From: an uncultured Clostridia bacterium
GTDB taxonomy: Bacteria; Bacillota; Clostridia; Lachnospirales; CAMZNU01
DNA length: 64,000 nt
Assembly (NCBI GenBank): GCA_947313885.1
Contig: CAMZNU010000009.1
Span: 64,396 to 128,395, forward strand
Direction of reading: 5' to 3'
Both the position numbers and the translations under genes were made by a program. Shown one piece after another: positions 1-64,000 of this stretch (positions are counted from its first letter, which is position 1; every line of letters begins with the position of its first letter). Below the pieces are notes generated by a model, which saw only the letters and a list, made by a program, of their open reading frames with translations, did not search any database and was not told the origin of the DNA.

Positions 1-35
1 ATACAGGTAGTCTTTCGCACAGAGATGAACATTTT

Positions 36-1397
36 TTGAAAAAAATAAGAAGCGGAAATACAAGTGAAGAAGAAAAAGTGAGTATGTGGACGTATATACC
101 AGATAGTCCTAAAAAAATATTATCAATGTTATCAGATGATGAATTTATAAGATATAAAATTTTAAATGTTTCATTATTAGATGAACTATATGATATGTAC
201 GAATTAGAAGAGTATAGAATGGTATATGTAATTATAGGTATTGTAAAATTAATATTACAAGAAAAAAATCTTAACTTCATATCATACTTTGTGAAATATG
301 GGAATAATATTTATAATTTTATGGATGATATTGATAGGCATGATAACGAGATACACAAAACAATGATAAAAAATAAATCTATATTTACGCAAGATGAAGT
401 TAAAAAATATATAATACATTATTTTTTTTATTGTAATATAGAGTTAGGGATAGCAAATATAGTAGAAGAATATATTAATGACAATGGTATGGGAGAATAT
501 ATCGAAATAATAAAAATGTGTAGTAAAGAAATATCTTTCTTAGAAAGTGGTGTTACTTCAGAAGATAAAAGTAATGCAACAAGTTTATTAGAGTATAATT
601 GTACACCTATTGAAGTGAAAATATATATAATGAAAAAACTAAATACAAAAGAAATGATGAAAAGATTAATAGAAATAGAGTGTAAACAAATAGAAGAAAG
701 CTTAAAAAAAGAAAAAGGAATATTTAGTGATAATTTTGATGAAATTAAAGAAGCGAAATTACAAAATAGAATATTGATGATATACATATTACTTAAAGAA
801 GTTGACAACAAACATAATATAGATATTATAATATCAGATTATCGTAGAAATATTTTATTTGGTGACGTAGTTGTAAAAGAATTTGAAAGTAAAAAGAAAA
901 AAATAGAAAATATTGAACAATTATTAAATGAAAAATTTACATTAAAGAGTACAAGAAAGAAAACTAATGAGATAAAAAAAATAATATATATGATATCGGA
1001 GAAAATTAGAAAAGACAGAGAAATAGGAAAAGAAATAGAAAAATTAGTAAGAGAAAAAATAAAAGAAAGGAAAAATATAAATAAAAAAGAAGAATGGGAA
1101 CTAGTAGAAAACTTCAAAAAACAAACAACTCAAAAAGTAGATGATAAAATAATACATAAAGAAGTAGCAGAGATAATAGAAAATCACTTAAAGTACCAAA
1201 TAATAAAAAACAACATAAACGAAGTAATAAAGAGTAAAGAAGAAATCAACTATGATTTATTAAAAAAATTATTAGAAGATGAAGAAATTGAGATAGTAAA
1301 TAGAAGAAAATTATTAAAAAGCAAAGAAGACACAATAGACGTAGAAAAAGCCCATTACTTTAAAGAGATGTTAAATAAACCGACCATAAAAAAATAA
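36..1397 (+). CDS. hypothetical Lys/Glu-rich protein with a coiled-coil-like C-terminal half; possibly 5'-truncated by the window edge
   Basis: ORF track gives 453 aa starting at a TTG at 36. The same frame is open back to base 3, so the true start may lie upstream of the window. No motif recognised. A hairpin terminator follows. Confidence 0.5.
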   Translation: MKKIRSGNTSEEEKVSMWTYIPDSPKKILSMLSDDEFIRYKILNVSLLDELYDMYELEEYRMVYVIIGIVKLILQEKNLNFISYFVKYGNNIYNFMDDIDRHDNEIHKTMIKNKSIFTQDEVKKYIIHYFFYCNIELGIANIVEEYINDNGMGEYIEIIKMCSKEISFLESGVTSEDKSNATSLLEYNCTPIEVKIYIMKKLNTKEMMKRLIEIECKQIEESLKKEKGIFSDNFDEIKEAKLQNRILMIYILLKEVDNKHNIDIIISDYRRNILFGDVVVKEFESKKKKIENIEQLLNEKFTLKSTRKKTNEIKKIIYMISEKIRKDREIGKEIEKLVREKIKERKNINKKEEWELVENFKKQTTQKVDDKIIHKEVAEIIENHLKYQIIKNNINEVIKSKEEINYDLLKKLLEDEEIEIVNRRKLLKSKEDTIDVEKAHYFKEMLNKPTIKK

Positions 1398-1408
1398 TCC
1401 ATCAAAAA

Positions 1409-1447
1409 GGGAAGTAAAAGACATAGTCTTTTACTTCCCTTTTTTTA
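1409..1447. terminator. bidirectional intrinsic terminator between convergent genes
   Basis: Stem gggaagtaaaagac / gtcttttacttccc with loop ata. It is flanked by an A-run on the left and a T-run on the right. Confidence 0.8.
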
Positions 1448-1486
1448 TTATACCTATCTTCCCTTTCCTTATCTTATCTTTATATC

Positions 1487-2095
1487 TTACCTACCTTTAA
1501 AACTTTCTTCTAACTTATCAAACTTCTCCATTACGGCATCGTATGTATCTAAAGATATTTGAGGCATATCATCATTCCAAAGTTCTTTAGCTTTAGCAAA
1601 ACCATCATCGATAGCATCACGAAGTAAATCAAGTTTAGAAGGATCACCATTAGCAAGGGCTTTAGCAAAGTCAACGATTCTATCAGAAGTTGCATCAACG
1701 CTATAATAACCACCTTCGGCAACATCTTTTTGAGCTTGCAGTCTAACGTCTTCAGAAATTTCAACGACAACGTCATCACCAGCTTTAATACCGTCAAAAA
1801 TGTTATCAAACTCTGTTAATAGAGAAGTACCATTAGCAATAGAATTAGCTTTAACTTGATTGAAAATAAGTTTTTCAAATAAGTCTGCCATTCTTTGTGT
1901 TGATTTTTTAGATTCTTCAAGAAGTCTATTTACTTCTTTAATATCTACTTCATGAAGATCCTCAGTATTTTTTTCGTAAACAACAGCATCGGAATCATGT
2001 TTTGTTGAATCTGTTTTAGTTTGTTGTTTATTTTTTAACGGTTTATCGTTTGAATTGTAAGTATTAACATTCCTTGTTATAGAATTTAAGTTCAT
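1487..2095 (-). CDS. hypothetical protein with a conserved helical C-terminal domain (possibly DUF5610-like)
   Basis: 202-aa ORF. The C-terminal segment GGYYSVDATSDRIVDFAKALANGDPSKL...GFAKAKELW...MPQISLDTY resembles, from memory, the DUF5610 family. The N-terminus is polar and low-complexity. Confidence 0.5.
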   Translation of the reverse strand: MNLNSITRNVNTYNSNDKPLKNKQQTKTDSTKHDSDAVVYEKNTEDLHEVDIKEVNRLLEESKKSTQRMADLFEKLIFNQVKANSIANGTSLLTEFDNIFDGIKAGDDVVVEISEDVRLQAQKDVAEGGYYSVDATSDRIVDFAKALANGDPSKLDLLRDAIDDGFAKAKELWNDDMPQISLDTYDAVMEKFDKLEESFKGR

Positions 2096-2154
2096 AAAAT
2101 CACTCCTTATATAAATAGTATTTAAATAATATATCGTCTTTTATTTCAAAATAA

Positions 2155-2727
2155 TTATAAACTTTGTATATAATTTTTAATAATAAGTTTACAATCTTTA
2201 TTAGTATTAATAAAAGAGTGTTCAAATATACGTAAATTTATAAATTGGTCATAAGTATATTTTTTATTTTCGGCGCATAAAAGGTCATAGTAAAGTTTAT
2301 AAGTTATAGATGTATTAGAGTTACAAGAAATACATTCTTCTAATAAAGTTTTGCAATATGAAAAATAATTATTTTTAAATAAAGTTTTAGAACAGCTATT
2401 TAATAAATAAATATAATTCATATAATTTTCTTCATATGAAGAAATTAGAGAAATGTCTTCTTCGATATCAATATTTTTAATATTAGGGTTAGGTAGAACC
2501 ATTTTTTTATAACTAAGGTTAGTTAAAGTAGGCAATGAATTATTAATGAAAACATTAGGAGTTTGTATAAAAGAAAAATCGTTAATATTAGGAGTTATAA
2601 AAGAAATAGGTTGTACATTTTCAGATGGTGCATCAATAATGTTTTTAAATTCACCATCTTTGTGATTTAATTTTAAAGAAAAATTAAGAAAAATAACGAA
2701 TGCTATTACAATAGGAAAAAAAACCAT
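2155..2727 (-). CDS. hypothetical N-terminally membrane-anchored protein
   Basis: The ORF track ORF runs 2155..2772. I prefer the internal ATG at 2727 (MVFFPIVIAFVIFLNF...) because GGAGGTG sits 5 nt upstream. There is one hydrophobic N-terminal segment. The gene sits 59 nt upstream of the 1487..2095 gene on the same strand. Confidence 0.5.
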   Translation of the reverse strand: MVFFPIVIAFVIFLNFSLKLNHKDGEFKNIIDAPSENVQPISFITPNINDFSFIQTPNVFINNSLPTLTNLSYKKMVLPNPNIKNIDIEEDISLISSYEENYMNYIYLLNSCSKTLFKNNYFSYCKTLLEECISCNSNTSITYKLYYDLLCAENKKYTYDQFINLRIFEHSFINTNKDCKLIIKNYIQSL

Positions 2728-2812
2728 TTTAACACCTCCATAAATAATAAATACATTATACAATTTATACATAAATTATGCTATAATTATTTATATAAAA
2801 AGGAAGGTAAAG

Positions 2813-4651
2813 ATGGAAAATATAAAATTAAATGAAAATCAGATGAAAGCTGTTGAATATAATAAAGGTGCTATGATAGTTTTAGCAGGACCTGGTAGTG
2901 GAAAAACTACGGTTATAACATCGCGGGTAAAAAATTTAATAAATAAAGGAGTTATGCCTCATAGAATATTAGTAATCACATTTACAAAGTCAGCAGTAAA
3001 GGAGATGGAAAGTAGGTTTAAGGAACAATATCAAATAGAAGGAAGAGTAATGTTTTCAACTTTTCATTCTTTGTTTTATAAAATAATAAGGGAATTTTAT
3101 AACTGTAATTTAAATAATATTATAAATGAGTTTGATAAAAACAATATTATGAAAAGTATAGCAACAAGGTTTAAAGTGAACTATGGTAATGAGGAAGAAT
3201 TTTTAAAAAACATAACAAAGGAAATATCATTAGTAAAAAATGAGCTTATAAATGTAGAGGATTATAATTCATTAAATTTTAGTGGTGAAGATTTTAGTAA
3301 GATGTACAATGCATATGAGGAGTTTAAAGAATATAACAATAAAATAGATTTTGATGATATGCTAACAAAATGTTATTACTTGCTAAAGTCCAATGAAGTG
3401 ATTTTAGAAAGATGGAAAAATAAATTTGATTACATCTTAGTAGATGAGTTTCAAGATATAAACAAAGTTCAGTACTTAACGTTAAAAATGTTAGCAAAAG
3501 GTAATATTTTTGTTGTAGGTGATGATGATCAAAGTATATATAAATTTAGAGGAGCGAGACCAGAATTTTTATTTGAGTTTATAAAAGATTATGAAGATGT
3601 TGAAAAAATAATATTAGATACAAATTATAGGTCAACAGATGACATTATTAAATTAAGTAATAAAATAATAAGCGATAATAAAAATCGCTTTCCAAAACAA
3701 ATAAAAGGAGTAAAAGGAAAATTCAAACCTCCTATATTAATAAAATCAAAAGATATAAATGAAGAGAGTTTAATTATAAGTAAGAGAATAAGAAATATGG
3801 TTAGAGAGCAAAAAGTAGATCCATCAGATATAGCTGTAATATTTAGAAACAACATACAAGGGCGTGGAATTGCTTATGGGCTAGAAGATTTGAACATTCC
3901 ATTTTTATTAAAAGATACAATACCTAGTATATATAAACATTTTGTAGTTATAGATGTGCTAGCATACTTAAGACTTGCGTTAAACAATAATGATGGTGAG
4001 AGTTTTGCAAGAATAATAAATAAACCTACGAGATATATGAGTAAAGTAATTACAAATAAAATAAGAACAAGACCATTTTACACTAATGGGGTAGCAGGAA
4101 TAAGAGAATGGGAAGTAAAAAAAATGCAAGAGATGGAGTTTTATGTAAAGGCATTAAAAAAAAGGAAACCTTACGATGCGATAAAATATTTAAGAAAAGG
4201 AATAAATTATGATTCATATATTGAGGAATATGCAAAATATAAAAATATAAAACCAAAAAGTTTATTTGAAGTGTTAAACGAAATTATGGAAATATCAAAA
4301 AAGTTTGAAACAATTGAGGAATTTATTTTATATTGTGATGTACAAAAAGATAAAAAAAATGATATAATGGAGCAAGGTGTAGAAGGTGTGGAAGGCGTAA
4401 CGTTAACGACGTTCCATAGTGCTAAAGGCTTAGAATTTAAAATAGTGTTTATTATATCAGTAATAGAAGGATTAGTACCATATGAGTTAAGCAAAACAGA
4501 ATCAGAAATAGAGGAAGAAAGAAGATTGTTCTATGTAGGTATAACAAGGGCAAAAGAAACATTGTATTTAAGTGTAATAAAAACAAGATATGATAAAGAT
4601 GTAGAAAATTCAAGATTTATAAAAAACATAACTAAAAAGGAGAATAAATAA
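2813..4651 (+). CDS. UvrD/PcrA/Rep-family ATP-dependent DNA helicase (short form, 612 aa)
   Basis: Walker A AGPGSGKTT, helicase motif II VDEFQDIN, the VGDDDQSIYKFRGA motif, TNYRS, and C-terminal TFHSAKGLEF / YVGITRAK motifs. Confidence 0.85.
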   Translation: MENIKLNENQMKAVEYNKGAMIVLAGPGSGKTTVITSRVKNLINKGVMPHRILVITFTKSAVKEMESRFKEQYQIEGRVMFSTFHSLFYKIIREFYNCNLNNIINEFDKNNIMKSIATRFKVNYGNEEEFLKNITKEISLVKNELINVEDYNSLNFSGEDFSKMYNAYEEFKEYNNKIDFDDMLTKCYYLLKSNEVILERWKNKFDYILVDEFQDINKVQYLTLKMLAKGNIFVVGDDDQSIYKFRGARPEFLFEFIKDYEDVEKIILDTNYRSTDDIIKLSNKIISDNKNRFPKQIKGVKGKFKPPILIKSKDINEESLIISKRIRNMVREQKVDPSDIAVIFRNNIQGRGIAYGLEDLNIPFLLKDTIPSIYKHFVVIDVLAYLRLALNNNDGESFARIINKPTRYMSKVITNKIRTRPFYTNGVAGIREWEVKKMQEMEFYVKALKKRKPYDAIKYLRKGINYDSYIEEYAKYKNIKPKSLFEVLNEIMEISKKFETIEEFILYCDVQKDKKNDIMEQGVEGVEGVTLTTFHSAKGLEFKIVFIISVIEGLVPYELSKTESEIEEERRLFYVGITRAKETLYLSVIKTRYDKDVENSRFIKNITKKENK

Positions 4652-4652
4652 C

Positions 4653-4778
4653 ATGAGTGAATCAAAAAGAGGGAAAAAAATACATAGGAAGAAAATGTTA
4701 GCAGGATTTTTAGCGGGAATATTTATATTATCGACAATAGCGGGTGGTGTAGGAGTTTTAGTGGCGATGTTTCAATAA
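4653..4778 (+). CDS. 41-aa small membrane protein (not in the ORF track)
   Basis: ATG at 4653 lies 2 nt after the helicase stop, with AAGGAG 8 nt upstream. Translation is MSESKRGKKIHRKKMLAGFLAGIFILSTIAGGVGVLVAMFQ, a basic N-terminus followed by one transmembrane helix. Confidence 0.5.
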   Translation: MSESKRGKKIHRKKMLAGFLAGIFILSTIAGGVGVLVAMFQ

Positions 4779-4865
4779 GGTAAAAAATTAAAAAAAGCAA
4801 CAAAGATAAAATAATATGTTAACTAAAATTGATTATAATAACTAATAAAAGTAGGTAGGTGTATT

Positions 4866-6737
4866 ATGGACAAGAAAAAAGAATTATTTGAAACAGATTT
4901 TGATGATATATTTTCAAAAGGTGCAGAAATTTCAAAAAGCGTAGAAACTTCAAAAAGTAGCACAGAAGATACGCCAGCGCCAGAAAAATTAGAAAATTCG
5001 AAAAAAATTAAAAGAAAAAAAGATAAAGTAGAGACAAAGTTATCAAGGTTTAGAGATAAAGTATTTAAAAAAAGAACATTGAGAAATTGGATAGAGTTAG
5101 GAGTAATGGTGGTTTTAGCGATAGTGTTAATTGCTTCTATCGTATATAAAAAAATACTAGAAGAAGAAATAGAAAATGAAATAGTATTTGCGAAGGTAGG
5201 TAAATCAATAGGTAACACACCAAACTATATATATATAAATAAAGACGTACACGATATAACAGTTCCTAGCCTAAAAAAAATATTGTTTGATAATGAAAAA
5301 ACGATATTATATTTTAATAAGAATATCGATCTAAATGATTATATTATATTTTTAATAGACGAGTATGGAAATTACTATAGTAAATTCGAAGCTAATACAG
5401 AAAGCTTAGAATTTAAAATAGCTACATTAGAGCCGGTCAAAAAAGAAATAAAAAGGTTTGAAGTAGTGGTATTAGATAGGTATGACAAGTTCGATCATTT
5501 TTTTAATGTTAAGTTAGACAAGAAAATAGATATAAAAAATAGTAAGTATTCACTAGGTGATTATTATGTTAAAAACATAGACAAAAGATCAAAAATAAAG
5601 TTGTCAAATGCTGTATTTTCACAATCGGCGTCTACAACTACACTGTTTGTTCCAAAAGGAAGTAAAGACGTTAAGTTTAGATATGGTCTAGATTATGTAG
5701 ATGATAAATATATAGATAAGAAAATAAACCTGATTGAAAATAAAAACTACTTAAACATCTATGAAGATCAAAGTAAATCATATGAAATTAGACGTTTAGG
5801 AGGCACTATGCATAAAATAAGCTTTGAGCCTTTAAAAATGTTAAATAACAAAATTAGAATAGAAATAACAGGTTTATTTATAGAGTATTATGTTAATAAA
5901 ACATTTAACGTTAGGGATTTGTTATTAAGAAATATAGATGATTACAAATTTGAGCTTGATAATTATGAAGTTAGGTTAGAGGGGCTAAGACAATATGGAG
6001 ATTATAATGTTTTAGTTGCTGATGCAATAGACCTTACTAAAGTTCAAGAGTTTGAAGATAGAAAGAAAGAGGCGGAAAACAAAAGAAATGCAAAAAGACC
6101 TATAAGAAATATTTATGATGACATTGAAGAGGAAAAAATAGAGATAGAAGAGATAGAGTTTAATGAAGATGATGCAAAAGTTTCGGTTTATATAAAAGCA
6201 TATCTTGAAGTCTTTAAAGATGAAGAATTTTATAGAGTGTACGGAGAACCCAAAGTTAAAAAAGAAGGTACAGATATAGTATTTTTTGATGAGAGATTAA
6301 AAGGTTTAACGTCTAGAGATTTTAAATTAGTGATAGAAAATGTCGCATTTAAAGAAGAAACAGGAATAATAGACATAGACGTAAATACTTTAGATGAAGA
6401 AGCTCCTCCAGCAGTATTTGTAAAGTATAAAGAATTTGCAGACGAATATTTCGGGAATCAAATAGGTGGGAAATTAACACCTGAGCTAGCAAAGGAGCTT
6501 AAAGGTGATATAGAGAGCATTATATTTAACGAGAAACAATGGTTATTAATCTCTTATATAGCAAATCGTGATGAGGTAATAGCTATAGTGTTGGAAGAAT
6601 GGCACGGCGAAACAGATAAAGAATATATTAGATATAACGCAGAACATGAGGTGACGATTAGAAATATAAATGGTGAATTAATATTGTTAAAAGACATACT
6701 ACACAATAAACCAGAATTAAAAATTAGATATAAATAG
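4866..6737 (+). CDS. hypothetical single-pass membrane protein with a large extracytoplasmic domain
   Basis: 623-aa ORF. It has a polar, basic N-terminus, one hydrophobic helix (WIELGVMVVLAIVLIASIVY), then about 520 aa with no motif I recognise. GTAGGTAGGTG precedes the ATG. Confidence 0.55.
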   Translation: MDKKKELFETDFDDIFSKGAEISKSVETSKSSTEDTPAPEKLENSKKIKRKKDKVETKLSRFRDKVFKKRTLRNWIELGVMVVLAIVLIASIVYKKILEEEIENEIVFAKVGKSIGNTPNYIYINKDVHDITVPSLKKILFDNEKTILYFNKNIDLNDYIIFLIDEYGNYYSKFEANTESLEFKIATLEPVKKEIKRFEVVVLDRYDKFDHFFNVKLDKKIDIKNSKYSLGDYYVKNIDKRSKIKLSNAVFSQSASTTTLFVPKGSKDVKFRYGLDYVDDKYIDKKINLIENKNYLNIYEDQSKSYEIRRLGGTMHKISFEPLKMLNNKIRIEITGLFIEYYVNKTFNVRDLLLRNIDDYKFELDNYEVRLEGLRQYGDYNVLVADAIDLTKVQEFEDRKKEAENKRNAKRPIRNIYDDIEEEKIEIEEIEFNEDDAKVSVYIKAYLEVFKDEEFYRVYGEPKVKKEGTDIVFFDERLKGLTSRDFKLVIENVAFKEETGIIDIDVNTLDEEAPPAVFVKYKEFADEYFGNQIGGKLTPELAKELKGDIESIIFNEKQWLLISYIANRDEVIAIVLEEWHGETDKEYIRYNAEHEVTIRNINGELILLKDILHNKPELKIRYK

Positions 6738-6745
6738 GGAAAAAA

Positions 6746-6773
6746 GGGTTGTGGATTTAACACAGCCCTTTTT
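6746..6773 (+). terminator. intrinsic terminator
   Basis: Stem gggttgtg / cacagccc (one G-U pair), loop gatttaa, then a T-run. Confidence 0.7.
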
Positions 6774-6788
6774 AATAGGAGCTAACAA

Positions 6789-8405
6789 ATGTTAAAAATA
6801 ACAAATATGAAATTAAGCATAGATTATGAAGAAGAAGAGATTGCAACAAAGATAGGCAAAATGCTAAGGTGTGATGTAAAAGATATAGAGAGAATAAATA
6901 TAATTAAGAAATCAAAAGATGCAAGAAATAAAAGTAATATCAAATGGGTTATTACTTTAAGTATAGAAATAAAAAATGAAAATAAGTATTTAAACATAAA
7001 AAATGTATCCAAATTAGTAGTTAAAGAATATGAGGTAGAAAAAGCTAAAAGTGATAAGAGTCCAGTAATAATTGGAAGTGGACCAGCAGGATTATTTTGT
7101 GCATTAGTGCTAGCAAGAAGTGGATTAAAACCTATAGTAATTGAGCGTGGAAGCGATGTTGATACAAGAGTTAAAGTATTAGAAGAATTTTTAAATAATA
7201 AAAAGTTAGATGAAAATTGTAACGTGCAGTTTGGAGAAGGAGGTGCGGGAACTTTTTCAGATGGTAAATTAACGACAGGAAAAAAGGATAAGCGGATAAA
7301 TTATGTTTTACAGGAGTTTGTATTAGCAGGAGCGCCAGAAGAAATTTTATATGATGCAAAACCGCATATAGGTACAGATATGTTAATTAAAGTTGTAAAA
7401 AACATAAGAAATAAAATACTAGAATTAGGAGGAGAAGTTAGATTTAATAATATTTATGTTGATTTTAATGAAAAAAACTGTAATATAGTAAGTGTAGAAG
7501 TTGTGGAAAATAATAGGAGATACATTATAGAAAGCGACGTTGTAATATTAGCGACAGGACATAGTGCAAGGGATGTATTTGAGCAGTTGAATAAAAAAGG
7601 TGTAAAAATGCTAAGTAAGAAATTTTCGGTAGGAGTCAGAATAGAGCATAAACAAAAGTATATTGATAATGTACAGTACGGAGATTATAAATTAGCAAAA
7701 AAATTAGGATCAGCAGAATATAAAATGAATAAACATTTAAAAAATGGAAAAGGTGTTTACACTTTTTGTATGTGTCCAGGAGGAAAAGTAATAGCATCAC
7801 AAAGTGAAAAGAATACAGTGGTAGTAAATGGGATGAGTAATTATTTAAGAGATAGCGAAAATGCAAATAGTGCAATACTAGTATCTGTAGATGAAAATGA
7901 TTTTAAGGAAGAGTTAGGAACGACAGAAGATAACCCGTTAAACGGAATTTATTTTCAACGAAAGTTAGAAGAAAAAGCTTTTATAGCAGGAGGATCTAAT
8001 TATAATGCACCATATCAATTGGTAGAAGACTTGCTAGCAGGTAAAAAATCAACGTGTTATAAGGATGTAAAACCTAGTTACGATTTAGGATTAACGCCAT
8101 CTGACATAAATGAATTTTTACCAAAAGTAATAGTAGAAAGTATCAAGGAAGGGTTAATGAGTATGGATAGGCAAGTTAGAGGATTTGCGAGTAATGGAGG
8201 GGTAATGACAGGAGTAGAAACGAGGAGTTCATCACCTGTAAAAATTTTAAGGGATGAAAATTATGACTCTAGTGTAAAAGGGTTAAAAGTATGTGGAGAA
8301 GGTCCAGGATATGCAGGAGGTATAATGTCGGCTAGTATTGATGGAATAAAATGTGCTGAACAAGTAGTAAATAAATATAAAATAGAGTATGTAAATAAGA
8401 GGTAA
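6789..8405 (+). CDS. FAD-dependent oxidoreductase (COG2509-like NAD(FAD)-utilising dehydrogenase)
   Basis: 538 aa. Rossmann dinucleotide motif VIIGSGPAGLFCAL, plus the length and C-terminal GPGYAGGIMSA motif typical of this family. Confidence 0.7.
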   Translation: MLKITNMKLSIDYEEEEIATKIGKMLRCDVKDIERINIIKKSKDARNKSNIKWVITLSIEIKNENKYLNIKNVSKLVVKEYEVEKAKSDKSPVIIGSGPAGLFCALVLARSGLKPIVIERGSDVDTRVKVLEEFLNNKKLDENCNVQFGEGGAGTFSDGKLTTGKKDKRINYVLQEFVLAGAPEEILYDAKPHIGTDMLIKVVKNIRNKILELGGEVRFNNIYVDFNEKNCNIVSVEVVENNRRYIIESDVVILATGHSARDVFEQLNKKGVKMLSKKFSVGVRIEHKQKYIDNVQYGDYKLAKKLGSAEYKMNKHLKNGKGVYTFCMCPGGKVIASQSEKNTVVVNGMSNYLRDSENANSAILVSVDENDFKEELGTTEDNPLNGIYFQRKLEEKAFIAGGSNYNAPYQLVEDLLAGKKSTCYKDVKPSYDLGLTPSDINEFLPKVIVESIKEGLMSMDRQVRGFASNGGVMTGVETRSSSPVKILRDENYDSSVKGLKVCGEGPGYAGGIMSASIDGIKCAEQVVNKYKIEYVNKR

Positions 8406-8406
8406 A

Positions 8407-9132
8407 ATGAAGAGAATAACAAAAATAATGTGGAGAATATTAAAAGTAAGTTTATTTATGTGGATATTAATAAGTTTACCTATATTCCGAATAGATAATA
8501 TAGAAATTATAGGAAATGAAAGTTTAACATCAGAGTACTTAATAGAAGAATTAGAAATAGAAAAAAATAAAACGAATATATTTTATTACAACAAAAAAAA
8601 AATAGAAAAAAAATTAGAGCTTAAGCCTTATATAAAAAAAGTAAAAATAGAAAAAAAAATACCATCTAATGTAAGAGTAATAATATTAGAGAGGGAAGCA
8701 TTACTATATCTACCTTACAAAAACAATGAATATATATATATTGATAAAGAAGGTATAGTTTTAGAAGTTTCAGAAGGTAAAAAAGAAGATGTACCAGAAA
8801 TAATCGGTATCAAATATGAAATATTTAATTTAGGGGAAAAATTAAATACCGAAAATGAATTAAAAATAAAGGGAATATATGAACTATTAAATAAAATGGA
8901 GAGATATGGTTTGAACATGAAAAAAATAAAAATAGATATTCAAGACAGAAAAAAAATAAAGATGAATTATAACAATGTTCAAATACATATAGGAGAGTTA
9001 TCAGAATTAGACTATAAGGCAAGAATGTTAAAAGGTATAACGGATGCATTAGTAGATAGGGGTGAGTTAAGAGGAGTAATAGATATAAGTAATACAAACA
9101 TAGAACCATATTTAGTTTTTGAAAAAAAATAA
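8407..9132 (+). CDS. ftsQ: cell division protein FtsQ/DivIB (POTRA domain)
   Basis: 241 aa. An N-terminal transmembrane helix is followed by a POTRA-like segment (IDNIEIIGNESLTSEYLIEEL...). It sits immediately upstream of ftsZ. Confidence 0.7.
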   Translation: MKRITKIMWRILKVSLFMWILISLPIFRIDNIEIIGNESLTSEYLIEELEIEKNKTNIFYYNKKKIEKKLELKPYIKKVKIEKKIPSNVRVIILEREALLYLPYKNNEYIYIDKEGIVLEVSEGKKEDVPEIIGIKYEIFNLGEKLNTENELKIKGIYELLNKMERYGLNMKKIKIDIQDRKKIKMNYNNVQIHIGELSELDYKARMLKGITDALVDRGELRGVIDISNTNIEPYLVFEKK

Positions 9133-9194
9133 ATATGTATAGTAATTTATAAAAATATATAGTATAATTTAAAAAATAGTCTGGAGGTATTGCT

Positions 9195-10541
9195 GTGATA
9201 GATATAGAAGATGAAAAATTCAAAGCAAGTAAACCAATAATTAAAGTAATAGGTGTAGGTGGTGCAGGCAATAATGCTATAAATAGGATGATAGAAGATG
9301 GATTAAAAGGGATAGAATTTATAGCCTGTAATACAGATGATCAAGATTTAGAAGGATCAAAAGCAGATAAAAAAGTACAATTGGGAGCAACGTTAACAAA
9401 AGGATTAGGAGCAGGTGGAGATCCGCAAATTGGAGAAGGAGCCGCAATAGAAGCGAAGGAAGAATTAGAGGGACTGTTAAAAAATACAAATATGTTATTT
9501 GTTACAGCAGGAATGGGTGGCGGAACAGGAACAGGAGCCGCACCAATAATTTCACAAATAGCAAAAGATAGTGGAATATTAACAGTAGGGATAGTAACGA
9601 AACCTTTCGCTTTTGAGGGAGCAGCAAGAATAAAAAAAGCAGAAGAAGGAATAAAAAAATTAAAAGAGTCGGTAGATACGTTAATTATAATACCTAACGA
9701 AAAGCTACTAGAAGTGATGGATGAAGATGCAACATTTTTAGAGTCCTTTGCAAAAGCCGATGAAGTATTAAGACAAGGCGTGCAAGGAGTATCAGATTTA
9801 ATAACAAAACCAGGATCTATAAATTTAGATTTTGCAGATGTGACGTCAGTAATGAAGAACAAAGGGCTAGCACATATGGGCGTAGGTGTAGCTACAGGAA
9901 AAAATAAAATTTTAGAAGCTACAAAAATAGCAATTAGTAGCCCGATGATAGAAACATCAATAGTAGGAGGATCGAGAGTATTGGTAAATGTTTCAGGAGA
10001 TCCTAAAATGGGATTACGAGCAGTTAATGAAACAATGGGTACATTACGTAACGTATTAGGCGGAGAACCAGAAATATTTATAGGAATAACTATAAACGAA
10101 GAGTTAGAAGATACGGCAATAGTAACGATAATAACAACTGGATTAGATGATGAGGTAAAAGCACAAAAAAATCAAGGTGTACAAAACCCAATGGGAATGC
10201 AAATAGAGATGATGAAAAAAGTAAAAACAGAAAATGAAGTACATAGTGAAATGGGACAAGCAGAAGCAACAAAACCATTAACATCATCTCAAATGATACA
10301 AATTACAAAAGGAGAAATACCGACAGAACCGTTAACTCAAAATCAAATAATAGAATTATCACAAGCCGATATGTTAACAGAGGAACAAATGGTGAAGTTA
10401 CTAAAACAATCAAAACAAGTAGGTAAAGTTACTGGGAATACAATACCAGATATAGGAATGGCAATCGATAAAGAAGAATTAGTGCCACAAAGAAAAAAAA
10501 GTGATAAATTCAACATACCTAAATTTGACAGTAGAAGATAA
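9195..10541 (+). CDS. ftsZ: cell division GTPase FtsZ with an extended C-terminal linker
   Basis: GTG start with GGAGG 8 nt upstream. Tubulin signature GGGTGTGAAP, NTD motif, and a C-terminal conserved peptide FNIPKFDSRR after a long Q/T/E-rich linker. Confidence 0.95.
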   Translation: MIDIEDEKFKASKPIIKVIGVGGAGNNAINRMIEDGLKGIEFIACNTDDQDLEGSKADKKVQLGATLTKGLGAGGDPQIGEGAAIEAKEELEGLLKNTNMLFVTAGMGGGTGTGAAPIISQIAKDSGILTVGIVTKPFAFEGAARIKKAEEGIKKLKESVDTLIIIPNEKLLEVMDEDATFLESFAKADEVLRQGVQGVSDLITKPGSINLDFADVTSVMKNKGLAHMGVGVATGKNKILEATKIAISSPMIETSIVGGSRVLVNVSGDPKMGLRAVNETMGTLRNVLGGEPEIFIGITINEELEDTAIVTIITTGLDDEVKAQKNQGVQNPMGMQIEMMKKVKTENEVHSEMGQAEATKPLTSSQMIQITKGEIPTEPLTQNQIIELSQADMLTEEQMVKLLKQSKQVGKVTGNTIPDIGMAIDKEELVPQRKKSDKFNIPKFDSRR

Positions 10542-10560
10542 ATAACTTAGATTAAAAAAA

Positions 10561-10591
10561 GTTAGCGTATAAATATACGCTAACTTTTTTT
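10561..10591 (+). terminator. intrinsic terminator after ftsZ
   Basis: Stem gttagcgtata / tatacgctaac followed by a T-run. Confidence 0.85.
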
Positions 10592-10606
10592 AAAGGGGGA
10601 GATTGT

Positions 10607-11506
10607 ATGAAACTATACAAAAGCATAGGAAATGAAAATTTAGTAAACACAATAAAAAGAAAAAGAAGTAAATTTAGCAAAAGTCAGCACAAAATAGCAG
10701 ATTACATATTAGAAAACAAGGAAAAAGTAATATTCAACTCAGTAAAAAAATTTAGTGAATTAGTTGGAGTAAGCGAGTCAACGGTGGTGAGATTTGCAAC
10801 AGAGTTAGGGTATAGTTGTTATAAAGAGTTTCAAATAGCGTTAGAAGATTTAATAAAAGTAGAGTCAACAGCATCAAAGAGAATAAATGCTACATTTGAT
10901 AAAATAAAAGATTCAAACAAACATATATTAGAGTTCGTTTTAGAAGGTGAAATAGAAAAAATTAAAAGGACGATAACGTTAAATGACACAAACACTTTTG
11001 ATAAAGCTATAGATAAAATTGTATCTGGAAAAAAAGTATTTATATTAGGAAGCAGGAGTTCATATGCATTAGCAAATTATTTCAGTTTTTATTTAAATTT
11101 TATGATATCAGATGTAGAACAGGTGGAAGTAACAAATGGAAGCGAAATATTTGAGCAATTAGATAAGATAAAAGAAGATGATGTGCTAATAGTATTGAGT
11201 TTTCCAAGATATGCAAATAAAACAATAAATATAGTGAAGCAAGTAAAAAAATCTAAAGTTACAATAATAGGTATAACAGATAGTGAAAATTCCCCAGCTG
11301 GTAAATTGAGCGATATAGTATTGTTAGCAACAACAGACATGTTATCTTTAGTAGATAGCCTAGTTTCACCATTTAGTTTAATAAATGCAATATTAATAAG
11401 TATATCTTTAAAAAATACAGATAAAATACTAAATAAATTTAATAATCTTGAAGAAATTTGGGGTAAATATGATATATATTATAAAGGAATAGATGACAAT
11501 GGGTAA
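10607..11506 (+). CDS. MurR/RpiR-family transcriptional regulator (HTH plus SIS domain)
   Basis: 299 aa. N-terminal HTH_6-like segment (SKSQHKIADYILEN...VSESTVVRFA) and a C-terminal SIS-like fold (VFILGSRSSYALANYF). Confidence 0.8.
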   Translation: MKLYKSIGNENLVNTIKRKRSKFSKSQHKIADYILENKEKVIFNSVKKFSELVGVSESTVVRFATELGYSCYKEFQIALEDLIKVESTASKRINATFDKIKDSNKHILEFVLEGEIEKIKRTITLNDTNTFDKAIDKIVSGKKVFILGSRSSYALANYFSFYLNFMISDVEQVEVTNGSEIFEQLDKIKEDDVLIVLSFPRYANKTINIVKQVKKSKVTIIGITDSENSPAGKLSDIVLLATTDMLSLVDSLVSPFSLINAILISISLKNTDKILNKFNNLEEIWGKYDIYYKGIDDNG

Positions 11507-12725
11507 AAAAATAGTAGTAATAGGTGGTGGAGCTAGTGGAATGATGTCGGCAATAATGGCAGCAGAAGACAATGAGAATGAAGTAGTAATCTATGAAAAA
11601 AATGAAAAACTAGGAAAAAAAATATACATAACAGGTAAAGGAAGATGTAATGTAACGAATAATTCGGATGTGGATAACTTATTAAATAATACAATAGGAA
11701 ACCCATATTTTATGTACAGTGCATATTATAGTTTTAATAGTCAAAATGTTATGGAATTTTTTGAAGGAGAAGGATTAAATTTAAAGACGGAGAGGGGGAA
11801 TAGAGTTTTTCCAAAATCGGATAAGTCAAATGATGTCATAAGGACGTTAGAAAAAAAATTAAGGAAAAATAATGTAAAGATAAGATTAAATAGTGAAGTA
11901 GAAAAATTAATATGTGAAGATAAAAAAATAGTTGGGTTAATAGTAAACGGGGTAAAAACACTATGTGATAAAATAATAGTAGCAACAGGCGGGTTATCAT
12001 ATAGTAGTACAGGTTCTACGGGAGATGGTTATAAATTTGCAAAAGATTTAGGAATAAAAGTAACAAATTTATCACCGTCATTAGTACCGCTAAAAGTAAA
12101 AGAGGAATTTGCGAAGGATTTACAAGGATTAAGTTTAAAAAATATAAAAGTAACTTTAAAAATAAATAATAAAAAGATATATAGTCATTTAGGAGAGATG
12201 ATGTTTACCCATTTTGGAATAACAGGACCATTAATTTTAACTAGCAGTAGATATTTAGTAGGAAGCAATTTTAAAAATACAGAAATGTTTATAGATTTAA
12301 AACCGTCATTAAGCGAAGGAGAATTAGATAATAGAATATTAAGAGATTTTAAAAAATATAATAATAAAGATTTTAAAAATGGACTAAAAGACTTATTACC
12401 ACAAAAAATAGTAGACACAATAATAAAGTTATCATTAATAGATCCTGACAAGAAAATAAATGAAATTACTAAAAGTGAAAGAAATAATTTAGTAAAAGTA
12501 TTAAAAAATTTAAAAATAACAATAATAGATAGTAATGGATATAATCAAGCAGTAGTTACATCAGGTGGCATAAGTGTAGACGAGCTTAACCCGTCAACTT
12601 GTGAAAGTAAGAAAATAAGGGGTTTATTTTTTGTAGGCGAAGTAATCGATGTAGATTGTTTAACAGGTGGGTATAATATGCAAGTAGCATTTTCGACAGG
12701 ATACTTAGCAGGAGTAAGTTGTTAA
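11493..12725 (+). CDS. HI0933/BaiN-like NAD(P)/FAD-dependent oxidoreductase
   Basis: 410 aa. VVIGGGASGMMSA dinucleotide motif, GKGRCNVTN motif and C-terminal GGYNMQVAFSTG, all typical of the HI0933 family. It overlaps the regulator's stop by 14 nt. Confidence 0.8.
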   Translation: MTMGKKIVVIGGGASGMMSAIMAAEDNENEVVIYEKNEKLGKKIYITGKGRCNVTNNSDVDNLLNNTIGNPYFMYSAYYSFNSQNVMEFFEGEGLNLKTERGNRVFPKSDKSNDVIRTLEKKLRKNNVKIRLNSEVEKLICEDKKIVGLIVNGVKTLCDKIIVATGGLSYSSTGSTGDGYKFAKDLGIKVTNLSPSLVPLKVKEEFAKDLQGLSLKNIKVTLKINNKKIYSHLGEMMFTHFGITGPLILTSSRYLVGSNFKNTEMFIDLKPSLSEGELDNRILRDFKKYNNKDFKNGLKDLLPQKIVDTIIKLSLIDPDKKINEITKSERNNLVKVLKNLKITIIDSNGYNQAVVTSGGISVDELNPSTCESKKIRGLFFVGEVIDVDCLTGGYNMQVAFSTGYLAGVSC

Positions 12726-12735
12726 AGGAGGATTA

Positions 12736-13407
12736 ATGATAAAAAACATTGCAATAGATGGTTTAAGTGGTGCTGGAAAAAGTACTGTAGCAAAAGAAGT
12801 TGCTAGGGAGTTAGGATATGTATATGTTGATACAGGGTCTATGTATAGAGGAGTAGCATTATATTTAATCGAAAGAAAAATTGACTACAAGAAAGAAAAA
12901 AATGTAATAAATGCTTTAAAAAACATAAAAATAGATTTAGAGTATGTAAATGGTGAGCAACAAGTCATATTGAATGGAAAAAACGTAAGTACAGATGTTA
13001 GAAATGAAAAAGTAGGAATAGTTACATCAAAGTATGTAGCAGTAATTAACGAAGTAAGAGAATTTTTAGTAGAAATACAAAAAGAATTAGGGAAAAAAAA
13101 ATCTATTGTAATGGATGGTAGAGATATAGGAAGTGTAGTTTTAAAAGATGCTTTTTTAAAAATCTATTTAGATGCAACGCCAGAGGCGAGAGCTAAAAGA
13201 AGGTATAAAGAGATATTAGGCAAAAAAACAGACGTAAAGTATGAAGAAGTTATAGAAGATATAAAAAGAAGAGATTATACAGATACAACAAGAAAACATT
13301 CACCACTAATAAGATGTGATGATGCGGTATATATTGATAGTTCGAATATGAACATAGAAGAAGTAGTAGAAGAAATAATAAAAATATATAAAGAAAGAGA
13401 AAAGTAG
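12736..13407 (+). CDS. cmk: cytidylate kinase
   Basis: IAIDGLSGAGKST P-loop, the DTGSMYR motif and a length of 223 aa. Confidence 0.9.
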   Translation: MIKNIAIDGLSGAGKSTVAKEVARELGYVYVDTGSMYRGVALYLIERKIDYKKEKNVINALKNIKIDLEYVNGEQQVILNGKNVSTDVRNEKVGIVTSKYVAVINEVREFLVEIQKELGKKKSIVMDGRDIGSVVLKDAFLKIYLDATPEARAKRRYKEILGKKTDVKYEEVIEDIKRRDYTDTTRKHSPLIRCDDAVYIDSSNMNIEEVVEEIIKIYKEREK

Positions 13408-13422
13408 ATAAAGGGTGGATGT

Positions 13423-15363
13423 ATGGGTATAATGATTGCAAAAACGGCAGGGTTTTGTTACGGAGTAAAAAAAGCAGTAGACACTGTATATAAAGAGGCA
13501 AAAGAAGGAGAAGTTACAACATTAGGTGAAATAATTCATAATGGAATAGTAATAGAAGATTTAAAAAGTATGGGAGTAGAAACCATAGATAGTATAGAAC
13601 AGTTTAAAAAAGGAAAGTTAATAATAAGATCTCATGGAGTATGTAAAAAAACTATAGAAAAAATAAAAGATAAAAAAATAGATTATATAGATTGCACATG
13701 TTATGACGTGAAAAAAATACATAATATTGTGGAGCTACAAAGTGGCTTAGGAAAAAATATAATAGTAATAGGAAACAAGAACCATCCAGAAGTAATAGGA
13801 ATAAGTGGATGGTCGTCAAAAGAGGTAGTTGTAATAAAAGATGAAAGTTGTAAAAACATATTAGAGTTAAAGACAGATAAAGAGTATGTAATAGTGGTGC
13901 AAACGACATATAATTTAGATATGCTAAATAAGATAGTGAAAAAAATAGAAGAAAGAAAGATTAAATACAAGTTAGAAAATACAATATGTAAGGCTACAAT
14001 AGATAGGCAACGTGAAGTAGTAGAATTATCTAAAAAGATGGATCACATGCTAGTTATAGGTGGCAAAAAAAGTTCAAATACAAATAAATTATACGAGCTT
14101 GCAAAAAAAAATTGCAAAAATACATATTTTATTGAAAATGCAAGTGAAATAGACTTGAATTTTGTAAAAAAAAATGTTAAGATTGGTATAATGGCTGGTG
14201 CATCAACACCACAAGCTATAATTAAGGAGGCAATGAAAATTATGAGTACAGAAATTACAGATGAAATGACTTTCGAGGAGATGTTGAATCAATCTTTAGA
14301 AAACAGGGTAAAAACAGGAGATATAGTAACAGGTACGATCATTCGTATTGTAGGCGAAGAAATCTATGTAAATGTTCAGTATAAATCTGATGGAATTATT
14401 CCAGCGGGAGAGTACGCAAGTGATAAGAGCATTAAAGCATCAGAGTGTGTTAAAGTTGGAGATGACATAGAAGTTTATGTATTAACTTTAAATGATGGAG
14501 ATGGAAATGTTGTATTATCTAAAAAAAGAATAGAAGAACATAGAGCATTCTTAGAGCTTGAAAAAGTTTACGACGAAAAAGAAATAGTAATGGGTAAAGT
14601 TGTAGAAGTAATTAAAGGCGGATTAATAGCAGTTATAAGAGAAAATAGAATATTTGTTCCAGCATCTCAAATTTCAGCTAGTTTTACAAAAGATCTAAAT
14701 TCTTTTGTTGGAAAAGAACTTGAATTTAACATTATCGAGTTTAATAAAACAAAACGTAAAGTAGTAGCTGGACGTAAAGAAATAGCTCAAAAAGAAATGG
14801 CTGGTAAGAGAGCAGAAATATTTGCAAAAATTGATGTTAATACTAGACTTAAAGGTGTTGTAAGACGTATAGTAGATTATGGAGCGTTTGTAGATATCGG
14901 TGGCATCGACGGATTAATTCACATATCAGAATTAGCGTGGTGTAGAGTTAAAAGAGTAACAGATATCATTAATGTAAACGATGAAGTTGAAGTTGTAATT
15001 ATAGATATTGATAAAGAAAAAGGCAAAGTAGCATTATCACTAAAAGCGATTACAGAAAATCCGTGGAATGATGCGGAAAATAAATTTAAAGTAGGAAATA
15101 CTATTACAGGTAAAGTAGTAAGAATCGTAGACTTTGGAGCTTTTGTAGAAATAGAGCCAGGAGTAGATGCTTTATTACATATTTCTCAAATTTCACATAA
15201 TCATACAGATTCAGTAGCATCTGTATTAAAAGTGTCACAAGAAATAGAGGCCGAAGTAATAGAATTAGATCTTAAAATAAAAAAAATAAGTATATCAATG
15301 AAAGCTTTAGAAGAGAACCCTGAAGAGGATAAAGAAAAAACAACAACAGAAGAAGAAGCATAA
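13423..15363 (+). CDS. ispH: bifunctional IspH (LytB) / ribosomal protein S1 fusion
   Basis: 646 aa. The N-terminal ~280 aa are IspH-like (AGFCYGVKKAV, HNPEV-type motifs). The C-terminal part has four S1 repeats (e.g. GDIVTGTII, GKVVEVIKGGL, LKGVVRRIVDYGAFVDI, ITGKVVRIVDFGAFVEI). Confidence 0.9.
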   Translation: MGIMIAKTAGFCYGVKKAVDTVYKEAKEGEVTTLGEIIHNGIVIEDLKSMGVETIDSIEQFKKGKLIIRSHGVCKKTIEKIKDKKIDYIDCTCYDVKKIHNIVELQSGLGKNIIVIGNKNHPEVIGISGWSSKEVVVIKDESCKNILELKTDKEYVIVVQTTYNLDMLNKIVKKIEERKIKYKLENTICKATIDRQREVVELSKKMDHMLVIGGKKSSNTNKLYELAKKNCKNTYFIENASEIDLNFVKKNVKIGIMAGASTPQAIIKEAMKIMSTEITDEMTFEEMLNQSLENRVKTGDIVTGTIIRIVGEEIYVNVQYKSDGIIPAGEYASDKSIKASECVKVGDDIEVYVLTLNDGDGNVVLSKKRIEEHRAFLELEKVYDEKEIVMGKVVEVIKGGLIAVIRENRIFVPASQISASFTKDLNSFVGKELEFNIIEFNKTKRKVVAGRKEIAQKEMAGKRAEIFAKIDVNTRLKGVVRRIVDYGAFVDIGGIDGLIHISELAWCRVKRVTDIINVNDEVEVVIIDIDKEKGKVALSLKAITENPWNDAENKFKVGNTITGKVVRIVDFGAFVEIEPGVDALLHISQISHNHTDSVASVLKVSQEIEAEVIELDLKIKKISISMKALEENPEEDKEKTTTEEEA

Positions 15364-15373
15364 TCTAAATCAT

Positions 15374-15404
15374 AAAAAAAAGACATCATAAATGTCTTTT
15401 TTTT
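15374..15404. terminator. bidirectional intrinsic terminator
   Basis: Stem agacat / atgtct, extended by a flanking A-run and T-run. It serves ispH-S1 on the plus strand and the small peptide genes on the minus strand. Confidence 0.75.
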
Positions 15405-15414
15405 ATGCAATAAA

Positions 15415-15570
15415 TTAGCCGTTAATATTACAATCGTTAAACTCAGCAGAAGTTTCACAATAATCTAACGCCTCACTTTTAATTTGCAAAGCTACACTAC
15501 TAGTTGTTTTTAAATTATTTAAGTTGTTTAAATCGGATGGATTATTATTCTTATTCTTTTTATTGTTCAC
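15415..15570 (-). CDS. 51-aa hydrophilic Cys-containing peptide, copy 1 (not in the ORF track)
   Basis: GTG start with AAGGAG 6 nt upstream. Translation is (M)NNKKNKNNNPSDLNNLNNLKTTSSVALQIKSEALDYCETSAEFNDCNING, translated by hand codon by codon. Its stop lies 11 nt before the terminator hairpin. Confidence 0.55.
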   Translation of the reverse strand: MNNKKNKNNNPSDLNNLNNLKTTSSVALQIKSEALDYCETSAEFNDCNING

Positions 15571-15702
15571 AATTAACTCCTTCTAGAAATTTTTTCTGTA
15601 TGTTTAAATATAAAAAATAATATGTATAATGTCACAACAAGAAAAAAATAAAAAATTTTATATACTTATTAAGAACCGAGGGTAAAGAAGAAATAACATA
15701 AA

Positions 15703-15858
15703 TTAGCCGTTAATATTACAATCGTTAAACTCAGCAGAAGTTTCACAACAATCTAACGCCTCATTTTTAATTTGCAAAGCTACACTACTAGTTGTTTTTA
15801 AATTATTTAAGTTGTTTAGATCGGATGGATTATTATTCTTTTTCTTTTTATTATTCAC
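15703..15858 (-). CDS. 51-aa hydrophilic Cys-containing peptide, copy 2 (paralogue of copy 1)
   Basis: Same architecture as copy 1 (AAGGAG, 6 nt spacer, GTG). Translation is (M)NNKKKKNNNPSDLNNLNNLKTTSSVALQIKNEALDCCETSAEFNDCNING. It differs from copy 1 by N6K, S32N and Y37C plus 2 synonymous changes. No indels, and the frame is preserved. Confidence 0.55.
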   Translation of the reverse strand: MNNKKKKNNNPSDLNNLNNLKTTSSVALQIKNEALDCCETSAEFNDCNING

Positions 15859-16112
15859 AATTGACTCCTTCTAGAAAATTTTTTTCTATATGTTCAAATA
15901 TTAAAAAATAATATGTACAATTTCACAACAAGAAAAAAATAAAATTTTTTATATCCTTATTATTGTGTATAAAAAAATATAAAGTATTCAAAAAAATAAA
16001 AAAAAACTTTTAAATAAAGGATATAAAACTTTGTAAAATATTATGTCTATTTAAGGATAAAAAGATATGGTAAAATTCTAATAGATATTGAACCGTAGAA
16101 ATTGGAGGCATT

Positions 16113-18128
16113 ATGAAATTACTAGAAGATGAATTTATAAAGAAATATAAAAATGTAAAACCGTCTATGAGCGAAATAGGTGAATTCACATTTTTGAGAA
16201 CATATTCCAGATATTTAAAAGAAAAAAATAGACGTGAGATGTGGTTTGAGACGTGTAAAAGAGCAGTAGAATTTAACTGTTCTTTAGATGAAAACGTAAC
16301 AAGAGAAGAGGCGGAACAGTTATTTGACAACTTATTTAATTTAAGAACCTTTTTAAGTGGGCGTACTTTATGGATAGGAGGAACTAAAGCATCAAAGTTG
16401 TTCCCAATGTCAAATTTTAATTGTGCTTTTACAGTTATAGATTCATTTGAAGCAATACTTGATGTATTTTATTTGTTAATGATAGGTGCAGGAGTCGGTT
16501 GTAGAATTTTAAAAGATGATGCTAAAAAAATGCCTTCAATAAGAAAAGTGAAAATTGTGCATAAAGATTATTGTGGAGTGCCTAAAAAAGAAAGACTTGA
16601 AAATACTAAAGAAAAAGTAGAAAATAATAAATTAATAATTATTATAGGTGATAGTAAAAATGGATGGTCAGAAGGATTAAAGAAATATTTTGATGCATTA
16701 TATAAAAATGAGTTTGAAAATATAAATGAAATACATTTAAATTATGACAATATAAGACCAAAAGGTGAAATTTTAAAAACTTTTGGAGGGCGTGCAAGTG
16801 GACATGAGTCACTTAAAAATATGTTTGTAAAAATACATAGAGTTTTAGATAATAGCAAATCAAATATTTCAACGTTAGAATGCTTAGACATTTGCAATAT
16901 TATAGCGGAGAATGTTGTTTTAGGTGGAGTCAGACGAAGCGCGGAAATGATCATAGTAGATAGTGATGATGCTGACGTATTAAATGCTAAAAACGATATT
17001 TATAAAGATGGTAAATGTAATCAAGAAATAGTACATAGATATTTATCAAACAATAGTGTTTTATATGATGAGCTACCAAATAGAGAAACATTTAAAGAGC
17101 ATTTCAAAAAAATAAGATACTCAGGGGAACCAGGTTTTATAATGAGCAAAGAAGCTACTAGAAGAAATAAAAACTTTAAAGGTGTAAACCCATGTGGTGA
17201 AATTTTATTAGATGATAAGCAAACTTGTAATTTAGTAACTACAGATTTAAATAAATTTATAAAAGATGGCGTTTTAGATGAAGAAAAATTATTTAAAGCA
17301 TACGAATTAATTGTAAGAGCATCATTTAGATTGACATTATTAAAATTAGAATTACCAGAATGGGATGAGAAACAAAATAGAGATAGATTATTAGGAGTGT
17401 CTCTAACAGGTATTCAAGATGCATTTAACACTCTTAAATATAATAAAGAAGAAAAAATAAAATTATTAAATAAATTAAGAGAATTAGCTATAAAAACGGC
17501 AAATGATTATGCAGATAGTTTAAATTTAAACAGACCTATGTTAGTAACTACAGTAAAACCAGAAGGTACAATATCTTTATTATCGACAGTTTCAAGTGGA
17601 GTACATTATTCACATTCACCGTACTACATAAGAAGAATAAGAGTAAATACATCAGATCCATTATGCAAGTTAGCAGAACATAACAATTATCCTATATACC
17701 CAGAAGTAGGACAAGATATAAAAAATTGTATGACTAAAGTAGTAGAGTTTCCAGTTAAAGCACCAAAAGGAAAAACAAAATATGAAGTATCAGCAGTAGA
17801 GCAATTTGAAGATTACTTAATGTTTCAAGAACATTACACGCAACATAACACAAGTATTACAATTCATGTAAAAAATGATGAGTGGGAACAATTAGAGGAA
17901 GTTGTGTTTAAAAATATTCATAAAATAATAGGTATAACGTTTTTATCAATAGATGATAGTTTTTATCAGTTATTACCTTATGAAAGCATAAATGAAGAAG
18001 AATATTTAGATAGAAAAGAAAAGTGTAAATCATTTTCGGCAGAAGAACTAATGGAATATGAAAACTTAGAACTAGAATTTGATTTAATAGATGACGATTG
18101 TGTAGGCGGGGCATGTCCTGTTAGATAA
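16113..18128 (+). CDS. nrdJ: class II (adenosylcobalamin-dependent) ribonucleotide reductase, monomeric RTPR-like
   Basis: 671 aa. FLRTYSR motif near the N-terminus, active-site NPCGEI, and a C-terminal redox Cys pair CVGGACPV. Confidence 0.8.
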   Translation: MKLLEDEFIKKYKNVKPSMSEIGEFTFLRTYSRYLKEKNRREMWFETCKRAVEFNCSLDENVTREEAEQLFDNLFNLRTFLSGRTLWIGGTKASKLFPMSNFNCAFTVIDSFEAILDVFYLLMIGAGVGCRILKDDAKKMPSIRKVKIVHKDYCGVPKKERLENTKEKVENNKLIIIIGDSKNGWSEGLKKYFDALYKNEFENINEIHLNYDNIRPKGEILKTFGGRASGHESLKNMFVKIHRVLDNSKSNISTLECLDICNIIAENVVLGGVRRSAEMIIVDSDDADVLNAKNDIYKDGKCNQEIVHRYLSNNSVLYDELPNRETFKEHFKKIRYSGEPGFIMSKEATRRNKNFKGVNPCGEILLDDKQTCNLVTTDLNKFIKDGVLDEEKLFKAYELIVRASFRLTLLKLELPEWDEKQNRDRLLGVSLTGIQDAFNTLKYNKEEKIKLLNKLRELAIKTANDYADSLNLNRPMLVTTVKPEGTISLLSTVSSGVHYSHSPYYIRRIRVNTSDPLCKLAEHNNYPIYPEVGQDIKNCMTKVVEFPVKAPKGKTKYEVSAVEQFEDYLMFQEHYTQHNTSITIHVKNDEWEQLEEVVFKNIHKIIGITFLSIDDSFYQLLPYESINEEEYLDRKEKCKSFSAEELMEYENLELEFDLIDDDCVGGACPVR

Positions 18129-18145
18129 ATATAAAAATATGAAAA

Positions 18146-18185
18146 ACAAAAGCTTTATATTAAAAATATAAAGCTTTTGTTTTTT
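18146..18185 (+). terminator. intrinsic terminator between nrdJ and dut
   Basis: Long perfect stem acaaaagctttatatt / aatataaagcttttgt, then a T-run. Confidence 0.85.
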
Positions 18186-18207
18186 AAAATAAGAAGGGAG
18201 AAATAAA

Positions 18208-18711
18208 ATGGATACAATAAAATTTGCAAAAATGACTGATACAGTAATAATACCAAGTAAAAGAGAAGAAGATGGGTGTTATGATTTATACGTTAATTTT
18301 GACGAAGAAACATTTTTAATAAAAAGTAAAGAAATAGAAAATATACCTACAAAATTAAAAAGTATGTTTGACAGTAAATATAGAATAGGAATAAGAGAGA
18401 GAGGGAGTAATACAAAATCAAAACTATTAGTAGTAGCAGGACAAATAGATAGTAATTATAGAGGTGAATGGTTTTTGTCTTTATACAATAGTACAGATGT
18501 AGATATAATAATAGATAAAGGGATAGATGAAGTTACGAAAACTTATGAAAATGGTAAGCTAATAAATTTAAGAGTGCCGTATAAAAAAGCTTTTGCACAA
18601 TTTGCAGTAGAAGAAATTCCGATAGTTGAAATAAAAGAAGTGAGTGAAGAAGAAATAGATAATAATAAAACTAATAGAAATCTAGGTAAAATAGGCAGTA
18701 CAGGTAAATAA
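18208..18711 (+). CDS. dut: dUTP diphosphatase (dUTPase/dCTP deaminase superfamily)
   Basis: 167 aa. Motifs DGCYDLY, RGSN and GQIDSNYRGEW match trimeric dUTPase motifs. Confidence 0.75.
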   Translation: MDTIKFAKMTDTVIIPSKREEDGCYDLYVNFDEETFLIKSKEIENIPTKLKSMFDSKYRIGIRERGSNTKSKLLVVAGQIDSNYRGEWFLSLYNSTDVDIIIDKGIDEVTKTYENGKLINLRVPYKKAFAQFAVEEIPIVEIKEVSEEEIDNNKTNRNLGKIGSTGK

Positions 18712-18782
18712 TATATTGAAATAAGTATAAAAGTTATGTACTATAAAAGTAATGGGAAATATGTAAACAAGGAGGAAACGAT

Positions 18783-21419
18783 ATGAAACAATTAGATAAA
18801 AATTATGATCCGAAAATAGAAAATGAAATGTATAATAATTGGTTAGAAAAAGGGTATTTCGAAGCAAAAACAGAAGAGGGAAAAAAATCTTATACGATAA
18901 TGATGCCACCACCAAATGTTACAGGACGATTACATTTAGGTCATGCATTAAACAATACTATACAAGATGTATTAATAAGAACTAAAAGAATGCAAGGCTA
19001 TAACACGTTATGGTTACCAGGAACAGACCATGCAAGTATATCAACAGAAGTAAAAGTTATAGAAAAATTAGCAAATGAAGGAATTAAAAAAAGTGATATA
19101 GGACGTGAAGCTTTCGTAGAAGAAACATGGAGATGGAAAGAAAAATACGGCGGCGAAATAATGGAGCAAATTAAAAAAATAGGCTGTTCATGTGATTTTA
19201 GTAGAGAAAGATTTACGCTAGATAAAGGGTTAAATGATGCAGTAAACCATGTGTTCGTTAAAATGTATAATGAAGGGCTTATATATAAAGGTGAAAAATT
19301 AATAAATTGGTGTCCACATTGCAAAACTACAATATCAGACGCCGAGGTAGATCATGAAGATGTAAACGGAGGGTTTTGGCATTTTAAATATAAAATAAAA
19401 GATACGGATGAATATTTAGAATTTGCAACGACAAGACCAGAGACGATATTAGGAGATACGGCAGTAGCGGTAAACCCAAAAGACGAAAGATATAAAAAGT
19501 ATGTAGGGAAGATGGTAATAGAACCTATAACAAAAAGAGAAATACCAATAATAGCAGATCGTTATGCAAAAATGGATTTTGGGACTGGAGTAGTAAAAAT
19601 AACACCAGCGCATGATCCTAATGATTTTGAAGTAGGGGAAAGAAATAACTTACAAAGAATAAACGTTATGAACGATGATGGAACGATGAATGAAAATGCT
19701 GGGGAATATGAAGGACTTGATAGATTTGAAGCTAGAAAAAAAATAGTAAAAGCTTTTGATAAAATAGGTCAATTTATAAAAAAAGAAGATATAGTGCATG
19801 CAGTAGGAAAACATGAAAGATGTAAAGTAATAGTTGAGCCGTTAATAAAAAAACAATGGTTTGTTAAGATGGATGATTTAGCAAAACAAGCGTTAGAGGT
19901 GTATGGTAACGGTGAATTAAAATTAGTACCAGATAGATTAGGAAAAGTATATACGAATTGGTTAGAAAATAGTAGAGATTGGTGTATATCAAGACAATTG
20001 TGGTGGGGACACAGAATACCAGCGTATTACTGTGAGTGTGGACATGTAGAAGTTAAAGAGATAACACCAAAGACGTGTTCAAAATGTGGAAGTGATAAAT
20101 TAACCCAAGATGAAGATTGTATGGATACATGGTTTAGTTCAGCATTATGGCCTTTTTCAACATTAGGATGGCCAAACGAAACCGAAGATATGAAAAGATT
20201 TTACCCAGCAGATGTTATAGTAACAGCATATGATATTATATTTTTCTGGATAATAAGAATGGTATTTTCAGGACTTCACCATACGAAACAATTACCGTTT
20301 AAAGAAGTATACTTTACAGGACTTATAAAAGATGAACAAGGAAGAAAAATGAGTAAGTCTTTAGGAAATGGAATAGATCCTATAGAATTAATAGAGAAAT
20401 TTGGAAGTGATGCGTTAAGACATACATTAATGACAGGAAACTCACCAGGTAACGATATGCGTTTTAGTGCTAAAAAAGTAGAAACAAATAGAACATTTTT
20501 AAATAAGTTATGGAATGCTACAAGATTTGTGTTAATGAATGTTGATGATGTGGAAAATGTTAAATTAGATGAAAGTAAATTAAATATTTCAGATAAGTGG
20601 ATATTAAGTAAAGTAAATGGGTTAGCAGAAGAAGTAACAAAAAATATAGATAAGTATGAATTAAGTATAGCTTTACAAAAAATTCATAATTTCATATGGG
20701 ATGAATATTGTGATTGGTATATAGAAATGGTAAAACCGAGACTATACGATGAAAATGATGATACAAGAGAAACAGCTATTTGGACTTTATTAGAAGTATT
20801 AAAAATTTCAATGAAATTATTACATCCGTTTATGCCATTTATAACAGAAGAAATATTTACGACGATAGAGCCAAAAGAAGAAACAGTAATGTTATCAAGT
20901 TGGCCAGAATTTAAAAAAGAGTTTGATTTTAAAACAGAGGAAAAGGAAATAGAGTATATTAAAAATGCTATAAAAAATATTCGTGGAACAAGAACAGAGA
21001 TGAATGTTAAACCGTCTAAAAAAACTAAGACGTATATAGTTACAGAAAGTGACGAAGTAAAAAACACTTTTAAAAACTGTGAAACGTTTATGAAAACATT
21101 AGGCTTTGCAAGTGAATTAATTGTACAAGGTGATAAAACTAATATAGAAAATGATTTTGTATCTATAATAATAGAAGATGCAATAGTATATATACCATTT
21201 GCAGAGTTAGTAGATATAAAGAAAGAAAAAGAGCGATTAGAGAAAGAAAAAGAAAAATTAGAAAAAGAAGTAGATAGAGTAGTTAAAAAATTAAGTAATA
21301 AAGGATTTACAGATAAAGCACCAGAAAAATTAATAAATGCAGAGAAAGATAAACAAAATAAATATCAACGTATGTTAGATGAAGTTATTAAACAAATAGA
21401 TGTACTAAATAAAAAATAA
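18783..21419 (+). CDS. valS: valine--tRNA ligase
   Basis: 878 aa. HIGH-type motif PPNVTGRLHLGHA, KMSKS motif, and a C-terminal coiled coil. Confidence 0.97.
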   Translation: MKQLDKNYDPKIENEMYNNWLEKGYFEAKTEEGKKSYTIMMPPPNVTGRLHLGHALNNTIQDVLIRTKRMQGYNTLWLPGTDHASISTEVKVIEKLANEGIKKSDIGREAFVEETWRWKEKYGGEIMEQIKKIGCSCDFSRERFTLDKGLNDAVNHVFVKMYNEGLIYKGEKLINWCPHCKTTISDAEVDHEDVNGGFWHFKYKIKDTDEYLEFATTRPETILGDTAVAVNPKDERYKKYVGKMVIEPITKREIPIIADRYAKMDFGTGVVKITPAHDPNDFEVGERNNLQRINVMNDDGTMNENAGEYEGLDRFEARKKIVKAFDKIGQFIKKEDIVHAVGKHERCKVIVEPLIKKQWFVKMDDLAKQALEVYGNGELKLVPDRLGKVYTNWLENSRDWCISRQLWWGHRIPAYYCECGHVEVKEITPKTCSKCGSDKLTQDEDCMDTWFSSALWPFSTLGWPNETEDMKRFYPADVIVTAYDIIFFWIIRMVFSGLHHTKQLPFKEVYFTGLIKDEQGRKMSKSLGNGIDPIELIEKFGSDALRHTLMTGNSPGNDMRFSAKKVETNRTFLNKLWNATRFVLMNVDDVENVKLDESKLNISDKWILSKVNGLAEEVTKNIDKYELSIALQKIHNFIWDEYCDWYIEMVKPRLYDENDDTRETAIWTLLEVLKISMKLLHPFMPFITEEIFTTIEPKEETVMLSSWPEFKKEFDFKTEEKEIEYIKNAIKNIRGTRTEMNVKPSKKTKTYIVTESDEVKNTFKNCETFMKTLGFASELIVQGDKTNIENDFVSIIIEDAIVYIPFAELVDIKKEKERLEKEKEKLEKEVDRVVKKLSNKGFTDKAPEKLINAEKDKQNKYQRMLDEVIKQIDVLNKK

Positions 21420-21434
21420 AAAAACCAAAAATAA

Positions 21435-21472
21435 AAACCCAAAAAAGAGCTGTAGCACTTTTTTGGGTTTTT
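21435..21472 (+). terminator. intrinsic terminator after valS
   Basis: Stem aaacccaaaaaag / cttttttgggttt, then T-rich sequence. Confidence 0.8.
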
Positions 21473-21523
21473 ATGTATATAGAAATTAAATAAAGTTCAA
21501 AATAATTAAAGAGGTGCATAATT

Positions 21524-22948
21524 ATGAAAAAGGACTTAAGCATAAAAAAACAAATTTCTGTATTTGAAAGTAAGTTGCCAATAAAAAATAGTTTTGATGT
21601 AATAGGAAGGAATATAAAAATATTAGATAAAGAAGGATATTTTATATTTATAGATGGATTTGCTAAAGATAATATTATGTACTATATATTAACGAGGTTA
21701 CAACTAGATAAAAGAGAATTCACATCTATAGATGACATGATAAAAAATAATATAGGTTATATAGAAGTAGAAAGTAATAATAACATAGACAAAATAGCGA
21801 CATCAGTGTTAAGTGGAATGATAGCATTGTTAATAGATGGTGAAGAAAAAGTAGTATTAATAGATGCTAGAGAATATCCAACACGTAGCATATCAGAATC
21901 GGAAACAGAAAAAATATCAAGAGGTCCAAAAGATTCCTTTGTGGAGACAATAGTATTTAATACAGCTTTAATAAGACGACGTATTAGAAGCGAAAAATTA
22001 ATATTTAATATGAAAACAGTAGGAAAAATATCTAAGACAGATGTTGCAATAGCGTATATAGATGATTTAGTAGATAAAAAAGTTTTAAAAGAAGTTATAG
22101 AAAAAATTGATAAAATAGATGCAGAAGCATTAATAATAGGTGATAATTATTTAGACGAACTGATTTTTAAAAAGAACTGGTATAATCCGCTACCACAAGT
22201 TAAATATACAGAACGACCAGAAGTAGTATCAGCTCATTTAGTGGAGGGGCATATAGCGTTAATTATTGATACATCACCATGTGTATTAATATTACCAGTA
22301 ACGTTATTTTACTTTACTCAATATGTAGATGATTATAATAAAAGTATGTTAAATGGTACGATTATAAGACAAATAAGATTTTTTGCTATATTTTTATCAT
22401 TAATGTTAGTTCCAACATTTTTATTGGTTGCAGAAAATAATACAGCGTTAGATAATGTATTACATTATTTTAAAGTAATAGATGAAGGTTCTTTTAGTTT
22501 GCCGATACAGCTTATGATATTGGAATTTGGATTTGTTTTATTGCAGTTATCAAGTTTACAAACACCAAATTATTTAGGTGGTACATTTGGAATATTAGGA
22601 GGATTATTAATAGGTGAGCTTGCAATAAATCTTGGAATGTTTTCAGAGGAAGCGGTATTTTATATGGCATTAACAGCGATAGCAACGTATTGTATACCTA
22701 GTATAGAGTTTACATCGGCGATAAGATATTTTAGGTTTATAATATTAGTAGGTACGATAATATTAGGGGTAAAAGGATATATATTAACGTGTACACTAGT
22801 ATTTTTAATTACGTATAATACGGAAACTTTAGAGAATAGTCGAAAATATTTATGGCCGTTAATACCATTTGATTATAAAGCACTTAAAAATGTGTTAATA
22901 AGAAGAGATGTTAGAACGATAAATAGAGAAAATAAAAAAGAGTTGTAA
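21524..22948 (+). CDS. GerA-family spore germination protein A subunit / SpoVAF-like
   Basis: 474 aa. A soluble N-terminal domain is followed by about 5 transmembrane segments at the C-terminus. RGPKDSFVETI and the overall layout are typical of GerAA/SpoVAF proteins. Confidence 0.7.
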   Translation: MKKDLSIKKQISVFESKLPIKNSFDVIGRNIKILDKEGYFIFIDGFAKDNIMYYILTRLQLDKREFTSIDDMIKNNIGYIEVESNNNIDKIATSVLSGMIALLIDGEEKVVLIDAREYPTRSISESETEKISRGPKDSFVETIVFNTALIRRRIRSEKLIFNMKTVGKISKTDVAIAYIDDLVDKKVLKEVIEKIDKIDAEALIIGDNYLDELIFKKNWYNPLPQVKYTERPEVVSAHLVEGHIALIIDTSPCVLILPVTLFYFTQYVDDYNKSMLNGTIIRQIRFFAIFLSLMLVPTFLLVAENNTALDNVLHYFKVIDEGSFSLPIQLMILEFGFVLLQLSSLQTPNYLGGTFGILGGLLIGELAINLGMFSEEAVFYMALTAIATYCIPSIEFTSAIRYFRFIILVGTIILGVKGYILTCTLVFLITYNTETLENSRKYLWPLIPFDYKALKNVLIRRDVRTINRENKKEL

Positions 22949-22965
22949 TAAAAAGAAATGTAATT

Positions 22966-23022
22966 AAAAAAGTAACTATGAAACTAAACACTTAGAACGT
23001 GTTGTTTCATAGTTACTTTTTT
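22966..23022. terminator. bidirectional terminator
   Basis: Outer stem agtaactatgaaac / gtttcatagttact with inner pairing aacac/gtgtt. An A-run and a T-run flank it. Confidence 0.8.
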
Positions 23023-23036
23023 AATGTTATTTAATA

Positions 23037-24272
23037 TTAAAATGTAAAGTTACCATTTTTAAATATTTGAATTTCTTTACCATCGTAAGTAGTACCTAAA
23101 ATGTCAAGGTCTGGACTACCGATCATAAAATCTTCATGAATAAGAGACATATTAGCTCCTTTTTCTTCTAATTGCTTATCAGTCATACTAGAACCATTAA
23201 TTAAGTTTGTAGGATATGCTTTACCAAAAGCTAAATGGCAAGATGCATTTTCATCAAACAAAGTATTAAAGTAAGTTAAGTTTGAATTAGAAATAGGTGA
23301 GTCATTAGGAACTAAAGCAACTTCGCCTAAATATGAAGCACCGTCGTCCATAGTTAACATTTCTTTTAAAACGTCATAGCCAGTGTCAGCAGTAAAATCA
23401 ACAATTTTACCGTCTTTAAAAGTTAAAGTAAAACCGTCAATAAGGTTACCGTTATAATTAAAAGGTTTACTATTTTTAACTATACCATTAACTTTATTTT
23501 TATGAGGCATTGTGTAAACTTCTTCAGTAGGTAAGTTAGCACAAAAATATTCATCTTTAGTAGTAGTGTCGCCACCACCAGCCCAAATATGCTCTTTTGG
23601 TAATTCAATAGTTAAATCAGTTGCTCCATCTTTAGTTGTATAATGTAAAGTTTTAAATTTATTATCATTTAAAAAGTTAACATATTTTTTTAAGTTTTGT
23701 ATATGTTGTTCCCAATTTGCGACACCATCTCCGTTATCAACACGAACAGCTTTAAAAATTGCATCCCATTGTAATTTAACAGCTTCATCGTCTGTAGCGT
23801 TAGGGAATATTTTTTTAGCGATTACTTTAGTCGGTGCAGTAACGACAAGCCACTTATTTTCATTTTTCATAAGAGCATTACGTCGTCTAGACATAGCAGT
23901 AGATGAAACTTTATTCCAAGTAGAAATACGTTTAACGTCAACAGACTTAAGTAATTCGGGATTAGTAGCGGCTATTGCGATAAAAGCAACATCTTCATCT
24001 AAAAGTTCATTAGATTTAACGACATTGTAATTAGGATAAGTTTCAAAAGCCGAGTCAGGAGCATTTTCATAACGTATTAGATTTGAAACTTCGTCATGGA
24101 AATCCATAATAACGTCACTAGCACCAGCATCATAACCTTGTTTAGCTAAAACACGTCCAAATTCAACACATTCAATAGGACAACTAATTTGTAATTTTTG
24201 TCCTTTTCTTAACCTCACGCCAATTTTAATTGCTACTTTAGCATATTCTTGTAATTTTTCTTCAAATGTCAT
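23037..24272 (-). CDS. aminopeptidase, M29 (AmpS/PepS) family
   Basis: 411 aa. The N-terminus FEEKLQEYAKVAIKIGVRLRKGQ and C-terminal motifs HLAFGKAY and EDFMIG are typical of M29 aminopeptidases. Confidence 0.8.
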   Translation of the reverse strand: MTFEEKLQEYAKVAIKIGVRLRKGQKLQISCPIECVEFGRVLAKQGYDAGASDVIMDFHDEVSNLIRYENAPDSAFETYPNYNVVKSNELLDEDVAFIAIAATNPELLKSVDVKRISTWNKVSSTAMSRRRNALMKNENKWLVVTAPTKVIAKKIFPNATDDEAVKLQWDAIFKAVRVDNGDGVANWEQHIQNLKKYVNFLNDNKFKTLHYTTKDGATDLTIELPKEHIWAGGGDTTTKDEYFCANLPTEEVYTMPHKNKVNGIVKNSKPFNYNGNLIDGFTLTFKDGKIVDFTADTGYDVLKEMLTMDDGASYLGEVALVPNDSPISNSNLTYFNTLFDENASCHLAFGKAYPTNLINGSSMTDKQLEEKGANMSLIHEDFMIGSPDLDILGTTYDGKEIQIFKNGNFTF

Positions 24273-24422
24273 AATAAAATCCTCCCTTTTATAAAAGTTT
24301 ACTAAAAAAACTTTATAAAAGCAAATGTAGGATAAAAGTATATTAGAAATATAAAGGAATAATTACGGTAAAAAAATATTATATATAAGTAAAGACGAAA
24401 AAAATATGCGAAGGGTGATTAT

Positions 24423-24737
24423 ATGATAAACAGTATTTTTTCTAGAGGGAGTAAAAATGAAAAACAAGAAAATAAAAATAATATAGAGAAAAATAGCATT
24501 GAATTAGATTTACCATTAGATGTTGTGAAAAACTTACCGTTAATAACACAAACAGGAAATGAAAAGTTAATAATCGAAAACTATAGAGGGATTATAGAAT
24601 ATACAGAAGAAATAATAAGGCTAAACACTAGAATATGTGTAATAAAAATTTGGGGTAGAGATTTGTATTTAAAAGAAGTGACGACAGAAATATTAATAAT
24701 AAAGGGAACTATATTTAAAGTAGAATACTTAACGTAG
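24423..24737 (+). CDS. yqfC: sporulation protein YqfC (YabP family)
   Basis: 104 aa. The LIIENYRGIIEYTEEIIRL motif is typical of the YabP/YqfC family. It lies directly upstream of yqfD. Confidence 0.75.
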   Translation: MINSIFSRGSKNEKQENKNNIEKNSIELDLPLDVVKNLPLITQTGNEKLIIENYRGIIEYTEEIIRLNTRICVIKIWGRDLYLKEVTTEILIIKGTIFKVEYLT

Positions 24738-24748
24738 AAGGTGATAAT

Positions 24749-25951
24749 ATGATAATAAATGTAGCTAATTATATAAAAGGTTATTTAGTTGTAGAGGTAA
24801 AAGGGTTTTCTATTGAGAGGTTTATGAATCTTGCAGTAAATAAAAATATATATTTATGGGACGTAATATATTTAAAAGACAAAATACAATTTAAAGTATC
24901 GATAAAGGGATATAAATTATTAAAAGAATGTGGTAAAAAAACGAGATGTAGAATTAAAATAATAGATAAAAAAGGGTATCCTTTTTTTATGTTTAAATAT
25001 CGAAGAAGAAAAATTCTTTTTGGTGGAATAGGATTTTTTTTAGTGATTTTATATGTAATGTCATTGTTTATATGGTCAATAAATGTAATAGGAGTAGAAG
25101 ATGTTGAAGTTTATAAAATAATAGAATATTTAAATAAAGAAAATATTAAAGGTGGAACTTTGAGAAGTAAAATTAAAAGTAATGAGTTAGAAGAAAAACT
25201 TATAGAGGAATTTGATAATTTATCTTGGGTTAATGTTCAAAAGAAAGGTACGACGTTACACATATCATGTTCAGAAGTATTAGAAGAGAAAAAAATAGAA
25301 GAAAATAATAATAGTACAAAGATTATAGCTAATAAAAATGGAGTAATAACAGAAGTATTTGTTAAAACAGGAACGGCACTTTTAAAGCCAGGAGATGTAT
25401 TTAAAGTAGGAGACATATTAATATCAGGGGAAGTTTTAATAGATGAGGATAGTGGAAAAACAAAAAGAGTGCAACCTAAAGGAAAAGTAAGAGGAAGAGT
25501 AGATTATGATGTAGAATTTTTGATAAAAAACGAATATGTGTCAACAGAGCCTACAGGGAAAAAAGAAATAGTTAGAAGCATATTGTTAGGTGAGAATAAA
25601 GTTAAAATAGGAATAAGTAGAAATAAGTTTGAAAATTATGATATAATAAGTGAAAGCAAAAGATTAAGTTTTGGGGAGAATTATGATACACCAATCGTAT
25701 ATTTAAAAGAAACATATGTAGAAGTAGAGGCATTAATGAAAAAAAGAACGGAAGAAGAAAGTAAAATATATGGAAAAAAACTAATAAATACAACTATTAC
25801 AGAGAAGTTTGAAGAGAATCAAGAAGTAGAAGTTGAAAACATAGATATCAAGTTTGAAAATAAAAAAGAAGGGCTAATAGTTCGAGCTAAAATAACAGTT
25901 ACGGAAAATATAGGAATAGAAATAGAAGAGATAGAGGTAATAGAAGAATAG
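24749..25951 (+). CDS. yqfD: sporulation protein YqfD
   Basis: 400 aa. The N-terminal GYLVVEVKGFSIERFMNLA motif, one central transmembrane helix, and conserved synteny after yqfC. Confidence 0.75.
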   Translation: MIINVANYIKGYLVVEVKGFSIERFMNLAVNKNIYLWDVIYLKDKIQFKVSIKGYKLLKECGKKTRCRIKIIDKKGYPFFMFKYRRRKILFGGIGFFLVILYVMSLFIWSINVIGVEDVEVYKIIEYLNKENIKGGTLRSKIKSNELEEKLIEEFDNLSWVNVQKKGTTLHISCSEVLEEKKIEENNNSTKIIANKNGVITEVFVKTGTALLKPGDVFKVGDILISGEVLIDEDSGKTKRVQPKGKVRGRVDYDVEFLIKNEYVSTEPTGKKEIVRSILLGENKVKIGISRNKFENYDIISESKRLSFGENYDTPIVYLKETYVEVEALMKKRTEEESKIYGKKLINTTITEKFEENQEVEVENIDIKFENKKEGLIVRAKITVTENIGIEIEEIEVIEE

Positions 25952-26011
25952 AGGTAAAAAATATTGTAAATTTAGGCACTATAATTATCATAGTACAAAG
26001 GATGGTATGAA

Positions 26012-28111
26012 ATGAAGAAAACATTAAAAAAAAGAAAATTTAAAAAAAATGAAAAAATAGCAAGTAGCTTAGCATTAGTATGTTATATAGCAACTATAAT
26101 ATTATTATTTGTAGAAAGTAACACAAATGCGAAAGAAAATGTAAATGTAGGAGAAGTATCGACAATAAGAATTAAAGCACCAGAAAAAATGTTAAATAAA
26201 ATAAAGACAGATGAGTTAATAGAAGAGGCAATAGAAAACACGGAAGTATATTACAAATTAGATAATGATATTACAGAAGAGATATATGAAGATTTTGATA
26301 AATTTTGGACGGACGTATTAAAAGAGAGGACTATATATAAAAGATATATGTCAAACTTTACTGATCCTTCTCAAAGTATAAAAGAAAAATATTATATAAG
26401 GAATGAGAGTATATTAAATGTAATAAAAAAAGAAGAGCTAGTAGAACTATTAGATATGGAAGATAATGAGTATAAAAAATACAAAACGTTTACAGAGGAG
26501 TCGCTAAAAAAAGTAGTAGAAGATGGAATAGATGCGGATAATTTAGTAAAAACTTTTGCAATGGCGGAAAATTTAATAAGAAGAAGTCCATATGCGAACA
26601 TGATATCTATGAAAACATATAAGATATTAACGAGTTTTTTACGTGCGAATAAAATCGTAGATGAGGAAGCAACGCAAATGGCTATAGATATAAGCATAGG
26701 AAAAGTTGAAGACGTTTATTATTTAAAAGGTCAGACTATAGTAGATGAAGGTGAAATAATAACAGAAGAAATGGAGTATGTGCTAAGACAATCGGGATAT
26801 GCGGATAAAAATTTAAGTGAATATATAATAAATTATATAAGCGTAATATTAACAACGACGATATTTTTTGCATTTACGATATATAGCGCTATAAAAAACG
26901 ATAAAAAAATAGCAAAAGAAACAAATAAAATATTAGCAAGTTCTGTAATATATATAATATTTTTAATAGCGATGTTTTTTGCAAATAGTCCAATAACAAT
27001 ATTGGCACCGATATTTATATTAACGTATTTGTTTACACGTTATATAGGTGTTAAGTTAACGACGATGTTTTTACTGCACATAATACTAATAACATATTTA
27101 GTATTTGATATAACTAGTGAGATGTTAATATTTTTAATAGTAAGTTGTAATATTTTAATATTGTATGTAAAGCAAATAAATGAGAAAAATAAAATAATAA
27201 TAGGTGGTATATTAATATCACTTTTATTAGCATCATTTTATATACTTTTAGGAGTATCTAATGGTGAAAATTTTAAAATGTTATTAAATGAATCATATAA
27301 GCTAATAGGGACGTTATTGTTATCAATAATATTCGCTTACGGGGTATCACCTATATTTGAAACTATATTTGATTTAGTTACGACAAATAGATTAATGGAA
27401 TTTATAAAACCAGACTTTGAGTTAACGAGAAGGTTGACAGTAGAGGCAGGCGGGACGTACCACCATTCTCTAATCGTATCAAACCTAGCGGAGGAGGGGG
27501 CATTAGCGATAGGGGCTAATTCAGCTGTTTGTAAAGTAGCGGGATATTTTCATGATATAGGTAAATTAAAATATCCGTTATATTTTGGAGAAAATCAAAA
27601 TGGGTACAATCCTCATGATTATTTACTACCTAGTAAAAGTGCACACTATATAAAAGCGCATATAGATGGAGTTGATGAGATAGCTAAAAAATATAAGTTG
27701 CCAAAAATTATAAGGGAAGTAATAAAACAACATCATGGAGATACACATATATCATATTTTTATTACAAGGCACTAGGAGATGACAAATTAAAAGATAGCG
27801 TTGTAGAGTCGGACTATAGATATGATAGTTTAAAACCACAAAGTAAAGAAGCTGGAATATTAATGATTGCTGACACAGTAGAAGCTGCGGTAAGAGCAAC
27901 AATAAATAAGATGGAAAGTTTTGATGAAGTAGAAAGTTTTATTGATAAATTAGTAGATGGAAAAATAAAAGACGAACAATTATTATATAGTGGTTTAACG
28001 TTTGGAGATGTAGATAAAATTAAAAAATCATTTTTAGTCGTTTTAAAAGGGATGTATCATAATAGAGTTGAATATCCAAGTGAGAAGGAAACAGAGGAAA
28101 ATGAAAGTTAA
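26012..28111 (+). CDS. pgpH: 7TM-receptor HD-domain phosphohydrolase (YqfF/PgpH-like, putative c-di-AMP phosphodiesterase)
   Basis: 699 aa. An extracellular domain, seven hydrophobic helices, then an HD domain (HHSLIVSNLA ... GYFHDIGK ... HHG). It occupies the conserved position upstream of ybeY. Confidence 0.75.
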   Translation: MKKTLKKRKFKKNEKIASSLALVCYIATIILLFVESNTNAKENVNVGEVSTIRIKAPEKMLNKIKTDELIEEAIENTEVYYKLDNDITEEIYEDFDKFWTDVLKERTIYKRYMSNFTDPSQSIKEKYYIRNESILNVIKKEELVELLDMEDNEYKKYKTFTEESLKKVVEDGIDADNLVKTFAMAENLIRRSPYANMISMKTYKILTSFLRANKIVDEEATQMAIDISIGKVEDVYYLKGQTIVDEGEIITEEMEYVLRQSGYADKNLSEYIINYISVILTTTIFFAFTIYSAIKNDKKIAKETNKILASSVIYIIFLIAMFFANSPITILAPIFILTYLFTRYIGVKLTTMFLLHIILITYLVFDITSEMLIFLIVSCNILILYVKQINEKNKIIIGGILISLLLASFYILLGVSNGENFKMLLNESYKLIGTLLLSIIFAYGVSPIFETIFDLVTTNRLMEFIKPDFELTRRLTVEAGGTYHHSLIVSNLAEEGALAIGANSAVCKVAGYFHDIGKLKYPLYFGENQNGYNPHDYLLPSKSAHYIKAHIDGVDEIAKKYKLPKIIREVIKQHHGDTHISYFYYKALGDDKLKDSVVESDYRYDSLKPQSKEAGILMIADTVEAAVRATINKMESFDEVESFIDKLVDGKIKDEQLLYSGLTFGDVDKIKKSFLVVLKGMYHNRVEYPSEKETEENES

Positions 28112-28138
28112 AAAACTAAAATAGTAGAAGGTGGCAAA

Positions 28139-28591
28139 ATGATTAATATTGATTTTAATGAATTAGTATCAATAGATAGTAAATATAAAAATATAATAGA
28201 AAGGGTTATAAAGAGTACGCTAATAAAAGAAAATATTAAAGGTGATATAGAAGTTAGTATAACAATATGTGATGAAAAAGAAATAAAAGAAATAAATAAT
28301 AAGTTTAGAAATAAAAATGAAGTTACAGATGTTTTATCGTTTCCTTTAATAAAGGATATAAGTAGGATGAATATAAATGAATATAACGTATTAGGAGATA
28401 TAATAATATGTTTAATGAAGGCAATACAACAAAGTAAACAACATGGACATAGTATAGATAGAGAAATAGGATTTTTAACAGCCCATAGCATGTTACATTT
28501 ATTAGGATATGACCACATAATAAAAGAAGAAGAAAAAAATATGTTTAAAAAACAAGAAGAGATTTTAGAAGAATTAAAATTAAGGAGATAA
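28139..28591 (+). CDS. ybeY: rRNA maturation endoribonuclease YbeY
   Basis: 150 aa with the zinc motif HSMLHLLGYDH. Confidence 0.9.
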   Translation: MINIDFNELVSIDSKYKNIIERVIKSTLIKENIKGDIEVSITICDEKEIKEINNKFRNKNEVTDVLSFPLIKDISRMNINEYNVLGDIIICLMKAIQQSKQHGHSIDREIGFLTAHSMLHLLGYDHIIKEEEKNMFKKQEEILEELKLRR

Positions 28592-28592
28592 A

Positions 28593-28976
28593 ATGAATAA
28601 CAAAAAATTAATAGAATTAGCTATTGAAGCGAAAAAAAATTCATATGCTAAATATTCTAATTTTAGAGTAGGAGCATCGTTATTAGGGGAAAGTGGACAA
28701 GTATATTTAGGATGTAACGTAGAAAATGCAACTTATGGAGCAACAAACTGTGCAGAAAGAACAGCGGTATTTAGTGGTATTGCATCAGGAGAAAAGAAAT
28801 TTACGAAAGTTGCAATAGTGTCGTCATCAGGTGAATATACATATCCATGTGGAATTTGCAGACAAGTTTTATTTGAGTTTATGGGAGATGATGGGATAGT
28901 AATATTAGGAGATAAAGAGGGAAATATTAAAGAGCATACGATAAAAGAGTTATTGCCATATGGCTTTAAATTATAG
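28593..28976 (+). CDS. cdd: cytidine deaminase
   Basis: 127 aa with the CAERTA and PCGICRQ zinc-binding motifs. Confidence 0.9.
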   Translation: MNNKKLIELAIEAKKNSYAKYSNFRVGASLLGESGQVYLGCNVENATYGATNCAERTAVFSGIASGEKKFTKVAIVSSSGEYTYPCGICRQVLFEFMGDDGIVILGDKEGNIKEHTIKELLPYGFKL

Positions 28977-28990
28977 AGAAGAGGAGAAAA

Positions 28991-29902
28991 ATGATAAAGG
29001 ATAAAAAATTTAATTCAGGGTTTGTATCAATAATAGGAAGACCAAATGTAGGAAAATCGACGTTAATGAACTGTTTGATCGGTGAAAAAATAGCAATAAC
29101 GAGCCACAAGCCACAGACGACGAGAAATAAAATACAAACAATATTGACAAGAAGTGATTTTCAAGCGGTGTTCATAGATACGCCAGGGTTACACGATCCA
29201 AAATCAAAACTTGGAAAATATATGGTAAGAAGTGCAGAGAGTTCATTAAGTGAAATGGATATAGTAATGTATCTAATTGAACCTTATGAAAAAATAAACG
29301 ATAACGATCTAAGTATTTTAAAGAGATTAGAGAAAGTGACAAGTAACATATTTTTAGTAATAAATAAAATAGATACAGTAAGTCACGATAAAATATTAGA
29401 AGTAATAGATGTGTACAAGGATAAAGGAAACTTTGCGGAAATAATACCGATATCGGCTATAAATGCAAATAAAGTTGATTTATTATTAGAAAACATAAAA
29501 AAATATTTACCGGAAGGACCACAATATTATCCAGAGGACATGATAACAGATCAAGTAGAAAAAGAAATAGTAGGAGAAATTATAAGGGAAAAGACATTAA
29601 AATTATTAAACGACGAAATTCCACATGGTATAGCAGTAAGTGTAATGTCGATGAAAATTAGAAAAAACAGAAATATATATGATATAGAAGCAACAATATT
29701 TTGCGAGAGAGAATCACATAAAGGAATAGTAATAGGAAGAAAGGGAAGTAAATTAAAAGATATTGGAATAAGAGCAAGAGGCGATATAGAAAGGTTGTTA
29801 GGGTGTGATGTGAATTTACAGCTATGGGTAAAAGTTAAAAAAGATTGGAGAGATTCGGATTTTTTGTTAAAAGATTTCGGATACAATAGTAAGGAAATAT
29901 AA
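28991..29902 (+). CDS. era: GTPase Era
   Basis: G1 motif GRPNVGKST, DTPG, NKID, and a C-terminal KH domain (KGIVIGRKGSKLK). Confidence 0.95.
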   Translation: MIKDKKFNSGFVSIIGRPNVGKSTLMNCLIGEKIAITSHKPQTTRNKIQTILTRSDFQAVFIDTPGLHDPKSKLGKYMVRSAESSLSEMDIVMYLIEPYEKINDNDLSILKRLEKVTSNIFLVINKIDTVSHDKILEVIDVYKDKGNFAEIIPISAINANKVDLLLENIKKYLPEGPQYYPEDMITDQVEKEIVGEIIREKTLKLLNDEIPHGIAVSVMSMKIRKNRNIYDIEATIFCERESHKGIVIGRKGSKLKDIGIRARGDIERLLGCDVNLQLWVKVKKDWRDSDFLLKDFGYNSKEI

Positions 29903-29991
29903 AATAAACGAGATATAATTCCTATTATTGTATTGTATTAATGTCAAAATAAAGAGAATGATAATAATATAATACATAAGGAGTTGATGAA

Positions 29992-30147
29992 ATGGAAAAC
30001 ATAAATAATTATTGGAATGCATTCATAAATACAGGGAGTATAAATGATTATATTAGGTATAAAAAAAACAATTTTGACGATGATATAGAAACATATAAGA
30101 TAGAAAATATAAGTGAAAAAGGGTTTACAGATAAAAAGAATAAATAA
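29992..30147 (+). CDS. yqzL: YqzL-family small protein (51 aa, not in the ORF track)
   Basis: AAGGAG lies 7 nt upstream of the ATG. Translation is MENINNYWNAFINTGSINDYIRYKKNNFDDDIETYKIENISEKGFTDKKNK. The W..F..TG.I..Y..YK pattern and the position right after era match YqzL (from memory). Confidence 0.6.
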   Translation: MENINNYWNAFINTGSINDYIRYKKNNFDDDIETYKIENISEKGFTDKKNK

Positions 30148-30171
30148 AAAAAGTGCATATGCACTTTTTTT
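30146..30171. terminator. bidirectional terminator
   Basis: Palindrome agtgcatatgcact flanked by an A-run and a T-run. Confidence 0.8.
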
Positions 30172-30173
30172 AT

Positions 30174-30611
30174 TTATTCTTCAATGCTACTCTTTTTGAT
30201 ATTAATAGTAGGAGTAGTAATATTTTTATCATTAGAAAGTGATGATATATAATTTTCAAGACTATCTATTTTATTATTAATAATAGTAAATTCGGATTCA
30301 GAAATTACTTTTAAATATTTATTAACAAGAGCATTGTAATCATATTCAAATTCTTCGAACTTAGCACGTTGAATTTTAATAGAGTCTTGAATTAATTCAA
30401 GGCGAGTTACAGCTTCTTTTTTATAAGTGTCAGCTTCAACTTCAGCATTTTTTATAATATTATCAGCCGCTATTTGTGCATTCAAAATAGCATTTTTAAT
30501 TGCCAAATCCTTATCTTTATAACTTTTAATAACCTCCTCAAGTTCGTAGATATATAAATCAACCTCATCAGGAGAATATCCTTTACGTGTTGTAGAAAAC
30601 TTTTGTTCCAT
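30174..30611 (-). CDS. DivIVA-domain protein
   Basis: The ORF track ORF extends to 30629. I prefer the ATG at 30611 (MEQKFSTTRKGYSPDEVDLYIYELE) because GGAGG lies 5 nt upstream. The F..-RKGY-..-EVD motif is the DivIVA N-terminal domain, followed by a coiled coil. Confidence 0.75.
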   Translation of the reverse strand: MEQKFSTTRKGYSPDEVDLYIYELEEVIKSYKDKDLAIKNAILNAQIAADNIIKNAEVEADTYKKEAVTRLELIQDSIKIQRAKFEEFEYDYNALVNKYLKVISESEFTIINNKIDSLENYISSLSNDKNITTPTINIKKSSIEE

Positions 30612-30721
30612 AACTACCTCCATATACAAATTAGTGTTAAAATGTTATTATAAAGATAATAACATTTTAAATATATAAATACAATAATAGGAGTAAAGAG
30701 TTATAAAAAAAGGACGAGCAT

Positions 30722-31174
30722 ATGATAAAGGAAAAATATTTTATGAATATGGCACTTCATGAAGCATATAAAGCGTATAAAGAAGATGAAGTTCCGATAG
30801 GATGTATAATAGTTTATAAAAATAAAATAATAGGGCGAGGGTATAATAAAAGAACTCAGTATAAAAATGCATTATGTCATGCAGAAATAATAGCTATTGA
30901 TGATGCGTGTAAATATTTAAATGATTGGCGGTTAGAAGAATGTACGATATATGTAACAGTAGAGCCGTGTCCTATGTGTGGTGGTGCAATAATTCAATCT
31001 AGAATAAAAAAACTAGTCTATGGAAGTAAAAGTATTAAATCAGGTGTAGCGGGAACAAAAATTAATTTGTTTAAAAAAGGCATATTTAATCATAATGTAG
31101 AAGTTGTTGAAGGCGTATTAGAAAAAGAAAGCAATATACTTATGAAAAGTTTTTTCAACAATATTAGAAAGTAA
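30722..31174 (+). CDS. tadA: tRNA adenosine(34) deaminase TadA
   Basis: 150 aa with the CHAEIIAI and PCPMCGGA zinc motifs. Confidence 0.9.
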   Translation: MIKEKYFMNMALHEAYKAYKEDEVPIGCIIVYKNKIIGRGYNKRTQYKNALCHAEIIAIDDACKYLNDWRLEECTIYVTVEPCPMCGGAIIQSRIKKLVYGSKSIKSGVAGTKINLFKKGIFNHNVEVVEGVLEKESNILMKSFFNNIRK

Positions 31175-31203
31175 TTGACAATGAAGAAAACAAATGATAT
31201 TAT
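31175..31203 (+). promoter_or_regulatory. sigma-A type promoter of the infC operon
   Basis: TTGACA (31175-31180), a 17-nt spacer, then TATTAT (31198-31203). Confidence 0.6.
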
Positions 31204-31379
31204 AATAAAGTATTAAGTAGAATTTATTCTCACCTTTAGCAAAGCGAAAGGGTTCATAGTAATAACTAACAAAATGATAGTTATATAATTATGGACAGGT
31301 AGAATAATCTATCTGTTTTTTTTATTATGATAGACAAATAATATAGAGGGAATAAATTTTAAACTTTATGGAGGTGTAG
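31204..31379 (+). promoter_or_regulatory. infC-rpmI-rplT leader with attenuator hairpin (L20-leader-like)
   Basis: A leader of about 175 nt lies between the promoter and infC. It has a terminator-like hairpin acaggtaga / tctatctgt (one G-U pair) at 31295-31316 followed by T8. The position and architecture match the Firmicute L20 autoregulatory leader. The L20-binding mimic itself was not verified. Confidence 0.5.
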
Positions 31380-31382
31380 ATT

Positions 31383-31901
31383 ATTTCAGAATTAATGCTC
31401 AATGAAAGAATAAGAGATAAAGAAGTTAGACTTATAGGTGTAGATGGAGAACAATTAGGAATTGTATCATCAACAGAGGCTAAGCAATTAGCATTTGATA
31501 AGGATTTAGATTTAGTGAAAATTTCACCAAAAGCTAAACCACCGGTATGCAAAATAATGGATTATAGTAAATACAAGTTTGACCAAGCAAAAAAAGCAAA
31601 AGAAGCTCGTAAAAAACAAAAAACGATAGATGTAAAAGAATTACGTTTATCACCAAACATTGATAAGCATGATATTGATGTAAAAGTTAAACATGCTATT
31701 AAGTTTTTAAAAAGTGGAGCTAAATTAAAACTATCAATAAGATTTAGAGGTAGAGAATTAAGTAATACAGGAGTAGCACACAAGATAATAGCAGATTTCA
31801 TGACAGAAATCGAAGAATACGGAGTAATTGATAAAAGAGCTAAAATGGAAGGTCGTAGTATGACAGTATTCATTAGCCCAAAGAACGAAGTAAAAAAATA
31901 A
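31383..31901 (+). CDS. infC: translation initiation factor IF-3, probable AUU start
   Basis: The ORF track starts at ATG 31395 (MLNERIRDKEVRLIG), but that ATG is 18 nt from the only SD (GGAGGTG at 31370-31376). In-frame ATT codons at 31380 and 31383 sit 3 and 6 nt after the SD. IF-3 is identified by the EVRLI, PPVCKIMDY and C-terminal domain motifs. Confidence 0.85.
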   Translation: MSELMLNERIRDKEVRLIGVDGEQLGIVSSTEAKQLAFDKDLDLVKISPKAKPPVCKIMDYSKYKFDQAKKAKEARKKQKTIDVKELRLSPNIDKHDIDVKVKHAIKFLKSGAKLKLSIRFRGRELSNTGVAHKIIADFMTEIEEYGVIDKRAKMEGRSMTVFISPKNEVKK

Positions 31902-31932
31902 TAAACACAATTAAATCAGGAGGAATTATAAA

Positions 31933-32130
31933 ATGCCAAAAATGAAAACAAATAGAGCAGCAGCAAAACGTTTTAGAAAAACAGGAACTGGTAAATTTAA
32001 ATATTCAAAAGCAAACAAACAACATATTCTTACCAAAAAAAGCCCAAAAAGAAAAAGACGTTTAAGAAAAGCTGGGATGACAGATAAAACAAACATCAAA
32101 AAAATCAGAAAAATGTTACCATACGCTTAA
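31933..32130 (+). CDS. rpmI: 50S ribosomal protein L35
   Basis: 65 aa, [14 protein letters not shown]... Confidence 0.97.
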
Positions 32131-32161
32131 AATTAAACTTACAAATAGGAGGACTTGAAAA

Positions 32162-32521
32162 ATGGCAAGAGTAAAAGGCGCACTTAACGCAAGAAAAAAA
32201 CATAAAAAAGTATTAAAAATGGCTAAAGGTTTTAGAGGAGCTAGAAGTAAACAATATAGAGTAGCTAAGCAATCAGTAATGAGAGCAATGGCACATGCAT
32301 TTAAAGGTAGAAAGCAAACTAAAAGAGAATACAGAAGATTATGGATTACAAGAATAAATGCAGCTACAAGAATTCATGGTTTATCATATTCTAAATTTAT
32401 GCATGGTTTAAAAGTTGCAGAGATTAATTTAAATAGAAAAATGTTAGCAGAAATGGCAGTAACGGATAGTGAAGCATTTGCATCATTAGTAGAGACAGCT
32501 AAATCAGCTATAGCTAAATAA
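32162..32521 (+). CDS. rplT: 50S ribosomal protein L20
   Basis: 119 aa, [19 protein letters not shown]... Confidence 0.97.
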
Positions 32522-32528
32522 ATAAGAA

Positions 32529-32560
32529 AAAATGATTCTACATAGTAGGGTCATTTTTTT
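32529..32560 (+). terminator. intrinsic terminator after rplT
   Basis: Stem aaaatgattcta / tagggtcatttt (two U-G pairs), loop catag, then a T-run. Confidence 0.65.
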
Positions 32561-32594
32561 ATTTGTATAATAATACGTAAGAATAAAGGACATA

Positions 32595-32626
32595 TAAAAA
32601 AAGATTCCTATAAGGAATCTTTTTTT
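32595..32626. terminator. bidirectional terminator (serves the ABC-F gene on the minus strand)
   Basis: Palindrome agattcct-ata-aggaatct flanked by A7 and T6. Confidence 0.8.
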
Positions 32627-32642
32627 GTTCGCCGTAATACTT

Positions 32643-34250
32643 TTATTTTTTATTTTTTTTCTTATTTTTTTGTTTATCTTCTAAATATTCATCGAAAGTC
32701 ATAAGTTTGTCATTTACACCATCTTCTGTAAATTCAATTATACGGTTAGCAACAGTTTGTAAAAATTGGTGATCATGAGATGTAAAAAGTAAATTACATT
32801 TAGTATCTACAAGTCCGTTGTTAACAGCAGTAATAGATTCTAGGTCTAAATGGTTAGTAGGTTCGTCAATAATATATACATTAGAACCTGATAACATCAT
32901 TTTAGATAACATACATCTAACTTTTTCTCCACCAGATAAAACAGAAGCTTTTTTAAGAGAGTCGTCGCCAGAGAAAAGCATTCTACCTAAGAAACTTCTA
33001 ATGAAAGTTTCTGTTTTATCCTCAGAATATTGACGTAGCCAATCAACAAGGCTTAAATCAACACCATCAAAAAATTCAGTATTATCTTTAGGAAAATAAG
33101 TTCTACTAGTAGTAACACCCCATTTATATGAACCGCTAGTTGGTTCTATTTCCCCAGTAATAACTTTAAAGAAAGTCGTTTTAGCAAGGTTATCACCAAG
33201 AAAAGCGATTTTATCGTAAGGTCTAACAGTTATACTAATGTTATTTAAAATAGTAACACCATTAATAACTACAGTTAAATTTTCTGTTGTAAGAACATCA
33301 TTACCAATTTCACGTTCGGCTTTAAAACTAACAAAAGGGTATTTTCTAGAAGATGGTTTAATATCTTCTAAAACAATTTTTTCTAATAGTTTTTTACGGC
33401 TAGTAGCTTGTTTTGATTTAGAGGCATTAGCACTAAAACGTCTAACGAAGTCTTCCATTTCTTTAATTTTAGTTTCTTTCTTTTTGTTTTCGTCACGCAT
33501 TTGTTGTAAAGCTAATTGACTAGATTGATACCAAAAATCATAGTTACCTATATAAAGTTGTATTTTACCGAAATCTATATCAGCTATGTGTGTACAAACT
33601 GTATTTAAAAAATGTCTATCATGGGAAACAATAATAACAGTATTTTCAAAATCAGCTAAAAAGTTTTCAAGCCATGTAATAGCCTGTATGTCTAAATGGT
33701 TAGTAGGTTCATCTAGTAATAAAATATCAGGATTACCAAAAAGAGCCTGTGCTAAAAGAACTTTAACTTTTAAAATTTCATCAAGATCTTTCATATAAAT
33801 GTCATGAAATTCTGTTTTAACACCTAAATTATTTAAAAGTGTGCTAGCATCACTTTCAGCATTCCAGCCGTCAAGTTCCGCAAATTCGGCTTCTAGATCA
33901 CCAAGTCTAAGCCCATCTTCATCAGAAAATTCACCAGCACTATAAATTTCTTCTTTTTCAATCATGATGTCGTACAATCTTTTAAAGCCCATGATTACAG
34001 TATCAAGAACTTTAAACTCATCATATTCATAATGATCTTGTTTAAGGATTGTAAGACGTTTGTTTTTTTCTATAATGACTTCACCGTTAGAAGGTTCAAT
34101 TTCAGAAGAAAGAATTTTTAGAAACGTCGATTTACCAGCACCGTTAGCCCCTATTAGTCCATAACAGTTACCCGATGTGAATTGAATATTTACATTAGCA
34201 AATAATGGTTGCTTACCATATTGTAAAGTTACGTTGTTTGCACTTATCAT
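32643..34250 (-). CDS. ABC-F family ATPase (YbiT-like size) with one degenerate composite ATP site
   Basis: 535 aa with two NBDs and no transmembrane domain. NBD1 has Walker A GANGAGKST and Walker B ILLLDEPTNHLD. NBD2 has signature LSGGEKVR and Walker B IIDEPTNHLD. However, NBD2 Walker A reads GDNLAKTT, and the NBD1 signature region reads DLDEILKVKV. Confidence 0.85.
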   Translation of the reverse strand: MISANNVTLQYGKQPLFANVNIQFTSGNCYGLIGANGAGKSTFLKILSSEIEPSNGEVIIEKNKRLTILKQDHYEYDEFKVLDTVIMGFKRLYDIMIEKEEIYSAGEFSDEDGLRLGDLEAEFAELDGWNAESDASTLLNNLGVKTEFHDIYMKDLDEILKVKVLLAQALFGNPDILLLDEPTNHLDIQAITWLENFLADFENTVIIVSHDRHFLNTVCTHIADIDFGKIQLYIGNYDFWYQSSQLALQQMRDENKKKETKIKEMEDFVRRFSANASKSKQATSRKKLLEKIVLEDIKPSSRKYPFVSFKAEREIGNDVLTTENLTVVINGVTILNNISITVRPYDKIAFLGDNLAKTTFFKVITGEIEPTSGSYKWGVTTSRTYFPKDNTEFFDGVDLSLVDWLRQYSEDKTETFIRSFLGRMLFSGDDSLKKASVLSGGEKVRCMLSKMMLSGSNVYIIDEPTNHLDLESITAVNNGLVDTKCNLLFTSHDHQFLQTVANRIIEFTEDGVNDKLMTFDEYLEDKQKNKKKNKK

Positions 34251-34450
34251 TTTTTTACCACCTATTATATTATAAATTATTTGATTACATTGAAAATTAT
34301 TTTACCATTGTAAATAGCTTTTGTCTATGTAAATAGAAAATAAAAGATGCAACAATTTATAAAAGTATATGCTAATAAATATATTGAAGATTGTGAAAAA
34401 AATTAATATAATTAGTATAAGATGAACATCATAGGGAAAGGAGAAACAAT

Positions 34451-35152
34451 ATGAGGCGTGAAAACAAAAATATAATAAAAAGATATGTAGTTAGTATGTT
34501 TACAATGACGGTAACAGCTGTATTTGTAAAAAAAATATCCGAAAAAAATAATGGTGTTTTAAGAAAGAAAAAATCAGGAACAAAAGCAAAACCAAAAGTA
34601 GAACCAAAACCAGAACTAAAACTAGAAGTAGAAGATGATAAAAAAAAAGAAGAACCAAAAGTAGAAATAAAACCAAAAACAGAACAAAAACTAGAAGTAG
34701 CAGATGATAAAAAGGAAGGAGAACCAAACCAGAATTCGAACCAAAAACAAAACCAAAACCAAAACCAGAACCAGAATCCGAACCAAAAGCAGAACCAAAA
34801 CCAAAAACAAAAAGAAAACCAAAAGCAGAATCCGAACCAAAAACAAAACCAGAACCAAAAACAAAATCCGAACCAAAAGCAGAACCAGAACCAAAAACAA
34901 AACCAAAACCAAAAACAGAACCCAAACCAAAAACAAAAACAAAACCAGAACCAAAAACAAAATCCGAACCAAAAACAAAAACAAAAACAAAAACAGAACC
35001 AAAAACAAAAAGAAAACCAAAAGCAGAATCCGAACCAAAAACAAAAACAGAACCAAAAGCAGAATCCGAACCAAAAACAAAAAGAAAAACAGAACCAGAA
35101 CCAGAACCAAAAACAAAACCAGAATCCGAACAAAAACAAAAATAAAAACTAA
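34451..35152 (+). CDS. membrane-anchored low-complexity repeat protein; frame after about 34727 is doubtful
   Basis: The ATG has AAGGAG upstream and the N-terminus has a hydrophobic segment (YVVSMFTMTVTAVFV). The first 92 codons carry KPK/EPK motifs using GAA/CCA/AAA codons. After 34727 the annotated frame gives N/Q repeats. The neighbouring frame (codon starts 34729, 34732, ...; stop at 35143-35145) continues the EPK/TKP pattern. Confidence 0.5.
   Translation: MRRENKNIIKRYVVSMFTMTVTAVFVKKISEKNNGVLRKKKSGTKAKPKVEPKPELKLEVEDDKKKEEPKVEIKPKTEQKLEVADDKKEGEPNQNSNQKQNQNQNQNQNPNQKQNQNQKQKENQKQNPNQKQNQNQKQNPNQKQNQNQKQNQNQKQNPNQKQKQNQNQKQNPNQKQKQKQKQNQKQKENQKQNPNQKQKQNQKQNPNQKQKEKQNQNQNQKQNQNPNKNKNKN
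34727..35145. repeat. low-complexity (A/C-rich) coding repeat, open in all six frames
   Basis: Imperfect repeats of gaaccaaaaacaaaaccagaaccaaaagcagaatcc type. The ORF track lists long ORFs in three plus and three minus frames here. Confidence 0.9.
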
Positions 35153-35170
35153 AACCTATAGGAGGTAAGT

Positions 35171-36943
35171 ATGAAAAAAGATTACAAGTGGTCGTTAAAC
35201 GAATTATATGAAAGTATAGAGACAGAAAAGTTTAAAAAAGATTTTAAAGCGTTAGAGGAAAAAACAGAAAATTTAATAAAGTACGTAAAAGAAAAATTTA
35301 ATAGTAATGAGAAGTATATAGAAAAGATAGAAGGATATATAACGTTAACGAATGAATTTAATAAATTATCAACGTTATCAACATATTTACAATTAAGAAC
35401 GGCGACAGATGCAGATGATATGGAAGCAAAAAAGAAATTGAGTGAAATATATAACTATGATGCAAAATATTCTGTTGTACCGGCAATGTTCAATAAATTT
35501 TTATTAACGTGTGAAAATTTAGAAGAAAGTATAGAAAAATCAGAAATATTAAAAGAACATAAATTTTTTATTTTAAATAGTAGAAAAAAAGCAAAATATA
35601 ATTTATCGGAAAAAGAAGAATTATTAATAAGTACGATGTCTATAACAGGAAGTAGTGCATGGAGTGACTTAAGAGATGATTTAATAGCGAGTTTAGAAAT
35701 GAAAGTGGAAATAGAAGGTAAAATTAAAAGTTTACCATTTCCAGCAGTTAGAAACTTAGCATATAGTGAAAATAAAGATGAACGTAAAAAGGGATATGAT
35801 GCAGAGTTAAAACACTATAAAGAAATAGATAAGGCAGTAGCAGGAGCGATAAACAGTATAAAAGGCGAAGCAATAGCTATTAATAAATTACGTGGGCTTA
35901 CGCCACTAGATAACACATTAATATTATCAGGAATAGATAAAGATATATTAGATTGTATGATAGATGCAATGAAAGAGAGCATGCCACAATTAAGAAAGTA
36001 CTTTAAAAGAAAAGGGGAGTTGTTAGGATATAAAAACGGATTACCGTTTTATGAGTTATTTGCACCTATCGGAAATGTAGAATTAAGTTATACATACGAT
36101 GAAGCATTAAATAATATTGTAAAAAATTTATCGTCATTTCATGAGACGATAGGTGAGTTTGTTAAAAAAGCGGTTGATAATAATTGGATTGATGGGTTAC
36201 CGCGAGATGGAAAACGAGACGGTGCATTTTGTGCGAATATACCAGCGATTAAAGAAAGTAGAATACTTAGTAATTTTTCAGGAACGTATTCATGTATGGG
36301 AACATTAGCCCATGAGTTAGGACATGGATATCATGGTGAATGTATAGAAAATGAAAGTTTAATAAATACAAACTATCCAATGCCAATAGCAGAAACAGCA
36401 TCAATATTTTTTGAAACATTATTAATGGAAAGTGTATTAAAAGATGCAAATGATGAGGAAAAAATAGCATTATTAAATAATTCATTAACAGATGAGACCC
36501 AAGTAATAATAGACATATATAGTAGATTTGTTTTTGAAAGAAATATGATAGAAGCCCGTGAAAATGGACCGTTATCAGTAGATGAACTTTGTACGTTAAT
36601 GGTAGATGCACAAAAAGAAGCATATGGCGACGGATTAAGTAGTTACCACCCATATATGTGGTTAGTAAAACCACATTATTATTCAGTTGATTATAATTTT
36701 TATAATTTCCCATATGCGTTTGGATTATTATTTTCAAAAGGTGTGTATGCCCATAGTAAAAAAGTAAATGATAATGATAAATTTATTAAAGAGTATAAAA
36801 AATTATTATCATTAACAGGTAAAGAAAGTTTAGTAGATGTAGGAAAACAAATGGATATAGACATAACAGATAAGGAATTTTGGAAAAATTCTTTAAAAAT
36901 AAGTGAAAATAATGTAGATTTATTTTTAAAACTAACTAAATAA
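35171..36943 (+). CDS. pepF: oligoendopeptidase F family (M3B) metallopeptidase
   Basis: 590 aa with the HELGHGYH zinc motif. Length and layout are typical of PepF. Confidence 0.85.
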   Translation: MKKDYKWSLNELYESIETEKFKKDFKALEEKTENLIKYVKEKFNSNEKYIEKIEGYITLTNEFNKLSTLSTYLQLRTATDADDMEAKKKLSEIYNYDAKYSVVPAMFNKFLLTCENLEESIEKSEILKEHKFFILNSRKKAKYNLSEKEELLISTMSITGSSAWSDLRDDLIASLEMKVEIEGKIKSLPFPAVRNLAYSENKDERKKGYDAELKHYKEIDKAVAGAINSIKGEAIAINKLRGLTPLDNTLILSGIDKDILDCMIDAMKESMPQLRKYFKRKGELLGYKNGLPFYELFAPIGNVELSYTYDEALNNIVKNLSSFHETIGEFVKKAVDNNWIDGLPRDGKRDGAFCANIPAIKESRILSNFSGTYSCMGTLAHELGHGYHGECIENESLINTNYPMPIAETASIFFETLLMESVLKDANDEEKIALLNNSLTDETQVIIDIYSRFVFERNMIEARENGPLSVDELCTLMVDAQKEAYGDGLSSYHPYMWLVKPHYYSVDYNFYNFPYAFGLLFSKGVYAHSKKVNDNDKFIKEYKKLLSLTGKESLVDVGKQMDIDITDKEFWKNSLKISENNVDLFLKLTK

Positions 36944-36949
36944 AGAAAG

Positions 36950-36980
36950 AAAAAAAAAGAGTGTAACCACTCTTTTTTTA
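36950..36980. terminator. bidirectional terminator between pepF and the grd operon end
   Basis: Stem agagtg / cactct, loop taac, flanked by A9 and T7. Confidence 0.8.
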
Positions 36981-36994
36981 TTTCTTTTTTTATC

Positions 36995-39532
36995 TTATGA
37001 AATATAACTTTTATCTTTTAAAATTTTAATTCCTTTTTCTTTATTAGCTTCACTAATTAAAACGACAGGACCAGTACAACCCATACCACTTTCAGCATAA
37101 ATATCCGCTTTCCATAATAATTGTACGGCATCTTCTAAATCCATAACATCTATGCCAGAAATTTCACCAGTAACAATTTCTTTAGTAGGTGGTTTAATAG
37201 TTTCATTAGAAGAAACTTTTTTTTCTACAACAGTTTCAAGACCAGAGTTATTAGCTAAGTTAACTTCATCACGTACAACTTTATTAAAGTCACCTTTAGC
37301 AAGGTTGTATGCATGAATTAAAGCATTAGCAACAACAGGAGAACCAGATGCTCTAGAAATTATACAAACTAAACGTCTATAGTTACTACTAGTACCAGCA
37401 CCATAACCATAACCAGAGGCTTCGTAGCCACCGCCTGTAGTAAATGATGAGAACATTTTCATTAAAATATTACCAGTTAATGTATCTGTAACCATAACAT
37501 CAACATTACCGCCTATTAAATCGTTACCACGCATAATTGCACCACCATCTGCTCTAACAGAAGATGAGAAATTAATGTTGTATCCGTTATCTTTAAGTTT
37601 ATTTAAAGCGATTTCAACACTACGTGAACCGTCTACATTAAGAATACCAAGAGTTGGGTTATCAATACCTAATGCTTTGGCATTTGCGATTCCATAAATA
37701 GCATTTTTAACCATAGCTTCAACACGATCCGTAGCACTAGTTCCTGTAGTAGTACCAATTAACATGTCGTTACCCATAGGCGATGTAACACGACCAACAG
37801 TAGAAACGCCGATAGGGAAGTTGTAATGTGCAGTTACACAGCCGTCTAAATATCCGCTATCTAAAAGTTCTTCCATTTTAGTGTGGGCATCTTTATCATC
37901 TTTAGTTTCAATAATTTCAAAGCTAGTGTTTTCAACTTTAGCACCGATTAAAACGATATCAAAATTTTGTGAAGATTTATAAGCTTTTAAAGCACCATCA
38001 ACTAAATTTTTAACACCAAGTTCCGAACCAAAAGTAGTTAAACCGATACGTAAACGTTTAGATGATGAAGTAGTTTGAATATTTTCTTCTACTTTTCCTT
38101 TATTTCTTTCTAGAAGTATAGAAACACCATCAAATAAGTTAGTCATACGACCAAGGAATAAACTACCTTTACCAACTATCATAGCTTTATTAATAGAACC
38201 TGTAGTTAAGTCATCGATAGCAAAACCTAAATATGGAACTCCAGATGGGATATGACCTTGAGTAGGGGCAAAACCTACCATACCATGTTTTTTAATAAAA
38301 CCTAAAAGTTCCTTACGTTCTAATTCTTTACGCATAACAGCTAAAGCACCAATCATTTTATAATTGGACTCTGGAACGTCACCAGCACCAGCGGGTTTAG
38401 TAACGTCGGGATTTTGCATTTCTACAGAATATTTATCAACGTCTGTAATTTTAAGTCCAGCGTTTTCAAGAGGTTTAGAAACTAAAGAAGTAATAACCGC
38501 TTGAGGTGCTGAGCCAGTACCAACTGTATGACGACCTACGATATCAGTATTTAGAACAGGGCTTACAAAATCATCTTCACTAATTAAACAAGCGAAGCCA
38601 CCTAAAACATCTTCTAATACAGGAATATCTTTTTTAACATGATCTTTACCGTTCATACCTAATTTAGCTGTTGCACCGCCGGCTACAACTACAACGTTTT
38701 TATAAGTTCCAGCTTTAATAAGAGAACTAGCTAGTATAAGAGAGTGGGTAGGGGCGGCACAAAATCCACGAGTATCAGAACCAGTAGCATTATTACACCC
38801 GCAAGATTCTGCGATAGCTTTAGCGAAGTTACCGCCACCACGTTGATTAGAATCACCACATGCCTCTTCCGAACACTCTATAACGTAGTCGATAGAATTA
38901 GGATTAATATTATTTTTAGCTAATAGATTTTTTAGAGCTAAAACTCCTGATGCTTTAACTACTAGATTTTCAAAAATTACATGAGCATTTAAGTTAGGAT
39001 CTATATCATGGGCTTTTTTAATACAGCCCACTAAAGTGTTTTCATAATATAAAGGTTCACCATGGGCATCTATAAATTTATTTATTTCGTCGATTTCAAA
39101 ACCATCTTTTAATTTATCAATATCACTTTTTAAAAGTGGGTGATTTTCAATAACTTCTTTAATTTTAGGAACAATGGTCTTAGATAATACTACTAAGTCA
39201 AAAACGTCTACAATTTGTAACAATCCTAAAAATTCAAGTTCAGGCATTATTTCACCAAAGCGACTAAAACGATCTTTAATAGGTGACGGTTTATCATACC
39301 AAGGTAAAGGAATTTCTTTAAGTTCTTCAGGTGTCATATTACCTATATATGTTTGGTTAGCCGAATAATTACAAACTTCATCAAATGTTCTTAAACTACT
39401 TCTAAGATTTTTCAAGTAATCAGAATCAGGGTTCGTAATTTTTTCCATAGTTTGAGTAGTACCATTATTTAAAACCATTTCTGGTGTATGAACTAATATG
39501 TATGACGCATTTTTTAAAACTGGATTAGCCAT
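36995..39532 (-). CDS. grdC: glycine reductase complex protein C, GrdC (beta) fused in frame to GrdD (alpha)
   Basis: A single 845-aa ORF. The N-terminal ~490 aa begin MANPVLKNASYILVHTPEMV (GrdC-like, thiolase/KAS-like). A linker KVEENIQTTSSSKRL follows, then about 350 aa of GrdD/PlsX-like sequence (RIGLTTFGSELG ... VTAHYNFPIGVSTVG). It is the last gene of the grd operon. Confidence 0.8.
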   Translation of the reverse strand: MANPVLKNASYILVHTPEMVLNNGTTQTMEKITNPDSDYLKNLRSSLRTFDEVCNYSANQTYIGNMTPEELKEIPLPWYDKPSPIKDRFSRFGEIMPELEFLGLLQIVDVFDLVVLSKTIVPKIKEVIENHPLLKSDIDKLKDGFEIDEINKFIDAHGEPLYYENTLVGCIKKAHDIDPNLNAHVIFENLVVKASGVLALKNLLAKNNINPNSIDYVIECSEEACGDSNQRGGGNFAKAIAESCGCNNATGSDTRGFCAAPTHSLILASSLIKAGTYKNVVVVAGGATAKLGMNGKDHVKKDIPVLEDVLGGFACLISEDDFVSPVLNTDIVGRHTVGTGSAPQAVITSLVSKPLENAGLKITDVDKYSVEMQNPDVTKPAGAGDVPESNYKMIGALAVMRKELERKELLGFIKKHGMVGFAPTQGHIPSGVPYLGFAIDDLTTGSINKAMIVGKGSLFLGRMTNLFDGVSILLERNKGKVEENIQTTSSSKRLRIGLTTFGSELGVKNLVDGALKAYKSSQNFDIVLIGAKVENTSFEIIETKDDKDAHTKMEELLDSGYLDGCVTAHYNFPIGVSTVGRVTSPMGNDMLIGTTTGTSATDRVEAMVKNAIYGIANAKALGIDNPTLGILNVDGSRSVEIALNKLKDNGYNINFSSSVRADGGAIMRGNDLIGGNVDVMVTDTLTGNILMKMFSSFTTGGGYEASGYGYGAGTSSNYRRLVCIISRASGSPVVANALIHAYNLAKGDFNKVVRDEVNLANNSGLETVVEKKVSSNETIKPPTKEIVTGEISGIDVMDLEDAVQLLWKADIYAESGMGCTGPVVLISEANKEKGIKILKDKSYIS

Positions 39533-39555
39533 TTAAATTACCTCCATTTTATATT

Positions 39556-39583
39556 AAAGCCTGTATCTTCAGATACAGGCTTT
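39556..39583 (-). promoter_or_regulatory. intercistronic stem-loop between grdB and grdC::D
   Basis: Perfect 13-bp stem aaagcctgtatct / agatacaggcttt with a 2-nt loop. On the operon (minus) strand it is not followed by a U-run. Confidence 0.5.
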
Positions 39584-39603
39584 TTTAATATTATAATATT
39601 TTT

Positions 39604-40920
39604 TTATAATTCAAAAACTGTTTGTTCTGTAACATCAATAGTTAAAGCTTCTAATGATTTTTTAACTATGTTCATTCTTACTTTATATTCATCTTCTTTA
39701 GATAAATCAGCATCACCTAAAGGATGTGGAATAGCGATAGCTGGAACTATTCTATTCGCACCTACTGTTAACGAAATTGGTACTACTGTACAAATATGTA
39801 CAACAGGAATACCAGAACGTTCAATTTCTTTTACCATCGTTGCACCGCAACGTGTACAAGTGCCTCAGGTAGAAGTTAAAATAACAGCGTCCACACCAGC
39901 ACTTAATAAATCTTGTGTAAACTCACTAGCGAAAGCTTTAGAGTTAGCAACAGATGTACCGTTACCAGTTGTTGAATAAAATATATTGTGTAAACTTCCA
40001 ATGACACCATCTTTTTCAAGTTGGCGTAAAACATCAACAGGAACGACTCTATCAGAATCGTCATTAGCATACACAGGGTCGTAACCACCGTGAGCTGTTT
40101 CAAAAGTTTCAGATGTTAAATCATTCATACCAGTAAAATCATAAGAACCGTATTTAGATGCACTAGATGATTCAACTTTATCTGGATTATTTTTAGGAAC
40201 TATACCACCAGATGTAACTATTGCAATTTTTGCTTTAGATAAATCTTTAATAGCTTTACCAGGCTCTACGTTATCGAAAGTTGGCATAGCATATTCCGTA
40301 GTAAATTTTTTACCGTTAATTTTATTTAAAAGCATATTTACCGCACGAGTAGAACCACGTTGTTCTACAAAAACGTTTTTTCTAATTCCACGAGGGAAGT
40401 AGCCTTCTGTATCTGCTGAACCTGTCATTTCACCTTTAGCTAATTTAATAGCAAATTTAGCAAGGGCTGGTGCTGCTTTACGCATACTAGCCGCCGAATT
40501 ACCAGTTGGTAAAATATAAGTATCTTTTTTAAATGAATCTAATCCTGGATTTTCTTCGTACATAGCTGTAACAGTTTTGATACCTTTTTCATTGATTGCT
40601 TTACAAACAGCACCACATGCCATACCATAACGTCCAGCATTAAACGCTGGTCCTGCTATAAATAGATCTGGTTTATGTTCTTCAACCATTTTTAAAATAG
40701 TTGATAAAGCTTCATCAGTATTTTCATTAAAATAAGAATCACCACAAATGATAGTAGCAACGATTTCGGCTTCATCGCCAAAATTTTGAGTAAGAGCAAG
40801 CCCAGGACCTACAACTTCTGTACGTACTTCTGGTTTGTAGTCTGCTTTTTCTTCGCCACCAATACCACCGTAAAACTGATTTATATAATGAACAACACGT
40901 ATTTTAGACAAGTTACCCAC
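39604..40920 (-). CDS. grdB: glycine reductase selenoprotein B (GrdB), in-frame UGA = selenocysteine
   Basis: The ORF track splits it into 39865..40920 (351 aa, ends ...AVILTST) and 39604..39837. Reading through the TGA at 39865-39867 gives ILTST-U-GTCTRCGATMVKEIERSGIP, the GrdB Sec motif. A hairpin follows the UGA. Confidence 0.9.
39838..39852 (-). promoter_or_regulatory. putative SECIS hairpin of grdB
   Basis: In the mRNA the UGA is followed by 12 nt, then CGUUGC-GGU-GCAACG (a 6-bp stem with a GGU loop). Confidence 0.55.
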
Positions 40921-40943
40921 CTCACATTTTTAGGATAGTTATA

Positions 40944-41414
40944 TTAGTATTTACCAAATTGATCTCTAATTGATTTCATTTCTTCACAAATATCGTCAAC
41001 GTCAAGAACCATTTCCATCATTCCGATTTGTTCGTCGTAGATAGAACTATCTACGGCGTCTTTAAATTCACTTTCTACTACGTGATAACAAGCGAGTCCT
41101 AACTGAACTCCTGCTAATGAACCTGCGAAAGTAGGGTCGCCATTTGTAACTGTTTCAGCTGCTAAACCAGCAGCTTCTCCTTCAGCAGCACCGATTAAAA
41201 TTATTACATTTTCAGCACCATGCTCTTCAGCGGCATTTTTAACCCTATTTTGATTTTCTAAGTCCATAGCTCCTGCAGCGGTTCAGACAAAACATTCTGT
41301 TGCAGAATAAATAATGTCTGTGTTAAGAGGTTTTAAACATTCCTCTATTGCAGGAGCTGGAATACCATCTCTGTCACCAATAATGATTACTTTTTTATTA
41401 TCGAATAATCCCAT
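40944..41414 (-). CDS. grdA: glycine reductase selenoprotein A (GrdA), in-frame UGA = selenocysteine at codon 44
   Basis: The ORF track shows only 40944..41267. Extending upstream through the TGA at 41283-41285 to the ATG at 41412-41414 (GGAG upstream) gives [55 protein letters not shown]. Confidence 0.9.
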
Positions 41415-41459
41415 TGTTTCCACTCCTTTTTAATTTTATTTAGAAATAATTGTCTTTGT

Positions 41460-42746
41460 TTAGAATTCACGAGCTGTAAGTTTATTAAACCCAAGTTCGT
41501 TAGTAGCACCAGTAATTACTTGAATTTCAGCTTCAATAGAACCGTCGCTACGTAAAGAGCCATCGAATCCACCAGCGATTTTATCAACATAATCAAGAGT
41601 ACCGATTAATTTATCCATTTTAGGTAATAAAATAACTTCGTTAGCATTTCCACCTGTAACTGTTGCATTAGCAAGAGGATCAGCATCGGCTAAAGATTGT
41701 GATAATCCGTCGCGTCCAGCATATTCATCAGTTACGATAACTGTTTTAATACCTTCTTGTTCGATTTTTTTACAGTTCATAATTAAATCTGTATCAGGAT
41801 TACCAAATCCTTCTTGAGAAATAATAACAGCATCTACACCAATAAGCTTACAAAGTTTAGCTGTAAAGTCCGATGAACGTTCTTTATCTGCTAAATATAC
41901 TGTTTCATTGGTAATTATAACACCTACAAAATTTATTTCTTTACCGTGCTTAGAATATAAATCTTTGATTATAGGGTTATTAAGATGATGATAAGTAGTA
42001 TTTTTATCACAGGCTGACACACAGTTACCGCTAGTTATAGCACCATCCATAATTTCAGTTGGGCTAAGTAGGGTAGGAATGATTTTTTTAGCATCAGCTC
42101 CGTATACATATGTATCGTGTAATAAACCTTGTGTTTGTAGCATGTAAACGTATGCAACTTTTGGTAAGTCAGGGTAATTAACAACACTTTGTGAAATAGG
42201 TAAAGTTTCATAAACTTCTACAACATCAGGTGTAATTTCTCTACCTAATTCTCCTAAATAATTAGCGATTGTTAAACCAGCAACACGTGCAGCATCTTCG
42301 TACTCATACGGTGTAAGATTGTCTACAGGTTCAATTACAAGACATACATTGAATAATTTAGAAAATGGTGTATAATCCGCACCAACTCCACACATATCAA
42401 TAATACCTTCTTGAAAACCTACAATTTTACCGCAAGTAACAACGGCACAACCAGATAAAACATGAGTTTTGCCAGAACCTACAGTGTTCATTTTAGAAAT
42501 CATACCAGGGAAAATATCCCCATTACCTTCTACTTTAACACGTGGTTCAATTACATCTTTTACAGGTGTAATTCTAGTACTGTCGTTAGGTTTTGCAATG
42601 TCAATAGTGACATTTTTAATACGTTCATCTTTTAAAACTATTTCCTTAATAGCATTAGCATTAACATTTAAAACACCGTTAACGATTTTTGATTCATCAG
42701 ATAAAACAACGTCTTTAATATTAATTCTACCAAGTTCAAGTTTCAT
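41460..42746 (-). CDS. grdE: glycine reductase proprotein GrdE (substrate-specific protein B subunits)
   Basis: 428 aa. The N-terminus MKLELGRINIKDV and overall similarity to GrdE (from memory). It lies between trxA and grdA. Confidence 0.85.
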   Translation of the reverse strand: MKLELGRINIKDVVLSDESKIVNGVLNVNANAIKEIVLKDERIKNVTIDIAKPNDSTRITPVKDVIEPRVKVEGNGDIFPGMISKMNTVGSGKTHVLSGCAVVTCGKIVGFQEGIIDMCGVGADYTPFSKLFNVCLVIEPVDNLTPYEYEDAARVAGLTIANYLGELGREITPDVVEVYETLPISQSVVNYPDLPKVAYVYMLQTQGLLHDTYVYGADAKKIIPTLLSPTEIMDGAITSGNCVSACDKNTTYHHLNNPIIKDLYSKHGKEINFVGVIITNETVYLADKERSSDFTAKLCKLIGVDAVIISQEGFGNPDTDLIMNCKKIEQEGIKTVIVTDEYAGRDGLSQSLADADPLANATVTGGNANEVILLPKMDKLIGTLDYVDKIAGGFDGSLRSDGSIEAEIQVITGATNELGFNKLTAREF

Positions 42747-42809
42747 AATACACCTCCCTTACAATAATTAGAAAATATATATTAAGAATATAAAATTCGA
42801 AATACCAAA

Positions 42810-43130
42810 TTACTTAACGTTTGTTAAAATCATTTGTTCAATGTTAGATTTAGTAGCATCTTCTTTAGTAAGAGTAGCTACTTTTTCACCGTTTTTATAA
42901 AGAATAACAGTAGGTAACCCAAGAACTTTTTGTGAAATTGCAAGGCGACGAGCTTTAGTAGTATTTAATTTAGTAAATTTAACTTTGTCGCCATGAGTTT
43001 TTGATAAATCCATAATTTCAGGAAGTAATGCTTCACAAGGAGCACAACCGTCTCCGAAATAATCAACTAAAACGAAATCCTCACAGTTTAAAACTTCTTC
43101 TTCAAATGTTTTTTTGTCTAATAAAATCAT
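42810..43130 (-). CDS. trxA: thioredoxin (grd-associated, CAPC active site)
   Basis: 106 aa. The active site reads GDGCAPC rather than WCGPC, as seen in glycine-reductase-linked thioredoxins. Confidence 0.85.
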
Positions 43131-43152
43131 AATATAATCTCCTTTTTAATAA

Positions 43153-44094
43153 TTATTCAAAATTTTCTTCAATATATTTTTCAGCTGTAATAGACGCAAT
43201 AGCACCATCACTAGTAGCTGTTACAACTTGACGTAAAGATTTAACGCGGATATCACCAGCTACAAAAATACCATCTATATTTGTAACCATGTTATCATCA
43301 GTTTTTAAGTAACCCCATTCCATATCAAGGACATCTGTGTATAGATGACTAACAGGATCAAAACCTATGAAAGGGAAAACTCCAAATGTGCCATCGTCAT
43401 CATGAGCGAAATGTTCATGAAGTTCATTAGATTTAACGTTTTTAAATACGATAGATTCAACGATACCATCACCTTTGATTTCTTCAACCACAGTGTCCCA
43501 AAGGAAATGAATTTTATCGTTAGCCATTGCTTTATCAACGATAGATTGAGCGGCACGTAATTTATCACGACGATGAACGATAGTAACTTTTCTTGCGAAT
43601 TTTGAAAGGTACATAGCTTCTTCAACAGCAGAGTCACCACCACCGATAACAAACACTTCAAGTTCTTCAAAAAAAGCGGCGTCACAAGTAGCACAATAAG
43701 AAACCCCTTTACCAGTTAATTCTTTTTCACCAGGGCAACCAATAAGTTTTGGAGTACCACCGTTAGCAACGATAACAGATTTAGCTTTATAAACTTTATC
43801 ATCTGTATTTACAATTTTAATTTTGTTGTTGAAGTCAAAAGAAGTAACATTACCTTTTTCGATAACAGCACCAAAATGTAAAGCTTGTTCTTTCATTCTT
43901 GAAACTAAAGTAGGACCTGTAGAATCTTTAGGTGCTCCAGGATAGTTTTCAATTTCATCGGTAATAGCAATTTGCCCACCGATGGCATTTTTTTCAAGAA
44001 TTACAACGTCAAGTTTAGAACGTGAGGCATAAAGTCCAGCCGTAAGTCCTGCTGGTCCCGCGCCGATAATAACGATGTCATAAATTTTTTCCAT
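43153..44094 (-). CDS. trxB: thioredoxin-disulfide reductase
   Basis: 313 aa. GAGPAGLTAG FAD motif, CATCDA redox centre and GGGDSAVEEA NADPH motif. Confidence 0.92.
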   Translation of the reverse strand: MEKIYDIVIIGAGPAGLTAGLYASRSKLDVVILEKNAIGGQIAITDEIENYPGAPKDSTGPTLVSRMKEQALHFGAVIEKGNVTSFDFNNKIKIVNTDDKVYKAKSVIVANGGTPKLIGCPGEKELTGKGVSYCATCDAAFFEELEVFVIGGGDSAVEEAMYLSKFARKVTIVHRRDKLRAAQSIVDKAMANDKIHFLWDTVVEEIKGDGIVESIVFKNVKSNELHEHFAHDDDGTFGVFPFIGFDPVSHLYTDVLDMEWGYLKTDDNMVTNIDGIFVAGDIRVKSLRQVVTATSDGAIASITAEKYIEENFE

Positions 44095-44103
44095 TTTGTC
44101 CTC

Positions 44104-44469
44104 CTATAAACTGTTAATGATATCAAAATCTATTAATTGAAAATCTAATAAAACTTTGTCTATATAAATAGGCGTCGGTTTATTTTTTGTGAATTTTAAA
44201 TATGTAGCTATACTATGTTCAATAATAGAAAGAGACTTCATATCTAAAGTAGAAATTTCTTTAGAAACTATTATTGACTTATAAGGTGTTTCGTTAGGCT
44301 TAATACTTCCTGATAAAGGATGTGTAAGTAAAGTATGACCTTTATGAACAAGATCGCGAACACAAGTAAGAACGTCTATATAACAATAAACATCAATAAA
44401 TTTAATTGCGTAAGAGGAATTAAGCTTTTCTAAAACCATAGGGTTGTTAGTAACAAGTAAATTGTCCAT
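44104..44469 (-). CDS. grdX: GrdX protein (small protein encoded first in grd operons)
   Basis: 121 aa. The size and its position as first gene before trxB-trxA-grdE match GrdX. Assigned from memory of the family and synteny. Confidence 0.65.
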   Translation of the reverse strand: MDNLLVTNNPMVLEKLNSSYAIKFIDVYCYIDVLTCVRDLVHKGHTLLTHPLSGSIKPNETPYKSIIVSKEISTLDMKSLSIIEHSIATYLKFTKNKPTPIYIDKVLLDFQLIDFDIINSL

Positions 44470-44481
44470 AATGCTCCTTAT

Positions 44482-44520
44482 AAAAAAATAAACAGAAATA
44501 AAGCGTAGCTTTATCTCTGT
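44482..44520 (-). terminator. riboswitch expression-platform terminator upstream of grdX
   Basis: In the mRNA, ACAGAGAUAAAGC-UAC-GCUUUAUUUCUGU (13 bp, one G-U pair) is followed by UUAUUUUUUU. It ends 12 nt before the grdX SD. Confidence 0.75.
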
Positions 44521-44543
44521 TATAAATGTATTTCAGAGTATGT

Positions 44544-44642
44544 CCGAATATTCTGATTTTGCCTGAGAAGTTCACAAAGTTAGAGCTACTAATTTTGCTT
44601 GTACCGTCGGCGACATATGTAATATGTTCTCTCAAATATCCA
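44544..44642 (-). promoter_or_regulatory. glycine-riboswitch-like aptamer (single aptamer) in the grd operon leader
   Basis: The minus-strand RNA reads GGAUAUUUGAGAGAAC-AUAUUACAUAU-GUCGCCGACGGUACAAGC...GUGAACUUCUCAGGCAAAAUCAGAAUAUUC. This closely parallels the remembered glycine aptamer core GGAGAGAAC..GUCGCCGAAGGAGCAAGC...CUCUCAGGCAAAAGGAC. Confidence 0.65.
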
Positions 44643-44821
44643 TCATCCAATATTTAAAATGTAAATTCGTCAATATTATGTAAAATAAATAAAATAAAAC
44701 AATAATATTAACTAAAATATATTCAAATAACTAATAATTGTTAAATAAATATTTTATACAATAAATATAACATAAATATTTTATAAATGTCAACATAAAA
44801 CAAGTGAAAATTATATAAAAA

Positions 44822-46702
44822 TTAAATTAAAATTCTAAAGTCATCGACACGTCTAGTGATTTTATTATTATCAAATAATTCTAGAAGTAGAAGAGAGAAT
44901 TTACGGCTAGAATTAGTAGCAGTTCTAAAATCGCCAAGAGTAATATTTCCTTTAGAATTATTTAAATCTTTTAAAATATTAATAGCATCTAAATAAAACT
45001 TTTTGTGTATATAAGTAGATTTATCAAGACAAATAATAGAGTCGTTAGTAATAGAATTAATAATTTCGTCTAAATTAATATTTTTATCTGTAGTAATGAA
45101 ATCATTAATTTTAGGGGGCGTAAATTTATTATTTAATAACGTATTTTCTATAAGGTTTTTAATTTCCAGTTCTTTTTTTGTGTAGATAGGTTTAAAAGTT
45201 TTAATTGAAATTAAATTATTAGAAAAATTAATAACATTTTCATCACTAGTTAATTGTAATAACATATCAAAATATTTAAGTTTAAAAGAGGGATTAACTT
45301 TTTTAAACAACTCACTTTTAGAAATACCAAGACGTAAAGGAAAAGTATCGTGGTAGTCTGACACTATAGAAATAATTTTTTCTATATATAAATTATAAGT
45401 ATCGAAATGTATGTATATATCTAAAAGGTTAATGATAGAAACCCCAACTATTTCTTTAACAGTGCTAGAAACATCATCAATACTTTTAGAAATAGAAGTA
45501 CTAATTTTACCTACAGACAAATTGTTACTATCATTATTTTTAATAAAATTTTCTACAACGGTACATAAGTCATTCGACTCTAGAGTTTTTAAAATATTAA
45601 ATTCATTTTCAGAAATATTTTTATGGCGACTAGCATTAGGTAATAAAATAGTGCCACCAGCAATAGTTTCAAGAGGGGAAAACTTTCTTAAAACGAAAAG
45701 ATCATTTTTTTTAAGAAAACAAGGCGTCTCAAAACGTAATTGACAATAACCAGTTTCAGAACTTAAAAAACTATTACAGTTAATAGGAACAACTCTAGCT
45801 AAAATTTCTTTAGTCCCTGTATAAACACGAACTCTATCCCACATTTTTATTTCTTTACAACTACTAGCTACAGTAATTTTAACGTCGGCAATAGAAGTTT
45901 CCACTAAAGTACCTTCTTTAGCTAAAATATGTCCGCGATGTACTTCATCAATTTTTATATTATGTAAATTTAAAGCTGTTCGTTGTCCAGCAAAAGCTGT
46001 GTCAACGTCTTCTTCATGAACTTGTATACTTTTAATTTTTGTAAGTTTGTTGTTAGGGTACATCATAAGTTCGTCGCCAACAGAAATAGAACCTTCGCTT
46101 AAAGTACCTGTTACTACAGTCCCAAAACCGTTAATAGTAAAAGCACGATCTATATTTAAACGAGTAGGTAAATTTTTATTTCGCTCTTTTGTAGTTTTTG
46201 TAAGTGTATCAATAGAAGAAACTAGATTATCGACACCATATTTTGTAACAGAATCAACACATATTATATTTTTATTATTAAAAAAAGTATTTTTTAGTTC
46301 ATCGGTAATTTCATCTTTTAACAACTCTAAATATTCTGTATCTACAAGAGATGATTTAGTAATAACTATTAAAGCGTCTTTAATTTCTAAGTGGTTTAAA
46401 ATTTCTATATGTTCCATAGTTTGAGGCATAATACCTTCTGTAGCACTAATTACTAACAATACGATATCAACACCTGTAGATCCTGCTATCATATTTTTAA
46501 TAAAACGTTCATGCCCTGGTACATCAATAATTCCTGCACGTGTGCCACTTGGTAAATCAAAATATGTAAAACCAAGATTAATAGAAATACCTCTTTTTAT
46601 TTCTTCTTTTAAAGTGTCTGTACTATTTCCTGTTAGAGATTTTATTAAAGTTGTTTTACCGTGATCAATATGCCCCGCTGTACCAATAATAATTTTTTTC
46701 AT
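44822..46702 (-). CDS. selB: selenocysteine-specific translation elongation factor SelB
   Basis: 626 aa. GTP-binding motifs GHIDHGKTTL, DVPGHERF and TKSD, plus a long C-terminal winged-helix extension. It lies adjacent to tRNA-Sec. Confidence 0.92.
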   Translation of the reverse strand: MKKIIIGTAGHIDHGKTTLIKSLTGNSTDTLKEEIKRGISINLGFTYFDLPSGTRAGIIDVPGHERFIKNMIAGSTGVDIVLLVISATEGIMPQTMEHIEILNHLEIKDALIVITKSSLVDTEYLELLKDEITDELKNTFFNNKNIICVDSVTKYGVDNLVSSIDTLTKTTKERNKNLPTRLNIDRAFTINGFGTVVTGTLSEGSISVGDELMMYPNNKLTKIKSIQVHEEDVDTAFAGQRTALNLHNIKIDEVHRGHILAKEGTLVETSIADVKITVASSCKEIKMWDRVRVYTGTKEILARVVPINCNSFLSSETGYCQLRFETPCFLKKNDLFVLRKFSPLETIAGGTILLPNASRHKNISENEFNILKTLESNDLCTVVENFIKNNDSNNLSVGKISTSISKSIDDVSSTVKEIVGVSIINLLDIYIHFDTYNLYIEKIISIVSDYHDTFPLRLGISKSELFKKVNPSFKLKYFDMLLQLTSDENVINFSNNLISIKTFKPIYTKKELEIKNLIENTLLNNKFTPPKINDFITTDKNINLDEIINSITNDSIICLDKSTYIHKKFYLDAINILKDLNNSKGNITLGDFRTATNSSRKFSLLLLELFDNNKITRRVDDFRILI

Positions 46703-46726
46703 AACCCCTCCAATTAATCAATGTAT

Positions 46727-46751
46727 AAAAAAAGCCTACTAATTAGTAGGC
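46727..46751 (-). terminator. intrinsic terminator directly after tRNA-Sec
   Basis: On the minus strand, GCCUACUAAUUAGUAGGC is followed by U7. It ends 24 nt before the selB start codon. Confidence 0.7.
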
Positions 46752-46765
46752 GTTGAGTATATTTT

Positions 46766-46861
46766 TGGCGGAAGCATATGGGAATCGAACCCACCTATGA
46801 CCTACAAGGCCACAACATAGTTTTGAAGACCAGTAGGAACACCAGTTACCTCTCTGCTTCC
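46766..46861 (-). tRNA. selC: tRNA-Sec (anticodon UCA)
   Basis: The minus strand reads GGAAGCAGAG...CUUCAAA...GGGUUCGAUUCCC...GCUUCCGCCA. It is 96 nt with anticodon loop CUUCAAA (UCA), a long variable arm, a 6-bp-type D stem with TGGT loop, and an encoded CCA. My hand fold of the anticodon stem is imperfect. Coordinates +/-1. Confidence 0.85.
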
Positions 46862-46872
46862 ATATCTAGTTA

Positions 46873-46901
46873 AATATAAAATATATTTAAAAAATTGTCA
46901 A
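46873..46901 (-). promoter_or_regulatory. sigma-A type promoter of tRNA-Sec
   Basis: On the minus strand, TTGACA, a 17-nt spacer, then TATATT. The -10 element ends 11 nt before the mature tRNA 5' end. Confidence 0.65.
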
Positions 46902-47134
46902 GTTTATAAAAAATATTTATTGGAGTTTAGAACTTAAATTTATATAAATAATGTAGTGTTATAAATATGAATAGAAGGGATAATATTTTTATAATAAAAA
47001 AATAATTGGAATAAAAATTGGAATAGTGGATAATAAAACAGGAAAAAAATATAATAATAGAAAAAAATATAAAAAAGTAGTAAAATAAATTTAAGATATA
47101 AATAAAAAGTATAAAAGTAAGGGAGGGGAAAATA

Positions 47135-48559
47135 ATTAATATATATAAGTTAATACCAAACGTAGATGATATTTTAAATAATGAGGAAATTAAGACATAT
47201 AAAAATAAAACAAGTCATAACAATTTAATAAAAACAATAAGATGTGAGTTAGAACAATTTAGGAAAAAATTAAAAACAATACAATATGAGGCGGAACATT
47301 GCACGATAGAGATAGACGGAGAAAATATAGATGTTAGAGAGTTAACAAAAGAAAAAATCCATATAATAATTATTAAAAGCACGTTGTGTAACTTAGAAAA
47401 ACAAGTATCAAAAAAAGTTAAAAGAGTAATAAATGGAACAGGTGTAATAGTGCATACTAATTTAGGGCGTGCAGTGCTTAGTGAATATGTTGCACAAAAT
47501 GTATATGACATTACTACAGGATATAACAATTTAGAATTTAATTTAGAAACAGGTAAACGTGGTAGTCGAATGGATTACTTAGAAAAATTATTAGTAGATT
47601 TAACAGGGTGTGAAAGTGCATTAGTTGTAAATAATAATGCATCATCAGTATATTTAATATTAAACACGTTAGGATATGATAAGGAAATAGTAGTGTCACG
47701 TGGTGAGATGGTAGAAATAGGCGGATCATTTAGAGTATCAGAAATTGTAGAAAAAAGCGGTGGATATGTAAAGGAAGTAGGGACGACTAATAAAACTAAA
47801 TTAAAAGATTATGAAAAAGGTACGAATGAAGAAACGGGTATATATTTAAAAGTACATAGATCTAATTTTAAAATAATAGGTTTTACAGAAGAAGTAGAAA
47901 GTAAACAATTAGTAGAGCTTGCAAAAGAAACAGATGTAGTAGTTGTAGAAGACATGGGTTCTGGTGTTTTAGTTGATATGGAAAAATACGGACTACAGAA
48001 AGAAAGAACAGTACAAGAAGCAATAAAAGAAAATGTAGATATAGTATGTTTTTCAGGTGATAAGTTGTTAGGTGGCGGACAAGCAGGAATAATTTTAGGT
48101 AAGAAAAAATATATTGATAAAATGAAAGAAAACCAAATGTTAAGATGTTTACGAGTTGATAAAATGAGTTTAATAGCATTAGAGGGGACGTTAAAACAAT
48201 ATTTTAGTGATGATAAAATAAAAAAGCTACCGATATTTGAAAGTGCGTTAAAAACAATAGATGAGTTAAAAGCATTAGGAAATAATATAAAAGAAGAAAT
48301 AAACAATAATGATATTATGATAGAAATTAAAGAACATTTAGCAATGTTCGGAGGCGGTTCTTTACCAGAAGAAAGTATAAAAAGTATAGGACTATACATA
48401 ACATCAAAAACTAAAACGGCTAATGATATAGAAAAGAAATTAAGAAATGGGGAAGTGCCTATAATATCTGTAATAAAAAATAATGAAGTAATAATAAATT
48501 TAAGTACTATTTTTAAAAAAGATAAACAGTGTATAATAAAAAGTATAAATAACATATAA
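47135..48559 (+). CDS. selA: L-seryl-tRNA(Sec) selenium transferase SelA, probable AUU start
   Basis: The ORF track begins at TTG 47384 (391 aa, no SD). The frame is open about 290 nt further upstream and encodes NIYKLIPNVDDILNNEEIK..., the conserved SelA N-terminal motif. There is no ATG/GTG/TTG in that stretch. AAGGGAGGGG lies 6 nt before an in-frame ATT. The start coordinate is +/-1 nt. Confidence 0.8.
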   Translation: MNIYKLIPNVDDILNNEEIKTYKNKTSHNNLIKTIRCELEQFRKKLKTIQYEAEHCTIEIDGENIDVRELTKEKIHIIIIKSTLCNLEKQVSKKVKRVINGTGVIVHTNLGRAVLSEYVAQNVYDITTGYNNLEFNLETGKRGSRMDYLEKLLVDLTGCESALVVNNNASSVYLILNTLGYDKEIVVSRGEMVEIGGSFRVSEIVEKSGGYVKEVGTTNKTKLKDYEKGTNEETGIYLKVHRSNFKIIGFTEEVESKQLVELAKETDVVVVEDMGSGVLVDMEKYGLQKERTVQEAIKENVDIVCFSGDKLLGGGQAGIILGKKKYIDKMKENQMLRCLRVDKMSLIALEGTLKQYFSDDKIKKLPIFESALKTIDELKALGNNIKEEINNNDIMIEIKEHLAMFGGGSLPEESIKSIGLYITSKTKTANDIEKKLRNGEVPIISVIKNNEVIINLSTIFKKDKQCIIKSINNI

Positions 48560-48580
48560 GTATAAAAGATAGGAGATATT

Positions 48581-48898
48581 ATGGAAAAGAATATTAAAAA
48601 AGTAAATATTGAAGTAGTAGATGATAATAGTAATAACAGTAGTTCAAATAGTGAAACAGTAAAAGGGACAGTGGAAACAGAAGAAAAATATTTTGAATAT
48701 TCAGAAGATAAGTTTGATTATAGTTATTGCGAGTCAAGAAATAAACCTAAACGTAGTATTTTAAATAGGATAATAATTATAGCCGTTATAATAATGCTTA
48801 TACCGTTAATAATTTTTGCTATAAAAATAGCATTTGTTGTAATTGGAGTATTAATAATACTTGGTTTAGTAAGAAGTTTTTTAAATAAATTAATGTAA
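48581..48898 (+). CDS. hypothetical small membrane protein
   Basis: 105 aa. An acidic/polar N-terminal half, then one long hydrophobic stretch (IIIIAVIIMLIPLIIFAIKIAFVVIGVLIILGLV). AGGAG lies upstream. Confidence 0.5.
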   Translation: MEKNIKKVNIEVVDDNSNNSSSNSETVKGTVETEEKYFEYSEDKFDYSYCESRNKPKRSILNRIIIIAVIIMLIPLIIFAIKIAFVVIGVLIILGLVRSFLNKLM

Positions 48899-48931
48899 AA
48901 AAAGTACTGGATAAAATCCAGTACTTTTTTT
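48897..48931. terminator. bidirectional terminator
   Basis: Stem agtactgga / tccagtact, loop taaaa, flanked by an A-run and a T-run. Confidence 0.8.
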
Positions 48932-50045
48932 AGTTATTAACACTAATGGAATTTAAAATGTTAGTAACATAGTTAACTTCTTCTATAGTATTAAAATAAG
49001 AAAGGCTAAACCTTGTAAGTCCTGTATATTCTGTATTAAAAAAAGTATGAATAAGAGGACTACAATGAAAACCGCTACGTGTAGCAATATTATAATCATC
49101 AAATAAAATAGCAGAAAGTTCCGTACTAGTTAAATGCTTAATTTTTAAAGAAATAAGAGGCATGTGAAAACTAGTTGAGAAGTCGCCGTATATTTGGATA
49201 TTTGGATTATTTTTAATGTTGTTATAAAAAGTAGTTAATAAATTAAAATCATGGTTATAAATTTTGTCTACACTTGTTTTTAAAATAAATTCGACACTAG
49301 AATTTAGCCCGGCTAAACTATGACAGTTATGAGTGCCAGCCTCTAAAACATCAGGCATAGTATTAGGGTGTTCCTTTGAAAAAGTGTGATGTCCAGAACC
49401 GCCGACTTTAGTAGGTGGTAGTTTGTTACAAATTACGATACCAGTACCTTGTGGACCTAGTAAAGATTTATGCCCTGTTGCAATTACAAAATCAGCTAAT
49501 GAGCTATCGACTTTTATAACTCCAGCACTTTGAGATGCATCTAAAATTAATAATATGTTATTAGATTTACAAAAGGCACTAATAAAATCTAAATCAATAA
49601 TATTTCCAGTTACATTAGATGCATGGGTTATTACAATTGCTTTTGTGTTAGGCTTTAATAATTTATGTAAGTCATCAAAAATGAGATTGCCATTGGTAGA
49701 ACATTTAATAAAAGATAAATGACAATTAAGTTTATAAAGTGGTCGTAGAACGGAATTATGTTCAAGTATAGAAGAAATAATATGATCACTTTCATTAAAA
49801 AGAGTGGATAAGACTAAATTTAACCCTTCTGTAGCGTTACTAGTAAAAGCTATATTTAGCGGATTATCTACATTAAATAAAGTTGCAATATTATTTCTTG
49901 TTTTAAATAAAAGTTTAGAAGCCGATAAAGCTAAGTTATGAGTAGAACGGTTAGGACTACCGATATTATTAATAGCGTCAAAAACGGAAGATGCAACATC
50001 AGGTGCTTTAGGATAGGACGTAGTAGCGTTATCAAAATAAATCAT
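48930..50045 (-). CDS. class V aminotransferase-fold cysteine desulfurase / selenocysteine lyase-like enzyme
   Basis: 371 aa. PLP-lysine motif ATGHKSLLGPQGTG and a C-terminal catalytic-Cys motif RSGFHCSP. It is divergent from selD. Confidence 0.75.
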   Translation of the reverse strand: MIYFDNATTSYPKAPDVASSVFDAINNIGSPNRSTHNLALSASKLLFKTRNNIATLFNVDNPLNIAFTSNATEGLNLVLSTLFNESDHIISSILEHNSVLRPLYKLNCHLSFIKCSTNGNLIFDDLHKLLKPNTKAIVITHASNVTGNIIDLDFISAFCKSNNILLILDASQSAGVIKVDSSLADFVIATGHKSLLGPQGTGIVICNKLPPTKVGGSGHHTFSKEHPNTMPDVLEAGTHNCHSLAGLNSSVEFILKTSVDKIYNHDFNLLTTFYNNIKNNPNIQIYGDFSTSFHMPLISLKIKHLTSTELSAILFDDYNIATRSGFHCSPLIHTFFNTEYTGLTRFSLSYFNTIEEVNYVTNILNSISVNN

Positions 50046-50115
50046 AAAATTCCCCTTTCTGTAGTTTTATATAGTATAATAAAAAAAAAAAAATATTGCT
50101 ATAAGGAGGTTTACA

Positions 50116-51147
50116 ATGAAAGATATGAAAATTAATAATATGGACTTTTGTGGTGGTTGAGCATCTAAAATACCAGCTGGTCAGTTGGAAAGTATATTAA
50201 AAGAAATACCAATATCAAAAGTTGTAAACGATAATTTATTAATAGGATATGAAAACTCCGATGATGCATCTGTATATAAAATTAGTGATGAAAAAGCTAT
50301 AATACAAACTTTAGATTTTTTTACACCTATGTTAGATGATCCGTATTTATTTGGACAAATAACGGCGTCAAATGCATTAAGTGATGTTTATGCAATGGGC
50401 GGTGAAGTAATAACAGCGTTAAATATAGTATGCTTTCCAAAAAGTGAAAATATAAAAATTTTAGGTGAGATATTAAAAGGCGGGGCAAATAAAGTAATAG
50501 AAAGTGGAGGGGTACTAACAGGAGGACATAGTATAATAGATAAAGATATTAAATATGGACTATCAGTTACAGGAATAGTACACCCGAAAAAAATAATAAA
50601 AAATAATGGCTGTAAAATTGGGGATAAAATAATATTAACGAAAAAATTAGGTACGGGAATAATAATGGCAAGGTATAACGGATATAGAGAGAAAAATGAA
50701 AGTTATAAAAAAGCTATTGAGCAGATGATAATGTTGAATAAAAAGACGTCAGAAATTATGAGTAAGTATAAAGTTAATGGGTGTACAGATGTAACGGGAT
50801 TTGGATTTTTAGGACATTTAAATGAGATGGTAACAGAAAAATACACAATAGAAATAGAAAGTAAAAATATAAAATACATAGAAGAGGCGTATGAATATGC
50901 AAAAGAATTTATAATAACATCAGGGGGACAGAAAAACAGAAAATATTTAGAAGATAAAATAAAATATGATATAGAAGATGAGAGTTTAAAAGAAGTATTA
51001 TTAGATCCACAAACATCAGGGGGATTAATAATATCGGTAGAAGAAAATAGCGAACAATTAATAGAGGAATTAGAAAAAGCGGGAATAACGGCAAGTGTTG
51101 TAGGAAATGTAATAAGAAGAGAAGAAAAAAATATAATAGTGAGGTGA
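50116..51147 (+). CDS. selD: selenide, water dikinase SelD, selenocysteine-containing form (UGA at codon 15)
   Basis: The ORF track starts at TTG 50185. The upstream ATG at 50116 (AAGGAGG 7 nt upstream) reads MKDMKINNMDFCGG-U-ASKIPAGQLESILKE through the TGA at 50158-50160. U-x-x-K matches the catalytic Cys/Sec-Lys motif of SelD. The AIR-synthase-like fold follows. Confidence 0.88.
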
Positions 51148-51151
51148 TAAA

Positions 51152-51724
51152 ATGATTAAATTAAACTGTGTAGGCGATGTATGTCCTATGCCTGTAATAA
51201 AAGCAAAAAAAATATTAGAAACTATAGATAGTAAAGAAACGTTAAAAATCGAAGTTGATAATATAGAAGCTAAAGAAAATATAATCAAGTACATAAAAAG
51301 TAAAGGGTATGAATATAAACACTATGAAAAAGGAAATTATTTTATAGAGGTGGTAAAAAGCGGAAATATATTTGAGAAAGAGGAAATAAAAAAAGAAGGA
51401 ATAATAGTAATAAGTAGCGATGAAATGGGAGAGGGCAATAGAGAGTTAGGAGTAGCGTTATTAAAAAGTTATGTGTATACGTTAACAGAACTAGAAAAAA
51501 AACCAAGTGTTATAATATTATATAATAGTGGCGTTAAATTAAGTGTAAAAAGTAGTAAGAGTATAGAAGATTTAAAAATGTTAGAAGATAACGGCGTAAA
51601 AATTTTAATATGTGGAGCGTGTTTAAATTTTTATAATATATTAGAAGAAGTAGAAGTAGGAGAAGTTACAAACATGTATGAGATAGCAACAATAACAAAT
51701 AATGCTAAAGTGTTTAAGGTGTAA
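51152..51724 (+). CDS. yedF: YedF-type selenium metabolism protein (TusA/SirA-like N-domain plus DsrE-like C-domain)
   Basis: 190 aa with the CPxP motif GDVCPMPVIKAKK. The size and position after selD are typical. Confidence 0.75.
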   Translation: MIKLNCVGDVCPMPVIKAKKILETIDSKETLKIEVDNIEAKENIIKYIKSKGYEYKHYEKGNYFIEVVKSGNIFEKEEIKKEGIIVISSDEMGEGNRELGVALLKSYVYTLTELEKKPSVIILYNSGVKLSVKSSKSIEDLKMLEDNGVKILICGACLNFYNILEEVEVGEVTNMYEIATITNNAKVFKV

Positions 51725-51725
51725 G

Positions 51726-51974
51726 ATGGACTATTATATATTAACGTTTAACGGGACAAATGATGCAATAAAAGGTGAGAGTATATTAGATAGTAAAATA
51801 GAGTGTAGGATAATAGCGTTGCCAGAGCAGATATTAGCAGGGTGTGGATTTGTAATAAAATTTAATAAATTAGATAAGGCGTTAATAAAAAAAGAGTTGC
51901 TAAATAAAGTAGACATAGGTGATTTTTATAAAGTTGAAGTAAAGAATAATAAAAAATCATATATTAAAATATAA
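51726..51974 (+). CDS. DUF3343-family small protein (putative Se/S carrier-associated)
   Basis: I prefer the ATG at 51726 (MDYYILTFNGTNDAIKGESIL...) over the overlapping 51702 start. The pattern Y.L.F......A...E..L and the Cys in LAGCGF are typical of DUF3343, which often neighbours yedF/selD. Confidence 0.6.
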   Translation: MDYYILTFNGTNDAIKGESILDSKIECRIIALPEQILAGCGFVIKFNKLDKALIKKELLNKVDIGDFYKVEVKNNKKSYIKI

Positions 51975-51986
51975 TGGAGGGTAAAT

Positions 51987-53012
51987 ATGTTTAATAAAAA
52001 ATATGTAATAGATACGTTAGTGGAAATATTAGAAGTAGATAGTCCAACGGGGTTTACAAAAAAAGCGATGGACTTAGTACAATTAAAAGTAGAAGAATTA
52101 GGATTTACGATGACATACTCAAATAAGGGCAATGGAATAGTGGAAGTAAAAGGGATAGATAATAGTAAGGTAGTAGGAGTATTATCACATATAGATACGT
52201 TAGGACTTATGGTAAGAAGTATAAATGATGATGGTACGTTAAACTTCACAACATTAGGAGGTATTTTATTACCAACAGTAGATAGTGAATATTGTAAAGT
52301 GTATACATCAGATGGAAAAGTATATAGTGGAACAGTAATAAGTAATAGTCCATCGGCACATGTGTATAAAGATAGTAGAAGCCTTGAGAGAAATAAAGAG
52401 AATATGCATATACGATTAGATGAAAATGTAAAAACAAAAGAAGACGTATTAAAATTAAATATAGGAAATGGTGATTTTATATGTATAGATACGAAAACAG
52501 TAGTTGTAAATGATTTTATAAAATCAAGATTTTTAGATGATAAGGCGTGTGTAGCTATAGTACTTGGAATGTTAAAACATATAAAAGAAGAAAAAGTAAA
52601 ATTAAAAAACGATGTAAAATTTATATTTAGTACATATGAGGAAGTGGGACATGGTTCATCACACATACCAGAAGATATAAGTGAGTGCTTAGCGTTAGAT
52701 ATGGGATGTATAGGAAAAGATTTAAGTTGTACAGAAGAAGACGTATCAATATGTGCAAAAGATGGTGGTGGTCCGTATGATTATGATATGGTAAATAAAT
52801 TAAAAAGTTTTGCTAAGGAAGATAAATTAAATTATGCAGTAGATATATATGAATTTTATAGTTCAGATGTAACGGCGGGGTTAAGAGGTGGAAACGATAT
52901 AAAAGGAGCATTAATAGGTCCAGGAATTCATGCAAGTCACGGATTAGAAAGAACACATTATAAAGGCATTGAAAACACTATGAAACTGTTATTAAGTTAT
53001 TTAACAAAATAG
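51987..53012 (+). CDS. M42 family metallopeptidase (glutamyl aminopeptidase / FrvX-like)
   Basis: 341 aa. The motifs SHIDTLG, DDKACVA and YEEVGHG are typical of M42. Confidence 0.8.
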   Translation: MFNKKYVIDTLVEILEVDSPTGFTKKAMDLVQLKVEELGFTMTYSNKGNGIVEVKGIDNSKVVGVLSHIDTLGLMVRSINDDGTLNFTTLGGILLPTVDSEYCKVYTSDGKVYSGTVISNSPSAHVYKDSRSLERNKENMHIRLDENVKTKEDVLKLNIGNGDFICIDTKTVVVNDFIKSRFLDDKACVAIVLGMLKHIKEEKVKLKNDVKFIFSTYEEVGHGSSHIPEDISECLALDMGCIGKDLSCTEEDVSICAKDGGGPYDYDMVNKLKSFAKEDKLNYAVDIYEFYSSDVTAGLRGGNDIKGALIGPGIHASHGLERTHYKGIENTMKLLLSYLTK

Positions 53013-53024
53013 GGGGATATTAAA

Positions 53025-55247
53025 ATGTTTAAAATTGTAGATAAGCAAGTATTAAATGAGAACGTAGTAACATTTGATATATTAGCACCGAAAGTAGCAA
53101 AAAAAGCTAAGCCAGGACAATTTATAATATTTAGATTAGATGAGTACGGCGAGAGAATACCGCTAACTATATCAGACTATGATAGAGAAAAAGGAATAGT
53201 AACAATAGTGGTGCAAAAAATAGGTAAGTCAACAAAAAGATTATGCATGAAACAAAAAGGTGAGTACATACAAGATTTTGTAGGTCCATTAGGAGAAGAA
53301 ACAAAAGTTGATGATAGTATAAAGAAAATAGCGGTAGTAGGTGGTGGAGTAGGTTGTGCAATAGCGTTTCCACAGGCGAAATATTTACATAGCATAGGAA
53401 AAGAAGTGGATATAATAGCAGGGTTTAAAAATGAATCTTTAGTAATATTAGAAGATAAGATGTTAAAAAATAGTAAAAACCTATATATAACAACAGATGA
53501 TGGTTCAAAAGGTAGTAAAGGATTTGTAACGACTAAATTAGATGAGTTAATAAAAGAAAAAGGTAAATATGATTTAGTAATAACGATAGGACCGTTACCG
53601 ATGATGAAATTTGTATGTGAGGTAACTAAAAAATATGATATTAAAACTATAGCAAGCATGAACTCTATAATGATAGATGGAACAGGAATGTGTGGATGCT
53701 GTAGAGTTAAAGTAGGTGGAGAAATAAAATTTGCCTGTGTAGACGGTCCAGATTTTGACGGTTCGAAAATTGATTTTGACGAATTAATGCAAAGAAATGG
53801 AACGTATAGAGAAATAGAAAAAGAAGAAGAACATAAATGTAACTTAATAGAAAAAGCAGAAAAATATGAAATTAACAAAAGTGAGAAAAAAGTTAAGATG
53901 CCAGAGCAAGAAGGTACAGTTAGAAATAAAAACTTTTTAGAAGTTAGTTTAGGGTACAGTGAAGAAATGGCAATGGAAGAGGCTAGAAGATGTTTACAAT
54001 GTAAACATAAACCATGTATTAAAGGATGCCCTGTAAAAGTTTTAATACCAGAGTTTATAAAAGAAGTTAGTATAGGAGATTTTCAAAAAGCTTATGAAAT
54101 AATAACGTCTACAAATTCGTTACCAGCTATAAGTGGTAGAGTATGCCCGCAAGAAACACAATGTGAAGAAATTTGCGTAAGAGGTATAAAAGGAGAGTCT
54201 GTAGCAATTGGACGATTAGAAAGATTTGTAGCAGATTGGTATATGGAAAACGGTAAAGAAACAATAAAAAAACCAAAATCTAATGGTAAAAAAGTAGCTG
54301 TAGTAGGAGCAGGACCGTCAGGGTTAACCTGTGCAGGAGATTTGGCTAAATTAGGATATGAAGTTACATTATATGAAACTTTCCATGAAGTAGGAGGAGT
54401 TTTGGTATATGGTATACCAGAATTTAGATTACCAAATAAAGTAGTAAAAAAAGAGGTAGACAATTTAGAAAAATTAGGAGTAAAAATAGAATTAAATACG
54501 TTAGTAGGCAAAACGATAACGATAGATGAACTACTAGAAGAATATGAAGGAGTTTATTTAGGAACGGGAGCAGGATTGCCTAAATTTATGGGAATAGAAG
54601 GCGAGGGATTAGTTGGAGTATTTTCAGCTAATGAATATTTAACAAGAGTTAATTCTATGAAAGCGTATTTAGATAAATATGATACGACATTAAAAAAGGT
54701 AAAAAGAACGGTAGTAGTTGGTGGTGGTAATGTTGCAATGGATGCATCTAGATGTGCAATAAGAGCGGGTTCAGATGAAGTATGTATAGTGTATAGAAGA
54801 GATGAAGCAAATATGCCAGCAAGAAAAGAGGAAATACACCATGCTAAAGAGGAAGAAATAGAATTTAACTTATTAACAAATCCTATAAAAATTATAGGAG
54901 ATGAAAAAGGTAATGTTAAAAGTATAGAATGTATAAAAATGGAATTAACAGAACCAGATGCTAATGGGCGACGAGGAGTTAAAGAAATAGAAGGATCAAA
55001 CTTTACAATGGAAGCAGATAGTGTAATAATAGCTATAGGAACTAATCCAAACCCACTTATATCACGTGAAACGAAGGGGTTAAATACAAATAATAAAGGT
55101 TGCGTAGTAGTTGATGATAGAGGTAAGACGGCAATAGGTAGAGTGTATGCAGGTGGAGATTTAACGGCTGGGACAGCAACGGTAATATATGCAATGGGTT
55201 GCGGTAAAGAAGGAGCAAGTAGTATTCACAATATGTTAAAGGAGTAA
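53025..55247 (+). CDS. nfnAB: fused NfnA-NfnB type NADH-dependent reduced-ferredoxin:NADP+ oxidoreductase (PyrK-like FAD/[2Fe-2S] domain plus GltD-like domain)
   Basis: 740 aa. The N-terminal ~280 aa are PyrK/sulfide-dehydrogenase-like, with the Cys cluster GMCGCCRVKVGGEIKFACVDGP. The C-terminal ~460 aa carry RCLQCKHKPCIKGCPV, CPQETQCEEIC, VAVVGAGPSGLTCAG and VVVGGGNVAMD motifs. Confidence 0.8.
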   Translation: MFKIVDKQVLNENVVTFDILAPKVAKKAKPGQFIIFRLDEYGERIPLTISDYDREKGIVTIVVQKIGKSTKRLCMKQKGEYIQDFVGPLGEETKVDDSIKKIAVVGGGVGCAIAFPQAKYLHSIGKEVDIIAGFKNESLVILEDKMLKNSKNLYITTDDGSKGSKGFVTTKLDELIKEKGKYDLVITIGPLPMMKFVCEVTKKYDIKTIASMNSIMIDGTGMCGCCRVKVGGEIKFACVDGPDFDGSKIDFDELMQRNGTYREIEKEEEHKCNLIEKAEKYEINKSEKKVKMPEQEGTVRNKNFLEVSLGYSEEMAMEEARRCLQCKHKPCIKGCPVKVLIPEFIKEVSIGDFQKAYEIITSTNSLPAISGRVCPQETQCEEICVRGIKGESVAIGRLERFVADWYMENGKETIKKPKSNGKKVAVVGAGPSGLTCAGDLAKLGYEVTLYETFHEVGGVLVYGIPEFRLPNKVVKKEVDNLEKLGVKIELNTLVGKTITIDELLEEYEGVYLGTGAGLPKFMGIEGEGLVGVFSANEYLTRVNSMKAYLDKYDTTLKKVKRTVVVGGGNVAMDASRCAIRAGSDEVCIVYRRDEANMPARKEEIHHAKEEEIEFNLLTNPIKIIGDEKGNVKSIECIKMELTEPDANGRRGVKEIEGSNFTMEADSVIIAIGTNPNPLISRETKGLNTNNKGCVVVDDRGKTAIGRVYAGGDLTAGTATVIYAMGCGKEGASSIHNMLKE

Positions 55248-55250
55248 AAT

Positions 55251-56099
55251 ATGTATAAGTTAGTCGTATTAGATATTGATGGGACGTTATTAACAAATGA
55301 TGAAAAAATAACGAAAAAAAATTATGAGGCAATACAAAAATCAATAAATATGGGAGTACCGGTATGTATATGTACAGGTAGAAATATTCATAACACGAGA
55401 AGAATAATAAAAAAATTAAAATTAGAAACACCATATGTATGTGTAGATGGGATGGTAGTGTATAATCCTAAGGAAAATAATTTTATAAAAGATGATGCAT
55501 TAGAACAAGAAGCATTAAAAGAAATAATAACAGAAATAGATAAAGAATATTTGTATATGGAAATGTGTACTCATAATAATTATATTAAGTATGTAAAAAC
55601 AAAAGAGTTAGGACAATATAATTATGGAGGAATGCCAAAAAACGGTAAACAATGGCTAAGAGATTATTTTAAAAGAGGTGCAAGATACGTAAAAAATGTG
55701 AATAAATATAAAAAAGATGGTGGGAATATAAGTCAATTATTATTTGCAGGTGATGTAAAGACAGTAGATAAAGTTAAAAAAATAATAGAATCTAAAGGAT
55801 ATAATAATATAGAGTTAAAAGATGATTTATGGGAAAATTATTGTTTTGTAGCACCTAAAAATTCAAGAAAAATAGACGGTGTTAAAATTTTATGTGAACA
55901 CTATAATATAAAGTTAGAAGAAGTTATGGCAGTAGGTGACCAAATGAATGATTACGATATGATAAAAGGCGTAGGAATGGGAGTTGCTATGGGAAATGCA
56001 GAGGAGAAGCTAAAAGACGTATCAAGTTTTATAACAAAAGATAATGAAAATAGCGGAGTTGCATGCGCGATAGAAAGATTTATATTAAATGGTAAGTAA
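55251..56099 (+). CDS. Cof-type HAD-IIB family phosphatase
   Basis: 282 aa with the motifs VVLDIDGTLL, CTGR and GDQMNDYDM. Confidence 0.8.
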   Translation: MYKLVVLDIDGTLLTNDEKITKKNYEAIQKSINMGVPVCICTGRNIHNTRRIIKKLKLETPYVCVDGMVVYNPKENNFIKDDALEQEALKEIITEIDKEYLYMEMCTHNNYIKYVKTKELGQYNYGGMPKNGKQWLRDYFKRGARYVKNVNKYKKDGGNISQLLFAGDVKTVDKVKKIIESKGYNNIELKDDLWENYCFVAPKNSRKIDGVKILCEHYNIKLEEVMAVGDQMNDYDMIKGVGMGVAMGNAEEKLKDVSSFITKDNENSGVACAIERFILNGK

Positions 56100-56117
56100 A
56101 AATAAAAAAGTAAAAAT

Positions 56118-56157
56118 AAAAAAGGTTGATTTCTAAAAAGAAATCAACCTTTTTTTT
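56118..56157. terminator. bidirectional terminator
   Basis: Stem aggttgatttct / agaaatcaacct flanked by an A-run and T8. Confidence 0.85.
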
Positions 56158-56162
56158 GTAAA

Positions 56163-57188
56163 TTAAAGTGCTAAATATTTATTAATAATATCAATAGTGT
56201 AGTCAATATTATCTTTTGTAATATCTTTGTGAGTTACGAATCTAAAACTATCAGGTGATAATCCGTTGCTTTTAATATTGTTATGTAATAAATGTTTAAT
56301 AAAATCATCGGGATCAAAACCATCTTTATTAATTTTAAAGAAAACCATATTAATATGAACAGTAGATAAATCTATAGATACGTATTTTAAGTTTGATAAT
56401 TTATTAGCTAAGTACGTAGCATTTACATGATCGTTTAAAATAGTTTTTTTGTATTGGTTAAGAGCTACAATACCAGGACTTGCAATAACACCGACTTGAC
56501 GCATACCACCGCCTAAAGCTTTTCTATATTTACGAGCTTTAGCGATAAATTTTTTGTTACCACATAAGACAGAACCTATAGGTGCACCTAATCCTTTAGA
56601 AAGACAAAAGGTAACAGAGTCACAACAATTAGTAATTTCTTTAACATCAACGTCTAAATAAGTTGATGCATTAAAAATTCTAGCACCGTCTAAATGTACA
56701 TTAAGATTAAGTTGTTTAGCAGTGTTATAACATTGTTGCATAATATCGATAGGTATAACAGTACCGTTACTTAAAGCATTTTCAAGACAAAGTAAAGAAG
56801 TAAACGGTTCGTGTATATCAGATGGTCTAATAGCATTTAAAATATCATCACTATAAATAAAATCGTTAGAGTTGTGAATAGCTCTAACGTTAACACCAGA
56901 TAAAAGAGCAGGAGCGCCGACTTCATGGGAAACGATATGAGAGTTAGCCCCGCAAATAATTTCATCACCGCGGTTAGTATGGGATAAAATAGCTAATTGG
57001 TTTCCCATAGTTCCAGAGGGTATAAATAAACCATCTTCCTTACCTAAAATGTTGCTAGCTAATGTTTCAAGAGCATTAGCAGTTTCATCGTCTCCATAAA
57101 CGTCATCCCCAACAATGCTATCAAACATAGCTTGACGAAGTTCTAAACTCGGAGTAGTAACGGTATCACTTCTAAAATCAATAAACAT
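56163..57188 (-). CDS. ltaE: low-specificity L-threonine aldolase
   Basis: I prefer the ATG at 57188 (MFIDFRSDTVTTPS...) with AGGAGG 8 nt upstream. The ORF track's extra 50 N-terminal codons are hydrophobic junk. PLP-Lys motif LSKGLGAPIGS. Confidence 0.85.
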   Translation of the reverse strand: MFIDFRSDTVTTPSLELRQAMFDSIVGDDVYGDDETANALETLASNILGKEDGLFIPSGTMGNQLAILSHTNRGDEIICGANSHIVSHEVGAPALLSGVNVRAIHNSNDFIYSDDILNAIRPSDIHEPFTSLLCLENALSNGTVIPIDIMQQCYNTAKQLNLNVHLDGARIFNASTYLDVDVKEITNCCDSVTFCLSKGLGAPIGSVLCGNKKFIAKARKYRKALGGGMRQVGVIASPGIVALNQYKKTILNDHVNATYLANKLSNLKYVSIDLSTVHINMVFFKINKDGFDPDDFIKHLLHNNIKSNGLSPDSFRFVTHKDITKDNIDYTIDIINKYLAL

Positions 57189-57392
57189 AATAAAACCTCC
57201 TTTTTTTAATATTTTATTATATAAAAACATAATGAACAACAGAAAAAAAGAGTTGTAATAGTGATGATTAAAATAATATGGAAAAGCTGTAACAAAACCC
57301 ACTAAATTTAATATCTTAATAATAAGATGAACAAGCAATGATTAAAATGAGAAATCATAAAATCATACAAATTAAATATAGGGGGTAAAAAA

Positions 57393-60300
57393 ATGAAAAA
57401 AATAGTGTCAATAATATTAGTAGTTATATTAACAATGAATACAAACTACAGTGCATATAGTAAAAATATAGATGAAGTAATTATAGTGCAAGAAGTTAGT
57501 GAAGAGGTGACAACAGAAATAGAAGAAGGACAAGCCGAGGAAAAAGAGGAACAGATTGAAGAGGAGGAACAGATAGAAGAAGGACAAGCCGAGGAAAAAG
57601 AGGAACAGATTGAAGAAGAGGAACAGATAGAAGAAGGACAAGCCGAGGAAAAAGATGAACAAATTAAAGAGGAGCAGATTGAAGAAGAGGAAAAAGAAGC
57701 AGAAGAAACAGAAGTAGAAGAAGAACAAGTAGAAGAAGAACAAGTAGAAGAAGAACAAGCAGAAGAAGAAGAACAAGCAGAAGAAGAAGAAGAAGAAGTA
57801 GAAGAAGAACAAGTAGAAGAAGAACAAGTAGAAGAGGAACAAGCAGAAGAAGAACAAGTAGAAGAAGAACAAGTAGAAGAGGAACAAGCAGAAGAGGAAC
57901 AAGCAGAAGAAGAACAAGCAGAAGAAGAAGAAGAAGAAGAAGTAGAAGAAGGACAAGCAGAAGAAGAACAAGTAGAAGAAGAACAGATTGAAGAAGAGGA
58001 AAAATTAGAAGAAGAGGAACAGATAGAAGAAGATACGAAAGAAGAGGGAACAGAAGAAGAAACGATAGAAGAAACAGAAGAGGAAAAAAACAAAGAGGAA
58101 GAAGAATTAAACATTTTAGGTATTGAAAGAAGTGAAGAAGAAAAAGAGGAACGAAAATTATTTAAGGAAGGAGATATTAATAAGAAATTAGAAATAATAG
58201 AAATGGGTGTAGATTTTAAAATAGAGGGAGAAAAAAATAAAGGAATAATAACAATTGTAGATGAGGTAAATGATATACAAATAGAAAAAGACTATAAAGA
58301 AAATAGTGGTATGAATAAGTGCGAAAGTGAATTATTCATAATGGAGATAAGTTCAGAAGTAGAGAGGATAGAGCAAATAATAATAGATGGGTTAACAGAT
58401 ATACACGTAGTTATATACTATGAGGGAAATGTAATTATAGAAGAGGGTATAGTGTTAAGAAATGGTAGTAGTGTAGAAATAATATCATCAGGAAAAGGTG
58501 AGAAGATGGATGTAAAAGTAGTTGGTACAGAATTACTTTTAGCGATGCAAGATACTATGGCGGTAGATAGTATAGGAGACATAACAGTTACAAACAGTAT
58601 TTTAGAAGGTAAATATATAGGTGGGGTAAAAAATATAGGAAATATAGTAATAGAAAGTAGTGAAGTTAGAGTTGTATCAAATACAAAAGTGCCAGGGATA
58701 GGAGGATATATAGATAATGGAGGTATGCAAGGTAAAATAAAAATAATAAATTCAAAAATAGATAGTGAAATAGATTATGCGTATAATGGGGCAGAAAATA
58801 GATATGTAGCGAGTATAGGGACAAGTAGTTATTCTACTTTGGATATGAAATATGATGTAGAGGTAGGAAATATAGAAATAAAAAATAGTGATGTAAGAGC
58901 TGTAAATACTAATGGAAGTAGTAGAGGAGTAGGAATAGGGATAGTAAATATATACGGATTAAATGAAATAATAATAGAGAATAGTAGAGTAGAAGGAATA
59001 GGAGGAATAGAAGAGGGGGCAGGAATAGGTAGTTATAAAGGGTCGGTAAAAAAAATAGAGATAAAAAATAGTGAAATAGTAGGAGTAGGAGGAGAAAGTT
59101 TAAAAAATACAGATATAGGTATTGGAGTTACGGGTAATGAAATAGGTAATGAAATAATTTTGAGCAATAATTATTATATTAAAGCGATAGGAGGAATAGG
59201 GGGATATGGAGGAAATAAAATAACGATAGAAGGAACGGGTAAAGAAAGTACAAGTAAAATATTAATAGGTGTTGAAAATGACAAGATAGAATTAATATTA
59301 GGAGAAGAAGTAAAAGAGTATATAAATAGTATAGGAGAAAATAAGGAGCAAGCGTTTAAAAATAAATATAACGATTTAATGATGGGGGATATATTTAGTG
59401 TAGGACATTATGGAGGAGTAGGAGGAGAGAAAGTAGAAGAAATAAATATAAAAATAAAAGAGAATAGAGAAGTAAAAATGGTAGGGATTTCTGCGACAGG
59501 AATAAGAGGTAACGTAGTAAAAATAGAAGGTGAGGATGTAGGCAAAGGTAAAATAATAATTCAAGGTAAAGAAGGTGATATAGGAAGTCATTTTTATGGA
59601 ATGGAAGGAAACATACTAATAAGAAATATGGAGCTGATAGGGTTAGAAGCAGACAATGAAGCGCATAAAAGTATAGGTAGTACATCGTATACGACAGGAG
59701 ATATAGAAATATATAATAGTAGTTTACAAATAAGAGGAGGAATAGGAGGAGGAAACAGAGGTACAGGACATATAAAAATAAGTAATAGTGAAATTATAAT
59801 AGATGGTACAGATGTATATGCAGGAATAGGAGGTAGCGTAAAAGGAGTAAGTGGAAACGGAAGTATATTAGTAGAAAATAGTGATATAAAAATAAATAGT
59901 GAGTATGATAACAATGAATATAACGTAGTAGGGATAGGAGCAGTTGGTTTAATAAAAAGAGACTATGAGAAAGAGCAAGGAGATATAAATGTAATAAATA
60001 GTAAAGTAGATATAAAGTATACAAATAGAAATAATGAGAAGGGAGACAATGTAGGAATAGGAGGGGGACGTGGAATAATTACAAGTAAAGTGTGGATAAA
60101 AGGAAGCGAAATAAAAGTAGATGTAAGGGGAATAGGAATAGGAAGTTATGAGGGAGAAATTGGAGAAATAAAAGTAGAGGATAGTTATATAGATATAGGA
60201 AATAAAAAATCTGTAGCAGGAATAGGGACGTATTTGGGGCAGATCGGAAAAATTCATATTAAAAATAGTAATACAGAAATAGAGGCAAGAGGAGTAGGAG

Positions 60301-62588
60301 TAGGAAGTGAGAACGATATAAAAGTAGAGAGTATAGAAATTAATGGTGGGAAGACGTATATATATGGTAAAAGAAATGGTATAAGTGGAAAAGATTATAT
60401 ATTTACGAAAAGCGATAAAGATATAGAGCCGTTAATATTAATAATATCAGAAGGTGAGAGAATAAAAGGATCATTAAATGCAGATAAGGACGATAATGAA
60501 AATAAGTATGATATAAGTGAGGAATATGGAGTAAGTGTAGTGAGAGGACGAGGGGGATTAAATAGTTTACCAGAAGTTGTAACGGAGTATAAAGAAGGTA
60601 AGGAAGAATTATTATTTATAGCTTATGGTGAGAGAGAAAAAGAAGGAATAGAAATATATAATAGAAAATTTAAAATAGAGAGTGAAGTAGAAGATAGAAA
60701 TAATTTTAGGTTTATAGTAATAGGAAATGGAGTAGACGTAAATTATTGCAATAACAATTTGATAAAGGTAGAAGTAATTAATGGAAGTATAAAGCATAAA
60801 ATAAATAGCGGTGAATATGTAGAGCGTGAAGTAAATAGAAGTAGTGAGACAGGAGAACAAATAACAGTACAATTAGAAGGAAGTACAAATTTTATAGGAT
60901 GGTACGAGTATAAAAATGGTGAATTAAAAGAGTTAGAGATAAGAAGTGTAAAAAGTGTAGTCGGCGAAAAAATAGAAATAGTTTCAGAGTTAGAAGATAG
61001 ATATATAATAGGTAAATATGAGAAAGAGAAAGAAGAAATAAAAACAAGTGTAACAAATGGAACAATAGAGACGGTAATAACAGGTGAAGGAATAGAAATA
61101 ATAGAAAATAGTGTAAATGAGTATTACGATGTAGATAGTGAAGTTGTAGTAAAAGTTGAGAAGAAAAATGATGATTATAGGTTTGTAGGATGGTATGAAA
61201 AAGCTGGAGAATACTCTATAAAAATAAACGACGATGAAAATAATGAAATAAGTAAAGAGGGGGATAAAGAAATAATAAAATTCCTAGTAAAAAAAGGGTA
61301 TAAACGAGATGTAACAGGAGTATACGAACTTAAAACACAAGAGTTATCAATAAAAGCAACAGAAGGTGGGGAAGTTACAAACGAAGGTGGAACGTACAAT
61401 ATAGGCGATACAATAATATCAGAAACAAAAACTATTGATGATAGATATGAGTTTGTAGGATGGTACGAGAAAGAAGGAGATTTATATTTGCCATATGATG
61501 TAAACGACTTACCAGAAAATATAAAAATAACAGGTGATAAAAACGAAAAAATAGAAGTGAAAATAAAAAACGGTGAAGACTTAAATATAAGTGCAAAATA
61601 TACATTAATAAAAAGCACTTTAGAAATAAAAGTAAATGATAAAAGTAAAAGGCTAGGTACTGTAAGTAGCTACGGAGGAAAATATATAAAAGGAACGGAG
61701 GTGAAAGTAAAAGCAATAGCAAATGATATAAATAAATTTATAGGATGGTATGAAAATGGAATTAAGTTAACAAATGCAGATGAAAATATAACTATATCAG
61801 GAAATGAAATAAGTATAACAATAGGGGAAGATGGAAGAAAAATAGAAGCAAAATTTAAAAGAGTCATAGAAAAAGAAGAAGATAAAGAAAAAGAAGAAGA
61901 TAAAGACAAAGACAAAGACAACGAACCAAAAGATAAAGAAGACAAACCAAAAGATAAAGAAGACAAACCGAAAGATAAAGAAGATGCAAAAGAAAAAGAA
62001 GATGAACAAGATAAAGAAGATGCAAAAGAAAAAGAAGATGAACAAGATAAAGAAGATGAACAAGATAAAGAAGATGAACAAGAAAAAGAAGATGAACAAG
62101 ATAAAGAAGATGAACAAGATAAAAAAGATGAACAAGATAAAGAAGATGAACAAGATAAAAAAGATGAAAAAGATAAAGAAGATGCAAAAGAAAAAGAAGA
62201 TGAACCAAAAGAAAAAGAAGATGCAAAAGAAAAAGAAGACGAACAAGCTAAATGCGATATAGAAGAAGAGAAAGATAATAATGATAACGATGAAACTATA
62301 GACGGAAATTGTAAAGAAAAAATAGATGAGCAAGAAGAAAATAATTATTGTGTAAAAATTATATGGATAGATAACAGTACATCTATATATTATCTAGATG
62401 AAATAAAAAATATAAGTGATACAGAAAACTCAGGCTATTCAAAAGACAATGCGAATAAAATTATTGAAAATAACAGCAGAGACATACATTGTTGTATAGC
62501 AATGGTAATAATAGCTTTTTTATTAGGACACATTATAGGAAGAGAAAAAACAGATAAAGAGAAATGTAATTTAGAAGAAGATAAATAA
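57393..62588 (+). CDS. giant (1731 aa) secreted, C-terminally membrane-anchored surface protein with acidic repeats, a Gly-rich solenoid-like repeat core and F-x-G-W-Y-E (Listeria-Bacteroides/InlB B-repeat-like) modules
   Basis: It starts with signal peptide MKKIVSIILVVILTMNTNYSAYS. About 200 aa of EEEQV/EEEQA repeats follow. Then come about 750 aa of irregular repeats of type I-x-I-x-N-S-x-I...G-I-G-G. Four modules contain FIGWYE/FVGWYE. A (DKEDEQ)n tract follows. The C-terminal hydrophobic helix is CCIAMVIIAFLLGHII, followed by a charged tail. Confidence 0.75.
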   Translation: MKKIVSIILVVILTMNTNYSAYSKNIDEVIIVQEVSEEVTTEIEEGQAEEKEEQIEEEEQIEEGQAEEKEEQIEEEEQIEEGQAEEKDEQIKEEQIEEEEKEAEETEVEEEQVEEEQVEEEQAEEEEQAEEEEEEVEEEQVEEEQVEEEQAEEEQVEEEQVEEEQAEEEQAEEEQAEEEEEEEVEEGQAEEEQVEEEQIEEEEKLEEEEQIEEDTKEEGTEEETIEETEEEKNKEEEELNILGIERSEEEKEERKLFKEGDINKKLEIIEMGVDFKIEGEKNKGIITIVDEVNDIQIEKDYKENSGMNKCESELFIMEISSEVERIEQIIIDGLTDIHVVIYYEGNVIIEEGIVLRNGSSVEIISSGKGEKMDVKVVGTELLLAMQDTMAVDSIGDITVTNSILEGKYIGGVKNIGNIVIESSEVRVVSNTKVPGIGGYIDNGGMQGKIKIINSKIDSEIDYAYNGAENRYVASIGTSSYSTLDMKYDVEVGNIEIKNSDVRAVNTNGSSRGVGIGIVNIYGLNEIIIENSRVEGIGGIEEGAGIGSYKGSVKKIEIKNSEIVGVGGESLKNTDIGIGVTGNEIGNEIILSNNYYIKAIGGIGGYGGNKITIEGTGKESTSKILIGVENDKIELILGEEVKEYINSIGENKEQAFKNKYNDLMMGDIFSVGHYGGVGGEKVEEINIKIKENREVKMVGISATGIRGNVVKIEGEDVGKGKIIIQGKEGDIGSHFYGMEGNILIRNMELIGLEADNEAHKSIGSTSYTTGDIEIYNSSLQIRGGIGGGNRGTGHIKISNSEIIIDGTDVYAGIGGSVKGVSGNGSILVENSDIKINSEYDNNEYNVVGIGAVGLIKRDYEKEQGDINVINSKVDIKYTNRNNEKGDNVGIGGGRGIITSKVWIKGSEIKVDVRGIGIGSYEGEIGEIKVEDSYIDIGNKKSVAGIGTYLGQIGKIHIKNSNTEIEARGVGVGSENDIKVESIEINGGKTYIYGKRNGISGKDYIFTKSDKDIEPLILIISEGERIKGSLNADKDDNENKYDISEEYGVSVVRGRGGLNSLPEVVTEYKEGKEELLFIAYGEREKEGIEIYNRKFKIESEVEDRNNFRFIVIGNGVDVNYCNNNLIKVEVINGSIKHKINSGEYVEREVNRSSETGEQITVQLEGSTNFIGWYEYKNGELKELEIRSVKSVVGEKIEIVSELEDRYIIGKYEKEKEEIKTSVTNGTIETVITGEGIEIIENSVNEYYDVDSEVVVKVEKKNDDYRFVGWYEKAGEYSIKINDDENNEISKEGDKEIIKFLVKKGYKRDVTGVYELKTQELSIKATEGGEVTNEGGTYNIGDTIISETKTIDDRYEFVGWYEKEGDLYLPYDVNDLPENIKITGDKNEKIEVKIKNGEDLNISAKYTLIKSTLEIKVNDKSKRLGTVSSYGGKYIKGTEVKVKAIANDINKFIGWYENGIKLTNADENITISGNEISITIGEDGRKIEAKFKRVIEKEEDKEKEEDKDKDKDNEPKDKEDKPKDKEDKPKDKEDAKEKEDEQDKEDAKEKEDEQDKEDEQDKEDEQEKEDEQDKEDEQDKKDEQDKEDEQDKKDEKDKEDAKEKEDEPKEKEDAKEKEDEQAKCDIEEEKDNNDNDETIDGNCKEKIDEQEENNYCVKIIWIDNSTSIYYLDEIKNISDTENSGYSKDNANKIIENNSRDIHCCIAMVIIAFLLGHIIGREKTDKEKCNLEEDK
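57522..57683 (+). repeat. 3 x 54-bp tandem coding repeat (EEGQAEEKEEQIEEEEQI)
   Basis: The unit gaagaaggacaagccgaggaaaaagaggaacagattgaaga(g/a)gaggaacagata starts at 57522, 57576 and 57630. Confidence 0.9.
57711..57985 (+). repeat. 15-bp-unit tandem coding repeat (EEEQV / EEEQA)
   Basis: Repeated gaagaagaacaagta / gaagaagaacaagca units. All frames are open, which generates the spurious antisense ORFs in the track. Confidence 0.9.
61871..62245 (+). repeat. acidic/basic tandem coding repeats (KDKEDKP x3, then an 18-bp DKEDEQ unit)
   Basis: Repeated ccaaaagataaagaagacaaa, then gataaagaagatgaacaa units. Confidence 0.9.
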
Positions 62589-62592
62589 AAAA

Positions 62593-62621
62593 ACACCCTA
62601 GTTTACAACTAGGGTGTTTTT
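62593..62621 (+). terminator. intrinsic terminator after the giant gene
   Basis: Stem acaccctagtt / aactagggtgt, loop tac, then a T-run. Confidence 0.85.
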
Positions 62622-62647
62622 ACATAGTTGACAAATACCTATAATCA

Positions 62648-62676
62648 TTGATAAGAAAGTAAAAACAAAGTATAAT
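62648..62676 (+). promoter_or_regulatory. near-consensus sigma-A promoter
   Basis: TTGATA (62648-62653), a 17-nt spacer, then TATAAT (62671-62676). It lies 70 nt upstream of the ATG at 62746. Confidence 0.65.
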
Positions 62677-62745
62677 TATAGTTAAAAAATTGTATAAAGT
62701 AGCAAAAAAATGTGTAAAAAATAAAAAATGAGACAGGAGAGCTAA

Positions 62746-64000
62746 ATGATTACAAAAAGTATATTAAAATTTAAAGATGTAAACATTGAAAAAGAGAAAG
62801 TATATATACAGGAGGTGCATATAGATAATAAAAAGTATGAAGTTATAAATTGGGACAAGGCATATGAATTAATATTTACTCAGTTAGTTAATGAAGATGA
62901 TGAACGAATAATAAAACTAATGAAATCGGAAAATTATATATCAAGTTCACAAGATCGTTTCACTATGAGTAAACAAATAGGACAAGACATATACTTAAAT
63001 AAATACTTAGATACGAATAAAAAGAAAAATAATATTATACAAATTATAGAACTTATGGATAAAGATGAAGAATATATTAAAGTAGTATATAAGGAAGAAA
63101 TAAGTATAAACATAAATAAAAAACAACTAGAAGAGATTGAAAATAAGAAAACAAAGGAGATCCAAATACCAGAGAAAACTCAAATTAAACCGTTGGATTA
63201 CGATAGAGATAAAACGAATTTTTCAGAAGAAGTAGAAGAAGTAGAAGAAGTAGAAGAAGTAGAAGAAGTAGAAGAAGTAGAAGACGAATTAGATATAGAG
63301 TTTAAAAAATATTATGAAGCTTTAAGAAGATTTACCAAGGGAATAATGATGACGGAAAATGATAAAGATGAGTTTGAATCATTTTATTATAAAATTCATA
63401 GAGAAAAATGCCAAAGACATAAAATAGAGCTGTATATATCAAGACAAAGCATCCAAGTAGATGGGCGATATTTTGCACTAGAAAATATAATAAATGAAGA
63501 AGAGTTAAATATTTTACATGAGGACGTTCTAAATATTATTAAATATTCAAAAAATAAGAAGGAAAGATATTCAAATATATATAATACGATAAGAGAAAAA
63601 CCTAACATGTCACGTATAGTTAATATAAAAATATTTAAGGCGATTTTACGTTTTAAATATAATGATGAATTTACATTTACAGAATATTACTTAGAAGAGA
63701 AAAACGAGAAAAAAGTACAAAAAGTACAAAAAAGTACAAGTCGCATAAAAAAAGCACAAATAAAAGTAAGTAAAAAAGAGAAGACGGCATTAGAAAAAAA
63801 TATATATGATATATTTAAAACTTTTGATAAAGGTGTAAGAGATACTAATTTAGAATATAGAAAAACAGTTATTAAAAAATATAGAGAGCAGTACGATAAG
63901 GAAATAGAAATAGAGAGGGTAAAAAAAGTTCTTAAAACCTACGCAATATATTTAAAAGAAGAAGAAAGATATATAGCCAAAGAAGTGCTAGCAACAGAAG
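62746..64000 (+). CDS. hypothetical Lys/Glu-rich protein, 3'-truncated by the window end (not in the ORF track)
   Basis: ATG at 62746 with AGGAGAG 6 nt upstream. I translated it by hand with no stop to base 64000 (418+ codons): MITKSILKFKDVNIEKEKVYIQEVHIDNKKYEVINWDKAYELIF... It contains an (EEV)6 tract. No motif recognised. Confidence 0.6.
   Translation, partial: MITKSILKFKDVNIEKEKVYIQEVHIDNKKYEVINWDKAYELIFTQLVNEDDERIIKLMKSENYISSSQDRFTMSKQIGQDIYLNKYLDTNKKKNNIIQIIELMDKDEEYIKVVYKEEISININKKQLEEIENKKTKEIQIPEKTQIKPLDYDRDKTNFSEEVEEVEEVEEVEEVEEVEDELDIEFKKYYEALRRFTKGIMMTENDKDEFESFYYKIHREKCQRHKIELYISRQSIQVDGRYFALENIINEEELNILHEDVLNIIKYSKNKKERYSNIYNTIREKPNMSRIVNIKIFKAILRFKYNDEFTFTEYYLEEKNEKKVQKVQKSTSRIKKAQIKVSKKEKTALEKNIYDIFKTFDKGVRDTNLEYRKTVIKKYREQYDKEIEIERVKKVLKTYAIYLKEEERYIAKEVLATE
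63226..63284 (+). repeat. 9-bp tandem repeat (gaagaagta) x6 encoding (EEV)6
   Basis: Six perfect units run from 63226 to 63279, followed by a partial unit. Confidence 0.95.

Follow-up and report, generated by a model that had tools for sequence, protein, structure and literature searches.

A recently duplicated orphan gene, probably encoding a small protein, between ispH-S1 and nrdJ of a spore-forming Clostridia bacterium

The ispH-S1/nrdJ gap and its two reading frames

The window analysed here, a 64-kb stretch of DNA from an uncultured Clostridia bacterium, contains housekeeping genes, sporulation genes (GerA, YqfD), a glycine-reductase/selenocysteine island and peptidase genes. One of its loci associates an ispH-S1 gene (13423-15363), whose product combines a LYTB domain and four S1 domains in a Pfam scan, with nrdJ (16113-18128), which encodes a class II ribonucleotide reductase of the monomeric, B12-dependent type. 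The two genes are separated by 749 nt (15364-16112). This gap contains a gapless direct repeat of 213 nt that pairs 15410-15622 with 15698-15910 at 92% identity and a spacing of 288; the similarity continues between 15611-15671 and 15902-15962, again at 92% identity, with a spacing of 291. Because the spacing shifts from 288 to 291, indels are placed in the upstream A/T runs of the unit, and these runs indeed differ in length. An earlier note on this DNA, made from the sequence alone, had described a direct duplication with a 288-bp period in this gap, as well as indels in the flanking non-coding parts of the unit, and both descriptions hold. It had also presented the gap as non-empty and occupied by unannotated peptide genes: the former is correct, the latter is not, as both peptides are already present in a public collection of predicted proteins (source NCBI), so that the ORFs are within reach of gene callers. 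The repeat unit occurs nowhere else in the 64-kb window. The small genes that it carries are divergent from nrdJ and convergent with ispH-S1. The features of the gap are listed in Table 1.

Table 1. Features of the ispH-S1/nrdJ gap, in window coordinates
Feature	Position	Strand	Description
Terminator hairpin	15371..15407	.	17-bp stem between A and T runs; candidate bidirectional intrinsic terminator common to the convergent ispH-S1 and peptide gene(s)
Repeat unit 1	15410..15671	-	ORF and ~100 nt of upstream region; 92% identical to unit 2
Copy 1 (ispH-proximal)	15415..15570	-	GTG start, 51 codons and stop; predicted product MNNKKNKNNNPSDLNNLNNLKTTSSVALQIKSEALDYCETSAEFNDCNING; from the ORF list and reciprocal best tblastn with the 37-aa ORF of locus L041
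Shine-Dalgarno AAGGAG, copy 1	15577..15582	-	6 nt before GTG; element and spacing kept in L041 (AAAGGAG, 6 nt, ATG)
CATACA box, copy 1	15597..15602	-	32 nt upstream of the start; candidate -10 element for a mother-cell sigma factor; preceded by ACATATT (ATA and 18 nt)
Junction between units	15660..15702	-	What is left of the duplicated 3' end of ispH-S1, a short stretch (TTCTTCTTTACC..GGTTCTTAATAA) that has lost the terminator; from the alignment with locus L040
Repeat unit 2	15698..15962	-	ORF and ~100 nt of upstream region
Copy 2 (nrdJ-proximal)	15703..15858	-	GTG start, 51 codons and stop; 5' flank in common with the intact unit A of L040
Shine-Dalgarno AAGGAG, copy 2	15865..15870	-	6 nt before GTG
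CATATA box, copy 2	15887..15892	-	Counterpart of the copy 1 box as candidate -10 element, 34 nt before the start codon
Predicted tryptic / Glu-C peptides of the product			For example TTSSVALQIK, SEALDYCETSAEFNDCNING

The minus strand of each unit bears the ribosome-binding element, spacer, GTG start and 51-codon ORF that had been reported for it, and the translations are exactly those quoted. The two ORFs differ, again as previously counted, by five substitutions without any indel; two of these are synonymous and three non-synonymous (N6K, S32N and Y37C), a proportion without statistical power between such close copies. The encoded peptide is strongly hydrophilic, with a GRAVY of about -1 and a maximal 19-residue Kyte-Doolittle mean not exceeding 0.21. 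The hydropathy profile reveals no signal, transmembrane or other hydrophobic segment, in agreement with the first reading of the sequence. AlphaFold2 predicts a single helix spanning residues 24-39 (SVALQIK...LD, in the conserved region) with a low-confidence pLDDT of 54. The product would be cytoplasmic and hydrophilic, a mostly disordered chain containing a single short amphipathic helix.

Relatives of the small gene and history of the array

The most informative comparison involves locus L041, where the order ispH-S1, small ORF, nrdJ, dut-like gene and valS is the same as in the window and where ispH-S1 and NrdJ are 77% and 72% identical to their window counterparts. The L041 gap measures 322 nt and contains a single minus-strand ORF of 37 codons (MNKKNITKKTTTNSSVALDIKNNLLKDTFSASAEFTN), preceded by AAAGGAG, 6 nt and an ATG start, and equipped with a bidirectional terminator of its own (7941-7984). 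The window and L041 peptides align along the pattern T(T/N)SSVAL-x-IK ... L-x-D ... SAEF. They are connected by reciprocal best tblastn matches, the top six-frame match of each peptide in the other locus being the syntenic ORF. Default BLASTP of the window peptide against the L041 peptide returns no alignment, and homology was assessed instead with shuffle tests: the Smith-Waterman score of 49 is matched by 18-48 of 20,000 composition-preserving shuffles, and that of the C-terminal part by none of 20,000.

This pair of sequences displays the signature of a coding region. Differences between the window and L041 ORFs fall on the three codon positions as 11/12/21, a third-position bias, and amount to a pS of 0.69 and a pN of 0.34, values to be read as those of one ortholog pair (two independent lineages) in a protein-guided alignment. 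In the same pair of genomes, nrdJ has a pS of 0.62 and a pN of 0.16, and the dut-like gene a pN of 0.24. The codons of SSVAL and SAEF have undergone six synonymous changes, including a Ser AGT->TCT replacement. Within a block of 25 codons, 30 of 75 nucleotides differ and 14 of 25 amino acids are identical, an outcome reached by random placement of the changes in one trial out of 20,000; the other two frames of this block contain stops and give BLOSUM scores of -1 or lower. The indels that separate the orthologs all have lengths divisible by three, namely an N-terminal insertion of 10 codons in the window lineage, one single codon and an extension of the C-terminus by 5 codons. These comparisons indicate that the ORF is a translated gene, as had been proposed for both copies, under purifying, if relaxed, selection in the two blocks T-x-SSVAL-x-IK and SAEF. 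Three features are lineage-specific additions: an N-terminal stretch rich in N and K, the Cys residues and a C-terminal tail. The repeat probably carries two functional copies of a gene whose product would measure 51 aa in the window and 37 aa in the closest species other than its host.

A much closer relative, GCA_947313815.1 (locus L040), shares the gene order of the window and diverges from it at synonymous sites by a pS of 0.06-0.11. Its gap is enlarged to 1027 nt and contains three units, designated A, B and C. Unit A adjoins nrdJ and is intact, encoding 51 aa that differ by N6K, Q29K and S32N from window copy 1 and by Q29K and C37Y from window copy 2. On its 3' side the terminator recurs together with about 55 nt from the 3' end of ispH-S1, a repeat of 107 nt at 75% identity. 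Units B and C are decayed: a common 1-nt deletion (A5->A4) makes the frame stop after 25 codons, and the upstream CATAC has become GTATAC in both. Two more changes in unit B would be non-synonymous; in unit C, deletions have removed about 35 nt upstream (promoter) and about 46 nt within the ORF.

The short, terminator-less junction that leads from copy 2 to copy 1 in the window is also encountered between units B and C of L040; the array is therefore older than the split between the two genomes. The pS of 0.07 between copies is close to the genomic value for the window and L040 and is consistent with an array predating their separation. The gene was amplified in tandem before GCA_947313815.1 and the window genome diverged, through unequal recombination of a unit that took in the terminator and the 3' end of ispH-S1. 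The array is unstable and has since grown or shrunk by further unequal recombination. On this alignment evidence, the amplification is recent and the extra copies are redundant, dispensable and decaying: at least one copy is intact in each genome, and two of the three L040 units are broken. Frameshifts in relatives, which the earlier note had named as evidence that would speak against translation, are thus found in the two extra copies of L040 and not in the copy kept in every genome. The locus offers a clean case of tandem amplification followed by decay of redundant copies between near-identical genomes. The tandem pair reflects ordinary duplication dynamics, indicating no new mechanism and opening no long-standing question.

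Beyond these loci, the family is extremely narrow. Clustering at 90% groups three members, P0005 of GCA_947313815.1 and both copies of the window. One more protein, the 37-aa P0126 found in Logan runs SRR23346875 and SRR23346874, came from a profile search. No database searched yielded homologues outside these three genomes. Nothing further emerged from word-indexed phmmer and profile searches of 5.8 billion proteins, and full HMMER over 1.84 billion representatives returned only the self-cluster and two spurious matches (P0002 and P0003, long repetitive proteins matched over 16-20 residues). Pattern and tblastn scans of genome, metagenome and viral contigs detected no additional homologue, tblastn of phage and plasmid collections no match, and a PDB sequence profile search no match either. 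All three peptide variants matched zero families in Pfam and NCBIfam at E<=10, and PADLOC gave no match; the sole match across PHROGs, PADLOC, Pfam and NCBIfam, phrog_32476 (PHROGs) with the 37-aa form at E = 0.26, was discounted. The inability to place the peptides in a known family, stated in the earlier note, is borne out by these proteome, family, structure, phage and defence searches.

Neighbouring genes were also used as anchors. The ispH-S1 anchor retrieved from GTDB representatives only sequences of unrelated lineages with 33-47% identity, and the NrdJ anchor retrieved from metagenomes only two relatives at 30-33%. Weak tblastn matches downstream of ispH-S1 in Acutalibacteraceae MAGs (L012, L017, L020 and L022) were rejected as chance, lying inside a membrane protein of 257-263 aa. 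Judging by these searches, only a very small group of related spore-forming Clostridia with low GC content has the gene.

Signals for expression

The hairpin terminator of Table 1 is present only at the ispH-proximal copy 1, and copy 2 is devoid of a comparable site; transcription of copy 2 would consequently read through into copy 1. With its own Shine-Dalgarno element, a conserved start position and a bidirectional terminator, the gene constitutes an independent unit of monocistronic type.

Upstream of the Shine-Dalgarno element, the window and L041 regions can barely be aligned, save for TTTGAACATA(C/T) at 32-37 nt before the start. At this distance lie the -10-like boxes CATACAGA in copy 1, CATATAGA in copy 2 and CATACTAA in L041, and TTTGAACATAC is conserved in L041 at 37 nt before the ATG. 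Further upstream, the ATA of an (A/C)ATATT motif precedes the box by 18 nt in copy 1, by 19 nt in copy 2 and L040 unit A, and by 17 nt in L041. In Clostridioides difficile, the promoters recognized by sigmaE and sigmaK have a common -10 element of CATA(C/T)A type and are distinguished by a -35 element, ATA for sigmaE or AC for sigmaK, at 16-18 nt (PMC3789822, text and Table S7). No AC was found at sigmaK spacing before the CATAC/TA box of the window copies or of L041. The motif CATA[CT]A occurs in the window at 0.79 per kb per strand and lies upstream of just 5 of 46 genes, two being the genes described here. A sigma-70-like site, GTGACA-17-TATATT, exists only in window copy 1, and none was found upstream of the L041 ORF.

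Since the CATAC/TA box and the upstream ATATT are conserved and no conserved sigma-70 promoter accompanies them, transcription in the mother cell is the most likely mode of expression, as far as can be judged from weak motifs in AT-rich DNA, where partial matches are many, and from reference promoters of C. difficile. The 19-nt ATA spacing of copy 2 falls outside the 16-18 nt range, and the G at position 7 of the -10 box is unusual. Alternatively, the region admits a forespore-type alignment and copy 1 the sigma-70-like site mentioned above.

What the product may be

We consider that the locus holds a real, translated orphan gene for a small protein, recently duplicated and distinct from a Cys-type RiPP precursor, and we would give this reading a probability of about 0.8. 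Its product is most likely an ordinary lineage-specific small protein, possibly linked to sporulation, and may act as such, by binding a partner or a structure, rather than as a substrate for Cys cyclisation. If expressed, it would add an example to the small proteins that are specific to single bacterial lineages, a large and still poorly charted class.

With regard to function, our best guess, a tentative one, is a small protein associated with spore morphogenesis or the spore coat and transcribed in the mother cell under a sigmaE/K-like factor. The likeness to small spore-specific peptides that the earlier note had seen may hold in this spore-forming host, where the conserved upstream element looks like a mother-cell -10 box, but it extends to no SASP family by homology. 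The host is a spore-former, as judged from its GerA, YqfD and YabP genes, and a gerA-like gene of the same window has the canonical sporulation promoter GTATA-N18-CAAAATA; a mother-cell small protein is favoured because the host forms spores and possesses canonical sporulation promoters. Small proteins of mother-cell sporulation are typically fast-evolving and lineage-specific, as illustrated by SpoVM (26 aa in Bacillus subtilis), CmpA (37 aa in the same species) and small coat proteins including CotK/SspO and CotL/SspP. The gene under study resembles theirs in its size class (26-50 aa), its stand-alone arrangement with its own promoter and terminator, its narrow range and its rapid evolution. 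It further resembles mother-cell small sporulation genes in its candidate CATA-type -10 element (sigmaE/sigmaK; PMC3789822) and its spore-forming host. The resemblance does not extend to sequence, no similarity to SpoVM, CmpA or small coat proteins being detected with Pfam and NCBIfam, and SpoVM forms an amphipathic membrane-binding helix whereas the window peptide is strongly hydrophilic.

A spore-forming host and a small, hydrophilic peptide would also suit a forespore-expressed protein akin to the minor SASPs and degraded at germination, a possible but unlikely identity. Minor SASPs of Bacillales (SspH-P, Tlp) are likewise small, hydrophilic, of low complexity and taxonomically patchy, and they often go unannotated or labelled 'hypothetical'. 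The promoter can be read as a forespore type, aCATA-N18-CATACAg in the window and aAATA-N17-CATACTA in L041, and the segments ETSAEF and SASAEF loosely resemble the GPR cleavage motif, E-(I/F)-A-S-E-F, albeit inexactly. However, no SASP family model of Pfam or NCBIfam matches the peptide at E<=10, the -35 element has no conserved G, and the -10 box of the window is devoid of the terminal TA seen in the textbook promoter of the gerA-like gene. The promoter would fit the forespore consensus less well than the mother-cell one. SspH-P and Tlp are forespore (sigmaG) products, and the candidate promoter here fits the canonical features of a sigmaG promoter only in part; to our knowledge, minor SASPs are not known in Clostridia.

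Co-occurrence with nrdJ suggests another, quite unlikely, role: the small protein would assist or regulate the neighbouring NrdJ, or an nrdJ-dut module, and a common control region would drive the two genes in opposite directions. In each of the three genomes where the small gene occurs, it is oriented divergently from nrdJ, and five relatives (ispH-S1 58-60% identical) that lack nrdJ at this position lack the small ORF as well. This co-occurrence nevertheless comes from two lineages only and could be explained by shared gene order; moreover, those relatives differ across the whole downstream region and cannot serve as a true empty-site control. The Cys residues might have hinted at redox chemistry, but they are not conserved; the extra copies lie away from nrdJ with a promoter copy each, and the distant nrdJ loci L046 and L047 have no such ORF. 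Inspection by eye of the shared upstream region for an NrdR-box-like site gave no convincing match. The more specific proposal of a new NrdJ (nrdJ-dut) accessory, for instance an adaptor or inhibitor that would tune dNTP supply during sporulation, is quite unlikely as well.

A non-coding element, either an sRNA or a structural or regulatory repeat in which the ORF would be incidental, could account for a family limited to three genomes, for the frameshift in two L040 units and for a transcript that folds better than its shuffles (z = -2.4). The folding is nonetheless accounted for by the terminator hairpin, Rfam searches returned no match, and the unit is absent from the rest of the window. 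Furthermore, nucleotides are only ~60% identical between species, yet the amino acids, Shine-Dalgarno element, start position and frame are kept, and L041 shows no conservation of the antisense ORF. Such an element is very improbable.

The earlier note had likened the peptides to leader-plus-core RiPP precursors of thioether or disulfide type. In such a scheme, an unlinked maturase would act on the acidic C-terminus, rich in Cys, Ser and Thr, to give a sactipeptide, ranthipeptide, lanthipeptide or disulfide product. The window copies do combine a hydrophilic N-terminal part with a C-terminal part containing two to three Cys and Thr/Ser, and RiPP loci often have precursor genes in tandem. They share a length of ~45-50 aa, a hydrophilic N-terminal part and tandem genes with the precursors of SCIFF/ranthipeptides, sactipeptides and lanthipeptides, and the Cys, Thr and Ser of their acidic C-terminal part recall the radical-SAM/SPASM Cys peptides of Clostridia. 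The likeness does not survive comparison with the ortholog, which contains zero Cys: Cys38 stands opposite a Phe (TGT/TTT) in L041, Cys47 lies inside the 5-codon C-terminal extension (DCNING) missing from L041, and Cys37 exists in window copy 2 only, one of three intact copies. The best-conserved blocks cover the supposed leader and the supposed core alike, without any partition between them.

Genes for a radical-SAM/SPASM enzyme, LanB/C/M/KC, YcaO, an ATP-grasp enzyme, a C39-peptidase ABC exporter or an immunity protein are all absent from the 64-kb window in a Pfam scan of 44 ORFs, which left out valS, the other long ORF, itself identified in L040; the observation that no maturation, transport or immunity gene is adjacent thus extends to the wider neighbourhood. 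No RiPP maturase or exporter was found among the called genes of L040 (20 kb) and L041 (14 kb), and RiPP precursor models of NCBIfam and Pfam (e.g. SCIFF, lanthipeptide and NHLP/Nif11 leaders) gave no match at E<=10. Unlike SCIFF, ranthi-, sacti- and lanthipeptide precursors, the small ORF has no conserved Cys, adjacent maturase or exporter, precursor-model match or leader/core partition. Because the Cys are not conserved, conservation is unpartitioned and no maturase or exporter is found, a Cys-based thioether or disulfide RiPP is not the conserved function, and a precursor of this kind is highly improbable. A Cys pattern drawn from a single genome can be misleading for RiPP assignment. The 10-codon N-terminal insertion, the 5-codon C-terminal extension and a stepwise gain of Cys from zero to two to three would instead make this locus a compact example of the birth or extension of a coding sequence.

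Repeat junction and gene neighbourhood

In the locus of the close relative GCA_947313815.1 (L040), which carries three repeat units in the corresponding gap, the terminator hairpin is present a second time in the junction following the intact unit A (10157-10260), together with approximately 55 nt of the 3' end of ispH-S1. The original duplication unit therefore extended into ispH-S1.

The nrdJ gene encodes a monomeric adenosylcobalamin ribonucleoside-triphosphate reductase, whose top PDB match is 1L1L and which shares 37-39% identity with the enzymes of Bacillus and Thermus phages. Directly behind nrdJ comes a gene for a dUTPase-like protein of 167 amino acids scoring far under the curated dut cut-offs. 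This pair is absent at this position in relatives with about 60% ispH-S1 identity. The nearest other relatives (L042, L043 and L048-L050) belong to the GCA_0407773xx and GCA_0407776xx assemblies; contig numbers there range from hundreds of thousands to more than one million, and these assemblies are probably of metagenome-like or host-associated kind. Several of these relatives have a cmk fusion, either with chorismate mutase or with ispH-S1.

Forespore promoter and candidate mother-cell element

A textbook forespore promoter, GTATA-N18-CAAAATA, precedes the GerA-family gene and was used as the calibration standard for sporulation promoters of this organism. The CATACA box, the candidate mother-cell-type -10 element of copy 1 of the small-protein gene, is also encountered 29 nt 5' of the start of an ORF of 1731 aa that carries Listeria-Bacteroides / InlB B-repeat domains and probably encodes a surface protein.

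Selenocysteine island and orphan proteins

A glycine-reductase / selenocysteine island occupies positions 39827-51147, and the GC content is elevated (33-35%) at around 38-44 kb. The SECIS_4 element lies directly 3' of the GrdB ORF, and GrdB is therefore a UGA-containing selenoprotein gene that was cut in pieces by the ORF finder. Elsewhere in the window, five sizeable ORFs (202-623 aa) without a match at E<=0.01 in Pfam or NCBIfam are additional orphan proteins of this genome, beside the small-protein pair.

Coordinates of the features discussed in this part
Feature	Position	Strand
Unmatched ORF	36-1397	
Unmatched ORF	1487-2095	minus
Unmatched ORF	2155-2772	minus
Unmatched ORF	4866-6737	
nrdJ and dUTPase-like gene	16113-18711	
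Forespore promoter (within)	21465-21523	
GerA-family gene	21524-22948	
Unmatched ORF	34451-35152	
SECIS_4 element	39827-39864	minus
GrdB ORF	39865-40920	
Gly_reductase component B	41460-42746	
Thioredoxin-reductase-like gene	43153-44094	
GrdX	44104-44469	
Glycine riboswitch	44541-44646	
SelB	44822-46702	
tRNA-Sec	46770-46861	
SelA	47384-48559	
SelD-like gene	50185-51147	
B-repeat ORF	57393-62588
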